Notes under the pieces: model-generated
The model's input: the letters and a program-made list of their open reading frames with translations, nothing else
Told to the model about the DNA's origin: nothing
Databases searched by the model: none
Sequence record: NZ_LR134467.1
Reading direction: 5' to 3' (one strand)
Length of the DNA stretch: 64,000 bases
DNA from: a plasmid
Shown here: positions 1-64,000 of the stretch, piece by piece
Position numbering within the stretch: position 1 is the first letter of the stretch
How the letters are laid out: every line of letters starts with the position of its first letter
Translations under genes and position numbers: made by a program

Positions 1-393
1 TACCTCATCCATGTCGTCGGGCCCGAAGGCGTCGGGCAGCAGCCGGCTCAGGGGCACCGGGCCGGCGCGGTGGTCGATCAGGAGCTCGCCGCCGCCGTGT
101 TCGTAGAGCAGCTGCCGGCACCGCCCGCAGGGCAGCAGGACGTCGCCGTTGGCATTGGTGCACGTGAAGGCGAGCAGGCGCCCGCCTCCCGTGGAATGGA
201 GTGCGCCCACGAGGCCGCACTCCGCGCAGAGGGTCAGCCCGTATGAGACATTCTCCACATTGCATCCGGACACGACGCGGCCGTCGTCGGTCACGGCGGC
301 CGCCCCCACGGGGTACTTCGAATAGGGCGCATAGGCGCGCCCCATGGCGTCGACGGCGGTGCGCCGCAATGCCTCCCAGTCGATGTCGGGCAC
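1..393 (-). CDS. cdd: cytidine deaminase (partial, C-terminus lies beyond window start)
   Basis: Minus-strand translation from GTG (393) gives VPDIDWEALRRTAVDAMGRAYAPYSKYPVGAAAVTDDGRVVSGCNVENVSYGLTLCAECGLVGALHS...PCGRCRQLLYEHGG. The CAEC and PCGRCRQ zinc motifs are typical of Cdd. This frame is not in the ORF track because no stop falls inside the window. Confidence 0.85.
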   Translation of the reverse strand, partial: MPDIDWEALRRTAVDAMGRAYAPYSKYPVGAAAVTDDGRVVSGCNVENVSYGLTLCAECGLVGALHSTGGGRLLAFTCTNANGDVLLPCGRCRQLLYEHGGGELLIDHRAGPVPLSRLLPDAFGPDDMDEV

Positions 394-634
394 AGCCGAT
401 CACTCCCTTCCGGAGGCTTGTTGATTCCGGGTCAATTTCGGTCAGGCATACCTAACTAAATCTGTTCGGCCCCAACACATCGGGACCGTGGTTTCGATTC
501 CACATTCCGGTGGGTTTAAGGTCAAGGCGTGGGTTCAGGTATACGTCGCGATCGACGCCGGCGCGAGGGCTCAGAGTCCTTCCGCCGACCGATGTCCGGC
601 CGTATCCAAGAAACGATGTCGAAGGCAGGACTCG

Positions 635-1042
635 ATGAGCAGTAGTACCGAGGTGGCGGCCGCCGAGGAGCCGCGCCGCGTCTCCCTCTACAAGGGCGAT
701 CCGGGCATGTTGAACTGGGTGCTGCACCGCATCAGCGGCGTCACCATCTTCTTCTTCCTGTTCGTCCACGTCCTCGACACCGCGGTCATCCGCATCGATC
801 CCGAGGCGTACGACGCGATCATCAAGACGTACAAGACGCCGATCATCGGCCTGCTCGAGATCGGCCTCGTCATGGCCATCCTGTTCCACGCCCTCAACGG
901 CGTCCGCGTGATCCTCGTGGATTTCTGGAGCAAGGGCGTGCAGTACCAGAAGGCGATGTCCATCGCGGTCTGGACCGTCTTCCTCATCACCGGCGCGGGC
1001 ATGGCAGCGCGTCTCCTCTACATCATGATCTCGCACGCCTAG
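635..1042 (+). CDS. sdhC: succinate dehydrogenase cytochrome b subunit
   Basis: ATG at 635 (MSSSTEVAAAEEP...) inside ORF 488..1042. Three TM helices. It is the first gene of an sdhCDAB cluster. The upstream extension of the ORF is GC-frame noise. Confidence 0.85.
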   Translation: MSSSTEVAAAEEPRRVSLYKGDPGMLNWVLHRISGVTIFFFLFVHVLDTAVIRIDPEAYDAIIKTYKTPIIGLLEIGLVMAILFHALNGVRVILVDFWSKGVQYQKAMSIAVWTVFLITGAGMAARLLYIMISHA

Positions 1043-1056
1043 GGGGACGAAGAGAT

Positions 1057-1524
1057 ATGACTACCGCGAACGAACCCAAGCTCGCCAAGACGCTGCTCAA
1101 GCAGTACGACCGCCCCGCCTCGCTCGACAACCCGCGCTCGCCGCACCGTCCGGCGTCCGGCAACTTCGAGAAGTACGCCTGGCTGTTCATGCGCTTCTCG
1201 GGCATCGCCCTCCTCGTGCTCGTCTTCGGGCACGTCTTCATCATGCTCGCGCTGGACAGCCAGGGCGTGCACCGGATCAGCGCCGCCTTCGTCGCGCAGC
1301 GCTGGGCCAGCCCCTTCTGGCAGATCTGGGACATCACGATGCTGTGGCTCGCCCAGCTCCACGGCGGCAACGGCCTCCGCGTGATCATCGACGACTACGC
1401 CCGCAAGGACCGCACGCGGTTCTGGCTCAAGACCCTGCTCGTGCTGTCGATGATCCTCGTGGTCGGCCTCGGCTCGTACGCGCTCCTCTCGTTCGAACCG
1501 GCCTCCGTGCCCACCGCCCAGTAA
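1057..1524 (+). CDS. sdhD: succinate dehydrogenase hydrophobic membrane anchor subunit
   Basis: 155-aa membrane protein between sdhC and sdhA. Confidence 0.85.
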   Translation: MTTANEPKLAKTLLKQYDRPASLDNPRSPHRPASGNFEKYAWLFMRFSGIALLVLVFGHVFIMLALDSQGVHRISAAFVAQRWASPFWQIWDITMLWLAQLHGGNGLRVIIDDYARKDRTRFWLKTLLVLSMILVVGLGSYALLSFEPASVPTAQ

Positions 1525-1549
1525 CGGCCAGGAAGGACTCACCCGCATC

Positions 1550-3301
1550 ATGCAGGAACATCGTTACGACGTGGTGATCATCGGCGCCGGCGGCGCCGGT
1601 ATGCGCGCGGCCATCGAGGCCGGGCCGCGCGCCCGCACCGCCGTGCTCACCAAGCTCTACCCCACCCGCTCCCACACCGGCGCGGCGCAGGGCGGCATGT
1701 GCGCCTCGCTGGCCAACGTCGAGGAGGACAACTGGGAGTGGCACACCTTCGACACGGTCAAGGGCGGCGACTACATCGTCGACCAGGACGCCGCGGAGAT
1801 CATGGCCAAGGAGGCCATCGACGCGGTGCTCGACCTGGAGAAGATGGGCCTGCCGTTCAACCGCACGCCCGAGGGCAAGATCGACCAGCGCCGCTTCGGC
1901 GGACACACCCGCGATCACGGCAAGGCCCCCGTGCGCCGCGCCTGTTACGCCGCGGACCGCACCGGCCACATGATCCTGCAGACGCTGTACCAGAACTGCG
2001 TCAAGCACGACGTGGAGTTCTTCAACGAGTTCTACGTCCTCGACATCGCGCTGACGGAGACCGAGAACGGCCCCGTCGCGACGGGCGCCGTCGCCTACGA
2101 GCTGGCCACCGGCGAGATCCACGTCTTCCACGCCAAGGCGATCATCTTCGCCACCGGCGGCTCGGGCCGCATGTACAAGACCACCTCCAACGCCCACACC
2201 CTCACCGGTGACGGCATGGGCATCGTCTTCCGCAAGGGCCTGCCCCTGGAGGACATGGAGTTCCACCAGTTCCACCCGACGGGCCTCGCGGGCCTGGGCA
2301 TCCTCATCACCGAGGGCGTCCGCGGCGAGGGCGGCATCCTCCGCAACGTCGACGGCGAGCGCTTCATGGAGCGCTACGCCCCCACCATCAAGGACCTCGC
2401 GCCGCGCGACATCGTCGCCCGCTCGATGGTGCTCGAGGTGCTCGAGGGCCGCGGCGCCGGCCCGAACAAGGACTACGTGCTCCTGGATGTCACGCACATC
2501 CCGGAGGAGACCCTGATGGCCAAGCTGCCGGACATCATGGAGTTCTCGCGCACCTACCTCGGCGTCGACCCCGTCACCGAGCTGGTGCCCGTGTACCCGA
2601 CGTGCCACTACGTCATGGGCGGCATCCCCACCAACATCCACGGTGAGGTCCTGCGCGACAACGACACCGTCGTCCCCGGCCTGTACGCCGCCGGCGAGTG
2701 CGCCTGCGTGTCCGTGCACGGCGCCAACCGCCTCGGCACCAACTCGCTGCTCGACATCAACGTCTTCGGCCGCCGCTCCGGCATCGCCGCCGCCGAGTAC
2801 GCCAAGACCCACGACTTCGTGCCGCTCCCCGAGAACCCCTCGGAGATGGTCGAGAACTGGGTCGCCGCGATGCTCAGCGACCACGGCAACGAGAACGTCA
2901 TGGCGATCCGCACCGAGCTGCAGCAGACGATGGACAACAACGCCGCCGTCTTCCGCACCGAGAAGACCCTCTCGCAGGCCCTCGAGGACGTCCGTGCGCT
3001 GAAGAAGCGGTACGAGCACGTCACCGTCACCGACAAGGGCACCCGCTTCAACAGCGACCTGCTCGAGGCCATCGAGCTCGGCTTCCTGCTCGAGCTCGCC
3101 GAGGTCACCGTCGTCGGCGCCCTCAACCGCAAGGAGACCCGCGGCGGCCACGCCCGCGAGGACTACCCGAACCGCGACGACGAGAACTACATGGTGCACA
3201 CCATGGCGTACAAGGAGGGCGAGGGCCTGGAGGCCGGGATCCGTCTCGACACCAAGCCCGTCGTGCAGACCCGCTACGAGCCGATGGAGCGTAAGTACTG
3301 A
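1550..3301 (+). CDS. sdhA: succinate dehydrogenase flavoprotein subunit
   Basis: 583 aa with an N-terminal FAD-binding motif (VVIIGAGGAGMRAA) and the conserved HTGAAQGGM and HYVMGGIPT regions of SdhA/FrdA. Confidence 0.95.
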   Translation: MQEHRYDVVIIGAGGAGMRAAIEAGPRARTAVLTKLYPTRSHTGAAQGGMCASLANVEEDNWEWHTFDTVKGGDYIVDQDAAEIMAKEAIDAVLDLEKMGLPFNRTPEGKIDQRRFGGHTRDHGKAPVRRACYAADRTGHMILQTLYQNCVKHDVEFFNEFYVLDIALTETENGPVATGAVAYELATGEIHVFHAKAIIFATGGSGRMYKTTSNAHTLTGDGMGIVFRKGLPLEDMEFHQFHPTGLAGLGILITEGVRGEGGILRNVDGERFMERYAPTIKDLAPRDIVARSMVLEVLEGRGAGPNKDYVLLDVTHIPEETLMAKLPDIMEFSRTYLGVDPVTELVPVYPTCHYVMGGIPTNIHGEVLRDNDTVVPGLYAAGECACVSVHGANRLGTNSLLDINVFGRRSGIAAAEYAKTHDFVPLPENPSEMVENWVAAMLSDHGNENVMAIRTELQQTMDNNAAVFRTEKTLSQALEDVRALKKRYEHVTVTDKGTRFNSDLLEAIELGFLLELAEVTVVGALNRKETRGGHAREDYPNRDDENYMVHTMAYKEGEGLEAGIRLDTKPVVQTRYEPMERKY

Positions 3302-4068
3302 TGACCGCCGCAGTTGACACCCCCGCGTCCGTGCAGCCGCCCGTCCCGCCCGGCTCCACGATGGTCACGATCAAGGTCTACCGGTTCAACCCGGAGGATC
3401 CGGACGCGGCCGGCTGGCAGAGCTACCGGGTTCCCGCGCTCCCCTCGGACCGCTTCCTGAACCTGCTGCTCTACATCAAGGGCTACCTCGACGGCACCCT
3501 GACGTTCCGCCGCTCCTGCGCGCACGGCGTGTGCGGCTCGGACGCCATGCGCATCAACGGCGTCAACCGCCTGGCCTGCAAGATGCTGATGAAGGACTTC
3601 CTGCAGGAGGGCAAGGAGATCACCGTCACGGTCGAGCCGATCCGCGGCCTGCCCGTGGAGAAGGACCTCGTCGTCGACATGGAGCCCTTCTTCGACGCCT
3701 TCCGCGCCGTGAAGCCCTTCCTGATGACCTCGGGCAACGAGCCGACCCGCGAGCGGATCCAGTCCCCCACGGACCGCGAGCGCTTCGACGACACGACCAA
3801 GTGCATCCTCTGCGCCTGCTGCACCACCAGCTGCCCGGTGTACTGGATGGACGGCTCGTACTTCGGCCCCGCGGCCATCGTGAACGCGCACCGCTTCATC
3901 TTCGACAGCCGCGACGAGGGTGCCGCCGAGCGGCTCGAGATCCTCAACGGCGTCGACGGCGTGTGGCGCTGCCGCACCACCTTCAACTGCACCGACGCGT
4001 GCCCCCGCGGCATCCAGGTGACGAAGGCCATCCAGGAGGTCAAGCGCGCCCTCCTGTTCAGCCGCTAG
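3301..4068 (+). CDS. sdhB: succinate dehydrogenase iron-sulfur subunit
   Basis: 255 aa with a 2Fe-2S Cys cluster (CAHGVCGSDAM) and a 4Fe-4S cluster (CILCACCTTSCP). The start ATG overlaps the sdhA TGA (ATGA). Confidence 0.95.
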   Translation: MTAAVDTPASVQPPVPPGSTMVTIKVYRFNPEDPDAAGWQSYRVPALPSDRFLNLLLYIKGYLDGTLTFRRSCAHGVCGSDAMRINGVNRLACKMLMKDFLQEGKEITVTVEPIRGLPVEKDLVVDMEPFFDAFRAVKPFLMTSGNEPTRERIQSPTDRERFDDTTKCILCACCTTSCPVYWMDGSYFGPAAIVNAHRFIFDSRDEGAAERLEILNGVDGVWRCRTTFNCTDACPRGIQVTKAIQEVKRALLFSR

Positions 4069-4086
4069 AACCTTTACTGCAGCCCG

Positions 4087-4124
4087 GAAACGCCCCGGAC
4101 CTCACCCGAGGTCCGGGGCGTTTC
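4087..4124 (+). terminator. intrinsic-terminator-like perfect hairpin after sdhB
   Basis: GAAACGCCCCGGACCTC-accc-GAGGTCCGGGGCGTTTC: a 17-bp perfect stem with a 4-nt loop, 19 nt after the sdhB stop. Confidence 0.6.
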
Positions 4125-4148
4125 TCACTCCCGACGACAGGACCGCCG

Positions 4149-5309
4149 GTGGACCCGAGCCTGATCCGTACCCCGATCGACGGGACACTCCTGCGCGGTC
4201 ACCTCGACCTCGAACCGACGGCGCGCGGTCTCCTGCCGCACCGCCTCCCCGCCGCGGCCCGCCGCCGGATCCCCGACGCGCGGCTCGCTTCCGCGCAGGC
4301 GCAGCCCTCGGGGGTGCACCTCACCTTCCGGACCACCGCCACCGTCATCGAGCTCGAGACACTGCCGACCAAACGCGCGTACGCCGGCCTCCCGCCGCTG
4401 CCCGACGGTGTCTACGACCTCGTCGTGGACGGCCGCCTCGTCGCCCGGACGACGGTGCCGGGCGGGAACGTCGACACCATCGTCGACATGGTGACGCAGG
4501 AGGCCGAGCTCACCGAGGGGCCTTCCGGTAGAGCACGATTCGAGGAGCTGTCCGCGGGCGAGAAGAACGTCGAGATCTGGCTGCCCCACAACGAGATCAC
4601 CGAACTGATCGCGCTGCGCACGAACGCCCCGGTGCTACCGCAGCCGCCACGCGATCGCCTCTGGCTGCACCACGGCAGCTCGATCAGCCACGGTTCCAAC
4701 GCCACTCACCCGACCGGGACCTGGCCCGCGATCGCCGCGGCGGTCGGCTGCGTGGACCTGATCAACCTCGGCTTCGGCGGCAGCGCGCTCCTCGATCCGT
4801 TCGTCGCCCGCGCGATCCGCGACACCCCGGCCGACCTGATCAGCCTCAAGCTGGGCATCAACATCGCCAACGCCGACGTGATGCGGCTTCGCACCTTCAC
4901 CCCCGCCGTGCACGGCTTCCTCGACACGATCCGCGACGGGCATCCGACGACGCCCCTGCTGATCGCCTCGCCCATCCTGTGCCCGATCCAGGAGCACACC
5001 CCGGGCCCGGTGATGCCGGTCCCGTCGGCCGACGGCCTGCGTTTCGAGGCGACCGGGGACCCCGCCGAGGTCCGCGCGGGGAAGCTGACCCTGGCGGTCA
5101 TCCGGGAGGAGCTGGGGCGCATCGTCGCGGACCGGGCCGGTGAGGACCCACACCTGCACCTCCTCGACGGCCGCGCCCTCTACGGCGCGGACGACTACGC
5201 CCGCCTACCCCTCCCGGACGAACTCCACCCCGACGGGGCCGCCCACGCCCTGATCGGCACCCGGTTCGGCGAGCTCGCCTTCGGCCCGGGCGGCGCTTTC
5301 GCGCCGTAG
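4149..5309 (+). CDS. SGNH/GDSL-family hydrolase (lipase/esterase-like)
   Basis: Coding frame of ORF 3531..5309 downstream of sdhB. GTG at 4149 is the first start after the terminator. Contains a GSSISHG (GDS-like) block and a C-terminal DGAAH(A) block typical of SGNH hydrolases. The start is uncertain. Confidence 0.6.
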   Translation: MDPSLIRTPIDGTLLRGHLDLEPTARGLLPHRLPAAARRRIPDARLASAQAQPSGVHLTFRTTATVIELETLPTKRAYAGLPPLPDGVYDLVVDGRLVARTTVPGGNVDTIVDMVTQEAELTEGPSGRARFEELSAGEKNVEIWLPHNEITELIALRTNAPVLPQPPRDRLWLHHGSSISHGSNATHPTGTWPAIAAAVGCVDLINLGFGGSALLDPFVARAIRDTPADLISLKLGINIANADVMRLRTFTPAVHGFLDTIRDGHPTTPLLIASPILCPIQEHTPGPVMPVPSADGLRFEATGDPAEVRAGKLTLAVIREELGRIVADRAGEDPHLHLLDGRALYGADDYARLPLPDELHPDGAAHALIGTRFGELAFGPGGAFAP

Positions 5310-5373
5310 CGCACCACGCTGACACCACCTTCCACCTGGCAGTTTGCGCATTCTTCGGTCGCCTCTGTTGACG

Positions 5374-5392
5374 TGACACCACAATGGTGTCA
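5374..5392. promoter_or_regulatory. operator-like inverted repeat TGACACCA-caa-TGGTGTCA flanked by two TTGACG hexamers, immediately upstream of the RHH gene
   Basis: Seen directly. It sits between a -35-like TTGACG (5368-5373) and the ATG at 5404, which suggests a possibly leaderless transcript. Confidence 0.35.
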
Positions 5393-5403
5393 TAGTTGAC
5401 GCC

Positions 5404-5916
5404 ATGGACATCACGCCCTTCGTCAGCGACCTCCAGCGCCAGCTCATCGCCGCCGCCGAACGCGACTTCACCGACGCCGGCGACAACGGCGTCGACGACG
5501 CCCGCGCCTCGGCGGAACGTCTCGCGTCCGGGCTCGACGCGACCACCCGCCTCGTCCTCCTCGACGCCCTGTCCGCCGCGACCGGCGAGATCACGCGTGA
5601 TCTGGTGCCGGGATCCGTCGACCTGCGGCTGCGCGGCCGCGACGTCGAGTTCGTCGTCTCCGCGCCGCGCGCGGAGGCGGAGGAGGACTCCGCGTCCGCT
5701 CCCGGCGTCGACTTCGACGACACCAGCACCTCGCGCACCACGCTCCGCCTGCCCGACGCACTCAAGTCCCAGGTCGACGAGGCAGCGGCCGCGGAGGGCG
5801 TCTCCGTGAACACCTGGCTCGTACGGGCCGTCGCCGCCGCACTCGCCCCGCGCAAGCGACGAACCGCGCAGCGGGCACTCCGCACCGGTGACGACTTCGC
5901 CGGCTGGGCCCGCTGA
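5404..5916 (+). CDS. ribbon-helix-helix (Arc/HicB-like) DNA-binding protein with an N-terminal domain of unknown function
   Basis: The C-terminal RTTLRLPDALKSQVDEAAAAEGVSVNTWLVRAVAAAL is a classic RHH motif. The gene is first in a same-strand cluster with the DUF4097 and ABC genes. Confidence 0.7.
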   Translation: MDITPFVSDLQRQLIAAAERDFTDAGDNGVDDARASAERLASGLDATTRLVLLDALSAATGEITRDLVPGSVDLRLRGRDVEFVVSAPRAEAEEDSASAPGVDFDDTSTSRTTLRLPDALKSQVDEAAAAEGVSVNTWLVRAVAAALAPRKRRTAQRALRTGDDFAGWAR

Positions 5917-6022
5917 CCGGCAGCACCTTCCGAACCCACCCCCCACCACCACAACCGCACAGCCCGACGAGAACCCCGCACCCCGCGGGGTCGGCCGAGC
6001 GCACCCTCCGAAAGGTCCCACC

Positions 6023-6877
6023 ATGCCCACTTTCCCCACCCCCGAGCCCATCGACCTCGCCATCAACCTGCAGGTCGGCGACATCGACGTGATCGCGACC
6101 GACCGCACGGACACCGTGGTGACCGTGACCCCGAGCTCCCCGAACAAGGCGGCGGACCGGCGCGGTGCGGACGCGACCCGCGTCGAGTTCGACGGTGGCC
6201 GGCTCACCGTCGTCGGCCCCAAGCCCAAGCTCGGCCTCATGAGCTTCATCGGTGCGACCGAATCGGTCGACGTCACCGTCGAGCTGCCCGCGGGCTCCCG
6301 GTTCACCGCGGAGAGCGCCGTCGGCAGCGTCCGCACCGAGGGCCGCCTGGCCGCCACCCGCATCAAGGCGACCACCGGCACCGTCGAGCTGGATACGACC
6401 GGCGACCTGTGGCTGCGCGCCGGGCACGGGAACGCCACCGCCGGCACCGTGGACGGGACCGCCGAGATCACCGCCGACCACGGCCAGATCCGCATCGACT
6501 CGATCGCCCGTGACGCCGTGCTCAAGGCCTCCCACGGCAGCATCCGCATCGGCGAGACGAGCGGCGGCGTCGAGGCGAACCTGTCCTACGGCGATCTCGA
6601 CATCGACCGCGCCACCTCGTCGGTCAGCGCCAAGACCGCCTACGGCGCCATCACGCTGAACGAGGTCTCGGACGGCGTCATCGACCTCGAGAGCAGCTAC
6701 GGCAAGCTCACCGTCGGTGTGGCGGAAGGCGTTCCGGCCTGGCTCGACCTCTCCTCCAAGGAGGGCCGCGTCCGCAACCACCTCGACGAGAACCTCCCCG
6801 ACTCCATCACCGGCGACCACGTCGCCGTCCGCGCCCGGGCCAAGTTCGGCGACATCGACATCCGGCGCGCCCGCTGA
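6023..6877 (+). CDS. DUF4097 (LiaF/YvlB-like putative adhesin, beta-strand repeat) family protein
   Basis: ATG at 6023 with a GAAAGG RBS. Repetitive beta-strand blocks (GxVxLxT.., SYGDLDID, SSYGKLTV) are typical of DUF4097. Confidence 0.75.
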   Translation: MPTFPTPEPIDLAINLQVGDIDVIATDRTDTVVTVTPSSPNKAADRRGADATRVEFDGGRLTVVGPKPKLGLMSFIGATESVDVTVELPAGSRFTAESAVGSVRTEGRLAATRIKATTGTVELDTTGDLWLRAGHGNATAGTVDGTAEITADHGQIRIDSIARDAVLKASHGSIRIGETSGGVEANLSYGDLDIDRATSSVSAKTAYGAITLNEVSDGVIDLESSYGKLTVGVAEGVPAWLDLSSKEGRVRNHLDENLPDSITGDHVAVRARAKFGDIDIRRAR

Positions 6878-6903
6878 GCGCGCTCCCTCACCAGGAGAAC
6901 ATC

Positions 6904-7698
6904 ATGACCATGACCACCACCGCGGCCATCGAGGTCCGCGGCATCGAGAAGTCCTACGGCGACCTGCCCGTGCTGCGCGGCGTCGACTTCGACGTCGTCC
7001 CCGGCAGCATCTTCGCCCTGCTCGGCGCGAACGGCGCGGGCAAGACCACGCTGGTCCGCATCCTGTCCACGCTCCTGCGGCCCGACGCCGGCAGCGCAGC
7101 GGTGCACGGCTACGACGTGACCTCCGACGCCCAGCAGGTGCGCGAATCCATCAGCCTCACCGGACAGTTCGCCGCGGTCGACGAGATCCTCACGGGGCGC
7201 GAGAACCTGGTGCTGGTGGCGCGGTTGCGGCACCAGAGCGACCCGGGCGCCGTCGCCGACGAGCTGCTCCAGCGCTTCCGCCTCACCGACGCGGGCGGCC
7301 GGAAGGTCGGCACCTATTCCGGCGGCATGCGGCGCCGCCTCGACATCGCGATGAGCCTGATCGGCGATCCCGCGGTGATCTTCCTCGACGAGCCCACCAC
7401 CGGCCTGGACCCCGAGGCCCGGATCGACGTCTGGGAGATCGTGCAGGAACTCGCCGGCCGCGGCACGACGGTGCTGTTGACCACGCAGTACCTCGAGGAG
7501 GCCGAGCAGCTCGCCGACCGGATCGCGATCCTGCGCGACGGCCGGATCATCGCGAACGGGACCCTCGCCGAGCTCAAGCGGATGCTGCCCGCGGCGAAGG
7601 TCGAGTACGTCGAGAAGCAGCCCACGCTCGAGGAGATCTTCCTCGCGCTCACCGGAACCCGCACCGAATCCCCCACCACCTCCGAGGATCGATCATGA
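6904..7698 (+). CDS. ABC transporter ATP-binding protein (DrrA/ABC-2 type)
   Basis: Walker A (GANGAGKTT), the signature motif (YSGGMRRRL) and Walker B (IFLDEPTTGLD). Confidence 0.9.
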   Translation: MTMTTTAAIEVRGIEKSYGDLPVLRGVDFDVVPGSIFALLGANGAGKTTLVRILSTLLRPDAGSAAVHGYDVTSDAQQVRESISLTGQFAAVDEILTGRENLVLVARLRHQSDPGAVADELLQRFRLTDAGGRKVGTYSGGMRRRLDIAMSLIGDPAVIFLDEPTTGLDPEARIDVWEIVQELAGRGTTVLLTTQYLEEAEQLADRIAILRDGRIIANGTLAELKRMLPAAKVEYVEKQPTLEEIFLALTGTRTESPTTSEDRS

Positions 7699-8465
7699 CC
7701 ACCTACGCCGCCTCCGACACCGGCGCGCTGCTGGGCCGTTCGCTCAAGCACATCACCCGCAGCGCCGACACCATCATCACCACCGCGATCACGCCGATCG
7801 CCATGATGCTCCTGTTCGTCTACGTCTTCGGCGGTGCGATCAAGGGCAGCACCGGCGGCACGAACTACGTGAACTACCTGCTGCCGGGAATCCTGTTGAT
7901 GGCCATCGCCTCCGGCATCGCCTACACCGCGCTGCGGTTGTTCAACGACATGCAGGGCGGCATCTTCGAGCGCTTCCAGTCGATGCCGATCGCCCGCTCC
8001 TCCGTGCTCTGGGCGCACGTGCTGACCTCGATGGTGGCGAACGCGATCACGGTGGTGATCATCATCGGCGTGGGCCTGATCATGGGCTTCCGCTCGTCGG
8101 CGGGCCCGCTCGCCTGGCTCGGCGTCGCCGGGATCCTGGCGCTGTTCACGCTGGCGCTCACCTGGATCGCGGTGGCCGTCGGGCTGACGGCGAAGTCCGT
8201 GGACGGTGCCACCGGGTTCTCCTACCCGCTGATCTTCCTACCCTTCATCAGTTCCGCGTTCGTGCCCACCGACACCATGCCGGGACCGGTGCGCGCCTTC
8301 GCCGAGAACCAGCCGGTGACCTCGATCGTGAACACGATCTCCGCACTGCTGGCCGAGCGCCCCGTCGACACCGCCGATCTCGTCTCCGCCCTCGCCTGGT
8401 GCGCCGGGATCCTCGTCGTCGCGTACGGCGGCGCGATGCTCGCCTATCGGCGCCGGATCAGCTGA
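7695..8465 (+). CDS. ABC-2 family transporter permease
   Basis: ATG overlaps the ATPase stop (ATGA). Six-TM ABC-2 type permease. Confidence 0.85.
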   Translation: MTTYAASDTGALLGRSLKHITRSADTIITTAITPIAMMLLFVYVFGGAIKGSTGGTNYVNYLLPGILLMAIASGIAYTALRLFNDMQGGIFERFQSMPIARSSVLWAHVLTSMVANAITVVIIIGVGLIMGFRSSAGPLAWLGVAGILALFTLALTWIAVAVGLTAKSVDGATGFSYPLIFLPFISSAFVPTDTMPGPVRAFAENQPVTSIVNTISALLAERPVDTADLVSALAWCAGILVVAYGGAMLAYRRRIS

Positions 8466-8515
8466 ACCGCAGCGCCGCGCGCCGCCGGCCCCCCTGGGGC
8501 CGGCGGTGCGTGGCG

Positions 8516-10033
8516 TCAGGCGTCGACGGCTGCGGGCGCCTTCTGGTGCGTGGGCGTCGCGAAGAACTGCACCACCACGAAGGCGACGACGAGCGCCGCC
8601 GCGGGCAGCAGGATCGTCGAACCCATGGCATCTGCGAACGGGCCGCGCAGGAACTGCGGCAGCGCTCCGGTCGCCATCGCCCCGCCGCCCTGCGCGTGCC
8701 CGGTGGCGGCGGCGATCTTGTCCTCGATCTCGTGCTGCATGAGCACGCCGACCGCCGCGCTGCCGAGCACCGCGCCCACCTGCCGGGTCATGTTGTAGAC
8801 GCCCGATCCGGCCCCGGCGAGCGGCAGCGGCAGGTTCCGGTTCGCGGTCGCGGCGAGCGGACCCCAGATGAAGGCGTTGCCGACGCCCATGAGCGCGATC
8901 GGGGCGAGGATGCCGATCACCGGCGTGGTGTCGTGCGCGACGAGGGCCAGCCAGAACAGAGCGGCCGCGTTGGCGGCGAAGCCGAATCCGGTGAGGTACT
9001 TCGGGTGCACCTTGTCCGCGAGCTTGCCCGACGGGGCGGCCAGCGCCCCCGAGATCACGGCCAGCGGGATCAGCAGCAGCGCCGACCGGGTGGGCGTGAG
9101 CCCCATGGACTTCTGCGCGAACAGCATGAGCGGGATCGACATGCCGGTCACGGAGAAGCCCATGCAGGCGATCGCCGCGTTGGCGAGCGAGAAGTTCCGG
9201 TCCTTGAACAGCGTCAGCGACATCAGCGGCTCCGCGGCCTTGGACTGCCACCACACGAAGACGACGAGGAGCGCGAGGCCGCCGACGATCATCGTCCAGA
9301 TCGTCGCGGACCAGTCCTCCTTCTGCCCCTCCTGCAGCCCGAAGGTGAGCAGGAACAGGCCGAGCGCGCTGAGCACGATGCCGGGGATGTCGAGTTTGTG
9401 CTTGTGGGTGGGCAGGTTCGGCACCAGGATCACGGCGGCGATGAAGGCCGCGATGCCCACGGGCACGTTGACGAAGAAGACCCACTCCCAGCCGAGGCGG
9501 TCCACCAGCACGCCGCCGGCCAGCGGGCCGACGAGGATCGCGACGCCGGCGACGGAGCCCCACAGGGCCATCGCGGTGCCGCGCTTGTTCGGCGGGAAGG
9601 TGCGGGTGATGACGGCCATCGTCTGCGGGGTCATGAGGGCGGCGCCCAGGCCCTGCACGACGCGGGCCGCGATGAGCATGCCGATCGAGCCGGAGAGCCC
9701 GCACCACGCCGATGCCAGCGTGAAGACCACGAGGCCCGCCAGGTACAGCCGCTTGGGCCCGTACATGTCGCCGAGGCGTCCGGCGAGCAGCAGCGGCACG
9801 ACGTACGCCAGCAGGTAGCCGCTGGTCACCCAGATGACGCCGTTGAGGTCGGTGCCGTTGGTGAGGTCGATCCAGATCGCGTCCGTCGCGACCGAGACGA
9901 TCGTCGAGTCCACGAGGATCATGAAGAAGCCCACGACCAGCGCCCACAGCGCCGGCCAGGGCCGGTATCCGGACGGCAGGCCGGGCAGCGCGCCGGGGTC
10001 GTACTGCTTCGCAGTGGTGGCGTCATTCGTCAT
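8516..10033 (-). CDS. MFS transporter, DHA2 (EmrB/QacA, 14-TMS) family
   Basis: 505 aa with a characteristic MFS motif (GRLGDMYGPKR) and 14 predicted TM segments. Forms an operon with the upstream PadR gene. Confidence 0.9.
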   Translation of the reverse strand: MTNDATTAKQYDPGALPGLPSGYRPWPALWALVVGFFMILVDSTIVSVATDAIWIDLTNGTDLNGVIWVTSGYLLAYVVPLLLAGRLGDMYGPKRLYLAGLVVFTLASAWCGLSGSIGMLIAARVVQGLGAALMTPQTMAVITRTFPPNKRGTAMALWGSVAGVAILVGPLAGGVLVDRLGWEWVFFVNVPVGIAAFIAAVILVPNLPTHKHKLDIPGIVLSALGLFLLTFGLQEGQKEDWSATIWTMIVGGLALLVVFVWWQSKAAEPLMSLTLFKDRNFSLANAAIACMGFSVTGMSIPLMLFAQKSMGLTPTRSALLLIPLAVISGALAAPSGKLADKVHPKYLTGFGFAANAAALFWLALVAHDTTPVIGILAPIALMGVGNAFIWGPLAATANRNLPLPLAGAGSGVYNMTRQVGAVLGSAAVGVLMQHEIEDKIAAATGHAQGGGAMATGALPQFLRGPFADAMGSTILLPAAALVVAFVVVQFFATPTHQKAPAAVDA

Positions 10034-10610
10034 GACAGGTCGCCTTCCAATCCAGGGTCTCGTCGTCGAGTCGTTCGACGGTGCGCCGGAGCCAGTCGGC
10101 CTCGGCGGTGCGCATGGCGATCAGATAGTCCAGGTCGAGGAGGTGCATCTCCGCGGCGTGGCCGAGCGCGCGGGCGTGGCCCGCGCGCATCGCCGCCGTG
10201 TCGGCATCGAGGCGCCGGAGCCGTGCCGCGAAGAGCGCGCGCACGCGGTCGCGGTCCAGGTTGTGCGCCTCGGAGACGGCGAGCGGGAAGCTCGGGTACT
10301 CATCGGCGGGCTCCGAGAGCAGATCCGCGACGGTGTCCTGCAACCGTTCCCGGCCCGCCGCGGTGACCGCGTAGGTGGTCCGCTCGGGGCGGTTGCCGTC
10401 GCGGTCGGTGCCCCGCTCGACGACGAGTCCGTCGTCGGCGAGCCGCTTGACCGTGTGGTACAGCGAGCCCGCGCGGAGTTTGACCACGATGTCCGCGCGC
10501 CGCTCCGTCATCGTCGTGAACATCTCGTAGGGGTGCATGTCCCGCTCGGTGAGCAGGGCCAGCGCCGCGATCGCCAGCGGGGTCAGTGCCCGTTCCCCGG
10601 CCATGCCCAC
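10023..10610 (-). CDS. PadR family transcriptional regulator
   Basis: Winged-helix PadR N-terminus (HPYEMFTTMTERRADIVVKLRAGSLYHTVKRLADDGLV). Overlaps the MFS start by 11 nt. The start could be GTG 10610 or ATG 10604. Confidence 0.85.
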   Translation of the reverse strand: MGMAGERALTPLAIAALALLTERDMHPYEMFTTMTERRADIVVKLRAGSLYHTVKRLADDGLVVERGTDRDGNRPERTTYAVTAAGRERLQDTVADLLSEPADEYPSFPLAVSEAHNLDRDRVRALFAARLRRLDADTAAMRAGHARALGHAAEMHLLDLDYLIAMRTAEADWLRRTVERLDDETLDWKATCHDE

Positions 10611-10646
10611 CTCCGATCGTTTCGCGCTCGACGGTCACGCTACTCC

Positions 10647-10672
10647 CCGAATACTCCACATGGAATATTCGG
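10647..10672. promoter_or_regulatory. PadR operator-like palindrome CCGAATACTCCA-ca-TGGAATATTCGG
   Basis: 12-bp arms with 11 of 12 complementary, 37-62 bp upstream of the PadR start, in an AT-richer patch. Confidence 0.4.
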
Positions 10673-10719
10673 ATCGGAGCAATACGCCCGAACCGGGACG
10701 AACCCACCCGTGACGCCCC

Positions 10720-11199
10720 TCACATCAGGGCAGGGGTGAGGGTCACCAGCGGGATCGGGCGGTCGACCGTCGCCTGGAAGGCGGCGAGGTCGGGGTTGTC
10801 CGCGAGCGCCCACGCGGCGAACTCGGCGTACTCCTCGCCCTCGAGCACGCGGGCCGTCGCGGCCACGGTGCGCGCCCCGATCTCGACGGTGACCGCCGGC
10901 GTCTTCCGCGCGTTGTGCCACCACGCGGGGTAGCACTTCTCGATGAAGGAGCTCACGTACATCTGCTCGCCGCGGTGGAGCACGCCCAGCGGCACCGTGT
11001 GCGGCCGGCCGGACCGCGCGCCGGTGGTGGTGAGCAGGATCATCGCGCCGCCCTCGTAGGCGCCGCCGACGACCCCGTCGTTGGCCCGGAACTCGGCGAT
11101 CACGTTCCGGTTCCAGTCGCCGATGGTCTCCTCGGTCAGCGTGTTCCAGGGCATCTCCGGGTCGTCGTAGGAGCCCGGTTCCGATGTCTTCTCAGTCAT
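10720..11199 (-). CDS. deazaflavin (F420)-dependent nitroreductase family protein (DUF385/Ddn-like)
   Basis: 159 aa from the ATG at 11199 (MTEKTSEPGSYDD...). The NVIAEFRANDGVVGG...ILLTTTGARSGRPHTVPL block is the DUF385 core. The upstream remainder of ORF 10720..12015 is non-coding frame noise. Confidence 0.8.
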   Translation of the reverse strand: MTEKTSEPGSYDDPEMPWNTLTEETIGDWNRNVIAEFRANDGVVGGAYEGGAMILLTTTGARSGRPHTVPLGVLHRGEQMYVSSFIEKCYPAWWHNARKTPAVTVEIGARTVAATARVLEGEEYAEFAAWALADNPDLAAFQATVDRPIPLVTLTPALM

Positions 11200-11225
11200 A
11201 CCCACCACTCTCGCGGGTATTGGTG

Positions 11226-12086
11226 TCAGTTTCCGTCCGCTATGAGACCGGATGTCCGCCAGGCCCGCGCGGGCGAGGGCTTCTTCCCGCACGACATGAT
11301 GCGCGGCGGCAGGTCCTCCGCGGACACCGTCATGGTCCACGAACGGCCGTCCTCGTGCCGGACGGTGACGGCGCCGGCCCCGTCGGAGCCGGTGCGCAGG
11401 ACGTCGGGCCCGACGGGGCCGAGGAGCTCGCGGACCGCGACCTCGGCGGCCTGCTCGGCGGGCGGGATCGACGAGCGGCCGCGGAGCCCGGCGGTCGCGA
11501 CGACGCCGGCGCGCGCGGCGTCGAGGGCCTCCTTGGCCTGCGCGCCGGTGACCCGGCCGTAGGTGTGCCCCGCGGGCAGCACGATGAGGACGGGCGCGAA
11601 GCGGTGCCCGCCCGTGTGGGAGCACTCCCACACCACCGGATCGGCGTAGCAGCCAGCGAGCGAGGCCGCGATGGGCCGCCCGAGGACGGCGCAGCAGACG
11701 TCGCGCTTGCCGTTGGTGCACACGAGGGCGATCGGGCCCGCCGGCTCGCCCGCGGACGGGTCGTCGAAGGGCAGCGCGGGGATCTCGGCGTAGTCGGCGA
11801 CGCTGAACATCCGCAGCGCGGTCTCCCCCGGCACCGAATTCGCGACGAACACCCGCTTGCTGCCGCGGAAGCTCCCGGCCCGGCCGGGCCGGCGGATGAG
11901 CAGCACCCTCAGGCCCCGGGACTCCGCGAACCGCTCGACGGCCTCGCCCACCTCCGGGGCGAAGGTCTCGCCCGAGAACGGGTCCCGGCCCCACCCGGCC
12001 TCGTTCTCGATGCACAACCAGCCGGTCTCGGTGGTCGCGGTACCGGGGAGCGGCTCATCGGTGAAACTCGAACAACGCTCCGTCAT
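11226..12086 (-). CDS. sucrase/ferredoxin-like family protein (thioredoxin-like fold)
   Basis: Internal ATG at 12086 (MTERCSSF...). CTNGKRDVCCAVLGRP...ECSHTGGHRFAPV matches the sucrase/ferredoxin-like family. The ORF part upstream of 12086 is Gly/Pro-rich noise. Confidence 0.65.
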   Translation of the reverse strand: MTERCSSFTDEPLPGTATTETGWLCIENEAGWGRDPFSGETFAPEVGEAVERFAESRGLRVLLIRRPGRAGSFRGSKRVFVANSVPGETALRMFSVADYAEIPALPFDDPSAGEPAGPIALVCTNGKRDVCCAVLGRPIAASLAGCYADPVVWECSHTGGHRFAPVLIVLPAGHTYGRVTGAQAKEALDAARAGVVATAGLRGRSSIPPAEQAAEVAVRELLGPVGPDVLRTGSDGAGAVTVRHEDGRSWTMTVSAEDLPPRIMSCGKKPSPARAWRTSGLIADGN

Positions 12087-12108
12087 TCCGCCACCGTAGC
12101 CGACTACG

Positions 12109-13419
12109 ATGAGCGCGATGATCGCGCGCACTCTCACCTCCGCCGGCCGGGTCCTCGCCACCGCCGGCCTCCTCGGCGCACTCGCCGGGCCGGCCGCCGC
12201 GACGCCCGGACCCGCACCGTCGCCGACGCCCGGCCCGGCGGCGAAGACCCTGGTCACCGATGCCTGTCCGCACAAGCAGGTCCCGCCACCCGCCGTCGAC
12301 GAGTCCGAGGTGCCCAAGCCCGGGCAGCCCAGCCCCACGCCGCTCGCGGTGCCGGATCCGCCCGTCGGGGGCGGGAAGCTCGGCGGGTGCGGGCTCGTCG
12401 TGCCCGACGGTGCGCCGCCCGTCCCGCCCGGCATCGACTCGGCGGGCTGGCTCATCGCGGACGTCACCGACGGCACCGTCGTCGCGGCGAAGGACCCGCA
12501 CGGGCGGTACCGGCCGGCGAGCACCATCAAGGTGCTGCTCGCGCAGGTCGCGCTCCGCGACCTCGACCTCACGACGGTGGTCGAGGGCACCGCGGAGGAC
12601 GCGGCGCAGGAGGGCAACGGCGCGGGCGTGAACGTCGGCGGCCGCTACACCGTCGAGCAGCTCCTCGAGGGCCTCCTCCTGGCCTCCGGCAACGACGCCG
12701 CGCACGCGCTCGCCCGGCAGCTCGGCGGGGTCGACGCGACGCTGCGGAAGATGAACGCGCTGGCGGCGTCGCTCGGCGCGAAGGATACGCGGACCGCCTC
12801 CCCGTCCGGCCTCGACGGGCCCGGCATGAGCTCGAGCCCGTACGACATGGCGCTCCTCCTGCGCGCCGCCCTGCGCGACGACCGGTTCGTGCGCATCGCG
12901 GCGACACCGCAGGTCACGTTCCCCGGGCACCCGCCCGTCCCGACCACCGCGCCGTCGACGCCGCCCCCGCCGGGGCAGAGCCCGCCCCCGGCACCGACCT
13001 CGGTCGCGCCGTACCCGATCGTCAACGAGAACCGTCTGCTCACCGACTTCCCCGGCGCGGTCGCCGGCAAGAACGGCTACACCGACGACGCGAAGAAGAC
13101 CTTCGTCGGCGCGGTCGACCGGGACGGCCACCGCTACGTGATCGTGCAGATGTTCGGGCTCTCGCAGACCGGCAACACCTACTGGGACCAGTACCGGCGA
13201 CTCCTCGACTACGGCGTCGCGCTGCGCGGGAAGTCCGTGGGCACCCTGGTCGCGGCGGACGGTTCCGCGGACCGGCCGGAGCGCGCCCAGGAGGATCTGG
13301 TGGTCGAGAGCGGACCGTCGGGGATGGGGAACGGCACCCGGCTGCTGATCGGCCTCGGCGGCCTCGGCCTCATCGCGGTCCTCGTGGGCGCCGCCATGCG
13401 CACGAACCGGGGCCGCTGA
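12109..13419 (+). CDS. dacB: D-alanyl-D-alanine carboxypeptidase (low-MW PBP, DacB-like)
   Basis: Signal peptide, an active-site SxxK (RPASTIKVLL), an SGN motif (LASGNDAAHAL) and a C-terminal TM anchor. Confidence 0.85.
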   Translation: MSAMIARTLTSAGRVLATAGLLGALAGPAAATPGPAPSPTPGPAAKTLVTDACPHKQVPPPAVDESEVPKPGQPSPTPLAVPDPPVGGGKLGGCGLVVPDGAPPVPPGIDSAGWLIADVTDGTVVAAKDPHGRYRPASTIKVLLAQVALRDLDLTTVVEGTAEDAAQEGNGAGVNVGGRYTVEQLLEGLLLASGNDAAHALARQLGGVDATLRKMNALAASLGAKDTRTASPSGLDGPGMSSSPYDMALLLRAALRDDRFVRIAATPQVTFPGHPPVPTTAPSTPPPPGQSPPPAPTSVAPYPIVNENRLLTDFPGAVAGKNGYTDDAKKTFVGAVDRDGHRYVIVQMFGLSQTGNTYWDQYRRLLDYGVALRGKSVGTLVAADGSADRPERAQEDLVVESGPSGMGNGTRLLIGLGGLGLIAVLVGAAMRTNRGR

Positions 13420-13420
13420 G

Positions 13421-14917
13421 GTGGTCGCCGCGCCCGTCGGCGCCGCCTCGGTCCCGGACAAGGGACTGCGCTCGAACTCGCTGGGCCTGCTGAGCAACAT
13501 GGCCATCGGGCTGTCGTCGACCGCGCCGGCGTACAGCCTCGCGGCCACGCTCGGCGGCGTGGTCGGCCACGTGCAGGGCAAGGCCCCGGCGATGTTCGTC
13601 GTGGCCTTCCTCCCCATGCTCATGGTGGCCGTCGCGTACAAGGAACTGGCCTCGGACACCCCCGACGCCGGGACCACGTTCACCTGGGGCAGTAGGGCGT
13701 TCGGCCCGTGGATCGGCTGGATGGGCGGCTGGGGCCTCGCCGTCTCGGCGATCATCTGCCTGGCGAACGTCGCGGAGATCTCGGCGAGCTACCTGCTGCG
13801 CTTCGTGGGCCTGACCTCGCTCGCCGACGACCGCGTGACCGTGGTCGGTTTCGGCTGCCTGCTCATCGTCGCGATGACCTGGGTGTCGTACCGCGGGATC
13901 GTCGTCTCGGAGCGCATGCAGAACGCGCTCATGTCGATCCAGTTCGCGGTGCTCGGCGTCGCCGCGGCGGCCGCGCTCTGGGCGGTGTACCGCGGCACCG
14001 CGGGGCCGCAGGCCGTGCGCCCGAGCTGGGACTGGCTCGATCCCACGGGCCTGAGCGCCTCGCAGGTCGCGGCCGCGGTGATCCTCTGCATCTTCCTGTA
14101 CTGGGGCTGGGACGCCTGCCTCGCCGTCGGCGAGGAGACGAAGGACTCGTCGTCGACGCCCGGCCGGGCCGCGGTGCTCGCGACCGTCGTACTCATGGGC
14201 ACCTACGTGCTGGTCGCCGTTGCCGTGCAGGCCTATTCGGGGTTCGGTGACAGCGGACTCGGGCTGGGCAACACCGATAACCACGACGACGTGCTCACCG
14301 TGCTCGGCCGGCCCGTCGGGGGCGCGGTCCTGGCGGGCCTGCTCGTGCTCACGGTCGCGCTCTCGGCGCTCTCCTCCACCCAGTCGACGGTGCTGCCCAC
14401 GGCGCGCGGCACCCTCGCGATGGCGATCTACGAGGCGGTGCCGGAGCGGTTCGCGCGGGTGCACCCGAAGTACCTGACCCCGTCGTTCGGCACCGTCGTG
14501 ATGGGCGGATCCGCGCTCGCCTTCTACCTCACGCTCGCCCTGCTCAGTCGCAACACCCTGGAGGACTCGATCAGCTCGCTGGGGCTGGCCGTCGCCTTCT
14601 ACTACGCGATCACCGCATTCGCCTGCGCGTGGTACTTCCGGCGGACCCTGCGCCGGTCGGCACGAAACCTGCTGCTGCGCCTCGTCTTCCCCGTGCTCGG
14701 TGGCGTCGCGATGATCTGGGCGTTCGCGCAGAGCGCCGTCGACATGATCGCGCCCGACTACGGGCAGACGGTGATCGGCGGCATCGGCGGCGTCTTCGTG
14801 ATCGGCATCGGCATGCTGGTGCTCGGCGTCCCGCTCATGATCGCGTGCGCCGTGACGCGGCCCGCCTTCTTCCGGGGGCGGACACTGCCATGCGCGACCG
14901 CATCCGACGACGCCTGA
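13421..14917 (+). CDS. APC-family amino acid permease
   Basis: 498-aa polytopic membrane protein of the APC superfamily. GTG start 2 nt after the dacB stop. Confidence 0.85.
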   Translation: MVAAPVGAASVPDKGLRSNSLGLLSNMAIGLSSTAPAYSLAATLGGVVGHVQGKAPAMFVVAFLPMLMVAVAYKELASDTPDAGTTFTWGSRAFGPWIGWMGGWGLAVSAIICLANVAEISASYLLRFVGLTSLADDRVTVVGFGCLLIVAMTWVSYRGIVVSERMQNALMSIQFAVLGVAAAAALWAVYRGTAGPQAVRPSWDWLDPTGLSASQVAAAVILCIFLYWGWDACLAVGEETKDSSSTPGRAAVLATVVLMGTYVLVAVAVQAYSGFGDSGLGLGNTDNHDDVLTVLGRPVGGAVLAGLLVLTVALSALSSTQSTVLPTARGTLAMAIYEAVPERFARVHPKYLTPSFGTVVMGGSALAFYLTLALLSRNTLEDSISSLGLAVAFYYAITAFACAWYFRRTLRRSARNLLLRLVFPVLGGVAMIWAFAQSAVDMIAPDYGQTVIGGIGGVFVIGIGMLVLGVPLMIACAVTRPAFFRGRTLPCATASDDA

Positions 14918-14927
14918 GCGACGCGCG

Positions 14928-15926
14928 TCAGCGCTTGCGGCGCAGGAGCGATCCGAGGCCGAGGCCCGCGACGAGCCCCGCCGCTCCCGCGAGCGCGGTC
15001 CGGCCGGCGTCGGGCTCGGAGCGGATGACGGGTGAGATCACCACGGGCTCCGGGGCCGCCGGAATCACGTAGCGCTGATTGCGCGGGTCGGTGGCCGCCC
15101 ACGCGGTCGCGAACAGCACGATCCGCGCCGTGAAGTAGATGAACAGCATGATGCCGAGGATCGGGCCGAACGTGGCGCCGGCCGGGCCCTTCATCGCGTT
15201 GCCGATGAGCAGGGTCGCCAGCTGGATGAGGATCATGAACGCCACCGCAGCCATGAGGCCCGCGCGGGTGGCGTTGCGCCACGGGAACTGCACCCGCGGC
15301 AGGCGCGCGATCACGAAGGTCCACAGCACCCACAGCGCGAGGAGCGTGACCAGCAGCGTCGCGCCGGAGATGACGAAGTGCAGGCCGGGCACGTCGCTCA
15401 GCCCCGCGGCGTCGAGGAGCTTGGCGGTGAGTGGGCTGCTGCCTGCCGCCATCAGGGCGATGCAGGCGACGATCGCGACGAACAGGCCGGCGAGGGCACC
15501 CAGGTCGGCCAGCTTGGTCTTGACGAAGTTCTGCTCCGGCACCTTGCTGTCCCACATCTCGGTGAGACCGGCGCGGACGTTCGCCATCCAGCCGAGGCCG
15601 GCCCAGAGGCCGCCGGCGAGGCCCACGATGCCGACGGTGCTGCGGGAGGCGATCGCCTGGTCCACGAGGTCGCTGACGGACTTGCGCAGGCTCTCGTCGC
15701 TGATCACCGAGTTGATCTGCTGCTTGATCTCCGCGAGCAGCTCGGCGTCGTTGATGAGGATGTAGCCGCCGATGGCGAAGGCCACCATGATCAACGGGAA
15801 CAGGGCGAAGACGCTGAAGTACGTGATGCCCGCGCCGAAGTAGTCGCCCTTCTTGTCCTGGTACCGCATGGCCGCCGCCATGATGTGGTCGAACCACGGC
15901 CATTTGTCGCGGTACTTCTGGAGCAT
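14928..15926 (-). CDS. YihY/BrkB (virulence factor BrkB) family membrane protein
   Basis: 332 aa with a GAGITYFSVFALFP motif. Its position next to trpS mirrors Rv3335c. Confidence 0.85.
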   Translation of the reverse strand: MLQKYRDKWPWFDHIMAAAMRYQDKKGDYFGAGITYFSVFALFPLIMVAFAIGGYILINDAELLAEIKQQINSVISDESLRKSVSDLVDQAIASRSTVGIVGLAGGLWAGLGWMANVRAGLTEMWDSKVPEQNFVKTKLADLGALAGLFVAIVACIALMAAGSSPLTAKLLDAAGLSDVPGLHFVISGATLLVTLLALWVLWTFVIARLPRVQFPWRNATRAGLMAAVAFMILIQLATLLIGNAMKGPAGATFGPILGIMLFIYFTARIVLFATAWAATDPRNQRYVIPAAPEPVVISPVIRSEPDAGRTALAGAAGLVAGLGLGSLLRRKR

Positions 15927-15964
15927 GTCGAGACGTCCTCCTGCAGTTCGCTACTGCACACGGG

Positions 15965-17866
<1,902 letters not shown>

Positions 17867-17870
<4 letters not shown>

Positions 17871-18298
17871 GCGAGCGCCTCCACGGTCAGGCCGGCCGCG
17901 GCCCAGGCGGAGCGCACACGCGGCACGTCGGCATCGTCGGACACGGACAGCAGCACCTGCACCTCCCGGTCCGCGAGGACCGCGACGAACGTCGAGAGCG
18001 AACCGGCCTCGTCGGCGAGTACCTGCTCGGCCTCGGCGATGCCGAGCACCACGAGCGCGGGTCCGCCGAGCCAGTCGAGGTCGCCCAGGCTGTCGGCGAG
18101 CGCATCCCAGTTGGCGCCGAAGTCGAGCGGGAACTGAAGCGCGGCCGAGACCTCGTCGAGCAGTGCCGCCTTGGTGCGCATGCGGCTGCCGCGGGCCACG
18201 AGGACCCGCGGCCGTTCACGGCGCTTGAACGCGTCCAGGTCGGTGCCGGTCAGCGCGGCGCCGGCGCCGGAAGTGAGGAACTGCGGGAGGGTGCTCAT
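17867..18298 (-). CDS. barstar-family ribonuclease inhibitor
   Basis: 143 aa (MSTLPQF...DWLGGPALVVLGIAEAEQ...) with barstar-like alpha/beta segments. ATGA overlaps with both the RNase above and xthA below. An internal Met (MRTKAAL) is an alternative start. Confidence 0.65.
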
Positions 18299-18732
18299 CG
18301 GATCCTCGTGAAGGTCTCGTAGTGGTCCAGGGTGTACCAGGCACCGCCGTCGGCCCCGGTGATGATGCGTTCGGCGTCGCGGCCACGGCCCGACTTCTTC
18401 ACGTTGACGTCCCACTCCGTGTACTTCGCGCGCTTGCCCTGCTTGTCGTTCTTGGGCAGGCGCCCCTCGAAGTTCCCGAAGTTGCGGCCGCCCTGCGTAC
18501 CCGAGCCGTCCTTCGGGGGCCAGGTGCCCGCGTCGATCCGGGCGAGCGTCGCGAGGACGCGTTCCGGCGCCGCGGAGTTCGACTGTGCCGTGGCGCTCGC
18601 GGAGCCCTTCGTGGCGGCGGACGTGGCCGCGGGTTTCGCCGTGGCGGACGGCTCCGCGGGCGACTTTCCGCACGCCACGAGCCCGACGACGGTGAGCAGC
18701 GCGATCGCGCACAGCGCGAGAATCCTTCGCAT
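18295..18732 (-). CDS. secreted guanyl-specific ribonuclease (RNase Sa/T1/N1 family) lipoprotein
   Basis: ATG at 18732, a lipobox signal (LLTVVGLVAC) and a C-terminal YTEWDVN...RGRDAERII...AWYTLDHYETFTRI catalytic core typical of microbial RNases. The rest of ORF 18295..20730 is noise. Confidence 0.75.
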   Translation of the reverse strand: MRRILALCAIALLTVVGLVACGKSPAEPSATAKPAATSAATKGSASATAQSNSAAPERVLATLARIDAGTWPPKDGSGTQGGRNFGNFEGRLPKNDKQGKRAKYTEWDVNVKKSGRGRDAERIITGADGGAWYTLDHYETFTRIR

Positions 18733-18743
18733 AGCCCAAGACC

Positions 18744-19967
18744 CTACCGAGGGGCACCGACAGGTTCCGCGGTCCGCCGGGCGAGCAGCATCCCCACCCC
18801 GAAGACCACCAGTCCCGCGAGGGCCAGCCCGCTGCCGGCCAGCGCGGGCGCGGTGTAGCCCCCGCCCGCGGAGATCACGGCGCCGCCGAGCAGGGCGCCG
18901 AGCGCGTTCGCGATGTTGAGGGCGGAGTGGTTGAGCGTCGCTGCCAGGGTCTGCGCCTCGCCCGCCACGTCCATCAGGCGGGTCTGCAGCGCGGGCACGA
19001 GCGCCGAGGCCGTGAGGCCGATGAGGAAGAAGAGCGTGACCGCGGCGAAGGGCTGCGGCGCGAAGACCGAGAAGAGCGCCTGCAGCACGGCGAGCGCGGC
19101 CAGTGCGACGGCGATCGACCGGGTCACCGAGCTGTCGGCGGCGCGCCCGCCCACGGCGTTGCCGATCACCATGCCGACGCCGTACGCGGCCAGGACCGCC
19201 GGCACCGACGCCGCGCTCAGGCCCGACACGGAGGTCAGTGTGGTGGAGATGTAGGTGTAGACGGCGAACATGCCGCCGAAGCCGACGATGCCGGTGAGCA
19301 GCGCGAACCACACCTGCGGACGCGCGAGCGCGCCCAGCTCGGTGAGCGGGTTGGTCACGGGGATCTGCACCGACGGCAGGAAGGCCAGGAGCGCCGCCAC
19401 GGTGACGGCGCCGATGACGACCACGACGCCCATCGCGTACCGCCAGCTCAGGGCGGTTCCGAGCCAGGTCACCAGCGGCACGCCGATGACGTTGGCGACC
19501 GAGAGGCCCATGAGCACCTGCCCCACTGCGCGGCCGCGCTCGGCGGGGCCGGCGAGGTGCGCCGCGACCAGCGCGGCGACGCCGAAGAAGGCGCCGTGCG
19601 GCAGGCCGGCGACGAAGCGCGCGGCCATCAGCGTGCCGTAGGTCGGCGCGAACACCGAGAGCGCGTTGCCCACGGTGAACGCGATCATCAGCGCGATGAG
19701 CAGCACCCGGCGCGGCACCCGCGCGAAGGCGGCCGCGATGAGCGGCGCCCCGACCACGACGCCCAGCGCGTACGCCGAGATGACGTGGCCGGCGACGGGC
19801 TCGGTGACCTCGAGGTCGGCGGCGATGTCGGGCAGCAGCCCCATCGCGGCGAACTCGGTGGTGCCGATGCCGAAGCCGCCGAGCGCCATGGCGCCGACCG
19901 CGAGCCTGGTCCGGGTAGAAGATTCCACGGAACCCTGTAACGCCTCGCGGTCTTCCACGCTTCCCAC
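18744..19967 (-). CDS. MFS transporter (12-TMS, DHA1-like)
   Basis: 407 aa with 12 predicted TM segments. GTG start. Confidence 0.85.
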   Translation of the reverse strand: MGSVEDREALQGSVESSTRTRLAVGAMALGGFGIGTTEFAAMGLLPDIAADLEVTEPVAGHVISAYALGVVVGAPLIAAAFARVPRRVLLIALMIAFTVGNALSVFAPTYGTLMAARFVAGLPHGAFFGVAALVAAHLAGPAERGRAVGQVLMGLSVANVIGVPLVTWLGTALSWRYAMGVVVVIGAVTVAALLAFLPSVQIPVTNPLTELGALARPQVWFALLTGIVGFGGMFAVYTYISTTLTSVSGLSAASVPAVLAAYGVGMVIGNAVGGRAADSSVTRSIAVALAALAVLQALFSVFAPQPFAAVTLFFLIGLTASALVPALQTRLMDVAGEAQTLAATLNHSALNIANALGALLGGAVISAGGGYTAPALAGSGLALAGLVVFGVGMLLARRTAEPVGAPR

Positions 19968-20019
19968 CTGCGGCTGTGACCTCGTTCACGGATTTCCGGT
20001 CCGATATGATGCGGACAGA

Positions 20020-20097
20020 GGTCATGAGTGTCAGCGCGCAGCCCCGGCTTGCTGACCGGCAACCCTCCACCGCGGTGGGGTGCCCCGGGTGATGACC
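20020..20097 (+). promoter_or_regulatory. SAM-IV riboswitch aptamer (S-adenosylmethionine), with a downstream hairpin over the metX start region
   Basis: GGTCATGAGTGTCAGCGCGCAGCCCCGGCTTGCTGACCGGCAACCCTCCACCGCGGTGGGGTGCCCCGGGTGATGACC matches the conserved SAM-IV core as I recall it, with a GGUCAUGAG/GUGAUGACC P1 stem. It lies upstream of metX, the usual context in Actinobacteria. The hairpin CCCGGCGG-tccc-CCGCCGGG (20104-20123) follows the aptamer. Confidence 0.75.
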
Positions 20098-20146
20098 CGG
20101 TTTCCCGGCGGTCCCCCGCCGGGTGGCAAGCGCGAGGAGAGGCTCG

Positions 20147-21292
20147 GTGACCATCAGCACCCGCACAGGCCGGCCCATCGACAGTCCCCCGGACTGGGCC
20201 CGGGTTCCCGACGGTGCGCTGCAGGCGGTGGCGCTCGGCCCGCTGGTCCTCGAATCGGGTGAGGTCCTCGAGGACGTCACGATGACCTTCCAGCGCTGGG
20301 GCACCCCCACCGCGGCCCACGACAACGTCGTACTGGCGCTGCACGCGTTGACGGGCGATTCGCACGTCACCGGGCCGGCGGACGACGAGCACCGCTCGGC
20401 GGGCTGGTGGGACGGGCTGATCGGCCCGGGCGCCGCGGTCGACACCGACGAGTGGTGCGTGGTCTCGGCGAACGTCCTGGGCGGCTGCTCGGGGTCGACG
20501 GGGCCGGCGTCGATCGCGCCGGACGGACGGCCGTACGGCTCCCGCTTCCCGGTGATCACCGTCCGCGACCAGGTCGAGGCGGAAGCGGCGCTGCTGCGCG
20601 CGCTGGATGTGCACGACATCGCCTCCGTCGTCGGCGGATCGATGGGCGGCGCGCGGGCCCTCGAGTGGGCCCTCATGTACGGCGATTTCCTGCGCTCCGC
20701 GCTGGTCCTCGCCGTCGGCGCCCGCGCCACGGCCGATCAGATCGGCACGCAGACCACGCAGATCGCGGCGATCAAGGCCGATCCGCACTGGCGGGGTGGC
20801 GACTACCACGCTCACGGCGTGCACCCGGACGCCGGGCTGGGCGTCGCGCGCCGGATCGCGCACCTGACCTACCGCACAGAGATCGAGTTGGACAGCCGGT
20901 TCGAGAACGCCCCGCAGGGCGACGAGGATCCCCGTGCCGGCGGCCGGTACGCCGTGACCTCGTACCTCGACCACCAGGCCGAGAAGCTGGTGAACCGGTT
21001 CGACGCCGGTAGCTACGTCGTACTCACCGACGTGCTCAACCACCACGACGTGGGCCGCGGCCGCGGTGGGATCGAGGCGGCCCTGCGCCGCTGCCGGGTC
21101 CCGATCGTGGTGGGCGGCATCGACTCCGACCGCCTCTACCCGCTGCGGCTCCAGCAGGAGCTCGCGGATCTGCTGCCCGGCAGCGGCGATCCGGTGGTCG
21201 TGCACTCCCGCGACGGCCACGACGGCTTCCTCACCGAGATGGACGCGGTGGCGGATCTGCTGCGGCGCACCCTCGAGTCGGCGCGCCGCTGA
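20147..21292 (+). CDS. metX: homoserine O-acetyltransferase
   Basis: The alpha/beta-hydrolase MetX family with the nucleophile elbow GGSMGG, plus other conserved blocks ([13 protein letters not shown]..., RFPVITVRD). GTG at 20147 is preceded by a GAGGAGAGG RBS. The alternative in-frame GTG at 20123 lies inside the riboswitch hairpin. Confidence 0.88.
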
Positions 21293-21316
21293 CCCGTCGG
21301 GGGACGAGGCGTCCGG

Positions 21317-22726
21317 TCAGGGCGCCGGTTCGGTGACCGTCGGCGCCGCAGCGGAATCCGCGGGCTGCCCCGGGGTGACCTCGGACGACGACGGATCCGA
21401 CTGCGCCGCTCCGGTGTTCACCGGATTCGAGCTCGAACTGCCGGTGCCCTGCGCGGCGCCGGCGCCCGGCGCGACGAGGCCGTTGCCCGGCGTGGGCTGC
21501 GACGAGTCCGGGCTGGGTGTGCGGGTGCCCTCCGTGGGCGTCCCGGGCGCCGTGGTCCCGGTCGGCGTCCCCGTCGGGGTGCCGGTCGGAATGGTCGGCA
21601 GGATCGTGGTCGGCAGCGTGCCGGTCGGCGAGGTCGGCGGGACCGTCGGCGTCGTCGGAACGGGCGGACGGGTCGTGGTGGGCACGACGGGCGGCGGCGC
21701 GAAGGTGGTCATGGTGGGCGTGACCTCGTCACCGCGGCCCGGCTCGGGCGGCGGAGCCGCTGTGGGCGGGACCGGCTTCTCGGGCGGCAACGTGGACGTG
21801 ACCGAGGAGATCCTCGCCTCCGTGGTGGAGGTGTCGTCCGAGGTCACGGAGTCGGAGGAGGTGGGAACCACCTCCTCGGTGCTGCGCGCAGCCGGTCCGA
21901 TGATCCCCGTCGCGTACCCCGTGGCGAGGACTGCGCCGGCGAGCGCGGCGACCACGAGCAGCGGCAGGATCGCCGCGGTGAGCCGCACGCTGTGCCCGCC
22001 CAGTACGCCGATACCGCTGTTGACCGCCGACGACGGTGCGGTGCCCGCGGCCCGGCGGTCGGCCGCGATCAGCGCGGCACCGGACGCCGTGATGGTCTCG
22101 GGCTCGTCGACGACCACCGGCTCGATGCCGGCATCGCGAGCCGCGGAGGAGACCGCCTCCCGCACAACGACGTTCAGCGCGCCCGCACCGATCAGTGCCA
22201 GCGCCTCCGGCGCGGCGGGCGCGCCGGCCGCGGCCGACCGCACGAGCGCGGCGAGGTGGTCGGCGGGTGCGGCGCCGGCACCGTCGGGAACGACGGCGCC
22301 GGTGCGCTTCTCGGCGATGACGGCTCCGTCGTGCACGGTGTACAGGCGGGCACCGTCGGCGCCGAGGTCGGCGACGAGTGCCGTGTCGTAACGCGCGATG
22401 GCGCCCCGCTCCCCCAGGCCCCGCAGGACGGCATCGGCATCGCGGACGATGCCGGCGGCGCGGACGCCGCCGCGTGCGCCCAGGCGGACGGAGAGCAGAT
22501 CGCGCCGCGAGCGGACGGTCACCGCGGACGCGTCGACGTCGCGCTCCGCGTGGCTCGCGAGCAGGTCGAAGCCCGAGGACAGGAGGTTGCCGCGGCGCCC
22601 GAGGCGGTACGGGCCGGGGTCGATGGTGCGCGCCTGGCGGTCGACGACGTGACCGTCCTCGATCTCGAGGAGCACGCAGTGCACGGGTCCGGAGCCCACG
22701 GACGCGCCGAAGGACGAGATCCTCAT
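21317..22726 (-). CDS. membrane protein with an N-terminal actin/Hsp70-like (ASKHA-fold) domain, a single TM helix and a Pro/Thr-rich extracytoplasmic tail
   Basis: ATG at 22726 with a GGAGG RBS 6 nt upstream. A DLGADGARLYTV phosphate-2-like motif, a TM helix (LTAAILPLLVVAALAGAVLATG) and then about 150 aa of low-complexity PTxPT tail. Confidence 0.55.
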   Translation of the reverse strand: MRISSFGASVGSGPVHCVLLEIEDGHVVDRQARTIDPGPYRLGRRGNLLSSGFDLLASHAERDVDASAVTVRSRRDLLSVRLGARGGVRAAGIVRDADAVLRGLGERGAIARYDTALVADLGADGARLYTVHDGAVIAEKRTGAVVPDGAGAAPADHLAALVRSAAAGAPAAPEALALIGAGALNVVVREAVSSAARDAGIEPVVVDEPETITASGAALIAADRRAAGTAPSSAVNSGIGVLGGHSVRLTAAILPLLVVAALAGAVLATGYATGIIGPAARSTEEVVPTSSDSVTSDDTSTTEARISSVTSTLPPEKPVPPTAAPPPEPGRGDEVTPTMTTFAPPPVVPTTTRPPVPTTPTVPPTSPTGTLPTTILPTIPTGTPTGTPTGTTAPGTPTEGTRTPSPDSSQPTPGNGLVAPGAGAAQGTGSSSSNPVNTGAAQSDPSSSEVTPGQPADSAAAPTVTEPAP

Positions 22727-22768
22727 GGCACCTCCGATCGGGTCGCTCACCGAGCCGTTATCTCCCCA

Positions 22769-22815
22769 CATCGTACCCGATGCCGAAATGTTACATACAA
22801 GAATAGAAATTCTTG
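22769..22815. promoter_or_regulatory. AT-rich intergenic patch with nested palindromes CATCG-tacc-CGATG and CAAGAAT-agaa-ATTCTTG
   Basis: Seen directly, 45-90 bp upstream of the 22726 start codon and just 3' of the DUF3017 stop. The local GC is far below the window average. Confidence 0.35.
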
Positions 22816-22831
22816 GTTTCGAGTATGTGGG

Positions 22832-23146
22832 TTACTTGGTGTCGAGCGGGCTGATCCCCCACGAGACGATCAGAATGGCCGCCGCTGCCAGGGCGAGCAC
22901 CGTGACGTCGAACCAGCGACTGCGCACCCGCAGCAGTCCCTGCCGCCGTTCGGGCAGGAAGGCGCGGAGGAGGGCGGCGAATCCGGTGCCCGCGCCGAAG
23001 ACGAACAGGCCGCGGCGCCAGTACTCCAGCCCGACCAGCACCATGCCCGCGGTGAGCACCCCGACGACGGCCACGTACCCCGCGTTCGCGATCACCGCGC
23101 GCACCACCCGGGCGCGCCGGTACTGCTCGACCGCGGGTTCGGTCAC
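22832..23146 (-). CDS. DUF3017 small membrane protein (Rv3355c-like)
   Basis: GTG at 23146 overlaps the folD stop. 104 aa with two TM helices (VIANAGYVAVVGVLTAGMVLVGLEYW...). The long N-terminal Arg-rich extension of ORF 22832..23743 is rejected. Confidence 0.65.
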   Translation of the reverse strand: MTEPAVEQYRRARVVRAVIANAGYVAVVGVLTAGMVLVGLEYWRRGLFVFGAGTGFAALLRAFLPERRQGLLRVRSRWFDVTVLALAAAAILIVSWGISPLDTK

Positions 23147-24021
23147 TAGGCCCGGTCCGAACGCGCGAGGTCGCGCTCCGCGGCGTCGATCACGTTGCCC
23201 AGCAGGAACGCCCGGGTCAGCGGGCCGACACCGCCCGGGTTCGGGGAGAGGTGGCCGGCGACCTCGGCGACGCCGGGCGCCACGTCGCCGCGCAGGCCGT
23301 CGGCGGTGCGGCTCACGCCCACGTCGAGCACGGCGGCGCCGGGCTTGACCATGTCGGCGGTGATCAGGCCGGGCACGCCGGCGGCGGCGATCACGATGTC
23401 GGCCCGGCGCACCTCGGCACCCAGGTCCCGGGTACCGGTGTGGCACAGCGTGACCGTCGCGTTCTCGGAACGCCGGGTCAGCAGCAGGCCGATCGGGCGC
23501 CCGACCGTGACGCCGCGCCCCACGACCACGACGTGCGCCCCGTTCAGCGGGACGTCGTAGCGGCGCAGGAGATGGACGATGCCGTGCGGCGTGCAGGGAA
23601 GCGGGCCGTCGGCGCCGAGCACGAGGCGGCCCAGGTTGGTCGGGTGCAGGCCGTCGGCGTCCTTCGCGGGGTCGATCCGCTCGAGGATCGCGTTCTCGTC
23701 GATGTGCTTCGGGAGCGGGAGCTGCACGATGTAGCCGGTGCACGCGGGATCCGCGTTGAGCTCGTCGATGACGGCCTCGAGTTCGGCCTGCGAGATCTCC
23801 GCCGGCAGATCGCGGCGGATCGACTCGATGCCGACCTTCGCGCAGTCGGCGTGCTTGCCCTTGACGTACGAGTGAGAGCCGGGATCGTCGCCGACCAGCA
23901 CGGTCCCGAGCCCGGGGACCACCCCGCGGGCCCGCAGCGCGGTCACGCGCTCACGGAAGCTCTCGAAGAGTTCGTCGCGGGTCTTCTTACCGTCCAGTAC
24001 AAGCGCCGTCACGGCCCACAT
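23146..24021 (-). CDS. folD: bifunctional methylenetetrahydrofolate dehydrogenase/cyclohydrolase
   Basis: 291 aa with conserved FolD blocks ([20 protein letters not shown] and [18 protein letters not shown]). Confidence 0.9.
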
Positions 24022-24099
24022 CCTATCGCCCTGGGATCAGCGCGACGATTTCCACCGGTTCGAGTCGCTTTCGTTCGCGATCCAACAGATACTGAGGCC

Positions 24100-24690
24100 A
24101 TGACTCATCAGAATCCCCTCCAGCAGGGCATCCAGCAGAGCGTCAAGTCGACGTGGCAGGCCATCCTCGCGCTGGGCGTGCTGTCCATCGTCCTGGGCGT
24201 CATCATCGCGGTGTGGCCCGGACCCACCACCCTGGTCGTGGGCATCCTGTTCGGTGTCTTCCTCCTCCTGACCGGCGCGTTCCAGGTGATCGCCGGCCTG
24301 CTCGGCGAGACGCAGCACCGCGTGCTGACCGTGATCAGCGGTGCGCTCGCGCTCGTCCTCGGCGTCTCCTGCTTCCGCGACGACGTCGTCAACTCGGTGG
24401 CGATCCTCGGCATCTGGATCGGCGTGAGCTGGATCTTCTCGGGCGTCACCTCGATCGTCATCGGCATCTCCGACAAGCAGCTCCCCAACCGCGTGTGGGT
24501 CGTGATCCTCGGCATCATCAGCCTCGCCGGCGGCGCCGTGCTCATCGCGTACCCGTTCTCCGTCGAGGTGCTCGTGCTGGTCGCCGGCATCTGGGCCGTC
24601 GCCATCGGCATCGTGCAGGTCATCTCGGCCTTCCAGCTGCGCAGCACCGCCAAGCAGGTGCAGCAGCGCGTCTCCGACCTGGTCGGCTGA
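24100..24690 (+). CDS. HdeD/DUF308 family membrane protein
   Basis: ATG at 24100, in frame with ORF 23251..24690. 196 aa with 6 TM helices and the repeated ILGI/GIWxG pattern of DUF308. Confidence 0.8.
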   Translation: MTHQNPLQQGIQQSVKSTWQAILALGVLSIVLGVIIAVWPGPTTLVVGILFGVFLLLTGAFQVIAGLLGETQHRVLTVISGALALVLGVSCFRDDVVNSVAILGIWIGVSWIFSGVTSIVIGISDKQLPNRVWVVILGIISLAGGAVLIAYPFSVEVLVLVAGIWAVAIGIVQVISAFQLRSTAKQVQQRVSDLVG

Positions 24691-24710
24691 CGAACCCTCC
24701 TCCTCCGAGT

Positions 24711-24748
24711 GCGGAACACGGGTGACAGGATCGTCACCCGTGTTCCGC
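24711..24748 (+). promoter_or_regulatory. 16-bp perfect inverted repeat GCGGAACACGGGTGAC-aggatc-GTCACCCGTGTTCCGC spanning the trmL start codon region
   Basis: Seen directly. Both candidate GTG starts of trmL (24722 and 24740) lie inside the stem. It is 21 nt after the HdeD-like stop. Confidence 0.5.
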
Positions 24749-25204
24749 ATTCTGTTCTTCGAGCCCCGGATCGCCCCCAACACGGGCAACGCGATCCGCA
24801 TCGCCGCCGTCACCGGATGCGAGCTGCACCTGGTCGAGCCGCTCGGCTTCGATCTCTCCGAGCCCAAGCTGCGGCGCGCCGGGCTGGACTACCACGATCT
24901 GGCGCACGTGAGCGTGCACGCCGACCTGGACGCCGCCTGGGCGGCGCTGGAGCCCCGCACCGTCTACGCCTACACGGCGCACGCGACGCGGCACCACCAC
25001 GAGGTCGCCTACGCCCCCGGCGACGTCCTCCTCTTCGGCCCCGAGCCGACGGGGCTCCCGCCCGAGGTGCTCGCCGACCCGCGCATCACCGAGGCGCTCC
25101 GCATCCCCATGCTGGCGGGCCGCCGCTCCCTCAACCTCGCCAACAGCGCCGCGATCGTCGCGTACGAGGCGTGGCGGCAGAACGGCTTCGACGGGGCGCT
25201 CTGA
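24722..25204 (+). CDS. trmL: tRNA (cytidine/uridine-2'-O)-methyltransferase TrmL (SpoU/TrmH family)
   Basis: 160 aa (IAPNTGNAIRIAAVTGCELHLVEP..., GRRSLNLANSAAIVAYE). The start may be the GTG at 24740. Confidence 0.85.
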   Translation: MTGSSPVFRILFFEPRIAPNTGNAIRIAAVTGCELHLVEPLGFDLSEPKLRRAGLDYHDLAHVSVHADLDAAWAALEPRTVYAYTAHATRHHHEVAYAPGDVLLFGPEPTGLPPEVLADPRITEALRIPMLAGRRSLNLANSAAIVAYEAWRQNGFDGAL

Positions 25205-25226
25205 CGGCGCCGGAACGCCGGCGCCG
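25205..25226. terminator. bidirectional terminator-like hairpin CGGCGCCGG-aacg-CCGGCGCCG
   Basis: 9-bp perfect stem between the convergent trmL and alpha/beta-hydrolase genes. Confidence 0.45.
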
Positions 25227-25234
25227 CACCGCGA

Positions 25235-26983
25235 CTACCCGGTCGGTTCGTTGTAGCCGTTCTGGCTGTTGAGGATCGGGCGCAGCTTCGCGGTCTTCTC
25301 CGGCGTCCAGCCGGGCGGCTCCAGGATCGCGGCCCAGGAATCCGCGGCGGCCTTGACGTAACTGTGCCCGTGGCCGTCCGGGACGTTCACGGCCACGGCC
25401 ATGTCGGCCGAGACCTGCAGGAAGGTCACGATCGGCACCCACGACACCGAGGACAGCACGTCGATCCCGCGTTCCTCGCGCAGCCAGTCCGGCTTGCTGA
25501 AAGCGAGGTCGGGCGTCCACCGGCCGATCGGGTCCGAGGCGTGCTGGAGGTAGACCACGCGCGGGCCGTTCCACGGGCCGGACGGCTTCGCGAGATCCTC
25601 GGCGCGGGCGGCGAACCGGACGTTGGCGCCCTCCTGGTAGACGGGCAGCCATTCCGGCGAACCCGCGTCGCGCTGCTCGGTCAGCCGCACCCACATCTCG
25701 TTGTTGAAGGTGGGCCCGGAGAAGAGGGCACCGTCGGTCCGGGCGAGCAGGTTGTTGAGCGAGAGGAACGGGGCCTCGCCGCCGAAGGAGCCGAGGCTCT
25801 CGCCGAAGACGACGAGCTTGGGCCGCTGCCCCTCGGGGAGCGCCTTGACCCGCTTGTCGACGGCCTCGAAGAGCGCCTGCCCGGCGTCGAGGGCGTTCTG
25901 CTTGTCGACGAGGAAGGACAGCCAGCTGGGCAGGTACGAGTACTGCATGCTGACGATCGCCGTGTCGCCGTTGTACATGTACTCGAGCGCGCCGGCCTCC
26001 GCCTCGTTCACCCAGCCGGTGCCGGTGGTCATCGCGACGGCGACGACCTTGCGCCGCAGGCCGCCGGTCCGCTCAAGCTCCTGCGCGGTCTTCTCCGCGA
26101 TCGCCTGGTAGCGGTTGGGGTCGTCGGAGTCCACGGACCCGAGGCCAGCGTAGGTGCGGATCGGTTCGATGGCGGGGGCGCCGTTGAAGGCCGTCAGGTG
26201 CTCGACCGTCTGCGCGTTCGAGACGAAGACGCGTCCCTGCTTACCGAGCGACGACCACTCGACGAGGGAGCCCGGGCCGCCCGAACGGAAGGCGCTCGTG
26301 GGCGCCGGGCGGTCGGTCCCGCCCTCGCGGTTGACCTTCGAGAAGGTGTTGTTCATCGCGTCCATCGCGCCGCGCACCACGACGCCGTTGATGACGCCGA
26401 CCGACAGCAGCAGAACGAGGCCGACGGCGACGACCGCGGCGACGCGGGGCGGGCAGTAGCCGCCGAGCTTGCCGGCGATCCACCGCACCAGCGTGCGCAC
26501 GCCCTTGCCGACCTCGACGAAGACGTAGAGCAGTACGATCGACAGCACCCCGATCTCCAGGTAGTCGACGAAGCGCAGGTACTCGACGTCCATCAGGTCG
26601 CGCAGGCGGGTCTGCCAGGAGTCGAAGAACAGGACCATGCCGATCGTCCCGACGACGCCGATGCCGAGGAGCACCCACCACGCCCTGCGGGGGGCGGGCG
26701 GCGTGGAGTCCTGGGACCGCATGAACCGGACGAGCCACACACCGAAGACGCCGAACATGTAGCCGAGCGCGCCGGAACCGCCGCTGACCAGGCTCTGGAA
26801 CAGCGGGCCGCGCGGCAGCAGCGACGGGGTCAGGGAGAGCCAGAGGAACACTAGACCGACCGCGGTACCGGTGAAGGTGTAGCGGTGCGACCACCACTCC
26901 CGGATCCGGTCGAGCACCCCGGAGTCCTCCGTGACGGACTCCTCGGCAACGGACTCCGCCGCGCCTTCGACTGCCTCACTCAT
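25235..26983 (-). CDS. alpha/beta-hydrolase family membrane protein (Abhydrolase_9-like, N-terminal 4-TM domain)
   Basis: 582 aa with N-terminal TM helices and a C-terminal hydrolase domain (GESLGSFGGE nucleophile elbow). Confidence 0.8.
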   Translation of the reverse strand: MSEAVEGAAESVAEESVTEDSGVLDRIREWWSHRYTFTGTAVGLVFLWLSLTPSLLPRGPLFQSLVSGGSGALGYMFGVFGVWLVRFMRSQDSTPPAPRRAWWVLLGIGVVGTIGMVLFFDSWQTRLRDLMDVEYLRFVDYLEIGVLSIVLLYVFVEVGKGVRTLVRWIAGKLGGYCPPRVAAVVAVGLVLLLSVGVINGVVVRGAMDAMNNTFSKVNREGGTDRPAPTSAFRSGGPGSLVEWSSLGKQGRVFVSNAQTVEHLTAFNGAPAIEPIRTYAGLGSVDSDDPNRYQAIAEKTAQELERTGGLRRKVVAVAMTTGTGWVNEAEAGALEYMYNGDTAIVSMQYSYLPSWLSFLVDKQNALDAGQALFEAVDKRVKALPEGQRPKLVVFGESLGSFGGEAPFLSLNNLLARTDGALFSGPTFNNEMWVRLTEQRDAGSPEWLPVYQEGANVRFAARAEDLAKPSGPWNGPRVVYLQHASDPIGRWTPDLAFSKPDWLREERGIDVLSSVSWVPIVTFLQVSADMAVAVNVPDGHGHSYVKAAADSWAAILEPPGWTPEKTAKLRPILNSQNGYNEPTG

Positions 26984-27280
26984 CCACGTCTCCCCTACTG
27001 CGGAAATGCCGGTGTCTCATCATGCACCGCCCGTGCCCGGTGCGCCTGCAAAGGCAGTCTGTCACGGGGCCCGGTTCACCCGTTGCCTCGCGCCTCTCAG
27101 GGGACGCCAATATCATCGAGCGGACCGCGATGACCCGACTGCCCCGCGGACGCACCGGTGCCGGCCGACGCCCGGCTCCGGCTGGCCCGCCACCATAAAC
27201 CTCCGATGTTTAGAGGCCCCTCGATGTACGTGGGGCTTGAACTTCCAGTTCGCCACCTGAGTTCTCTGCAATTTCCGAGC

Positions 27281-27311
27281 GATTCATCGGCTCTTTTGGT
27301 AGATTCATCGG
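27281..27311. promoter_or_regulatory. direct repeat GATTCATCGG x2 (21-bp period) in the AT-rich pyc upstream region
   Basis: Seen directly at 27281-27290 and 27302-27311, 32-62 bp upstream of the pyc ATG. Confidence 0.3.
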
Positions 27312-27342
27312 GTCAGACTGACGCGATGACTGGAGCACGTCC

Positions 27343-30300
27343 ATGACGGAGACCCCCACGCCCGGCCACCCCTCGGGCTCCACCTTCTCGAAGATCCTCG
27401 TCGCCAACCGCGGCGAGATCGCGATCCGCGGCTTCCGCGCCGCGGTGGAGACCGGCGCCCGCACCGTGGCGGTGTACCCCTACGAGGACCGGAACTCGCC
27501 GCACCGGCAGAAGGCGGACGAGGCGTACCAGATCGGCGTGGAGGGCCACCCGGTCCGGGCGTACCTCAGCGTCGACGAGATCCTGCGGATCGCGAAGCAG
27601 TCGGGTGCCGACGCGGTGTACCCCGGCTACGGCTTCCTCTCGGAGAATCCGGACCTCGCGGCGGCGTGCGCGGCCGCGGGGATCACCTTCGTGGGCCCGC
27701 CCACCGAGGTGCTCGAACTGACCGGCAACAAGGCGCGGGCGATCGCGGCGGCCCGGGACGCGGGACTGCCGGTCCTGACGTCGACGGCGCCGTCGTCGGA
27801 CGTCGACGAGTTGCTGGCCGCCGCGCAGGACATGCACTTCCCGGTGTTCGTCAAGGCGGTCGCCGGTGGCGGCGGCCGCGGGATGCGGCGGGTGAACACG
27901 ATCGACGAGTTGCGGGACGCGATCGAGATCGCCTCGCGGGAGGCGGAATCGGCGTTCGGCGACGCGACGGTCTTCCTCGAGGAGGCCGTGATCGACCCGC
28001 GCCACATCGAGGTGCAGATCCTCGCGGACACCGCGGGCAACGTGATCCACCTCTTCGAGCGGGACTGCTCGCTGCAGCGTCGCCACCAGAAGGTGATCGA
28101 GATGGCGCCCGCGCCGAACATCTCGGACGAGCTGCGGCAGCGGCTGTGCACCGATGCGGTGAACTTCGCGAGGGCGATCGGCTACAGCTGCGCCGGCACC
28201 GTCGAGTTCCTCGTCGATCCGCAGGGCCGGCACGTCTTCATCGAGATGAACCCGCGGATCCAGGTGGAGCACACGGTGACCGAGGAGGTCACCGACGTCG
28301 ACCTGGTCGCCGCGCAGCTCAAGGTCGCCGCCGGGGCCACCCTCCCGGAGCTGGGGCTCACGCAGGACGCGATCCACCTCAACGGCGCCGCGCTGCAGTG
28401 CCGCATCACCACCGAGGACCCGACCGACGGCTTCCGCCCGGACACCGGGCGGGTCAGCGCGTACCGCACGCCCGGCGGCGCGGGCATCCGCCTCGACGGC
28501 GGCACCTCGGTGGGCGCGGAGATCAGCCCGCACTTCGACTCGATGCTGGTCAAGCTCACCACCCGCGGCCGGGACCGGGAGACGGCGATCGTCCGCGCGC
28601 GACGCGCCCTCGCCGAGTTCCGTATTCGCGGTGTCGCGACGAACATCCCGTACCTCCAGGCGGTCCTGGCCGATCCGGCGTTCGTCGCGGGTGAGGTGAC
28701 CACGTCGTTCATCGAGCAGCGGCCGGAGCTGCTCACCGCCCGCGGCTCGTCGGACACCGCCTCGAAGATCCTGCGCTACCTGGCGGACGTCACCGTCAAC
28801 AAGCCGCACGGCACCCGCCCGACGAAGGTGTACGCGATCGACAAGCTACCCGCCGTCGACCTCAGCGCACCCGCGCCGGAGGGCTCGCAGCAACGACTCG
28901 AGCGCCTGGGCCCCGCCGGATTCGCTGCGGACCTGCGCGCGCAGACGGCGCTCGCGGTCACCGACACCACGTTCCGCGACGCGCATCAGTCGCTGCTCGC
29001 GACGCGCGTGCGGACTTCCGCGCTGGCCACGATCGCGCCCTACGAGGCGCGGCTGACGCCGCAGCTCCTGTCGGTCGAGGCGTGGGGCGGTGCGACCTAC
29101 GACGTGGCGTTGCGGTTCCTGCACGAGGACCCGTGGGAGCGGCTCGCCACGCTGCACGCCGCCATGCCGAACATCTGCCTGCAGATGCTGCTGCGCGGCC
29201 GGAACACCGTGGGCTACACGCCCTACCCGCAGCAGGTCACGGATTCGTTCGTCGCGGAGGCGGCCGCCACCGGCGTGGGGATCTTCCGGATCTTCGACGC
29301 GCTCAACGACGTCGAGCAGATGCGCCCGGCGATCGAGGCCGTGCTCGCCACGAACACCGCGGTCGCGGAGGGCGCGCTCTCCTACACCGGCGACCTCGCG
29401 AATCCGCGCGAGAGCCTCTACACGCTGGACTACTACCTGGGCGTCGCGGAGCGGATCGTCAAGGCGGGCGCGCACATCCTCGCGATCAAGGACATGGCCG
29501 GGCTGCTGCGCCCCGCCGCCGCGACCACGCTGGTGACCGCCCTGCGCAAGGAGTTCGACCTTCCGGTCCACGTGCACACGCACGACACCCCGGGCGGCCA
29601 GCTCGCCACGTACCTCGCCGCCTGGACCGCCGGCGCGGACGCCGTCGACGGGGCCGCCGCGCCGCTGTCGGGTACCACGAGCCAGCCCTCGCTGTCGTCG
29701 ATCGTCGCCGCCACCGCGCACACCGAACGGGACACCGGCATCGACCTCGACGCGGTGTGCTCCCTCGAGCCCTACTGGGAGGCCGTGCGCGGGGCGTACG
29801 CGCCGTTCGAGTCCGGCCTGAAGGCGCCGACGGGACGGGTGTACCACCACGAGATCCCCGGCGGGCAGCTGTCGAACCTGCGCCAGCAGGCCGGGGCACT
29901 GGGTCTGGCGGAGCGGTTCGAGGACATCGAGAACGCCTACGCCGCCGCCGATCGCATGCTCGGCAGGCTCGTCAAGGTCACCCCGTCGTCGAAGGTCGTC
30001 GGCGACCTCGCCCTCGCCCTGGTCGGCACCGGCGTCTCCCCCGACGACTTCGCCGCGGACCCCGGCAAGTACGACATCCCCGACTCGGTGATCGGCTTCC
30101 TCCGCGGCGAGCTCGGCACCCCGCCCGGTGGTTGGCCGGAGCCGCTGCGTAGTCGCGCCCTCGAGGGCCGCGCCGAGGCCGCACCGGTCAGCGACGTGCC
30201 GGCCGACGAGGCCGCCGAGCTGGCGGGCACCTCGGAGCAGCGCCGGGCGTCGCTGAGCCGCCTGCTCTTCCCCGGACCGATGCGCGAGTTCACCGAGCAC

Positions 30301-30768
30301 CTGGCCGAATTCGGCGACGTCTCCAAGCTGTCGACCAACCAGTTCCTCTACGGCCTGCGGCAGGGCGAGGAACACCGCGTCCAGCTCGCCACCGGCGTCG
30401 AGCTGCTGATCAAACTCGAAGGCGTCGGTGAACCCGACGAGCACGGCAACCGCACGCTGGTCTGCACGCTCAACGGCCAGCTGCGCACCGTCTCCGTGCG
30501 GGACCGCGCCGTGCAGGCCGAGGTGCCCGCCGCCGAGCGCGCCGACCGGACGAACCCGGGACACGTAGCCGCCCCCTTCGCGGGCGTCGTCACCCCGACG
30601 GTCCACGCCGGCTCCACGGTCGCCGTCGGCGACCAGATCGCCACCATCGAGGCGATGAAGATGGAGGCGGCCATCACGGCACCCGTCGCGGGCACCGTCA
30701 CCCGGGTCGCCCTCGCCGGCGCCACCCAGGTCGACGGTGGCGACCTGGTCGCCGTCATCGAGGGCTGA
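27343..30768 (+). CDS. pyc: pyruvate carboxylase
   Basis: 1141 aa: a biotin carboxylase N-terminus, a carboxyltransferase middle domain and a C-terminal biotinyl domain (EAMKME). Confidence 0.95.
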   Translation: MTETPTPGHPSGSTFSKILVANRGEIAIRGFRAAVETGARTVAVYPYEDRNSPHRQKADEAYQIGVEGHPVRAYLSVDEILRIAKQSGADAVYPGYGFLSENPDLAAACAAAGITFVGPPTEVLELTGNKARAIAAARDAGLPVLTSTAPSSDVDELLAAAQDMHFPVFVKAVAGGGGRGMRRVNTIDELRDAIEIASREAESAFGDATVFLEEAVIDPRHIEVQILADTAGNVIHLFERDCSLQRRHQKVIEMAPAPNISDELRQRLCTDAVNFARAIGYSCAGTVEFLVDPQGRHVFIEMNPRIQVEHTVTEEVTDVDLVAAQLKVAAGATLPELGLTQDAIHLNGAALQCRITTEDPTDGFRPDTGRVSAYRTPGGAGIRLDGGTSVGAEISPHFDSMLVKLTTRGRDRETAIVRARRALAEFRIRGVATNIPYLQAVLADPAFVAGEVTTSFIEQRPELLTARGSSDTASKILRYLADVTVNKPHGTRPTKVYAIDKLPAVDLSAPAPEGSQQRLERLGPAGFAADLRAQTALAVTDTTFRDAHQSLLATRVRTSALATIAPYEARLTPQLLSVEAWGGATYDVALRFLHEDPWERLATLHAAMPNICLQMLLRGRNTVGYTPYPQQVTDSFVAEAAATGVGIFRIFDALNDVEQMRPAIEAVLATNTAVAEGALSYTGDLANPRESLYTLDYYLGVAERIVKAGAHILAIKDMAGLLRPAAATTLVTALRKEFDLPVHVHTHDTPGGQLATYLAAWTAGADAVDGAAAPLSGTTSQPSLSSIVAATAHTERDTGIDLDAVCSLEPYWEAVRGAYAPFESGLKAPTGRVYHHEIPGGQLSNLRQQAGALGLAERFEDIENAYAAADRMLGRLVKVTPSSKVVGDLALALVGTGVSPDDFAADPGKYDIPDSVIGFLRGELGTPPGGWPEPLRSRALEGRAEAAPVSDVPADEAAELAGTSEQRRASLSRLLFPGPMREFTEHLAEFGDVSKLSTNQFLYGLRQGEEHRVQLATGVELLIKLEGVGEPDEHGNRTLVCTLNGQLRTVSVRDRAVQAEVPAAERADRTNPGHVAAPFAGVVTPTVHAGSTVAVGDQIATIEAMKMEAAITAPVAGTVTRVALAGATQVDGGDLVAVIEG

Positions 30769-30790
30769 GGCTCGGCCGGTCTCGGGCGCC

Positions 30791-31024
30791 TCAGTCGTCG
30801 ACGGCGAAGCGCTTGAGGCGGCTGGTCTGCCCGGCGACCAGCCGGACGCGCGACTTCGGCACCCCGAGGTGGGAGGCGAGCAGCTCGGCGGCGGCCTTGT
30901 TCGCCTTCCCCTCGGTGGCCGGCTCGCGCACGAACAGGGTGAGCGCGCCGGCATCGTCGATCTCCACGGCGGGGCCCTTGCGGCTCCCCGGCTTGATCGT
31001 GCAGGTCACGGTGCGCGGGCTCAT
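30791..31024 (-). CDS. DUF167 (YggU) family protein
   Basis: 77 aa (GALTLFVREPATEGKANKAAAELLA..) typical of DUF167. Confidence 0.8.
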   Translation of the reverse strand: MSPRTVTCTIKPGSRKGPAVEIDDAGALTLFVREPATEGKANKAAAELLASHLGVPKSRVRLVAGQTSRLKRFAVDD

Positions 31025-31065
31025 CGCTCCATGATCGCAGGTTCACCAATGAGTACAGTGGATTC

Positions 31066-31668
31066 ATGGGGTTGAGGAAGGCAGGGCTCGTCGTCGCCGC
31101 CGTGATCGCCGCGCTCGTGGTGCTCGCGGGCGGCGTCGTGTGGCTCTCCAGCGCGCACGAGACGCCGCTCACGAAGCACCTGCCCGCCGAGCTGAAGCCG
31201 CGCGTCTACCCGGCCGTCTCGACCGCGGGGCTCGATCCCGCGCGTGTGCGGATCCTGGAGAACGTGCGCCGCGAGTTCGACGCGAACCGGCCCGGCACCT
31301 ACTTCTCCGAGGGCGTCGAGGAGCCCTGGTGCGCCGATTTCGTCTCGACGGTGCTCCGCGATTCCGGCCTCCCGCTGCGCAACCCGAACTCCGGCACGTG
31401 GCGCATCCCCGGCGTCTACACGCTCACCGAGTACTTCCAGAAGGCCGGGAAGCTCGAGTCGGCCACCGCGTACCGGCCGCAGCCGGGCGACGTGGTGCTG
31501 TACACGCCCGAGCACCCGACGATGCGCCAGCACACCAACTTCGTCGTCGCGGTCTCGGACGACACCGTCACCACCGTCGGCGGCAACCAGGAGGGCGGCA
31601 TCAGCGCGTGGACGTACCGCCTGACCGACGCCTTCGGACTGGCCGGCTACGGGGTGCCCGCCCGATGA
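31066..31668 (+). CDS. CHAP-domain (cysteine/histidine-dependent amidohydrolase/peptidase) membrane-anchored protein
   Basis: An N-terminal TM helix, a catalytic Cys context (EPWCADFVS) and a His context (HTNFVVAV). Confidence 0.75.
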   Translation: MGLRKAGLVVAAVIAALVVLAGGVVWLSSAHETPLTKHLPAELKPRVYPAVSTAGLDPARVRILENVRREFDANRPGTYFSEGVEEPWCADFVSTVLRDSGLPLRNPNSGTWRIPGVYTLTEYFQKAGKLESATAYRPQPGDVVLYTPEHPTMRQHTNFVVAVSDDTVTTVGGNQEGGISAWTYRLTDAFGLAGYGVPAR

Positions 31669-32540
31669 CGGTCCTCGACGCACTGCGGGCCCGCCTCGCA
31701 TCGGGCAGCCTGCCCGGGAAACGCTCCGACGGACTGCGGATCGCCGTGTGCATCGAGGGCGGCGGCTCGCGCTCGGCGTACTCCGCGGGGATGGCGATGG
31801 CGGTCGACGAGCTCGGCCTGCTCCCGGCGGTCGACGCGGTGTACGGCACCTCGGGCGGCGGCCTCAACGCGGCGTGGCTGGTCTCGGGCGAGGGCCGGCG
31901 CTGGCTGCCGTCATGGGGCTGGGAGGAGGTGTTGGCCGAACGGGTGGTGCACCCGCGCCGCGTGCTGCGCGGCGGCGTCGTCGTGGACACCCGGCATCTG
32001 GTGGAGCGGGTCTACTCCGACGTCACCCCGATGAACTTCCCCGCCATCCTCGCCAGCCCGATCACCCTGCACCCCTTGGCCGTCGACGCGCACACCCGCA
32101 GGGTCGTCGACCTGGCTCCGTACGTCACCGACGCCGCATCGCTGCGCACCGCACTGCGCGCGACCACCGCGCTTCCTCTGCTCGCCGGGCCACCCGTGCG
32201 GCTCGCGGGGCGGGAGTTCCTCGACGGCGGCCTCGCCGAGAAGGTGCCGCTGGCCACGCCCATCGAGCAGGGCGCCACGCACCTGCTGGTGCTGCGCACC
32301 GTCGAGGCGGAGGCCGCACCCCGCTCCTCCCGCGCCGAGCAGTGGGTCCTGGACACCTACTTCACCGCCCGGCGGGCCGCGCCCGCTCCGGAGCCGGTGG
32401 AACCGGGCGCAGCCGAGGTGCTGCAGGTGTGGGTCCCGCCCGGCAGCCCGGCCGTCGGCCGCCTCTCCAACGACGGTCCGCTGATCTCCCGCGCCGTCGA
32501 GATCGGCCGCGACGCCGCGCTCCGTGCCCTCGCCGGGTAG
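31665..32540 (+). CDS. patatin-like phospholipase family protein
   Basis: ATG overlaps the CHAP stop (ATGA). GGGSRSAYSAG (oxyanion), GTSGG (GxSxG) and DGG motifs. Confidence 0.85.
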   Translation: MTVLDALRARLASGSLPGKRSDGLRIAVCIEGGGSRSAYSAGMAMAVDELGLLPAVDAVYGTSGGGLNAAWLVSGEGRRWLPSWGWEEVLAERVVHPRRVLRGGVVVDTRHLVERVYSDVTPMNFPAILASPITLHPLAVDAHTRRVVDLAPYVTDAASLRTALRATTALPLLAGPPVRLAGREFLDGGLAEKVPLATPIEQGATHLLVLRTVEAEAAPRSSRAEQWVLDTYFTARRAAPAPEPVEPGAAEVLQVWVPPGSPAVGRLSNDGPLISRAVEIGRDAALRALAG

Positions 32541-32543
32541 CCC

Positions 32544-33125
32544 TCAGCCGCCCAGCAGCCGCGCGGCGAGGCGTTCCGCCTGATCCGCTGCGGCGGGGGG
32601 CGGTGGATCGCCGGCCACCAAGTACCGCCGCGCGACCGCGAGGGGTAGTTCGTACAGGGCGAAGGCGACGTCGGCGCGCGGGCACTGCGCATTCGCGGCC
32701 ACTCTGCCGACGATCTCGGCGATCCGCTCCGTCCGCTCGGCGTCGAGCGCCGACCATTCGGCGGCCGCGGTGGGGGGCCATGATTCGACGGCGAAGGCCG
32801 GGGGTCCGGCCTGCAGGACGAGCGCCTCGCCGAGGTCGGCGCGGCAGCGCTCCACGATCCACCGCGCGCTCGACGCGGCGTCGGCGGTCGCCGAGAGATC
32901 CGCCCAGTTCGCAATGTAGTCCTCGTGGAACCGGCGGACCGTCCGCAGCCAGACGGCGGCGAGCAGCGCGGGACGGTCGGGGAAGAGGTGGTACACGGAA
33001 CCGCTGGGCGACTTGGACTCCCGTGCGACGGCGGCCACCGTGAGGCCTCGTGTCCCGTCCCGCGCGAAGAGCCGGACGGCGGCGTCGAGCAGCCCGTCCG
33101 GATCGTGCAGCCTCGGCCTTCCCAT
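32544..33125 (-). CDS. TetR/AcrR family transcriptional regulator
   Basis: N-terminal HTH (LTVAAVARESKSPSGSVYHLF). Confidence 0.85.
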   Translation of the reverse strand: MGRPRLHDPDGLLDAAVRLFARDGTRGLTVAAVARESKSPSGSVYHLFPDRPALLAAVWLRTVRRFHEDYIANWADLSATADAASSARWIVERCRADLGEALVLQAGPPAFAVESWPPTAAAEWSALDAERTERIAEIVGRVAANAQCPRADVAFALYELPLAVARRYLVAGDPPPPAAADQAERLAARLLGG

Positions 33126-33180
33126 GGCGGCGATCCTATGTTAGACCTTTTGGAGAGATATCACTAAAACAGGAGCGATC

Positions 33181-33618
33181 ATGATCGAATCCAGTGCGGA
33201 GTCCCTCGCCCTCGCCGCCGCGGTTCTCGACGCCCAGCCCTTCAACGCCGTGGTCGGCGCCCGGATCACGGCGTTCGGCGGCGGCAACGCCGAACTCGTT
33301 CTCGACATCGAGGACCGGCACCGGCAACAGTTCGGCGTCGCCCACGGCGGCGTCCTCGCGTACCTCGCCGACAACGCGCTGACGTTCGCGGCGGGATCCG
33401 TCCTCGGCACGGACGTGCTCACCGGCGGCGTGGACGTGAACTACCTCCGCGCGGCCCGAGACGGACGGCTGCGCACCACGGCGACAGTCGTACACCGGGC
33501 CCGAACACACGCTGTGACCACCGCCGAGATCTGGCACGAGACCGACGGCGCCGAGCCCCGCCTGTGCGCCATCGCCCGCGGCACCGTCTTCGTCACCGCC
33601 CCGGGAGCGTCCCGATGA
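33181..33618 (+). CDS. hotdog-fold (PaaI/4HBT) thioesterase
   Basis: 145 aa (GVAHGGVLAYLADNALTFAA). Confidence 0.8.
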   Translation: MIESSAESLALAAAVLDAQPFNAVVGARITAFGGGNAELVLDIEDRHRQQFGVAHGGVLAYLADNALTFAAGSVLGTDVLTGGVDVNYLRAARDGRLRTTATVVHRARTHAVTTAEIWHETDGAEPRLCAIARGTVFVTAPGASR

Positions 33619-34178
33619 CGGACCCGGACGTGGCACGAGTGGCGGCGCGCACCACAGTGCGCCGCGCGATCCGCACGTCACTGCACTGCGCGATCGCGTC
33701 GTGCAACCCCGACGGCTCCCCGCACGTCACCCCCATCGGCTCGATCCTGCTGGATCGGGATGCGCGGTCGGGCATCTACTTCGACGTGTTCAACGCGCGG
33801 CTCGCGCGCAATCTCGCACGCGACCCCCGGATCACGGTGCTAGCGGTCGACAGCGGCTCGCTCCGCTGGCTGCGCGCTCTGCTCCGTGGGCGGTTCGAGC
33901 AGAGTCCCGGGGTCCAGCTCGTGGGCACGGCCGGCCCGGCCCGGCCCGCGCGCCCCGAGGAGATCACCCGGTTCCGCCGGTTGGTCGGACCGCTCGGCAG
34001 GACTCCCGGCGGGCGCGCCTTCTGGTCCGACCTGTCCCGGGTGCGCGACCTCCGCTTCGACGACGCCCGCCCGATCCACCTGGGCCCGATGACGCGTGAG
34101 CGACGAGTCAGTCCGCGACGACGGTGCCCTGGTGGAACATCACGGTCCACCGGTTCTCGCGGCGACGCCACACGGTGA
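33615..34178 (+). CDS. pyridoxamine 5'-phosphate oxidase-like FMN-binding family protein
   Basis: ATGA-coupled to the thioesterase (ASCNPDGSPHVTPIGS...). The 3' end overlaps the convergent DUF4440 gene by 71 nt. The C-terminal 35 aa are Arg-rich, so a late stop or frameshift is possible. Confidence 0.6.
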   Translation: MTDPDVARVAARTTVRRAIRTSLHCAIASCNPDGSPHVTPIGSILLDRDARSGIYFDVFNARLARNLARDPRITVLAVDSGSLRWLRALLRGRFEQSPGVQLVGTAGPARPARPEEITRFRRLVGPLGRTPGGRAFWSDLSRVRDLRFDDARPIHLGPMTRERRVSPRRRCPGGTSRSTGSRGDATR

Positions 34179-34506
34179 GCCGACGGGTGACGCGGTCGCC
34201 CTGCGCCAGCGTGTAGGTGAGCAGGTACACGGAGGCGCCCATCGCACGGACCTGGAACTCGCTGGTCTCCCAGTCCGATTCGTCCGGCGGCGCGGCGATC
34301 CGCTGGTCGGTCACCGCCCGGACGTGCTCGCGGCTGTACCGCCGGCCCGAGGCACCGACCTCCCAGAAGTCGGGCGCGACCGCGTCGTCGAAGTCGGCGA
34401 GCGAGCGCCAGGAGGGGCCGTGGAAGACGGGTTCGCGGCGGCGGAGCTCCGCGAGCACCTCGCGCAGCTCCGGCTCGGTGGTCCGGTCCGGCTCCTCCTC
34501 GATCAC
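34108..34506 (-). CDS. DUF4440/SnoaL-like (NTF2 fold) protein
   Basis: 132 aa (..RRLTVWRRRENRWTVMFHQGT..). It starts 16 nt downstream of the dnaE2 stop on the same strand. Confidence 0.7.
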   Translation of the reverse strand: MIEEEPDRTTEPELREVLAELRRREPVFHGPSWRSLADFDDAVAPDFWEVGASGRRYSREHVRAVTDQRIAAPPDESDWETSEFQVRAMGASVYLLTYTLAQGDRVTRRLTVWRRRENRWTVMFHQGTVVAD

Positions 34507-34522
34507 TTGCCTAAGGCTACCC

Positions 34523-37500
34523 TCACTGCCAATCGCGGGACCGCGAGGGCACCGACAGGTCCATGCGCTGCAGTCGATCGGCGACGACGGTGACGGCGCC
34601 CTCCGCGTTCTGCAGCTTCCCCCGGATCAGCAGCGCGGGCGCCGACTGCGCCAGCCGCCGATACCGCGCCCACAGCCCCTGGCTGCACACCACGTTCACC
34701 ATGCCGGTCTCGTCCTCGAGGTTGATGAAGGTGACGCCGCCCGCGGTGGCGGGCCGCTGCCGGTGCGTGACGGCCCCGCCCACCAGGACGCGGTCACCGT
34801 CGGGCAGCGAGAGGAGGCGGTCGGCCGGGACGACACCGAGACGGTCGAGGGTGGGCCGCAGGAACTCCGTCGGGTACTTGCCGACGGTGACCGACGTGGC
34901 CCACACGTCCGCCGCCGCGAGCTCCGTCTCGCTCATGCCGGGCAGGGCGGGCGGCGCGCCCGCGGTGGCGGTACCCGGCAGCCGGTCCGGACGCTCCCGC
35001 GCGGCGGCACCCGCCTCCCACAGCGCCTGCCGGCGGTCGCGGCCGAAGCAGTCCAACGCACCGGAGGTGGCGAGCGCCTCCGACTGCGCGACCGTGAGCT
35101 CGACCCGAGCCGTGAGATCGGTGAGGCCCGCGTAGGCGCCGCGCGCGTCCCGCTCGTGGGCGATGCGCTCGGCGAGGTCGTCGCCGATGGTGCGGATCGC
35201 GGCCAGGCCGAGCCGGACCTCCGCACCCGCGTTCTCCAGATCCGCCCACGGCAGGCTGCGGTTCACGCACGGCCCGTGCACGGTGACGCCGTGCCGTCGC
35301 GCGTCGGCGACGAGGGACTGCGGCGAGTAGAAACCCATCGGCTGGGCCCGCAACAGCGCCGCGCAGAAGGCCGCCGGATGGTAGAGCTTGAACCACGAGG
35401 AGTAGAAGACCAGCGACGCGAACGACTGCGAATGACTCTCGGGGAAGCCGAAGTTGGCGAAGGCGGCGAGCTTCTCGAAGATCCGGTCGGCCACCTCCCC
35501 CTCGATGCCGTGCCGGTGCCGCGCACCGTCGTAGAAGCGCTGCCGCAGCTGCTCCATCTTCTCCGTGGAGCGCTTCGAGCCCATGGCGCGGCGCAGCTGG
35601 TCGGCCTCCGCCGGGGAGAAGCCGGCGACGTCGGTGGCGAGTTGCATGAGCTGCTCCTGGAAGAGCGGCACCCCCAGCGTGCGCCGCAGGGCCTTCCACA
35701 TCGACGGGTGCTCGACGGCCGGCTCCTCCAGCCCGTTGCGGCGGCGGATGTACGGGTGCACCGAACCGCCCTGGATGGGGCCGGGCCGGATGAGCGCGAC
35801 CTCCACCACCAGGTCGTAGAAGTTCCGCGGTTTCAGGCGCGGCAGCGTGGCCATCTGCGCGCGCGACTCCACCTGGAAGACGCCCACGGAGTCGGCGCGA
35901 CAGAGCATCTCGTAGACGTTGGCGTCGGCGAGGTCGAGCTGCGCGAAGTCCACGTCGATGCCCTTGTGCTCGGCGAGGAGGTCCTTCGCGTAGTGCAGCG
36001 CGCTGAGCATCCCGAGGCCCAGCAGATCGAACTTCACCAGGCCCGCGGCCGCGCAGTCGTCCTTGTCCCACTGCAGCACGCTGCGGTCCTCCATGCGGGC
36101 CCACTCGGTGGGGCAGACGTCGGCGATCGGACGGTCGCAGATCACCATGCCGCCCGAGTGGATCCCCAGATGCCGCGGCAGGTCCGCGATCTGCGTCGCC
36201 AGCTCGACCACCCGGCCCGGGATCCCCTCGGGCACCGGATCGTTCCGCCACCCCCAGCTGGAGACCTGTTTGCTCCAGGCGTCCTGCTGCCCCTGCGAGT
36301 AGCCGAGCGCCCGCGCCGTGTCACGGACCGCGGACCGGCCGCGGTAGGTGATGACGTTGGCGACCTGCGCGGCGTACTCGCGGCCGTACTTCCGGTAGAC
36401 GAACTGGATCGCCTCCTCCCGGCGATCCGACTCGATGTCGACGTCGATGTCGGGCGGGCCGTCGCGCTCGGGGGCGAGGAAGCGCTCGAAGAGCAGCTGG
36501 TTGCGCACCGGGTCCACCGCCGTGATGCCCAGCGCGAAGCAGACGGCCGAGTTGGCGGCGCTGCCGCGGCCCTGGCACAGGATGTCGTTCTCGCGGCAGA
36601 AGGTGACGATGCTGTGCACGATGAGGAAGTAGCCCGGGAAGGTGAGCGTCTCGATCACGTTCAGCTCGTGCTCGATCTGCCGGTACGCCTGCGGGTTCCG
36701 CTCCGGCGGGCCGTACCGCTCCAGCGCCCCGCGCCGGGTCAGCTCGCGCAGCCAGGTGGCCTCCGTGTGGCCCGACGGGACGTCGAAGGGCGGCAGGTTC
36801 GGCGCGATCAGCTTGAGGCTGAAGGCGCACTCGGCGCCGAGCTCGGCGGCGGCCGCGATGGCGCCGGGATGTTCGGGTAGCAGCAGCGCCATCTCGTCGC
36901 CCGAGCGCAGGTGCGCGCCGCCCGCGGCGGGGAGCCAGCCGTCGAGTTCGTCGAGGCTGCGGCGGGCGCGGATCGCCGCGAGCGTGGACGCCAGGTGCCG
37001 CTGGCCGGGCCGGGCGAAGTGCGCCCCCGTGGTGGCGACGGTGCCCACCCCCATCCGCGCGGCCACGCCGGCGAGGAGATGGTTGCGCTCGTCGTCCTCG
37101 GGGACGCCGTGGACGGTGAGCTCCATGCTCACCCGCCCCTCCCCGAAGCGGTCGACGAGCTGCGCGAGGGCGGCGGCGGCACCGTCGGGCCCACCGGCGG
37201 CGAGGCCGCGCCGGACCGCGCCCTTGCGGCAGCCGGTGAGGATGTGCCAGTGTCCGCCGGACCATTCGGCGAGGCGGTCCGGGTGGAAACGCAGCAGCCC
37301 CTTCTCCCCCGCCTCCATGTGCGCCTCGGCCATCGCGCGCGAGAGGCGGCGGTACCCCTCCTGGCCGCGGGCGAGCACGAGCAGGTGATCGCCCGACGGG
37401 TCCTCGGCGCCGGTGCGCATCGCGTCGTGCTCCAGGGACAGCTCCGCCCCGAAGACCGTGGGAACGCCCAGCTCCAGCGCGGCCTCGGCGAACCGGACCA

Positions 37501-37816
37501 CCCCGTAGAAGCCGTTGTGGTCGGTGACCGCGAGGGCCTTCAGGCCGAGCGCGTGGGCCTGCTCGACCATCTCCTCCGGCAGCGCGGCGCCGTCGAGGAA
37601 GCTGAACGCGGTGTGCGCGTGCAGCTCCGCATAGGGCACGCGGGAGACCCCGGGACCGCCGCCGGACGGCACGTAGGGCTCGCGCTTGCGGGACCACGCC
37701 GGCGAATCGCCACCGTCGCCCGGCGGCTCCTCCGCCCGGCGCACCGGGGCCCGCCCGGAGAGCACCCGCTCCATCTCCGACCAGCTCGGCCCGTTGCTCC
37801 ATCCCACACCCAGCAT
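34523..37816 (-). CDS. dnaE2: error-prone DNA polymerase DnaE2 (ImuC)
   Basis: PHP domain (YAELHAHTAFSFLDGA) and Pol III alpha core. By alignment to the M. tuberculosis DnaE2 N-terminus (MGWSNGP..) the start is placed at ATG 37816 (MLGVGWSNGPSWSEMERV) rather than at the longest-ORF GTG 37849. Confidence 0.9.
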   Translation of the reverse strand: MLGVGWSNGPSWSEMERVLSGRAPVRRAEEPPGDGGDSPAWSRKREPYVPSGGGPGVSRVPYAELHAHTAFSFLDGAALPEEMVEQAHALGLKALAVTDHNGFYGVVRFAEAALELGVPTVFGAELSLEHDAMRTGAEDPSGDHLLVLARGQEGYRRLSRAMAEAHMEAGEKGLLRFHPDRLAEWSGGHWHILTGCRKGAVRRGLAAGGPDGAAAALAQLVDRFGEGRVSMELTVHGVPEDDERNHLLAGVAARMGVGTVATTGAHFARPGQRHLASTLAAIRARRSLDELDGWLPAAGGAHLRSGDEMALLLPEHPGAIAAAAELGAECAFSLKLIAPNLPPFDVPSGHTEATWLRELTRRGALERYGPPERNPQAYRQIEHELNVIETLTFPGYFLIVHSIVTFCRENDILCQGRGSAANSAVCFALGITAVDPVRNQLLFERFLAPERDGPPDIDVDIESDRREEAIQFVYRKYGREYAAQVANVITYRGRSAVRDTARALGYSQGQQDAWSKQVSSWGWRNDPVPEGIPGRVVELATQIADLPRHLGIHSGGMVICDRPIADVCPTEWARMEDRSVLQWDKDDCAAAGLVKFDLLGLGMLSALHYAKDLLAEHKGIDVDFAQLDLADANVYEMLCRADSVGVFQVESRAQMATLPRLKPRNFYDLVVEVALIRPGPIQGGSVHPYIRRRNGLEEPAVEHPSMWKALRRTLGVPLFQEQLMQLATDVAGFSPAEADQLRRAMGSKRSTEKMEQLRQRFYDGARHRHGIEGEVADRIFEKLAAFANFGFPESHSQSFASLVFYSSWFKLYHPAAFCAALLRAQPMGFYSPQSLVADARRHGVTVHGPCVNRSLPWADLENAGAEVRLGLAAIRTIGDDLAERIAHERDARGAYAGLTDLTARVELTVAQSEALATSGALDCFGRDRRQALWEAGAAARERPDRLPGTATAGAPPALPGMSETELAAADVWATSVTVGKYPTEFLRPTLDRLGVVPADRLLSLPDGDRVLVGGAVTHRQRPATAGGVTFINLEDETGMVNVVCSQGLWARYRRLAQSAPALLIRGKLQNAEGAVTVVADRLQRMDLSVPSRSRDWQ

Positions 37817-37826
37817 TCTACGCTTA

Positions 37827-37855
37827 TATGTTCGATGAATGTTCGACACTCGAAC
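37827..37855. promoter_or_regulatory. cluster of three TCGAAC/GTTCGA hexamers (ATGTTCGA-tga-ATGTTCGA-cac-TCGAAC) in an AT-rich patch just upstream of dnaE2
   Basis: Seen directly. The hexamers are LexA Cheo-box half-sites, but the arrangement (GTTCGA-N3-TCGAAC plus a direct repeat) is not the canonical TCGAAC-N4-GTTCGA. Confidence 0.3.
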
Positions 37856-37998
37856 GCTTCACATGCGCCGGACGCTGCCGACACCCGCGAGCGCTGCCAC
37901 GAACCGGCAGCGTGGACGGAATCCGGCAGCGCGCTGCCGGAACTCACCCGGGCAGCGGGCGATGCCGCGAACACTGTGGCCGCCGCGGCCTGACGGGC

Positions 37999-38481
37999 TC
38001 AGGCCTCGTCGGCGAGACCCGGGGTGACCTTGGAGAGAGCGGCGCGCAGCGCGGTGACGTCGCGCGCCGTGAGGTGGTCGAAGACCAGGCGGCGAACCTC
38101 CGCGACGTGCCCGCGGGCGGCACCGTCGAGCGCGGCGAAGCCCTCGTCGGTGAGCTCGGCGTAGGCCGAGCGCCCCTCCGCGCGCCGCACCAGCCAGCCG
38201 CGCTCGCCGAGCTTGCGCAGCACGTGCGACAGGCGCGAGGGCGACGAGTTGGCGGCCTCGGCGAGTGCCGACAGGCCGAGCGTGCGGTCGGGCGCCTGCG
38301 AGAGCTGCGCGAGCACCATGAACTCGTAGTGGGTGATGCCCGCGTCGGCGCGCAGCTGCGTGTCCAGCTTCGAGGGCAGCCGCATCGCGACGTGGATGAG
38401 GGGCAGCCAGGCCGCCATCTCCTCGTCGGACAGCCACCGGGTGTTCCCCGTGTCCACCATCGCCACACCCCCGAACATCAC
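37999..38481 (-). CDS. MarR family transcriptional regulator
   Basis: 160 aa with a winged HTH (LGLSALAEAANSSPSRLSHVLRKLGERGWLVR). Divergent from the amidohydrolase gene. Confidence 0.8.
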   Translation of the reverse strand: MMFGGVAMVDTGNTRWLSDEEMAAWLPLIHVAMRLPSKLDTQLRADAGITHYEFMVLAQLSQAPDRTLGLSALAEAANSSPSRLSHVLRKLGERGWLVRRAEGRSAYAELTDEGFAALDGAARGHVAEVRRLVFDHLTARDVTALRAALSKVTPGLADEA

Positions 38482-38511
38482 GTCGGGACCCGAGTTTACC
38501 GGCTCCGCATT

Positions 38512-38533
38512 TCGGTGAACGGCGCCTCACCGA
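38512..38533. promoter_or_regulatory. inverted repeat TCGGTGA-N8-TCACCGA in the MarR/amidohydrolase divergent intergenic region
   Basis: Seen directly. A candidate MarR operator. Confidence 0.3.
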
Positions 38534-38534
38534 C

Positions 38535-39461
38535 GTGGGTACATTGACCGGTATGAGCAGTCCGAGCACCACGCCGGGACCGACCTCCGACGCGGAGATC
38601 CCCGTCTACCTGGAGTCCCTCGGCATCCCCGGCCTCGCCGACATCCACGTGCACTTCCTGCCCGAGCCGATGCTGGTCAAGGTGTGGGACTTCTTCGACC
38701 GCGCGAGCGCCGAGTACGGCCGCGAGTGGCCCATCCGGTACCGGTTCGACGAGGACACCCGGCTGGAGCTGATCCGCGGCATGGGCGTGACGGCGATCCC
38801 CGCGCTCACCTACCCGCACAAGCCCGGGATGGCGGTGTGGCTCAACGAGTGGTGCGCCGAGTTCGCGCGCCGCGTGCCCGACGGCATCCACTGCGCCACG
38901 CTCTACCCCGAGCCCGGCGTGGGCGAGTACGTCGCGCAGGCCGTCGCCGACGGTGCGCGGTTGTTCAAGATGCACGTCCAGGTGGGCGTCTTCGCGCCCG
39001 ACGACCCGCTGCTGGATCCCGCCTGGGAGGTGCTGGCCGCGGCGAGGATCCCGGTGGTGATCCACGCCGGCTCCGGCCCCGTCGAGGGCCCGTACACCGG
39101 CCCCGACCGCGTCGGCGAGGTGCTGCGCCGGCACCCCGAGCTGACACTCGTCATCGCGCACCTCGGCATGCCGGAGTACGACCGGTTCGCCGACCTCGCC
39201 GAGCGCTTCCCCCACGTGTACCTCGACACCACCATGGCCGCGACCGACTTCACCGAGCGGACCGCCCCGATGCCGCCCGGATACGTCGAGCGGCTCGGCG
39301 CGCTCGCCGACAAGGTGGTGTTGGGCAGCGACTTCCCCAACATCCCGTACGAGTACGCGCACCAGCTCTTCGGGCTGGCGCGGCTCGGCCTCGGCGACGA
39401 ATGGATGCGCAAGGTGCTGTGGCACAACGGCCGCGCCCTGCTGGAGCGCGCGGGCGCCTGA
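38535..39461 (+). CDS. amidohydrolase-2 (TIM-barrel metal-dependent hydrolase, ACMSD/LigW-like) family protein
   Basis: 308 aa (ADIHVHFLPE..., VVIHAGSG..., IAHLGMPEY..., VVLGSDFP). The start may be the ATG at 38553. Confidence 0.8.
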   Translation: MGTLTGMSSPSTTPGPTSDAEIPVYLESLGIPGLADIHVHFLPEPMLVKVWDFFDRASAEYGREWPIRYRFDEDTRLELIRGMGVTAIPALTYPHKPGMAVWLNEWCAEFARRVPDGIHCATLYPEPGVGEYVAQAVADGARLFKMHVQVGVFAPDDPLLDPAWEVLAAARIPVVIHAGSGPVEGPYTGPDRVGEVLRRHPELTLVIAHLGMPEYDRFADLAERFPHVYLDTTMAATDFTERTAPMPPGYVERLGALADKVVLGSDFPNIPYEYAHQLFGLARLGLGDEWMRKVLWHNGRALLERAGA

Positions 39462-39475
39462 GCACGGGCCGTACG

Positions 39476-40756
39476 ATGGCCCTCATGCAGATCCGGCGCG
39501 CCGCGGTGGCGCTGTTCGTCGCGGGGACCCTCGCGGCGTGCGGCGGCGCACCGTCGGCGCCCGAGACCCTGTCGCTCGAGCGGTCCAAGACCGCCTTCGA
39601 GCAGGTGGGGATCGACGAGACCCGCGACGACGTGACCGCGCTGGTCTCCACCGCCACCCGCGTCGGCGCGCGGCTCGCGGCGGGCGACCCGCGCGCGGCG
39701 AGCACCGCCGTCTCCCCCTGGTCGGTCCTGAGCCTGCTGGGCATGCTCCGAGCCGGGGCGCAGGGCGAGACCGCCGCGCAGCTCGACGGTGCCGGGCTCG
39801 GCGCCGCGAAGAACCTCCCGCGGGCGATGGCGGCTCTCACCGGCCAGGCCGCGCAGTGGGCGGGCGATCCGGGCACCGTCCCCACGGGCACACCGCCCGC
39901 GTCGCCGCTGTTCCAGTCGCAGGTCGCGCTCCTGACGGCCAAGCAGCCCGAGGACCGGCGCGTCCGGTCCCCGTACCTGGACGCGCTCGCCGCGAGTTAC
40001 GACACCGGCGTCTACCCGGTGGACTTCGGCCTCGGCGTGGGCGAGCCGCTGGGCGAGTGGGTGGCCGTGAACACCGGCAGCAGCCTCACCGCGGCGCCGC
40101 TGCGCACCGACGCCGACACGCGCCTCGCCGCCGCGACGACCGCGTACCTCGCGGCCGCGTGGCGCTTCCCGTTCGACGCCGCCCGGACGCGGCCCGCGCC
40201 GTTCACCGCCGCCGACGGCGCCGTTCTCGACCCGCTCACCATGCGCGGCACGGTGCCCGCGCGGGTGGCCGCGGGCGAGGGCTTCACGGCGTTGCAGCTC
40301 GACTACGGCACCACGCTCGCACTGCAGATCGTGCTACCCACCCCCGGGACGCCGCTCGCCGACGCGGCGAGCGAGGGCCGGTTCACCGCGGCGCGGATCG
40401 CGCTGGCGGGGGCACCGTCGACGCCGCACGAGGTGAGCCTGCCGAAGTGGCGCACCAGCACCTGGACCGGGCTCGCCGATCCGCTCCGGGACGCGGGCCT
40501 GACGGCGCTGTTCGCGGGCCCCGGCCTCGACGGCGTGGCCCCGGGATCGCCGTCGCTGGCCGACGCCCGCGCGGCGGCCGTGCTCACCGTCGGAGAGAAG
40601 GGCACCGCCACCGACACCGCGACCGCGGCGCCGACCCCGGAGCCCGCGCCGGGCCCCGCGCCCTTCGTGGTGGATCGGGCCTTCGCGTACTCGGTGGTCG
40701 ACACGGCGACAGGGATGCCCCTGATGATGGGGACGGTCAACCGGCCGGGCGCATAG
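39476..40756 (+). CDS. serpin (serine protease inhibitor) family lipoprotein
   Basis: Lipobox signal (FVAGTLAACGG), an N-terminal serpin block (AVSPWSVLSLLGML) and a C-terminal serpin signature (PFVVDRAFAYSVVD) after an Ala/Thr-rich RCL-like stretch. Confidence 0.8.
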   Translation: MALMQIRRAAVALFVAGTLAACGGAPSAPETLSLERSKTAFEQVGIDETRDDVTALVSTATRVGARLAAGDPRAASTAVSPWSVLSLLGMLRAGAQGETAAQLDGAGLGAAKNLPRAMAALTGQAAQWAGDPGTVPTGTPPASPLFQSQVALLTAKQPEDRRVRSPYLDALAASYDTGVYPVDFGLGVGEPLGEWVAVNTGSSLTAAPLRTDADTRLAAATTAYLAAAWRFPFDAARTRPAPFTAADGAVLDPLTMRGTVPARVAAGEGFTALQLDYGTTLALQIVLPTPGTPLADAASEGRFTAARIALAGAPSTPHEVSLPKWRTSTWTGLADPLRDAGLTALFAGPGLDGVAPGSPSLADARAAAVLTVGEKGTATDTATAAPTPEPAPGPAPFVVDRAFAYSVVDTATGMPLMMGTVNRPGA

Positions 40757-40846
40757 CCCGCACACCACCTGTTGGTATTGCAAATCCACATTCCTTCCAG
40801 CGGTTATCTTTTCACCAAAGTCTCGACTTCACGTTAAGGTTGAGGC

Positions 40847-42127
40847 ATGACCATGAAGCTGACCCGCCCGCTCCGCGCGGCGGCCCGTTCGGCGTGGGCC
40901 CTCACGGGCACCGCGCTGCTCGCCGTGCTGATCGCGCTCGTCGCGGGCGGCGCCACCTTCCTCATCGCCGCGGGGACGACTCCGCCCGCGCCGGCCCAGG
41001 AGCGGGAGAACGCCGAGAACACGCGCGTCGCCCTCAAAGCCGCCGACGAGTCGCGCGCGCTCTTCGGCCTACTGTCCAACGCCGTGGTCTCCGCCGGGAA
41101 CGGCCTGAACACCTCGGCCGGCTCGGTCCCGCAGATCTTCGACAGCGTCGACACCGCCAAAACCGGTGCCGAACAGCTGGTCTCGGGCCTCGACGAGGCG
41201 TCCTCGCTCTCCGCCGCGCTGGGCCAGGTGAACCGGGCGACCGCCACGCTCACCGGCGCCCTCGAGCGCACGCAGGGACTGCAGCAGGTGGCGGCGGGCA
41301 CCCGCGCGGCGCTCGTGGCACTGCGCGGACGGCTGATCGAGCACCCGTCGCCCGGATCGGCCGAGGCCGTCGCGCAGCTCGACCGCGCGCTCGCCGGCTC
41401 GAAGGGCGTGGGCGCGCTCGACGACGTGGCCGGGATGCGGAGCACGCTCTCGACCATGACGAGCAGCCTGAGCAGCGCGTCCGCCAACGCCGACGCCTCG
41501 CTCACCTCCGCCCGCAGCGCCGCCCGGCAACTGCGCGACGGGCTGACCAAGCTGGCCTCGGCGCGCAAGGACGTCAACGCCTCCGTCACCAACCTGACCA
41601 CCGGTGTGGGACAGCTGAAGACGGCGCTCGGCGCCATCGACGGCCAGCTCGCCCTCACGCAGACCCGGCTGCGGTCCGTGACCAGCGCGCCCGCCCCGGC
41701 GCCGGACCCCGGCATCGCGCGGCCACTCGCCTGGGCGCTCGTCGTGGGCGGCGCGGCGGGCACCGTCACCTACCTGGCCGCACTCGCGGTCGCCCATCGT
41801 CTGCGCCGCCGGGAGGCGGTCGCCGTGGAGGCGGCGGAGGCCGTCGAAGCCGCGACCGCGGACCTGGCCGAGTCCGATGAGGCCGCCACCGAGGCCACCC
41901 CCGCCGAGGAGGTTCCCGCCGCGGGGCACCACCGGGTTCTGCCGCCGGCCGACGAGGCCGCGGGGACGCCCTCGCGGAGCCCGCCGCGGAGGAGGCACCC
42001 GAGGATTCCGAGGGCACGGCGCTCACGCCCGGGAAGCGGGCGAAGCACCGGCGCAACCGGTTCCGGCCCGCCCCGGCGCCGGACACCAACCCGTACCTCT
42101 CGGTGGCCTTCTCGGGCAGCGCGGGCT
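40847..42127 (+). CDS. two-TM membrane protein with a long Ala/Ser/Leu-rich helical ectodomain, with an apparent 1-nt frameshift at a G-run around 41962-41965
   Basis: A coding frame with high GC3 runs 40847 to about 41965. After that a different frame has high GC3 and a plausible protein (DALAEPAAEEAPEDSEG...NPYLSVAFSGSAG) ending at 42127, 16 nt before the convergent imuB stop. The intact ORF 40847..42367 ends in Arg/Pro-rich noise overlapping imuB by 224 nt. Confidence 0.5.
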
Positions 42128-42143
42128 GAGCCGGTCGGCTCCT

Positions 42144-43736
42144 CTACTCGTACACGCCCTCCACCTCCCAGCCCCCGGCGTACTGCAGTAGCAGGGCCCG
42201 GCCGTCGTCGCGGCCCGGCGCGGGCTCGAGCAGCACCTGGGCGCGGGCCCGGGGCTCGGTGGCACCGTCGGCGGCCCACCACCGCTCGTCGACCAGCCAC
42301 GGCCCCGCCCACCAGCGCAGCGACCAGTCGCGCGAGCCCCACACCAGGTGCGTGGGCTCACCCGTGAAGGCGCCGCGCTCGGTGACCCGCACGGCGGCGC
42401 CCGCGGCATCGGTCATCGTGACCGCGGCGCCCGTGACCAGAACCGACGGTGCCGGCTCCGGCATCCGCCCGGGCCACGGCGCGGCCGGATCGCGCTCCGG
42501 GACCACCTCGTCGCCCAGCGGCACCCAGGTGACCCGCTCGGCCGGGCCGCGACCGCCGCTGCGCACCCCCATCCGCACCGCCTCGCCGCCGAGCAGGCCC
42601 TGCACCCGGACCAGGGCGCGGCGGAACCGGGCGGCACCGTCGGCCTCGTCGCCCCACATGCCCGCCTGCAGCGCGCCGGCGTCGACCACCTCGACGGGTT
42701 CGAGCCGCAGCAGGGAGATCGGGGCGCCCGGGCCGCCGTCCCCGTCCCGCTTCGCGGACCGGCCGCCGGTGAGCCAGCCGTCGATCTGCCAGCGCACGCG
42801 GTCGGCCGTGCCGTCCGGGGTGAGCGGCTCGGCGCAGCGCCAGATGCGGCTGTGCCGTTCGCCGTTCTCGGCGATCGCGGAGACCTCCAGGCGCAGGCAC
42901 GCGACGCCGGCCGCGGACAGCTTGCCGTGCAGCTCCGCGGCCAGGGCGCGGCCGGCGAAGGCCGCCGCGTCGACCCGGTCGATCGGCGGGTCGGGCCGCA
43001 GCTCCACCTCCAGCCCGGGCGGCAGGGCCGCGGTGGACGGCGGCCGGTCCGGCACCGCGCGGGCCTGCCGGTGCGCGGCGATCGCGTCGGTCCCGAAACG
43101 GGTGGCCACATCGGTCGCGGAGAGCGCCGCGAAGGCGCCGACGGTGCGCAGCCCCAGCCGGCGCAGCAGGTCGAGGAGCTCGGTGCGGTCGCCGCCCGCG
43201 AGCGCGGGTTCGGCCCCCAGCTGGGCGATGGGCAGCGGGGCGAGGAAGGTCGCCGACTCCCCCGGCGGGACGACGGTGCCGCGGCGGGCCGCCAGGGCCG
43301 CGGTGAAGACCTCGTCGGCGATGCCGGCGAGCGACTCCGCGCCCACGGAGGAGGCCGCGTCCACCAGGCGCTCGGCGGCCTGCTCCTCGCCGCCGAAGAA
43401 GCGCGCCGCGCCGCGCGCCGGGATCACCACGAGCCCCGGGCGCAGCACCTCGATGAGCGGGATCAGGGCGGCCACCGCGCCGGCCACGGGCTCGAAGAGC
43501 CGCGCGTCCCGGCCCTCGTCGGCCTGGGCGACGTGCAGTCCCGGGCAGCGGGCCTGGGATTCGCGGCGCTTCATGCCGCGGCGCACACCGTCGGCCCGGG
43601 CGGGGGCGTTGCAGGCGACGACCCGGTTGCCGTGCAGGACGGCGACGGGGCGGTCGGGCGGCAGGTCCGCGTCCGCCGCCGCGGCGGCCGCCGGCCAGTC
43701 CGGGCACCACAGCGCGAGGATACGCTGCGCGGTCAC
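42144..43736 (-). CDS. imuB: ImuB (Y-family DNA polymerase-like mutasome component)
   Basis: 530 aa with an ImuB-type N-terminus (MTAQRILALWCPDWP). Adjacent to imuA' and dnaE2. Confidence 0.85.
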   Translation of the reverse strand: MTAQRILALWCPDWPAAAAAADADLPPDRPVAVLHGNRVVACNAPARADGVRRGMKRRESQARCPGLHVAQADEGRDARLFEPVAGAVAALIPLIEVLRPGLVVIPARGAARFFGGEEQAAERLVDAASSVGAESLAGIADEVFTAALAARRGTVVPPGESATFLAPLPIAQLGAEPALAGGDRTELLDLLRRLGLRTVGAFAALSATDVATRFGTDAIAAHRQARAVPDRPPSTAALPPGLEVELRPDPPIDRVDAAAFAGRALAAELHGKLSAAGVACLRLEVSAIAENGERHSRIWRCAEPLTPDGTADRVRWQIDGWLTGGRSAKRDGDGGPGAPISLLRLEPVEVVDAGALQAGMWGDEADGAARFRRALVRVQGLLGGEAVRMGVRSGGRGPAERVTWVPLGDEVVPERDPAAPWPGRMPEPAPSVLVTGAAVTMTDAAGAAVRVTERGAFTGEPTHLVWGSRDWSLRWWAGPWLVDERWWAADGATEPRARAQVLLEPAPGRDDGRALLLQYAGGWEVEGVYE

Positions 43737-44464
43737 TGCGCCGCCGCCCTTCGACGCTGCTCGGCGCCCCAGTGCTGCTCAGCGCCCCGCTGCGGGTTGA
43801 CGCAGCCGCGGCCGCGGGCGGAGAAGACCAGGTCGATCCCGCGGATCCGGCCGCGGCCCGGCCGGGTGCCGAGGCCGGTGTAGCCCTGCACGCGCGCGCC
43901 GAGGTGCAGCGCGGCGCCCTCCCACCGGCCGCCGGTGACCAGCAGTACCGAACCCCGGGAGCGGGCCCGGGCGGCGATGGCCCGGCCGCGACTGGGAGGC
44001 ACCGCGATGCCGCCCAGCTCGCACAGCACCACGTCGGCACCGTCGAGCAGGATCGAGGCGACGGCCACCGGATCCGCGAGCGGGCCGGCGATGAGCGCGA
44101 TGCGCTCCGGATCGGCCCCCTGTTCGAGTGCGGCGGCCATGCCGAAGCCGGACACGCCGCACAGCGCGACCCGCGCCCCGGCCCGCGAGACGCCGGCCAC
44201 CAGCGAGACCGCGAGCGAGCCGGCGCCCGCGACCTCCGCGACCGTGCCGCGGGGCAGGCCGCCGCCCGGCAGCAGCCGGGCGAGTTCCTCGTGCACCGGG
44301 AGCACGCCCATGCCGAGCTGCGCCGACTCATCCTGCAGCGGCGCCTCCACGGGCGCCCGCGCCTTCGCCGGACGATGCCTCTCCGGCAGCGCCGCGAGCC
44401 GCTTGCGCAGCTCCGCGAGCTTCTCCTCGCGGCCCCCGGCCAATGCCTGAACACGTGCGGACAT
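43733..44464 (-). CDS. imuA: ImuA' (RecA/SulA-like mutasome component)
   Basis: 243 aa. The stop overlaps the imuB start. A LexA box lies upstream. Confidence 0.7.
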   Translation of the reverse strand: MSARVQALAGGREEKLAELRKRLAALPERHRPAKARAPVEAPLQDESAQLGMGVLPVHEELARLLPGGGLPRGTVAEVAGAGSLAVSLVAGVSRAGARVALCGVSGFGMAAALEQGADPERIALIAGPLADPVAVASILLDGADVVLCELGGIAVPPSRGRAIAARARSRGSVLLVTGGRWEGAALHLGARVQGYTGLGTRPGRGRIRGIDLVFSARGRGCVNPQRGAEQHWGAEQRRRAAAQ

Positions 44465-44540
44465 GTGTCACACCCCTCCCCTACCTTCGGATCCCGCGTC
44501 ACCGATCAGTGCGGAAGCCGAGCCACGGGGAAGACATGAC

Positions 44541-44556
44541 TAGAACTTCTGTTCGA
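44541..44556. promoter_or_regulatory. LexA SOS (Cheo) box tAGAAC-ttct-GTTCGA
   Basis: GAAC-N4-GTTC core with 14 of 16 matches to the mycobacterial TCGAAC-N4-GTTCGA consensus, 77-92 bp upstream of the imuA' ATG. Confidence 0.6.
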
Positions 44557-44700
44557 TCTGATCTCAGCGTAGATCCGCGATCCGAACGGCGTCAAGCGCC
44601 GAGGTAGGAGAGGTTCCGAACGGGGATGCGGGCAACGCATCACATGATCGCCGCAGGTCAGGGGCAACGTCGGCGGCACGGGCGTCAGCCCGGACAGAAC

Positions 44701-44736
44701 GACGGCGGACCGCCCCGTCGGGGGCGATCCGCCGTC
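44701..44736 (-). terminator. terminator-like hairpin downstream of the amino acid permease
   Basis: GACGGCGGACCGCCCC-gtcg-GGGGCGATCCGCCGTC: 16-bp stem with one mismatch. Confidence 0.45.
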
Positions 44737-44753
44737 ATCGAGCGAGCGGGAGA

Positions 44754-46259
44754 TCAGCCCACGCGGTTCGGATCGTGGTGCGCGGAGGCCGCCGCGACGG
44801 GCGACAGGTCCGCGGTCTTCGGGTCGACGGTGGGCGTCTTGGTGATCAGCTTGTGTCCCCACCACAGCCCCAGGAACAGGATCAGCGCGGCGTACGTGGT
44901 GAGCAGCAGACTGACGCTGCCTCCCGTGTCGGAATCGGTGACCGCGACGTAGTACTGCCCCGCGACGACCGCGACACACATGAGGAGCGCCACGATCGGA
45001 CCCGCGGGGTACAGCCACGCCTTGTAGGGCAGCTCGTCGAGCGAGCGCCCCTGCGCGTTCCACGCCCGGCGGAACTTGTAGTGCGCCCACGCGATCCCGA
45101 TCCAGGTCACGAACCCGGCCACGGACGAGGCCGCGACCAGCACCGTGTACGCGGCACCATCGCCCTTCGGGCCGGCGAGGAAGCACAGGCACCCGATCAC
45201 GGTGGTCGCCGCCGTGGCGGCGATGGGAACGCCGGCCTTGGTCACCTTGGCGAAGATCTTCGGCGCGTTGCCCTCCACCCCCAGGCCGTACAGCGCGCGC
45301 GTGGCGGCGAACAGGCTGGCGTTGCCGGCGGAGAGGATGGCGATGAGGATGACCGCGTTCATGATCGACGCCGCGGCATCGATGCCCGCGAGCTTGAAGA
45401 CCAGCGTGAACGGCGCCACCGCGACGTTCTCCGCCGAGGCGTCCAGGAGCTCGGGGCTGGTGTACGGGATGAGGAAGGCGATGATCGTCAGCGTGCCGAT
45501 GTAGAAGACCAGGATCCGGAAGAAGACGGTGCGCACCGCGCGCGGGATGGCGCTCTTCGGCTCGATGGCCTCGCCCGCCGCGACCGCGATCATCTCCGTG
45601 CCCTGGAAGGCGAAGCCCGCGATGAGGAAGACCGAGAGCATGCCCAGCGGCCAGTCCACGAAGGGCGCGTCGCCGATGGTCCAGTTGGAGAAGCCGGGAG
45701 ACGGGCCGTCGCCGACCACGCCCAGCACCATGAGCACGCCGACGATGAGGAAGATCACCACGGCGATCACCTTGATCGACGCGAACCAGAACTCGGCCTC
45801 GCCGAAGGCCTTCACCGCGAACAGGTTCAGGGCCAACAGGCCGGCGAGGAAGATCACCGACCAGATCCAGGTGGGCACGTCGGGCAGCCAGAACTTCATG
45901 ATCAGGCCGGCCGCCACCACCTCCGCGGCCAGCGTGATCGACCAGTTGAACCAGTAGTTCCACCCGGCGGCGAAGCCGAAGGACTTACTGACGAACCGGC
46001 TGCCGTACTCCTCGAACGGATTACTGCACGGCATGTACGCCGACATCTCGCCGAGGCTCTGCATGAGGAAGAAGACCATGACGCCCATGAGCGCGTACGC
46101 CAGGAGGGCGCCACCGGGGCCGGCCTGGCTGATCGTGGCGCCGGACGCCACGAACAGGCCGGTGCCGATCGCGCCGCCGAGCGCGAGCATGCTGATGTGG
46201 CGACTCTGCAGTCCTTGGCGGAGGGAGTCATCGGGGGTGATTCCAAGAGGGCTGGACAC
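44754..46259 (-). CDS. amino acid permease (APC/AAT family)
   Basis: 501 aa with 12 TM helices and an N-terminal AAT-family signature (ISMLALGGAIGTGLFVASG). Confidence 0.9.
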   Translation of the reverse strand: MSSPLGITPDDSLRQGLQSRHISMLALGGAIGTGLFVASGATISQAGPGGALLAYALMGVMVFFLMQSLGEMSAYMPCSNPFEEYGSRFVSKSFGFAAGWNYWFNWSITLAAEVVAAGLIMKFWLPDVPTWIWSVIFLAGLLALNLFAVKAFGEAEFWFASIKVIAVVIFLIVGVLMVLGVVGDGPSPGFSNWTIGDAPFVDWPLGMLSVFLIAGFAFQGTEMIAVAAGEAIEPKSAIPRAVRTVFFRILVFYIGTLTIIAFLIPYTSPELLDASAENVAVAPFTLVFKLAGIDAAASIMNAVILIAILSAGNASLFAATRALYGLGVEGNAPKIFAKVTKAGVPIAATAATTVIGCLCFLAGPKGDGAAYTVLVAASSVAGFVTWIGIAWAHYKFRRAWNAQGRSLDELPYKAWLYPAGPIVALLMCVAVVAGQYYVAVTDSDTGGSVSLLLTTYAALILFLGLWWGHKLITKTPTVDPKTADLSPVAAASAHHDPNRVG

Positions 46260-46309
46260 CCGATGAGAGTAGCGACCCCGACACCACTCCGGTTAGCATT
46301 CGCAGCGTC

Positions 46310-46858
46310 ATGTTCTCCTACGACACCCGATCCGCCCTCGCGAGCGCCGCCGATCTGGTCAACACCGCCCCGGACGCGCGCACGGAGCGCCCCGAGCGCC
46401 TGCCCGACGTCGCCGCGCTCCGCGCCTTCGTGGAGCGCTGGGGCTGGACCGGCCCCATCCCGCTGCGCGACGACGAGCTGGATCGCGTGCACGCCGTGCG
46501 CCGCGTCCTGCGCGGCCTGTGGGACCTCGCGGGCGACGAGGCCGGCACCGTCGACCTGGTGAACCGGATGCTGCGCGACGCGGCGGTCCTGCCCCAGCTC
46601 GTGCGGCACGACGACTGGCCGTACCACCTGCACGGCTGGAACGACGCGACGCCCATCGCGGAGCGCTTCCTCGCCGAGCCCGCGATGGGCATGGTCGACG
46701 TGGTCCGCGCGGGTGCCCTCGACCGGCTGCGCCGGTGCGCCGCGCCGGACTGCGCCGGGGTGCTCGTGGACTTCAGCCGCAACAGCTCCCGCCGCTTCTG
46801 CGACGACGGATGCAACAACCGCCTGAACGTGGCCGCGTACCGCGCGCGCCGGGCCTGA
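46310..46858 (+). CDS. CGNR zinc-finger (ABATE domain) protein
   Basis: C-terminal CAAPDC...FCDDGCNNRLNVAAYRARR zinc finger. Confidence 0.8.
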   Translation: MFSYDTRSALASAADLVNTAPDARTERPERLPDVAALRAFVERWGWTGPIPLRDDELDRVHAVRRVLRGLWDLAGDEAGTVDLVNRMLRDAAVLPQLVRHDDWPYHLHGWNDATPIAERFLAEPAMGMVDVVRAGALDRLRRCAAPDCAGVLVDFSRNSSRRFCDDGCNNRLNVAAYRARRA

Positions 46859-46875
46859 CCCTTAGGATCAACGGC

Positions 46876-48057
46876 GTGGCGGAATCGACGGGTGCGGGCG
46901 GAGCGATCAGGGGCGTTCCCGGGCCCGATTACCTGGTCGCCGGGCGTTACCGCCTGACCTCCAAGATCGGCGGCGGCGGCATGGGCGCCGTGTGGCTCGC
47001 GCGCGACGAACGCCTGGACCGCGACGTGGCCGCCAAGCAGGTCATCTCCACCGAGGGCCTCACCCAGGAGGAGGCCGACGAGCTGCGTCGGCGCGCCCTG
47101 CACGAGGGCCGGCTCGCGGCCCGGCTGCAGCACCGCAACGCCGTCGCGATGTACGACGTGGCCCTCGACCGCGGCGAGCCCTGGCTGGTGATGGAGTACC
47201 TGCCCTCGCGCTCGCTCGCGCAGGTGCTGCACATGACCGGGTCCATGCCCGAGCGGCAGGTCGCGCAGATCGGCGCGCAGATGGCCGACGCCCTCATCGA
47301 GGCCCACGAGTCGGGGATCATCCACCGCGACATCAAGCCCGGCAACATCCTCATCGCGAACCGGGGCCGCGCGTCCGGCACCGTCAAGCTCTCGGACTTC
47401 GGCATCGCGCGGGCCAAGGGCGACGATGCCGGGCCCACCGGGATCATCACCGGCACGCCCGCCTACTTCGCGCCCGAGGTCGCCCGCGGCACCGAGCCCT
47501 CCGAGGCCTCCGACCTGTACTCGCTGGGCGCCACGCTGTACACCGCGCTCGAGGGTGCGCCGCCGTTCGGCGTCGACGAGGACTCGATCGCGCTGCTGCA
47601 CAAAGTCGCGCTGGGACAGATCAATCCGCCGAAGAACGACGGTCCGCTGATCCGCGTGATCCTGGACATGCTGCAGCCGAGCCCGAAGCGACGTCCCTCG
47701 CTCACCGACGCCCGGGACCGGCTCGCCGCGGTCGCGGCGGGCGGCGGCAACCCCGCCGCGATCCTCACCGCCCCGCTGCAGGCGACCGAGGGCGCGCCCG
47801 CGGTGTGGCTGCGGCGCACCGCCGGGGAACGCTCGTCGAGCGCCTCCGGGGATCGTGCGGCGACGGCGCGCACGGCATCGTCGGGCCCGATCGAGCGCAA
47901 GCGGCCCATCCCGCCCGCACCACGGCCCAGCACCTACGTGCCGCCGCCCGTGGCGCCGCCGTCGGGGATGTCGAACACCGTGCTCGCGGTGTGGATCATC
48001 GGCGGCTTCATCGTGCTCGCCGCGATCATCGCCGGCGTCATCATCGCGCTGGGCTGA
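46876..48057 (+). CDS. serine/threonine protein kinase with C-terminal TM anchor
   Basis: Hanks-kinase motifs (GGGGMGAVWLA, HRDIKPGNIL, DFGIA, GTPAYFAPE) and a C-terminal TM helix. GTG at 46876 is the first start after the upstream stop. Confidence 0.8.
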   Translation: MAESTGAGGAIRGVPGPDYLVAGRYRLTSKIGGGGMGAVWLARDERLDRDVAAKQVISTEGLTQEEADELRRRALHEGRLAARLQHRNAVAMYDVALDRGEPWLVMEYLPSRSLAQVLHMTGSMPERQVAQIGAQMADALIEAHESGIIHRDIKPGNILIANRGRASGTVKLSDFGIARAKGDDAGPTGIITGTPAYFAPEVARGTEPSEASDLYSLGATLYTALEGAPPFGVDEDSIALLHKVALGQINPPKNDGPLIRVILDMLQPSPKRRPSLTDARDRLAAVAAGGGNPAAILTAPLQATEGAPAVWLRRTAGERSSSASGDRAATARTASSGPIERKRPIPPAPRPSTYVPPPVAPPSGMSNTVLAVWIIGGFIVLAAIIAGVIIALG

Positions 48058-48069
48058 GCCCCGCTCCGG

Positions 48070-48741
48070 TCAGTCCGCGAGGTGGCGCGTGTGCGCCCAG
48101 CGTGTGAGGGCGTTGCGGTTGCTCTGCTGCGTCTTGCGGAGCACGTTCGAGGCGTGCGTCTCGACGGTCTTGACCGAGATGAACAGGTCCTCGGCGATCT
48201 CCCGGTAGGTGTAGCCGCGGGCCAGCAGGCGCAGGACCTCGAGTTCGCGCGGGGTGAGCGAGTCCAGCTCCGGGTCGAGTGCCGGCTCAGGCACGGGCGA
48301 GCGGCCCGTGAAGGAGTCCAGCACGAAGCCGGCGAGCCGCGGCGAGAAGACCGCGTCGCCCTCCGCGACGCGGCGCACCGCATCGGCCAGCTCCTCCCCC
48401 GAGATCGTCTTGGTGACGTAGCCGCGGGCGCCGGCGCGAATCGTGGCGATCACGTCCTCCGCGGCGTCGGAGACGCTGAGCGCGAGGAAGACCGGTGCCT
48501 TCTCCAGCTTCGCGCGGGGCGCGCCGTCGGTGACGCCGCGCAGCACGGCGACGCCGCCGCCGTCGGGCATGTGCACGTCCAGCAGCACCACATCGGGGCC
48601 CGTGGAGAGGATCCCCGCCACGGCCTCGCCGACGGTGCCGGCCTCGCCCACCACCTCGATGGAATCCTCACGGGCCAGTTCGGCGCGCACGCCGGACCGG
48701 AACACGCCGTGATCGTCGACCAGGAACACCCGGTAGCTCAC
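48070..48741 (-). CDS. two-component response regulator, NarL/LuxR family
   Basis: GTG at 48741 (VSYRVFLVDDH...). Receiver domain plus a LuxR HTH (LTPRELEVLRLLARGYTYREIAEDLFISVKTVETH). The longer ORF 48070..50163 is noise. Confidence 0.9.
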   Translation of the reverse strand: MSYRVFLVDDHGVFRSGVRAELAREDSIEVVGEAGTVGEAVAGILSTGPDVVLLDVHMPDGGGVAVLRGVTDGAPRAKLEKAPVFLALSVSDAAEDVIATIRAGARGYVTKTISGEELADAVRRVAEGDAVFSPRLAGFVLDSFTGRSPVPEPALDPELDSLTPRELEVLRLLARGYTYREIAEDLFISVKTVETHASNVLRKTQQSNRNALTRWAHTRHLAD

Positions 48742-50144
48742 GCACTCTCCTCCGCTGTCTCCGGCGCGACCGTCTCGTCGCCCTCGGCGAGCCTCGCCAT
48801 CGACAGCCGCACCTCGGTGCCCCGGCCCGGGGCGGTGCGGACCGCGACGCTGCCGCCGCGGCGCTCCATCCGGGACCGGATCGACTTGGCCAGGCCCTGC
48901 CGGTCCGACGGTACCCCGTCCGGGTCGAATCCGACGCCGCGGTCGCGGACGAAGACGGAGACCGCGGCGTCGTCGACCTCCGCGTAGGTGTCGATGCTCT
49001 CGCAGCCGGAGTGCTTGGCGGCGTTCACCATCGCCTCCTTCGCGGCGCCGAGCAGGGCGGTGAACCGGTCGTCGACGCCGAGCTCGGCGCCCTCGACGTC
49101 GCCGACGGTGATGACGTCGACCGCCACCGAGTGCGCGTCCTCGACGTCGGCCGCCGCGGCCTTGAGCGCCGCCGCGAGCGACTGGGCGGGCGCCTCGGAG
49201 CCGCCGAACAGCCACTCGCGGAGTTCGCGCTCCTGGCTGCGGGCCAGCCGCTTGACGGCGGCACCGTCGGCGGATTGCTTCTGGATGAGGGCGAGCGTCT
49301 GCAGCACGGAATCGTGCAGGTGCGAGGCGATCTCCTCGCGCTCGATCGTGCGGACCCGGGCGGCGCGCTCGGCGCCGAGGTCGCGCCACATGCGCACCCA
49401 GATCGGCACGGTGAGCAGCGCGACGCCCACCAGGGTGAGCACGACGGCGGCGAGCGCCGTCGGGAGCGCGGCCACGTCGACGCGGCCCAGGAAGACCACG
49501 GCCAGGCCGACGACCACGAGCGTGGCGCCGCCCAGCACGCGCAGCCAGGTGATGAGCCGGGAGCCGCCCGGCGTGGACGCCGGTGTCCGCGAAGCGGAAT
49601 CCGCCTCCCGCCAGACGAGGGCCGCGCCGATCCCGATGACGAGGACCGGGACCACGAAACCGGCGCTGGTGTTGCTCGCGACCGACGCGAGGGTCGCCGC
49701 GCCCACCACGCCGAGGACGGCCAGCGCGAGGCCCTGGCGGCGCTCGGCCGGGTCGGGGTGCTCGGTATCGGTGCCCGGGCGGCACATGAACCACAGCAGC
49801 GCGTACATGACCACGCCCGCGCCGAGCAGCGCGAGCAGGGTGAAGGCGATGCGGACCTTGGTGGCGTCGACGCCGAGATGGTCGGCGATGCCGCCGCACA
49901 CGCCGCCGATCACCGCGCCGCCGTTGCGGCGGTGCATCCGGGGGTACGACGGTGCCGGCGCCGGCTGCGCCGGGGGCGGTACGACGGCGGGCCGGGCGAC
50001 GGCGGGCGCGGGCGCGCGGAGATCGGCGGCCGGGCCCGGTTCGGCGCCCTGTTGCCACCCCTGCTGCCAGTTCTGCCAGCCCTGCTGCCACGCCTGCTGG
50101 CGAGCCTGGTGCCGCGCCCACCGGCGCTCTGCTCGTCTGCTCAT
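48738..50144 (-). CDS. sensor histidine kinase with N-terminal PspC domain (LiaS-like HisKA_3/HATPase)
   Basis: ATG at 50144. A PspC domain (RRNGGAVIGGVCGGIADHLGVDATKVRIAFTLLALLG), TM helices, an H-box (EIASHLHDSVLQTLA) and an ATPase domain. Confidence 0.85.
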   Translation of the reverse strand: MSRRAERRWARHQARQQAWQQGWQNWQQGWQQGAEPGPAADLRAPAPAVARPAVVPPPAQPAPAPSYPRMHRRNGGAVIGGVCGGIADHLGVDATKVRIAFTLLALLGAGVVMYALLWFMCRPGTDTEHPDPAERRQGLALAVLGVVGAATLASVASNTSAGFVVPVLVIGIGAALVWREADSASRTPASTPGGSRLITWLRVLGGATLVVVGLAVVFLGRVDVAALPTALAAVVLTLVGVALLTVPIWVRMWRDLGAERAARVRTIEREEIASHLHDSVLQTLALIQKQSADGAAVKRLARSQERELREWLFGGSEAPAQSLAAALKAAAADVEDAHSVAVDVITVGDVEGAELGVDDRFTALLGAAKEAMVNAAKHSGCESIDTYAEVDDAAVSVFVRDRGVGFDPDGVPSDRQGLAKSIRSRMERRGGSVAVRTAPGRGTEVRLSMARLAEGDETVAPETAEESA

Positions 50145-50192
50145 GATCCCTCGATGGTGGCACGGATCCTCGCCCGCGGGTATCGGGGAAGC

Positions 50193-50241
50193 CCCTGAAA
50201 GATCACCCCTCACCCCGAGGCGCGGCGCCGCGATTTCAGGG
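50193..50241. promoter_or_regulatory. 8-bp inverted repeat CCCTGAAA...TTTCAGGG (33-nt spacer) in the divergent HK / PspC-protein intergenic region
   Basis: Seen directly. Candidate response-regulator binding site or divergent promoter element. Confidence 0.25.
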
Positions 50242-50287
50242 TAGATCCCGATGGACCGGGGCGGCCGCGGCCCGCAGGATCGAAGGC

Positions 50288-51646
50288 ATGGATACGACAA
50301 CCCTCTCCAGCCAGCTCCGGCAGATGTGGGAGACCAGGCCGCTCCGGGCCCGCAACGCGCCGATCGCCGGCGTGTGCACGGGCTTCGCGCGCCGCTACCA
50401 GGTGGACGTCGCGCTGGTCCGCGCGGCGTTCATCGGGGCGACGGTGCTCGGTGGACTCGGTTTCGTCGCCTACATCGTCGGCCTCTTCGTGCTCCCCAAG
50501 GAGTCCGAGTACGCCTACGGCACCCCCGTGCAGCGCTCCGGCCCGCCCACCATCGTCCTCATCATCGCGGCGGTGCTCGCGGTGACCTTCGGCGGCGGCA
50601 TGAGCTCCTCGTGGCCCGGCGCCGGATTCATCAGCCTCGCCCTGCTCCTCGCGGGCTGGTACGCGCTGCACCAGCGCCTGCCCGTGCCCCCGCCCGGCAC
50701 CGCGGTCTCCGCGCGGCTCGCGCCGCCGGCCCCCGTCGGGGCCTGGCAGCCGCCCGCGGCGCAGTTCCCGTGGCAGCCCGTGTGGACGCCGCCCGCCGGC
50801 ACGGACCCGACGACGCCGCAGGCCGCCGCCCCGGAGCAGGCGACCGAAGGGCCCGCGGGCCCGAGCGCGCAGACGCCGCCGGCCGCGGCACCGTCGGAGC
50901 CCCTCAACCTGCAGAAGGCACCGGCGCCCGAACAGGCCCCGCGCGTGCAGACGCAGACCACCGAGGAGATCCACCCGCCCCGCTGGGATCCGTTGGGCGC
51001 CGCGCCCTTCGCGTGGGACCTGCCCGAGCCGGCGGCGTCGAACGCCCCGGTCCCGGTGGAGCCCAAGCGTCGCACCCGGATCACGCCCGTGACGCTCGGC
51101 ATCGCGCTGCTCACGGCCGCGGCGATCGCCACCGTCAACCTCGTTCTCGGCGTGTCGATCTCGCCCGTCGTCGCCGCCGCCATCGTGCTCGGCGTGGTGG
51201 GCACCGGCCTCGTCGCCGGCGCCTTCCGCCGCGGCGGTTACGGCCTGCTCGCCGTCGCGATCCCCCTGGCGGGCTTCGTGATCGTGGGCACCATGGCGCA
51301 GAACGTGATGAGCGGCTTCGCCGATGCTCCGCGCGGCGACCGGAACTTCACCGTCGCCGATCCGAACGCCCTGCAGGAGCAGTACATCCTGCAGGCGGGC
51401 TCGCTGAAGCTCGACCTGCGGCAGCTCACCCTGGACCACGACCGCACCCTGACCACTCGAGTGGGCTTGGGCGAGACCAAGATCCAGGTACCGGAGGGCA
51501 TGAACGTGAAGGTGCGCTGCACCGTCACCGTGGGTGACGCGCAGTGCCCCGACGGCCTGAACGCGACGCCGAAGCCCGGAGCCCCGACCCTGACGATCGA
51601 CGCCCAGAGCAACATGGGCAGTGTGGAGGTGGACCGTGTCCGCTGA
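50288..51646 (+). CDS. PspC-domain membrane protein with C-terminal LiaF/DUF4097-like beta-rich domain
   Basis: An N-terminal PspC domain (RNAPIAGVCTGFARRYQVDVALVRAAFIGATVLGG), a Pro-rich linker, TM helices and a beta-strand-rich C-terminus. Confidence 0.8.
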   Translation: MDTTTLSSQLRQMWETRPLRARNAPIAGVCTGFARRYQVDVALVRAAFIGATVLGGLGFVAYIVGLFVLPKESEYAYGTPVQRSGPPTIVLIIAAVLAVTFGGGMSSSWPGAGFISLALLLAGWYALHQRLPVPPPGTAVSARLAPPAPVGAWQPPAAQFPWQPVWTPPAGTDPTTPQAAAPEQATEGPAGPSAQTPPAAAPSEPLNLQKAPAPEQAPRVQTQTTEEIHPPRWDPLGAAPFAWDLPEPAASNAPVPVEPKRRTRITPVTLGIALLTAAAIATVNLVLGVSISPVVAAAIVLGVVGTGLVAGAFRRGGYGLLAVAIPLAGFVIVGTMAQNVMSGFADAPRGDRNFTVADPNALQEQYILQAGSLKLDLRQLTLDHDRTLTTRVGLGETKIQVPEGMNVKVRCTVTVGDAQCPDGLNATPKPGAPTLTIDAQSNMGSVEVDRVR

Positions 51647-51884
51647 GAAGACCACGGCCGGTAGGACATCGGCCTCGCCCGCGCTCCTCGTCGCCGGCAT
51701 CGCCGCCCTCGCGATCGCCGCCTGGGGCATCGTCGGAGGCCCCCGCCTCATCGACGCCGGCACCCTGCTCGGGATCCTCGCGATCGGCGCCGTCGTCGTG
51801 GCGGGGGTGACCCTGATCAGGCCGCGAAGAGGCTCCGATTCCGCGCCGCCCACTGCGCCAGGCTCATCGCCGGACGACCACTGA
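51636..51884 (+). CDS. small membrane protein (2 TM), possibly translationally coupled to the PspC-domain gene
   Basis: GTG at 51636 overlaps the upstream stop. 82 aa with two hydrophobic helices. The 3' end overlaps the convergent NmrA-like gene by 68 nt, which weakens the call. Confidence 0.35.
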   Translation: MSAEKTTAGRTSASPALLVAGIAALAIAAWGIVGGPRLIDAGTLLGILAIGAVVVAGVTLIRPRRGSDSAPPTAPGSSPDDH

Positions 51885-52623
51885 GATCCTCCACCAGCGA
51901 GTTCGCCTCCTGCCGATACCGGCGGGAGGCGTCTTGCAGGTCCAGGTACCAGCCGGCCATGTCGCCCATCTCGGGCCGCAGCGCCTCCTCGGCCTCCTCG
52001 CGGCTGATCTGCTCGAAGCCGACCTCGCGGCCGATGCCCTCGCCGATCTGCGCGGCCATCTCGACCCGGGTCAGGAAGCTCGGGCCGGTGAGCTCGTAGA
52101 CCTTCCCGACGTGCGCGGCACGGTCCTCGGCCGTGAGCAGCGCCGCCGCGACCGCGGCGATGTCGTCCATCGAGATCGGCGCGCTGCCCGCGTCCGGATA
52201 GGGCTCCCGGACGACGCCCGTCGCGACCTGCCCCGCCCAGCCCGCGAAATTCTCCATGAACTCGCCCGGGCCCAGCACGGTGACGTCGAGGCCGCTCGCG
52301 AGGATGACGTCGGTCAACGCCTGCCAGTGCGCGCTGCCCGAGGTGGCGACCACGTACTCGACGCCCGCGTCCTCGGCCCGGCGCAGCACCTCGGCCGCCG
52401 TGGGCTCGTACGGCGCGAGGTACATCCCCGTCACGCCCTCGAAGGCGCCGTCGAGCGTCTCCGGCTTGCCGATGAAGCCTCTGAAGGCCTCCACCCCGCT
52501 CGGCAGCGCCGCCTTCGCGGGGTTGGTGGTGAGCGCCCGGATGTCCGCGACACCCCTCGCCACCAGCTCGTCGACCACTTTCCGCCCGATGTTGCCCGTT
52601 GCACCCGTCACCAGAATCGTCAT
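51817..52623 (-). CDS. NAD(P)H-binding NmrA/atypical-SDR family protein
   Basis: Rossmann motif (MTILVTGATGNIGRKVV). Confidence 0.8.
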   Translation of the reverse strand: MTILVTGATGNIGRKVVDELVARGVADIRALTTNPAKAALPSGVEAFRGFIGKPETLDGAFEGVTGMYLAPYEPTAAEVLRRAEDAGVEYVVATSGSAHWQALTDVILASGLDVTVLGPGEFMENFAGWAGQVATGVVREPYPDAGSAPISMDDIAAVAAALLTAEDRAAHVGKVYELTGPSFLTRVEMAAQIGEGIGREVGFEQISREEAEEALRPEMGDMAGWYLDLQDASRRYRQEANSLVEDLSGRPAMSLAQWAARNRSLFAA

Positions 52624-52663
52624 GGCGTCGACGGTACCGGCGGCACCGGTCAGATCGTGACCG

Positions 52664-54235
52664 CTATTCCCACTCGATGGTCCCCGGCGGCTTGCTCGTC
52701 ACGTCGAGCACCACGCGGTTGACCTCTTCGACCTCGTTGGTGATGCGGGTCGAGATGATCTCGAGGGTCTCGTACGGCACGCGCGTCCAGTCCGCGGTCA
52801 TCGCGTCCTCGGAGCTGACGGGGCGCAGCACGATCGGGTGGCCGTAGGTGCGGCCGTCGCCCTGCACGCCCACGCTGCGGACGTCGGCGAGCAGCACGAC
52901 CGGGCACTGCCAGATGGTGCCGTCGAGGCCCGCGGCGGTGAGCTCCTCGCGGGCGATCGCATCGGCCTTGCGCAGCAGGTCGAGGCGGTCCTTGGTGACC
53001 TCGCCGACGATGCGGATCGCCAGGCCGGGCCCGGGGAAGGGCTGGCGGCCGACGATCTCCTCCGGCAGGCCCAGCTCGCGGCCGACCGCGCGGACCTCGT
53101 CCTTGAACAGCAGGCGCAGGGGCTCGACGAGGGTGAACTCGAGGTCCTCCGGCAGGCCGCCCACGTTGTGATGGCTCTTGATGTTCGCCGTGCCGGCGCC
53201 GCCGCCCGACTCCACCACGTCGGGGTAGAGCGTGCCCTGGACGAGGAAGTCGATGGTGTGGCCCTCGGCCGCCCGCGCGCCCAGCGCTTCGGAGACGACG
53301 TCCTCGAACGAGCGGATGAACTCGCGCCCGATGATCTTGCGCTTCTCCTCGGGGTCAGAGACGCCCTTGAGGTGCCCGAGGAAGGTGTCCTCCGCGTCGA
53401 CGGTGATCAGGCGCGCGCCCGTCGCCTCGACGAAGTCCTGCTGCACCTGCTCGCGCTCGCCCTGCCGCAGCAGGCCGTGATCGACGAAGACGCAGGTGAG
53501 GCGGTCGCCGATGGCCTTCTGCACCAGCGCCGCCGCGACGGCCGAGTCGACGCCGCCGGACAGCGCGCACAGCGCGAGGCCGTCACCGACCTGGGCGCGG
53601 ACGTCCTCGATGAGCTGCTCGGCGATGTTCGCCGCGGTCCAGGTGGGCTTCAGCCCCGCGATCTCGTAGAGGAAGCGCGTGAGCACCTCCTGGCCGTGCG
53701 GGCTGTGCAGCACCTCGGGGTGGTACTGGACACCCGCCATCCGCTTACCGACGTTCTCGAACGCGGCGACCGGGGCGCCGGGCGTCGACGCCACCGTCGA
53801 GAAGCCCTCGGGCGCGACCTGCACGGCGTCGTTGTGGCTCATCCACACCGGCTGTTCGGCCGGAAGCCCCACGTGCAGGACACCGTCGCCCTGGGGAGTG
53901 AGGGTGGTGCGCCCGAACTCGCGCCCGCCCGTGTTGGCGACGGTGCCGCCGAGTGCCCGGGCCATCATCTGGAAGCCGTAGCAGATGCCGAACACCGGGA
54001 CGCCGAGGTCGAAGACCGCGGGATCGAGGCTCGGGGCGTCCTCCGCGTACACCGACGCGGGGCCGCCCGACAGCACGATGGCGGCGGGGCTCTTGGCGCG
54101 CACCTCCTCGGCGGTGATGGTGTGCGGCACCACCTCCGAGTAGATCCGCGCCTCGCGGACGCGGCGCGCGATCAGCTGCGCGTACTGCGCGCCGAAGTCG
54201 ACGACCAGAACGGGGTTGGGTGAGGAGTCCGTCAC
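52664..54235 (-). CDS. guaA: GMP synthase (glutamine-hydrolysing)
   Basis: 523 aa with GATase-1 (GICYGFQMM catalytic Cys) and an ATP-PPase domain (SGGVDSAV). Confidence 0.95.
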
Positions 54236-54287
54236 CCGGCTCAGTCTAGTCGCGGTCGGCGCCGCGCTCCGACATCAGGGCCGGTCA

Positions 54288-54668
54288 TCAGGGCACGTCC
54301 ACCAGCTCCCACAGCGGGACGTGGGCGTACCAGGGGAACTCGTCGGGCGTCACACGGACCTCGCGGCCGGCGAGGATCGCCTCGTTCTCGCCCCGCGCGT
54401 GCGGGGACAGGACGTCGATCGCCGCCTCCGCGACGCGCTGCAGGTCCGCCTCGTCGAACCGCGCCCACAGCACGCGGCACCGTCGGTCGGCGGGCGGGGT
54501 GCCCGGGTGCTCGATCGCCCACTGCCGCAGCAGCGACGGGTCCTCCGGGGAGCTCGCGAACTCGAACAGCGCCGCGCTCGCGTCGAGGCGGTCACCGATG
54601 GACGCGGTGACGCGCGGCTCGTCGTCGGGCCGGATGAGGACGGTGACGAGGGGGAATCCTGCGGACAT
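54288..54668 (-). CDS. hypothetical protein
   Basis: 126-aa ORF with coding-like composition. No family recognised. Confidence 0.45.
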   Translation of the reverse strand: MSAGFPLVTVLIRPDDEPRVTASIGDRLDASAALFEFASSPEDPSLLRQWAIEHPGTPPADRRCRVLWARFDEADLQRVAEAAIDVLSPHARGENEAILAGREVRVTPDEFPWYAHVPLWELVDVP

Positions 54669-54741
54669 GCGGTCACGCTACGACGCGGGGACGGCCGCCG
54701 TCATCAGGGTTTCTCCGGGTTCCGCCCCTGATCGCGCCGGC

Positions 54742-55398
54742 CTAGTCCTCGCGGCGGCGGACGATCTCGGCGATCCAGACCGGCGCGAACGGCGACGTGC
54801 AGCCCTTCGACACCGGGTAGTCCGCCAGCACCTGCAGGTCCTCACCGATCGCGATCGCGCGGGCACGGCGGGCCCGGTCCTCGATGCCGATGGTCGCGAG
54901 GGTCTCGTTCATGGCCCACTGCAGCTTCGGCTCGGCGTCGCGCATCTCGCGTTCGATCTCGTCCAGGAGCGCGTCCCGGTCCAGGTCGGCCGTCGCGACC
55001 GCGTGCGTCGTGAGCGCCCAGCCCGCCGCCCGGACCCGCGGGTCGGCGTCCTCGAACCACCGCTCCCGCAGCGCCGCCGCGTGCGGCGACTTCGTGACCA
55101 GGTAATTCAGCAACCAGTCGTGGGCCTTGTCGCTGCGAGTGGAGCGCACCATCGCGTCCAGCTCGTCCTCGGTGAAGGCCTTCGGCTTCGCGATGAGCAG
55201 GGCCACCAGCTGGGCCGCCACGTCGCCCGAGTCCCACAGCTCGCCGGCCAGCTCGCGGTCGGTGCCGAGCGACTTCGCCACCGCCCGCAGCTTCGTCAGG
55301 TTCACGCCGTGCGGGTCGCCGTGCCGCTCGTTGACGGCCCGCGCCTTCGGATCCTCCAGCGCCGCCAGCTCGGCCACGACCTCATCGACTCGCGTCAT
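54742..55398 (-). CDS. DNA alkylation repair protein (AlkD-like HEAT-repeat family)
   Basis: 218 aa resembling the DNA_alkylation family (..KARAVNERHGDPHGVNLTKLRAVAK..). Confidence 0.75.
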   Translation of the reverse strand: MTRVDEVVAELAALEDPKARAVNERHGDPHGVNLTKLRAVAKSLGTDRELAGELWDSGDVAAQLVALLIAKPKAFTEDELDAMVRSTRSDKAHDWLLNYLVTKSPHAAALRERWFEDADPRVRAAGWALTTHAVATADLDRDALLDEIEREMRDAEPKLQWAMNETLATIGIEDRARRARAIAIGEDLQVLADYPVSKGCTSPFAPVWIAEIVRRRED

Positions 55399-55500
55399 GT
55401 CCCGAGGTTAGCGCTGACGAAAGTCGAGTCCTGCGGGCAGGCGAGGCGAATCGCTGCCTCGGTGCGCCGTAGAACTCGACTTTCGGAAACCGTGACCGGC

Positions 55501-57246
55501 TCAGGCCTGCGACTCCTGCGCCGGCCGCACCTTCGGCATGGGCAACAGCAGCTGGCCGGGCGCGCCCGCGGGCACGGCGGGCGACTTCGGCGCGGTCGGG
55601 GCGATGCGCCGGTAGCCGGTGCCCTGCGCGGGGCGCGGATCCTGCTCGCCCTTGTTCGGCCACAGCGACGCGGCGCGCTCGGCCTGCGCCGCGATCGACA
55701 GCGACGGGTTGACGCCGAGGTTCGCGGAGATGGCGGCACCGTCGACGACGAACAGCGACGGGTAGTTGTGGATGCGGTGGTACGGGTCGATGACGCCGGT
55801 CTCGGGGCCGTCGGAGATGGCGGCGCCGCCGAGGAAGTGGGCGGTCATCGGGACGTTGAAGATGTCGCCCCAGGTGCCGCCGGCCACGCCGTTCAGCTTC
55901 TCCGCACCGATCCGCGCGGCCTCGTTGCCCGCGGGGATCCAGGTGGGGTTCGGCGCGCCGTGGCCCTGCTTGGAGACCATGCGCCGCTTCTTCGAGCCCG
56001 GGATCTTCTTGGTGTACGTGGTGATCGAGTTGTCGAGGCTCTGCATCACCAGCAGGATCAGCACGCGCTGGCCCCAGTCCTTCTGCGTGAGCAGCAGTTT
56101 GAGGTCGGTGGGCTTCTTCGCCAGGCCCTTGAGGAAGCCGCCCAGGCGGGTGCGCTTCTCGCCGCCGTCGACGAGCAGCGTCTGCAGCAGGCCCATGGCG
56201 TTGCGGCCCGGGCCGTAACGGACGGGCTCGATGTGGGTGTCGGGCGTCGGGTAGAAGGAGCTGGTGATCGCGACACCGTGCGAGAGGTCCTGCGACGGAT
56301 CGGCGACGGTGCGCGCGGAGCCCAGGATCGACTCGGAGTTGGTGCGGGTGAGCACGCCGAGGCGGTCCGAGAGCTTCGGCAACGCGCCGGTGTCCTTGAG
56401 CGAGTGCAGCAGCGTCTGCGTGCCCCAGGTGCCCGCGGCGAAGACCACGTTGTCGGCGGTGTAGACGGTCCGGTTCTTGCGCGCGACGGCACCGGTGCGC
56501 ACCGTCGACACCTCCCAGACGCCCTTGCGGCCCTCGCGGAGCCCCGTCACCGTGGTCATCGGGATGAACCGCGCGCCGCCCGCCTCCGCGAGGTGGATGT
56601 AGTTCTTCATCAGCGTGTTCTTCGCGCCCACGCGGCAGCCCGACATGCACTGGCCGCACTCGGTGCAGCCGGTGCGGGCGGGGCCGGCGCCGCCGAAGAA
56701 CGGGTCGGCGTCGGTGCGGCCCGGCTGGTTGAAGTACACGCCCACGGGTGTCTCGGTGAACGTGTCCGCGACGCCCATCTCCTCCGCGATCTGCTTGATC
56801 ACGCGGTCCGAGGGGGTCTCGTGCGGGTTCTTCACCACGCCCAGCATGCGGCGGGCCTGGTCGTAGTACGGCGTGAGCTCGTCGTCCCAGTCGGTGATGT
56901 GCTTCCACTGCGGGTCGTTGAAGAACGGCGCGGGCGGCTTGTAGAGGGTGTTCGCGTAGTTCAGCGAGCCGCCGCCGACGCCGGCGCCGGCGAGCACGAC
57001 GGCGTCGTTGAGCAGGTGGATCCGCTGGATGCCGTACAGGCCCATCTTCGGCGCCCACACGAACTTCTTCAGGTTCCAGGTGCTCTCGGCGAAGTCCTCG
57101 TCCTCGAACCGCTGCCCGGCCTCGAGCACGCCGACGCGGTAGCCCTTCTCGGTGAGGCGCAGCGCCGTGACGCTACCGCCGAATCCCGACCCGATCACGA
57201 GCACGTCGAAGTGATCGCCCGACTTCTGCTCGACTGCCTTGGCCAT
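55501..57246 (-). CDS. choD: GMC-family oxidoreductase, cholesterol oxidase ChoD-like
   Basis: 581 aa with an N-terminal FAD motif (VLVIGSGFGGSV). Its context upstream of guaB3/guaB2 matches Rv3409c. Confidence 0.85.
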   Translation of the reverse strand: MAKAVEQKSGDHFDVLVIGSGFGGSVTALRLTEKGYRVGVLEAGQRFEDEDFAESTWNLKKFVWAPKMGLYGIQRIHLLNDAVVLAGAGVGGGSLNYANTLYKPPAPFFNDPQWKHITDWDDELTPYYDQARRMLGVVKNPHETPSDRVIKQIAEEMGVADTFTETPVGVYFNQPGRTDADPFFGGAGPARTGCTECGQCMSGCRVGAKNTLMKNYIHLAEAGGARFIPMTTVTGLREGRKGVWEVSTVRTGAVARKNRTVYTADNVVFAAGTWGTQTLLHSLKDTGALPKLSDRLGVLTRTNSESILGSARTVADPSQDLSHGVAITSSFYPTPDTHIEPVRYGPGRNAMGLLQTLLVDGGEKRTRLGGFLKGLAKKPTDLKLLLTQKDWGQRVLILLVMQSLDNSITTYTKKIPGSKKRRMVSKQGHGAPNPTWIPAGNEAARIGAEKLNGVAGGTWGDIFNVPMTAHFLGGAAISDGPETGVIDPYHRIHNYPSLFVVDGAAISANLGVNPSLSIAAQAERAASLWPNKGEQDPRPAQGTGYRRIAPTAPKSPAVPAGAPGQLLLPMPKVRPAQESQA

Positions 57247-57358
57247 CTGGCACCCCTCACCCGTCCGTGGCGGACATGTGTCACCGGGCCGCTGCTGACA
57301 CGGCCCTACTGACGGGTAACGGTACTACTAAACACCACTCAATAACAGTGGTTCGCGC

Positions 57359-58537
57359 TCAGTACGCGACGTTGAGGCCCACCTTCTGGAACTCCTTGAG
57401 CTCGCTGTAGCCGGCCTTCGCCATCGACCGGCGCAGGCCTCCGACCAGGTTCATCTGGCCGTTCGGCTCCGTCGACGGGCCGGTGAGGATGGTGGCGAGC
57501 GACGGCGCGGTGCCCGCGGCGGCGCCCTCCCCCGCATCCAGCCCACCGAGCTGCGCGGGCGCGACCGCACCGCGCGGCATCGACGGGTGCGCCGCCACCG
57601 ACGGCCAGTACCAGCCCTTGCCCGGCGCCTCGGCGGCGATCGCCAGCGGCGCGCCCAGCATGGTGGCGTCGGCGCCGCACGCGATGGCGCGGGCCACGTC
57701 GCCGGAGCTGTAGATGTCGCCGTCCGCGATGACGTGGACGTACCGGCCGCCGGTCTCATCGAGGTAGTCCCGGCGGGCCGCCGCCGCGTCCGCGATGGCG
57801 GTCGCCATCGGCACGCCGATGCCGAGCACCTCGCGGGTGGTGGTGGCGCCCTCGGCCGAGCCGTAGCCCACGATGACGCCTGCGGCGCCCGTGCGCATGA
57901 GGTGCAGCGCGGTGCGGTGATCGCTCACGCCGCCGGCCACGACCGGCACGTCGAGGTCGCCGATGAAGGTCTTGAGGTTGAGCGGCTCCCCCGCCGAGTC
58001 CTCGTTCGAGACGTGCTCGGCCGAGATGATGGTGCCGTGGATGACCAGCAGGTCGATGCCCGCCTTCACCAGCACCGGGGTCAGCTCGCGGGCGCGCTGC
58101 GGGGACACGCGGACGGCGACCGTCACCCCTGCGTCGCGGACCCGGCCGACGGCCGCGGCCAGCAGCTCGGGATCGAGCGGCGCGGCGTGCAGCTCCTGCA
58201 GGCGGCGGATCGCCGCGATGCCCGTGATGTCGGACGCGGCCAGGTCGACGACCTGCTCCAGCTGTGCCTCCGCGTCGCGGTGCCGGGAGAACAGGCCCTC
58301 CGCGTTGAGCACGCCCAGGCCGCCCAGCTTGCCGAGCTCGATCGCGAAGTCCGGCGAACCGATCGCGTCCGTCGGGTGCGAGAGGATCGGGGTGTCGAAG
58401 CGGTACGCGTCGAGCTGCCAGGCGGTGGACACCTCCTTCGAGGAGCGGGTGCGCCGCGAGGGGACGATGTTCACGTCCTGCAGCTCGTAGGTGCGCCGGG
58501 CCGTACGACCCATGCCGATCTCAACCATGTCGCGCAA
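57359..58537 (-). CDS. GuaB3-type IMP dehydrogenase-related protein (no CBS pair)
   Basis: 392-aa IMPDH-fold TIM barrel. Sits between choD and guaB2 as Rv3410c does. Confidence 0.85.
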   Translation of the reverse strand: MRDMVEIGMGRTARRTYELQDVNIVPSRRTRSSKEVSTAWQLDAYRFDTPILSHPTDAIGSPDFAIELGKLGGLGVLNAEGLFSRHRDAEAQLEQVVDLAASDITGIAAIRRLQELHAAPLDPELLAAAVGRVRDAGVTVAVRVSPQRARELTPVLVKAGIDLLVIHGTIISAEHVSNEDSAGEPLNLKTFIGDLDVPVVAGGVSDHRTALHLMRTGAAGVIVGYGSAEGATTTREVLGIGVPMATAIADAAAARRDYLDETGGRYVHVIADGDIYSSGDVARAIACGADATMLGAPLAIAAEAPGKGWYWPSVAAHPSMPRGAVAPAQLGGLDAGEGAAAGTAPSLATILTGPSTEPNGQMNLVGGLRRSMAKAGYSELKEFQKVGLNVAY

Positions 58538-58595
58538 CGCGCTCAGTCCTTCCGATTCCGGAGCGGCCGCTCCGAATGTGCCAGTTCAGCAGGGT

Positions 58596-61869
<3,274 letters not shown>

Positions 61870-61870
61870 G

Positions 61871-62443
61871 TCAGTTCTCACCTTCTTTCGCGATCTGGTT
61901 CTTCAGCTTCGTCAGCGCGCGGTGCTGAGCCACGCGGACGGCACCGGCGGTACCGCCCACGGCCTCCGCGGTCTCCTCGGCCGACAGGCCGACGACCACG
62001 CGGAGGATCAGGATCTCGCGCTGTTTCTCGGGGAGCGTGCTCAGGAGCCGGGCCATGTCACGGCTCGCCTCGGTGGCGAGCGCGTGGCTCTCGGGCCCGC
62101 CTTCCAGCGACGCTCTCTCTGGGATCTCGCCGACGGGGTCGGATTTGTTACGCGAGGCGTTCCGGAAGCCGTCCGCGACCTTGTGCGCGGCGATGCCGTA
62201 CACGAACGCCATGAACGGGCGCCCCTGGTCCTCGTAACGGGGCAGGGCCGTCATCACAGCCATGCACACCTCCTGCGTGAGATCCTCAGCCGACAGCGAG
62301 TGACGCTCGCCGCCACCGACCCGCGCGCGGCAGTACCGCACGACGAGGGGTCGGATGGTGTCGAGGACATCTGCGAGCGCCGACCTGTCACCGCGCGCTG
62401 CCTCGCGCACGGCCCGGTCGAGCTCCTCACCTGTCAGATTCAT
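61871..62443 (-). CDS. sigD: ECF RNA polymerase sigma factor SigD
   Basis: 190 aa with sigma-70 region 2 and region 4 (LSAEETAEAVGGTAGAVRVAQHRALTKL). Confidence 0.85.
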   Translation of the reverse strand: MNLTGEELDRAVREAARGDRSALADVLDTIRPLVVRYCRARVGGGERHSLSAEDLTQEVCMAVMTALPRYEDQGRPFMAFVYGIAAHKVADGFRNASRNKSDPVGEIPERASLEGGPESHALATEASRDMARLLSTLPEKQREILILRVVVGLSAEETAEAVGGTAGAVRVAQHRALTKLKNQIAKEGEN

Positions 62444-62463
62444 CGCCAGCCTGCATTCCGCCG

Positions 62464-63345
62464 TTACACCCCTGCCAGATCCGCGCCATCACGAATCCAT
62501 TCCTCCTCCAGAACGGCGACGATCCGCGCCGCAGCCGCCCCCCGACCCTCTCCTCCTGACGTGCCGCTCATCATTTTGGCTCCGGCCCACCTTAGAGGAT
62601 TCAACACCGCCTCGGTGGCGACCCGGTAGGCCTGCTCGACCAGTTCCACCGCCCGGTCGGCCTGCCCCGAGGCCATCGCCGCGGCGCCCGCGATGAGGAG
62701 CGTCTTCGCGTGATGACGAGGCCGGCCCGGCCCCGGATCGGCCGTGAGCAGGGCGCCGACCGCGTCCGCCGCGCCCGCGGCGTCCCCGGAGTACACGGCC
62801 AGCTCGGCCGCGACCCAGTCCCGGCGCAGGCGCGCGCGGGGCACCGTCCACCACGGCCCCGGCGACGGCTGCGCAGCGCCTCCCCCGGCACTCCCCGCCG
62901 CACCGGCGTCGTGCGCGGCGAGATGCTCATCGGCCCGCGCGAGGAGGCGCGCGCTCAGCGCGTAGCGGCCGGTACCGAGGGCGTCCGCTGCGAGCCCGAC
63001 GGTCGCGTCGGCCGCCCATGCCACACTCATGTCGTACACAGGTTGTTCACACCCTGTGTATGCAAGAGCAAGCGCGGTGCCGTCGGGGACCGCGGCGGCG
63101 CGGTGCCGGCCGGACTGCCGCAGCATCGACGCCTCGAGGCACCGTGCGGCGGAGGCGAAGGGACCGTCGACCACGGGGGCCGTGAGGGTGCGCGCGGCGG
63201 CGAACCGTCCGGCACCCGCGAGCGCGACCGCCCGGAGCCACGCTCGCCCCTGCGGACCGTCGAGCGGCCCGGCGGGACCGCAGTCCGCACCGAACGCCGC
63301 GGCGAGGAGCACCTCCGCGGAGGGCCCCGAGTGTCCAGTTTCCAA
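62464..63345 (-). CDS. conserved hypothetical protein (Rv3415c-like position)
   Basis: Ala-rich 293-aa ORF. The TTG at 63345 is chosen because the sequence upstream of it is AT-rich and looks non-coding. ATG at 63387 is the alternative start. Confidence 0.45.
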   Translation of the reverse strand: METGHSGPSAEVLLAAAFGADCGPAGPLDGPQGRAWLRAVALAGAGRFAAARTLTAPVVDGPFASAARCLEASMLRQSGRHRAAAVPDGTALALAYTGCEQPVYDMSVAWAADATVGLAADALGTGRYALSARLLARADEHLAAHDAGAAGSAGGGAAQPSPGPWWTVPRARLRRDWVAAELAVYSGDAAGAADAVGALLTADPGPGRPRHHAKTLLIAGAAAMASGQADRAVELVEQAYRVATEAVLNPLRWAGAKMMSGTSGGEGRGAAAARIVAVLEEEWIRDGADLAGV

Positions 63346-63721
63346 AGATTTAACCTTCCGGAATTTGCAGCCGTGACAATGGATCACCGAGGCCGTTCAC
63401 GGGCGTTGAGGTTACCGTCATGTAAGACGTTTCCCGTCCGTCCGCAGCCTGTGAACGCCCCATTGGTACGGCGTACGACAATTCAAAACTTACCACTACC
63501 TGGGCGAACACTTCCCGAGACACTCACTTCACAGTCGCAATTCCTCAGGTGCACACCGGCGTAATGAATGAACACGACGTTAATTCTCACGCTGATCGAA
63601 TCACCCCCCGGATACCCCGGAACGGGTTGACCTTCGTCTGGCGAACTGCCTACGGTGAGTGCGCGAGAGGAACAACGACGTTTCCACGCCCGCGAGAACG
63701 CCGAGTGTCTGGAGAATGCGC

Positions 63722-64000
63722 ATGCCTCAACCCAACGAGCTCCCCGGTCCCAACTCGGATTTCTGGGACTGGCAGATGCATGGCGTGTGTCGCGGGGTCG
63801 ACAGCTCGGTGTTCTTCCATCCGGACGGCGAGCGCGGCCGGGCCCGTGCGCAGCGCGAGCGGCGCGCCAAGGAGCTGTGCCGCACCTGCCCCGTCCTCGC
63901 GCAGTGCCGCACGCACGCGATCGCGGTCGCCGAGCCCTACGGCATCTGGGGCGGCCTGTCGGAGTCGGAGCGCGCCGCCCTCACCGCGAAGTCGCGGGTC
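63722..64000 (+). CDS. whiB3: WhiB-family redox-sensing transcriptional regulator WhiB3 (partial, continues past window end)
   Basis: MPQPNELPGPNSDFWDWQMHGVCRGVDSSVFFHPDGERGRARAQRERRAKELCRTCPVLAQCRTHA... closely resembles M. tuberculosis WhiB3, including the 4-Cys cluster. It is preceded by about 330 bp of AT-richer leader. Confidence 0.9.
   Translation, partial: MPQPNELPGPNSDFWDWQMHGVCRGVDSSVFFHPDGERGRARAQRERRAKELCRTCPVLAQCRTHAIAVAEPYGIWGGLSESERAALTAKSRV

Follow-up and report, generated by a model that had tools for sequence, protein, structure and literature searches.

The plasmid record NZ_LR134467.1 of Tsukamurella tyrosinosolvens was analysed over a window of 64,000 nt, in which one copy of a four-gene cassette lies at positions 5367-8465. 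The genes are all on the + strand in the order G1 (a ribbon-helix-helix, RHH, regulator), G2 (a Toastrack/DUF4097 protein), G3 (an ABC ATPase) and G4 (an ABC-2 permease), and their coordinates (Table 1) bear out the description in an earlier note of four same-strand, tightly spaced or overlapping genes forming an operon. The module was also said to be downstream of sdhB (3301-4068), which is not directly so, as an SGNH/GDSL hydrolase gene (about 4140-5309) intervenes. An MFS transporter gene is the neighbour downstream of G4, and no biosynthetic genes were noticed in either flank. G4 and the MFS gene converge on a hairpin that would mark the 3' end of the operon; it has a folding energy of -52.8 kcal/mol (z = -6.4; 0/200 shuffles fold equally well), and is missing from the terminator-scan list because no T-run follows the stem.

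Table 1. Genes and predicted regulatory features of the cassette
Feature	Position	Strand	Remark
Distal operator box TGACACCA	5320..5327	+	begins 54 nt before the palindrome's left arm begins
-35-like hexamer TTGACG	5368..5373	+	part of the sole promoter-like site in 5200-8700 (promoter scan)
Core operator, inverted boxes TGACACCA-caa-TGGTGTCA	5374..5392	+	fills the -35/-10 spacer
-10-like hexamer CATAGT	5391..5396	+	TG just upstream; its first two bases are also the end of the right box
Second GTTGACG copy	5395..5401	+	stands at the site of a fourth box (TGGTGnC) in other lineages
G1, 170-aa regulator	5404..5916	+	predicted leaderless
G2, 284-aa soluble Toastrack (DUF4097) beta-helix protein	6023..6877	+	ATG preceded by GAAAGG
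G3, DrrA-like ABC ATPase, short form, 264 aa	6904..7698	+	ABC_tran
G4, ABC-2 (DrrB-family) permease, 256 aa	7695..8465	+	ABC2_membrane; ATG overlaps G3 stop (ATGA)
Candidate bidirectional terminator, 21-bp GC-rich hairpin	8472..8516	.	between convergent G4 and MFS genes

G1 is laid out as a helical hairpin and a beta-hairpin (residues 1-86), an acidic disordered linker, the RHH segment (residues 110-148) and a conserved C-terminal tail of 22 aa ending in GWAR. The RHH segment scores 23.0 bits with Pfam HicB (cut-off 21), 20.4 with RHH_1 (cut-off 20.5) and 29.7 with NCBIfam YlcI_YnfO_N (cut-off 30), and by these profile models G1 belongs to the RHH (Arc/MetJ/CopG) superfamily. Where an RHH_1 or HicB_lk_antitox-like match had been expected, HicB exceeds its cut-off and RHH_1 falls just short; the HicB match is confined to the RHH part and the HicB_lk_antitox N-domain is unmatched in G1 by Pfam. 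Likewise, the RHH was correctly foreseen but is not strictly C-terminal, since the conserved tail comes after it. The AF2 model of the monomer is poor overall (pLDDT 59), with helices at 118-131 and 135-147 in the RHH segment. The best structural matches in the PDB are weak but are all RHH proteins (VapB26, AtaR, Arc, AmrZ and CopG, the first two being antitoxins), and no solved fold matched the N-domain in the PDB structure search. G1 is approximately 70% identical across orders.

On reading the G2 sequence by eye, rather than with a predictor, no long hydrophobic stretch or signal peptide was seen. G2 of the window is unmatched in Pfam at E <= 1 and matches NCBIfam LiaG weakly (24 bits, E = 1.9e-5); among 44 aligned homologues, 64-94% identical, 43 match PF13349 "Toastrack DUF4097" (best E = 3.5e-12). 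The AF2 model is all-beta (pLDDT 93.4), and its top Foldseek matches are the DUF4097/DUF2807 crystal structures 4QRK, 3PET, 3LYC, 3LJY and 4OPW (probability 1.0, E = 1.5e-5 to 2e-3), of which 4QRK and 4OPW are among the reference Toastrack structures of Ravi et al. (PMC11237479). Homologues and model together uphold the DUF4097 assignment made previously, and the fold of G2, as modelled, is that of a Toastrack (DUF4097/DUF2154/DUF2807).

G3 (PF00005, ABC_tran, 104 bits) and G4 (PF01061, ABC2_membrane, 75 bits) are the ATPase and permease that had been proposed, joined by the ATGA overlap. G3 scores 299 bits with TIGR01188 (drrA) against a cut-off of 312 and G4 scores 82 with TIGR00025 against 147; a DrrA1-3_C domain is not reported in G3 by Pfam. 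With both subfamily scores under their cut-offs, the pair is placed as a DrrAB-like ABC-2 exporter at family level, not at equivalog level. In the lunaemycin gene cluster, Lun26 shares 60% identity with G3, and Lun25 42% with G4. They are read as an exporter because of the ABC_tran and ABC2_membrane domains, the DrrA/DrrB-family scores and the absence of a substrate-binding-protein gene among the four cassette genes.

The single promoter-like site ahead of G1, TTGACG-17-CATAGT, has its 17-nt spacer occupied by a palindrome. In full, the element reads GTTGACG (5367-5373), TGACACCA (5374-5381), caa, TGGTGTCA (5385-5392), ta, GTTGACG (5395-5401), cc and the ATG at 5404; it is present as reported earlier, except that it starts at 5367 and not 5368, and ends 2 nt rather than 3 nt before the ATG. 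The symmetry ascribed to it holds for the inner 8+8 bp inverted repeat but not for the outer GTTGACG pair, which is a direct repeat restricted to Tsukamurella and Gordonia, a TGGTGnC box taking its place elsewhere. An in-frame TGA at 5374-5376, inside the left box, excludes any upstream start, so that ATG 5404 is the only possible start of G1. In a chance test over the 64 kb, an 8+8 palindrome with up to 3 mismatches arose at least once in 11 of 100 shuffles; standing alone, such a palindrome is unremarkable, and the element is judged real because it is kept in register in every related locus.

The related loci compared number 165, reaching from Tsukamurella to Streptomyces, Acidimicrobiia and soil metagenomes. 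A -35-like hexamer is present in every upstream region read, along with 8-bp boxes of sequence TGGTGYCA or the complement of this. Counted from the ATG, the modal box starts are -50, -29, -18 and -7, which amounts to a phasing of 11 or 21 bp; 4 boxes in 130 nt are typical of a locus, the background density being 1.1 per kb. The core operator (box starts at -29/-30 and -18/-19) is in register in 80/80 genome loci, with one mismatch in two of these, as is the -35 / box / box / -10 arrangement (80/80), and equivalent box arrays are found in 83 more distant loci, two Streptomyces plasmid cassettes and lun1. The distal box has its counterpart in most other loci 21-22 nt upstream of the left arm (the modal start at -50), and a box in + orientation starting at -7 is seen in 60/81 close loci. 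The -35 consensus TTGAC(G/A) is conserved in close loci, distant loci having TTGAC/TTGC variants at the same position, and the -10 elsewhere is CAyTAT or CAyGAT, in which the second base (A) and the sixth (T) are unchanged and the spacing from the -35 is again exactly 17 nt. In the intergenic gaps between G1 and G4, box density is only about background, and no phased box pair was listed there in the subset of loci scanned. As a point against the reading set out below, box sequence shows no clean co-variation with the RHH beta-strand residues; RINLRLP proteins are paired with both TGGTGCCA and TGGTGTCA boxes (L122, L136, L142, L152).

This arrangement and its conservation argue for the palindrome being an operator within the promoter, as had been suggested, and the boxes upstream of every G1 examined give comparative support to G1 binding short repeated boxes as dimers or higher oligomers. 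The palindrome ends 11 nt before the ATG in the window, and in the 79 close loci measured the gap is 10 nt (61 loci) or 11 nt (18 loci); as it is always one of the two, the transcript is very probably leaderless. The proposal of a leaderless transcript is further favoured by the single promoter-like site, by distant, metagenomic and Streptomyces loci that hold the box array against the ATG, and by the TGA that bars an upstream start.

The cassette is spread across Actinobacteria in flanks that differ between genomes, and also occurs on Streptomyces plasmids. Co-occurrence of the four genes in related genomes, which had been set beforehand as one of the points on which the module should stand or fall, is strong: G2 follows G1 in 146/146 assessable loci, G3 is present in 117/121 and G4 in 103/108, the ABC pair coming after G2 in about 96% of assessable loci. 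Pairwise-distance correlations are 0.96 for G1-G2, which may partly reflect plain adjacency, 0.93 for G3-G4 and 0.47-0.54 between members of different pairs. Clear recombinants were found, e.g. L120, and the ABC pair has been exchanged under an unchanged G1-G2; the G1-G2 pair also occurs without ABC genes (L003, L091, L136 and lun1-lun2), and G1 without G2 was never met among the 146 assessable loci. G1/G2 and G3/G4 are two co-inherited pairs, and G1-G2 is taken as a unit because of its invariant adjacency, its distance correlation and its persistence without the ABC genes. Long G1-G2 "fusions" in databases were rejected as read-through or frameshift artefacts, and no real fusion was found.

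In pSLUN1, lun27-26-25 (homologues of G2-G3-G4) is preceded by a box array but by no intact G1, and a G1-G2 pair lies 50 kb away, which makes action of G1 in trans plausible. Homologous ABC pairs with DUF4097 genes alongside are found in the lunaemycin and kettapeptin gene clusters, and a self-resistance role for cluster ABC pairs has been proposed by the authors from homology alone (PMC9866976). The link to antibiotic gene clusters is anecdotal; the published gene table of the polyoxypeptin cluster lists the ABC pair and no DUF4097 gene.

The cassette is probably a self-contained exporter operon, autorepressed by its RHH protein, with the Toastrack protein as the signalling partner of the repressor. 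A sigma-A-type promoter (TTGACG-17-CATAGT) would start a leaderless G1-G2-G3-G4 transcript at or beside the A of the G1 ATG. G1 dimers would occupy the 8-bp boxes (TGGTGYCA or complement; 5320, 5374 and 5385 in the window), which are one or two helical turns apart, thereby covering the -35/-10 spacer and part of the -10 and shutting off the operon, and the N-terminal helical domain probably joins dimers for cooperative binding. G2, as a soluble cytoplasmic protein, would be the obligate partner of G1, most likely contacting it via the GW(A/V)R tail or the N-domain and passing on a signal that either lifts or tightens repression; the output would be the DrrAB-type ABC-2 exporter G3/G4, probably acting on a hydrophobic antibiotic-like or envelope-derived compound. 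A bolder reading, possible though doubtful, is that the RHH-Toastrack pair is an unrecognised cytoplasmic signalling switch, widespread in Actinobacteria, in which G2 senses the exporter's working state, or directly binds the hydrophobic antibiotic that is exported, and then captures or releases the RHH repressor via the GW(A/V)R tail. Were this true, it would represent transporter-coupled ("flux-type") induction without any kinase, and stand-alone cassettes would be inducible resistance determinants against antibiotics of neighbouring actinomycetes.

The role of G2 could also be seen differently, with G1 as a plain autorepressor and G2 as a cytoplasmic accessory of the exporter (serving the ABC ATPase, for instance, as a platform for docking or by handling substrate or lipid) and no regulator. 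The near-constant ABC pair after G2 fits this, as do the DUF4097 genes that adjoin DrrAB-like pairs in antibiotic clusters without an adjacent G1 (lun27-26-25) and the proposal by Ravi et al. of Toastrack as a sub-membrane assembly platform (PMC11237479). However, G2 has evolved in step with G1 (r = 0.96, with the above caveat on adjacency) and, at r about 0.5, is out of step with G3 and G4, the ABC pair has been exchanged beneath an unchanged G1-G2, and G1-G2 persists without ABC genes while G1 is always accompanied by G2, making a purely accessory role unlikely.

The earlier note had further suggested that the cassette may be an output of a Lia/Bce- or Psp-like envelope-stress circuit such as that at 48-52 kb, with the RHH protein acting instead of, or in addition to, the two-component system. 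That locus is present in the same window, with a PspC-histidine kinase gene (48741-50300, -), a LuxR-type response regulator gene and a PspC + LiaF-like_C gene (50288-51646, +), and no other two-component locus was seen; for the second LiaF/DUF4097-like domain noted in it, LiaF-like_C matches at 25.2 bits, below the 29-bit cut-off. A Toastrack-type domain in both loci speaks for a connection, and Toastrack cross-talk has a precedent in the Listeria PadR-DUF1700-DUF4097 operon, which induces lia genes when overexpressed (PMC6624303). Such wiring is nevertheless quite improbable and the claim is not upheld: 43 kb separates the loci, the cassette carries a regulator, operator and single promoter-like site of its own, it sits amid unrelated flanks elsewhere, Streptomyces plasmids included, and no LuxR-type site stands out beside the boxes in the conserved upstream consensus, viewed without a dedicated scan. 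Hallmark domains are also missing, as the four genes include no LiaI-LiaF-TM, histidine kinase, response regulator or PspA/LiaH, with no hydrophobic segment read in G2, and G4 is a 256-aa ABC2_membrane (DrrB-family) protein, not of BceB/FtsX type, with no adjacent two-component system.

RefSeq names G1 "HicB family antitoxin", and a type II toxin-antitoxin pair of HicB-like antitoxin and novel toxin could be read into the above-cut-off HicB match on the RHH segment, the gene order, in which an RHH autorepressor bearing a conserved tail comes before a partner gene much as in antitoxin-toxin operons, and the antitoxins VapB26 and AtaR as best PDB matches. This is highly improbable and the name is a misnomer: neither a HicA gene nor the HicB_lk_antitox N-domain was found, the neighbour of G1 being a 284-aa structural beta-helix with no catalytic motif noted and not a HicA of about 60 aa, the identity of G1 across orders and the near-constant ABC genes are unusual for such modules, and a PADLOC search found nothing. 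That the palindrome is an RNA hairpin (a terminator of the upstream hydrolase gene or a translational element) is barely credible, for although an 8-bp stem with a 3-nt loop is possible 65 nt past the upstream stop, the element is tied to G1 while the upstream gene varies between loci, further boxes keep the 11- and 21-bp phasing expected for binding on one DNA helix face, an Rfam search found nothing, and the boxes of the distant branch, mostly direct repeats (-29 box in the same orientation as the -18 box in 31 loci vs 16), are read as DNA sites because their positions are kept though complementarity is lost.

As an RHH-Toastrack-ABC operon, the cassette shares its gene content with, and belongs to, a type recorded by Ravi et al. 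2024 (mSystems, PMC11237479), an actinobacterial Toastrack + ABC ATPase + permease operon with an RHH protein replacing the GntR regulator. To call the combination not a named system was fair, but it had already been recorded there, in one main-text sentence and two in the supplement, without operator, promoter, distribution or test (PMC11237479); for the operator, leaderless promoter and two-module structure proposed here from comparison of loci, no earlier description was found in the literature. In the GntR-Toastrack-ABC counterpart of Proteobacteria and Bacteroidetes, the Toastrack of the proteobacterial version is anchored in the membrane and a DUF2884 lipoprotein is also encoded, whereas G2 appears soluble and the four genes include no lipoprotein. 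The lltR operon of Listeria monocytogenes (PadR repressor LltR, DUF1700/HAAS membrane protein and DUF4097 protein) is likewise autorepressed, with derepression of >100-fold, and encodes a small repressor together with a Toastrack protein (PMC6624303). It differs in having a PadR wHTH instead of an RHH, a membrane HAAS protein and no ABC transporter. In Bacillus LiaFSR/LiaG and Staphylococcus VraTSR, a Toastrack (LiaF C-terminus, LiaG, VraT) also modulates a transcriptional regulator, but there the Toastrack is anchored in the membrane and its target is a histidine kinase, while the output of the cassette is an ABC-2 exporter.

The DrrAB-type exporters of antibiotic clusters (DrrAB; ArtJ/K, PlyJ/K, Lun25/26; PMC9866976, PMC3943440) are similar to G3/G4 in the identity to Lun26/Lun25 and the near-threshold drrA/DrrB scores. 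They differ in that biosynthetic genes were not noticed beside the window cassette, and their own self-resistance role is inferred from homology. The RHH repressors omega of pSM19035, Arc, Mnt, CopG and MetJ bind arrays of short repeats. The cassette resembles these systems in having boxes about one helical turn apart, direct or inverted, over a promoter, and in the weak structural matches to the RHH of G1; G1, for which box binding is predicted here, is distinguished by its extra 90-aa N-terminal domain and conserved C-terminal tail.

The genes for an RHH regulator (G1), a Toastrack/DUF4097 protein (G2), an ABC ATPase (G3) and an ABC-2 permease (G4) form a real, widespread and uncharacterized regulatory-transport cassette, and the gene combination is very strongly conserved. 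At least 518 species-representative genomes carry a relative of G1; the relatives fall into 575 protein clusters at E ≤ 1e-10, and 42 actinobacterial plasmids encode them as well. The best 80 of the at least 518 G1-bearing loci were retrieved for comparison, with hosts including Tsukamurella, Gordonia, Rhodococcus, many Microbacteriaceae, Arthrobacter, Cellulomonas, Angustibacter, Pedococcus and metagenome-assembled genomes; a distant branch, in which G1 is 45–55% identical to that of the window, was sampled through three contexts (Saccharopolyspora, an Acidimicrobiia genome and a "Chloroflexi" genome), 80 soil-metagenome loci and Streptomyces plasmids. A G2 homolog lies directly 3' of G1 in 146 of 146 assessable loci, with G3 next in order in 117 of 121 and G4 in 103 of 108, which bears out the four-gene co-occurrence in related genomes that the earlier note had put forward for checking. 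The flanking genes vary between genomes, and the cassette is therefore self-contained. Tsukamurella asaccharolytica has G1 and G2 at the chromosomal position seen in the window (locus L003, 6001-9020), with 95% identity in G1, 94% in G2 and the MFS gene again convergent. Both ABC genes are cleanly absent there and G2 abuts the MFS gene; thus, the G1-G2 pair can persist alone. In two further loci (L091 and L136), unrelated genes follow G2.

The gene layout is as the earlier note read it from the sequence, with coordinates that were off by one base. Proteins nearly identical to those encoded here assign the window to Tsukamurella tyrosinosolvens. The cassette does not directly follow sdhB, as a gene for an SGNH/GDSL hydrolase with no evident tie to the cassette intervenes. 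The hairpin following G4 has a folding energy of -52.8 kcal/mol (z = -6.4) and no T-run after it; it probably ends the operon and terminates transcription from both sides, in the manner of actinobacterial terminators that lack a U-tract.

Features of the cassette, its putative operator and the distant PspC two-component locus (positions in the window)
Feature	Position	Strand or location	Remarks
sdhCDAB	1057-4068	upstream of cassette	
SGNH/GDSL hydrolase gene	~4140-5309	between sdhB and cassette	SsfX3-like N-terminal domain
GTTGACG, first copy	5367-5373	5' of left box	
Left box TGACACCA	5374-5381		then caa
Right box TGGTGTCA	5385-5392		then ta
GTTGACG, second copy	5395-5401		then cc, then ATG at 5404
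G1	5404-5916	same strand as G2-G4	170 aa
G2	6023-6877	same strand as G1	284 aa; GAAAGG 5' of ATG
G3	6904-7698	same strand as G1	264 aa
G4	7695-8465	same strand as G1	256 aa; ATGA overlap with G3
Hairpin	8472-8516	between G4 and convergent MFS transporter gene	perfect, 21 bp, GC-rich
Ser/Thr protein kinase	46519-48057	adjoining PspC locus	
PspC locus	48073-51646		actinobacterial
LuxR/GerE response regulator	48073-50163	minus; just downstream of kinase	domains in this ORF
PspC-domain histidine kinase	48741-50300	minus	
PspC + LiaF-like_C protein	50288-51646	plus, divergent	LiaF-like_C 25.2 bits, below 29-bit cut-off

A lone 8+8 palindrome such as that upstream of G1 is unremarkable within 64 kb, and it is conservation that carries the weight. 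The element TTGAC(G/A)-TGACACCA-N3-TGGTGTCA is found in register in all 80 genome loci (one mismatch in two of them), at 10 nt from the ATG in 61 and 11 nt in 18. The anatomy and promoter/operator reading proposed earlier are right. When boxes were mapped with at most one mismatch, modal starts relative to the ATG were -50, -29, -18 and -7, sometimes with -71, giving 11- or 21-bp phasing; a typical locus packs four boxes into 130 nt, where the background rate is 1.1 per kb. In the window, boxes are seen at 5320, 5374 and 5385, and the second GTTGACG, specific to Tsukamurella/Gordonia, fills the fourth position. Four copies of TGACACCA occur in the window where 0.88 are expected, three of them at the operator; the fourth (11221-11228, minus strand) is without a phased partner and is probably there by chance. 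The geometry is kept in the distant branch with box variants TGGTGCCA and GAGCCA paired with TGGCTC, as well as in two Streptomyces plasmid cassettes and upstream of lun1 of the lunaemycin cluster. In the distant branch the -29 and -18 boxes mostly share the same orientation (31 vs 16); hairpin potential is lost while positions are kept, and the boxes are therefore read as candidate protein-binding DNA sites rather than RNA structure. A search of 4000-10000 against Rfam returned no match.

A promoter scan of 5200-8700 gave a single site, TTGACG-17-CATAGT, with TG just 5' of the -10. Among the loci compared, the second base of the -10-like hexamer is always A and the sixth always T, and the hexamer ends 6-7 nt ahead of the first base of the start codon. 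Any start codon further upstream is excluded by a TGA in frame at 5374-5376, inside the left box; a leaderless transcript from the predicted promoter is therefore the natural reading. Leaderless transcripts are common in actinobacteria. In the part of the loci scanned, the few phased box pairs listed all lay outside G1-G4; three of these, at -154 to -172, fall slightly beyond the upstream region mapped above and are further upstream boxes. With a median of 23 nt between G2 and G3, the arrangement fits a single regulated promoter serving all four genes.

Matches of G1 to RHH models fall at or just around threshold: residues 110-148 score 23.0 with Pfam HicB (threshold 21), 20.4 with RHH_1 (20.5) and 29.7 with NCBIfam YlcI/YnfO (30). 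Fold and sequence searches matched only the RHH proteins VapB26, AtaR, Arc, AmrZ and CopG, all weakly, and gave no significant match for the N-domain. In the AF2 monomer, which at a pLDDT of 59 is too weak for further interpretation, residues 4-65 form a long helical hairpin and residues 72-85 a β-hairpin; an acidic linker without order, the pair of RHH helices and a likewise disordered tail follow. The tail is conserved in sequence family-wide though disordered in the model, ending in GWAR in the window and (F/Y)(A/T)GW(A/V)R in almost all relatives. The linker tolerates large changes in length, as two relatives carry insertions of 80-150 aa between the N-domain and RHH (P0295, 331 aa, Gly/Ser-rich; P0381, 259 aa, Pro/Ala-rich). 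Co-variation of the RHH β-strand (RTTLRL vs R[LI]NLRL) with the box (GTGTCA vs GTGCCA) was suggestive between the two main branches but is broken by four loci (L122, L136, L142 and L152).

Public names of G1 homologs include "histidine kinase", "response regulator receiver", "HicB antitoxin" and "HicB-like protein involved in pilus formation", and the domains found in this analysis back none of them. The RefSeq name "HicB antitoxin" for G1 itself is a misnomer, and the cassette is not a HicAB module, having neither a HicA gene nor a HicB N-domain. Gene callers often start G1 relatives too far upstream, inside the operator (P0274, P0295, P0244), and over-extended N-termini such as "MCHDGAM..." are a box read as protein. 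Long relatives that might be taken for G1-G2 fusions are read-through or frameshift artefacts (P0274, P0377, P0245, P0258) or, in P0295, merely contain the linker insertion.

The window G2 itself has no Pfam match; PF13349 (Toastrack DUF4097) is matched by 43 of 44 aligned G2 homologs. Its AF2 model is confident (pLDDT 93.4) and all-β, with 4QRK, 3PET, 3LYC, 3LJY and 4OPW as Foldseek neighbors, of which 4QRK and 4OPW are given as reference Toastrack structures by Ravi et al. (PMC11237479). Inspection of the sequence by eye revealed neither a hydrophobic segment nor a signal peptide, and G2 should therefore be cytoplasmic and soluble. Profile searches place G3 and G4 as a DrrA/DrrB-like ABC-2 transporter, and a binding-protein gene is absent among the four genes. 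The ABC genes that accompany near-identical G1-G2 pairs come in two subtypes (L001-L080): one of the window type, with G3 and G4 ~75% identical, and a second with G3 ~58% and G4 ~37% identical and a wider G3-G4 spacing, suggesting a longer ATPase. Both subtypes are sometimes present in one genus (Rhodoglobus L012 vs L057; Galbitalea L010 vs L053), and longer ATPases with a DrrA1-3_C domain are found in L081 and L082.

Pairwise distance matrices from 100 complete cassettes correlate at r = 0.96 for G1 vs G2 and r = 0.93 for G3 vs G4, and at r = 0.47-0.54 for every cross pair. Recombinants are obvious: in one such locus (L120), G1/G2 are far from Tsukamurella (0.52, 0.62) and G3/G4 near (0.24, 0.25), and G2 is near but G4 far in 378 locus pairs. 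The cassette thus consists of two units, one regulatory (G1-G2) and one for transport (G3-G4), whose seam lies between G2 and G3; this argues for G1 as the closest functional partner of G2. Adjacency alone may contribute to the G1-G2 correlation, yet the correlation is poor for G2 and G3, which are neighbors too.

On the Streptomyces lunaelactis plasmid pSLUN1 (NZ_CP026305.1; L166 3860-7053), lun1-lun2 form a G1-G2 pair at the edge of the lunaemycin cluster; they have a box array of their own, and the genes that come next encode a P450 and a ferredoxin. Homologs of G2-G3-G4, lun27-26-25 (L167 2065-5000; 35%, 60% and 42% identical to those of the window), lie 50 kb away with a box array ~135 nt upstream and no intact G1, which suggests that G1 may act in trans on such orphan arrays. 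The arrangement also suggests a tie of the cassette genes to antibiotic export. Self-resistance has been assigned to Lun25/26 and their aurantimycin and polyoxypeptin homologs by homology alone, and DUF4097 homologs are further tabled for the himastatin and a TMC-86A-type epoxyketone cluster (PMC9866976). The kettapeptin cluster also holds DUF4097 genes, and the published gene table of the polyoxypeptin cluster has none. These occurrences are a lead on substrate class, not evidence for it.

In the best-supported step of the proposed mechanism, G1 dimers on the phased boxes would block the promoter, leaving the operon self-repressed. The regulators omega, Arc, Mnt and CopG likewise occupy their repeats over promoters. 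G2 is most likely a signal-dependent partner of G1, based on its constant presence, its co-inheritance with G1 and its sharing the fold of Lia/Vra regulator modulators; on the G1 side, contact could involve the conserved tail and the N-domain, and G3/G4 would act as the output exporter. The cassette, being common and well conserved, offers a compact and directly testable case of Toastrack-transcription factor communication, a question that also concerns the Lia, Vra and Psp-associated systems, and the boxes and putative leaderless promoter are defined precisely enough to guide the design of reporter fusions and of probes for EMSA. Should the exporter handle antibiotics, as assumed for lunaemycin/aurantimycin-type relatives, the cassette would confer inducible intrinsic resistance on its hosts, which include opportunistic pathogens such as Tsukamurella and Gordonia.

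The earlier suggestion of a Lia/Psp-like wiring to the PspC locus ~43 kb away is unsupported, as the cassette has its own regulator and lies in unrelated neighborhoods elsewhere. It is not a Lia system, having no TM-anchored Toastrack, kinase or PspA, nor a Bce system, having no FtsX-type permease, and PADLOC found only generic ABC-ATPase similarity among the four proteins and assigned no defense system. The RHH-Toastrack-ABC combination is already on record, since Ravi et al. (2024; PMC11237479) note it beside the membrane-anchored Toastrack, ABC and GntR operon of Proteobacteria and Bacteroidetes. Searches for DUF4097 with HicB, RHH or ABC found no experimental paper on this operon, and a full-text search for the box sequences gave unrelated primer matches only; no earlier description was found of the array of boxes, the predicted leaderless promoter, the solubility of the Toastrack protein, the conserved G1 tail or the two-module inheritance. 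Among operons studied by experiment, the nearest in logic is the autorepressed lltR operon of Listeria (PadR-DUF1700-DUF4097; PMC6624303).
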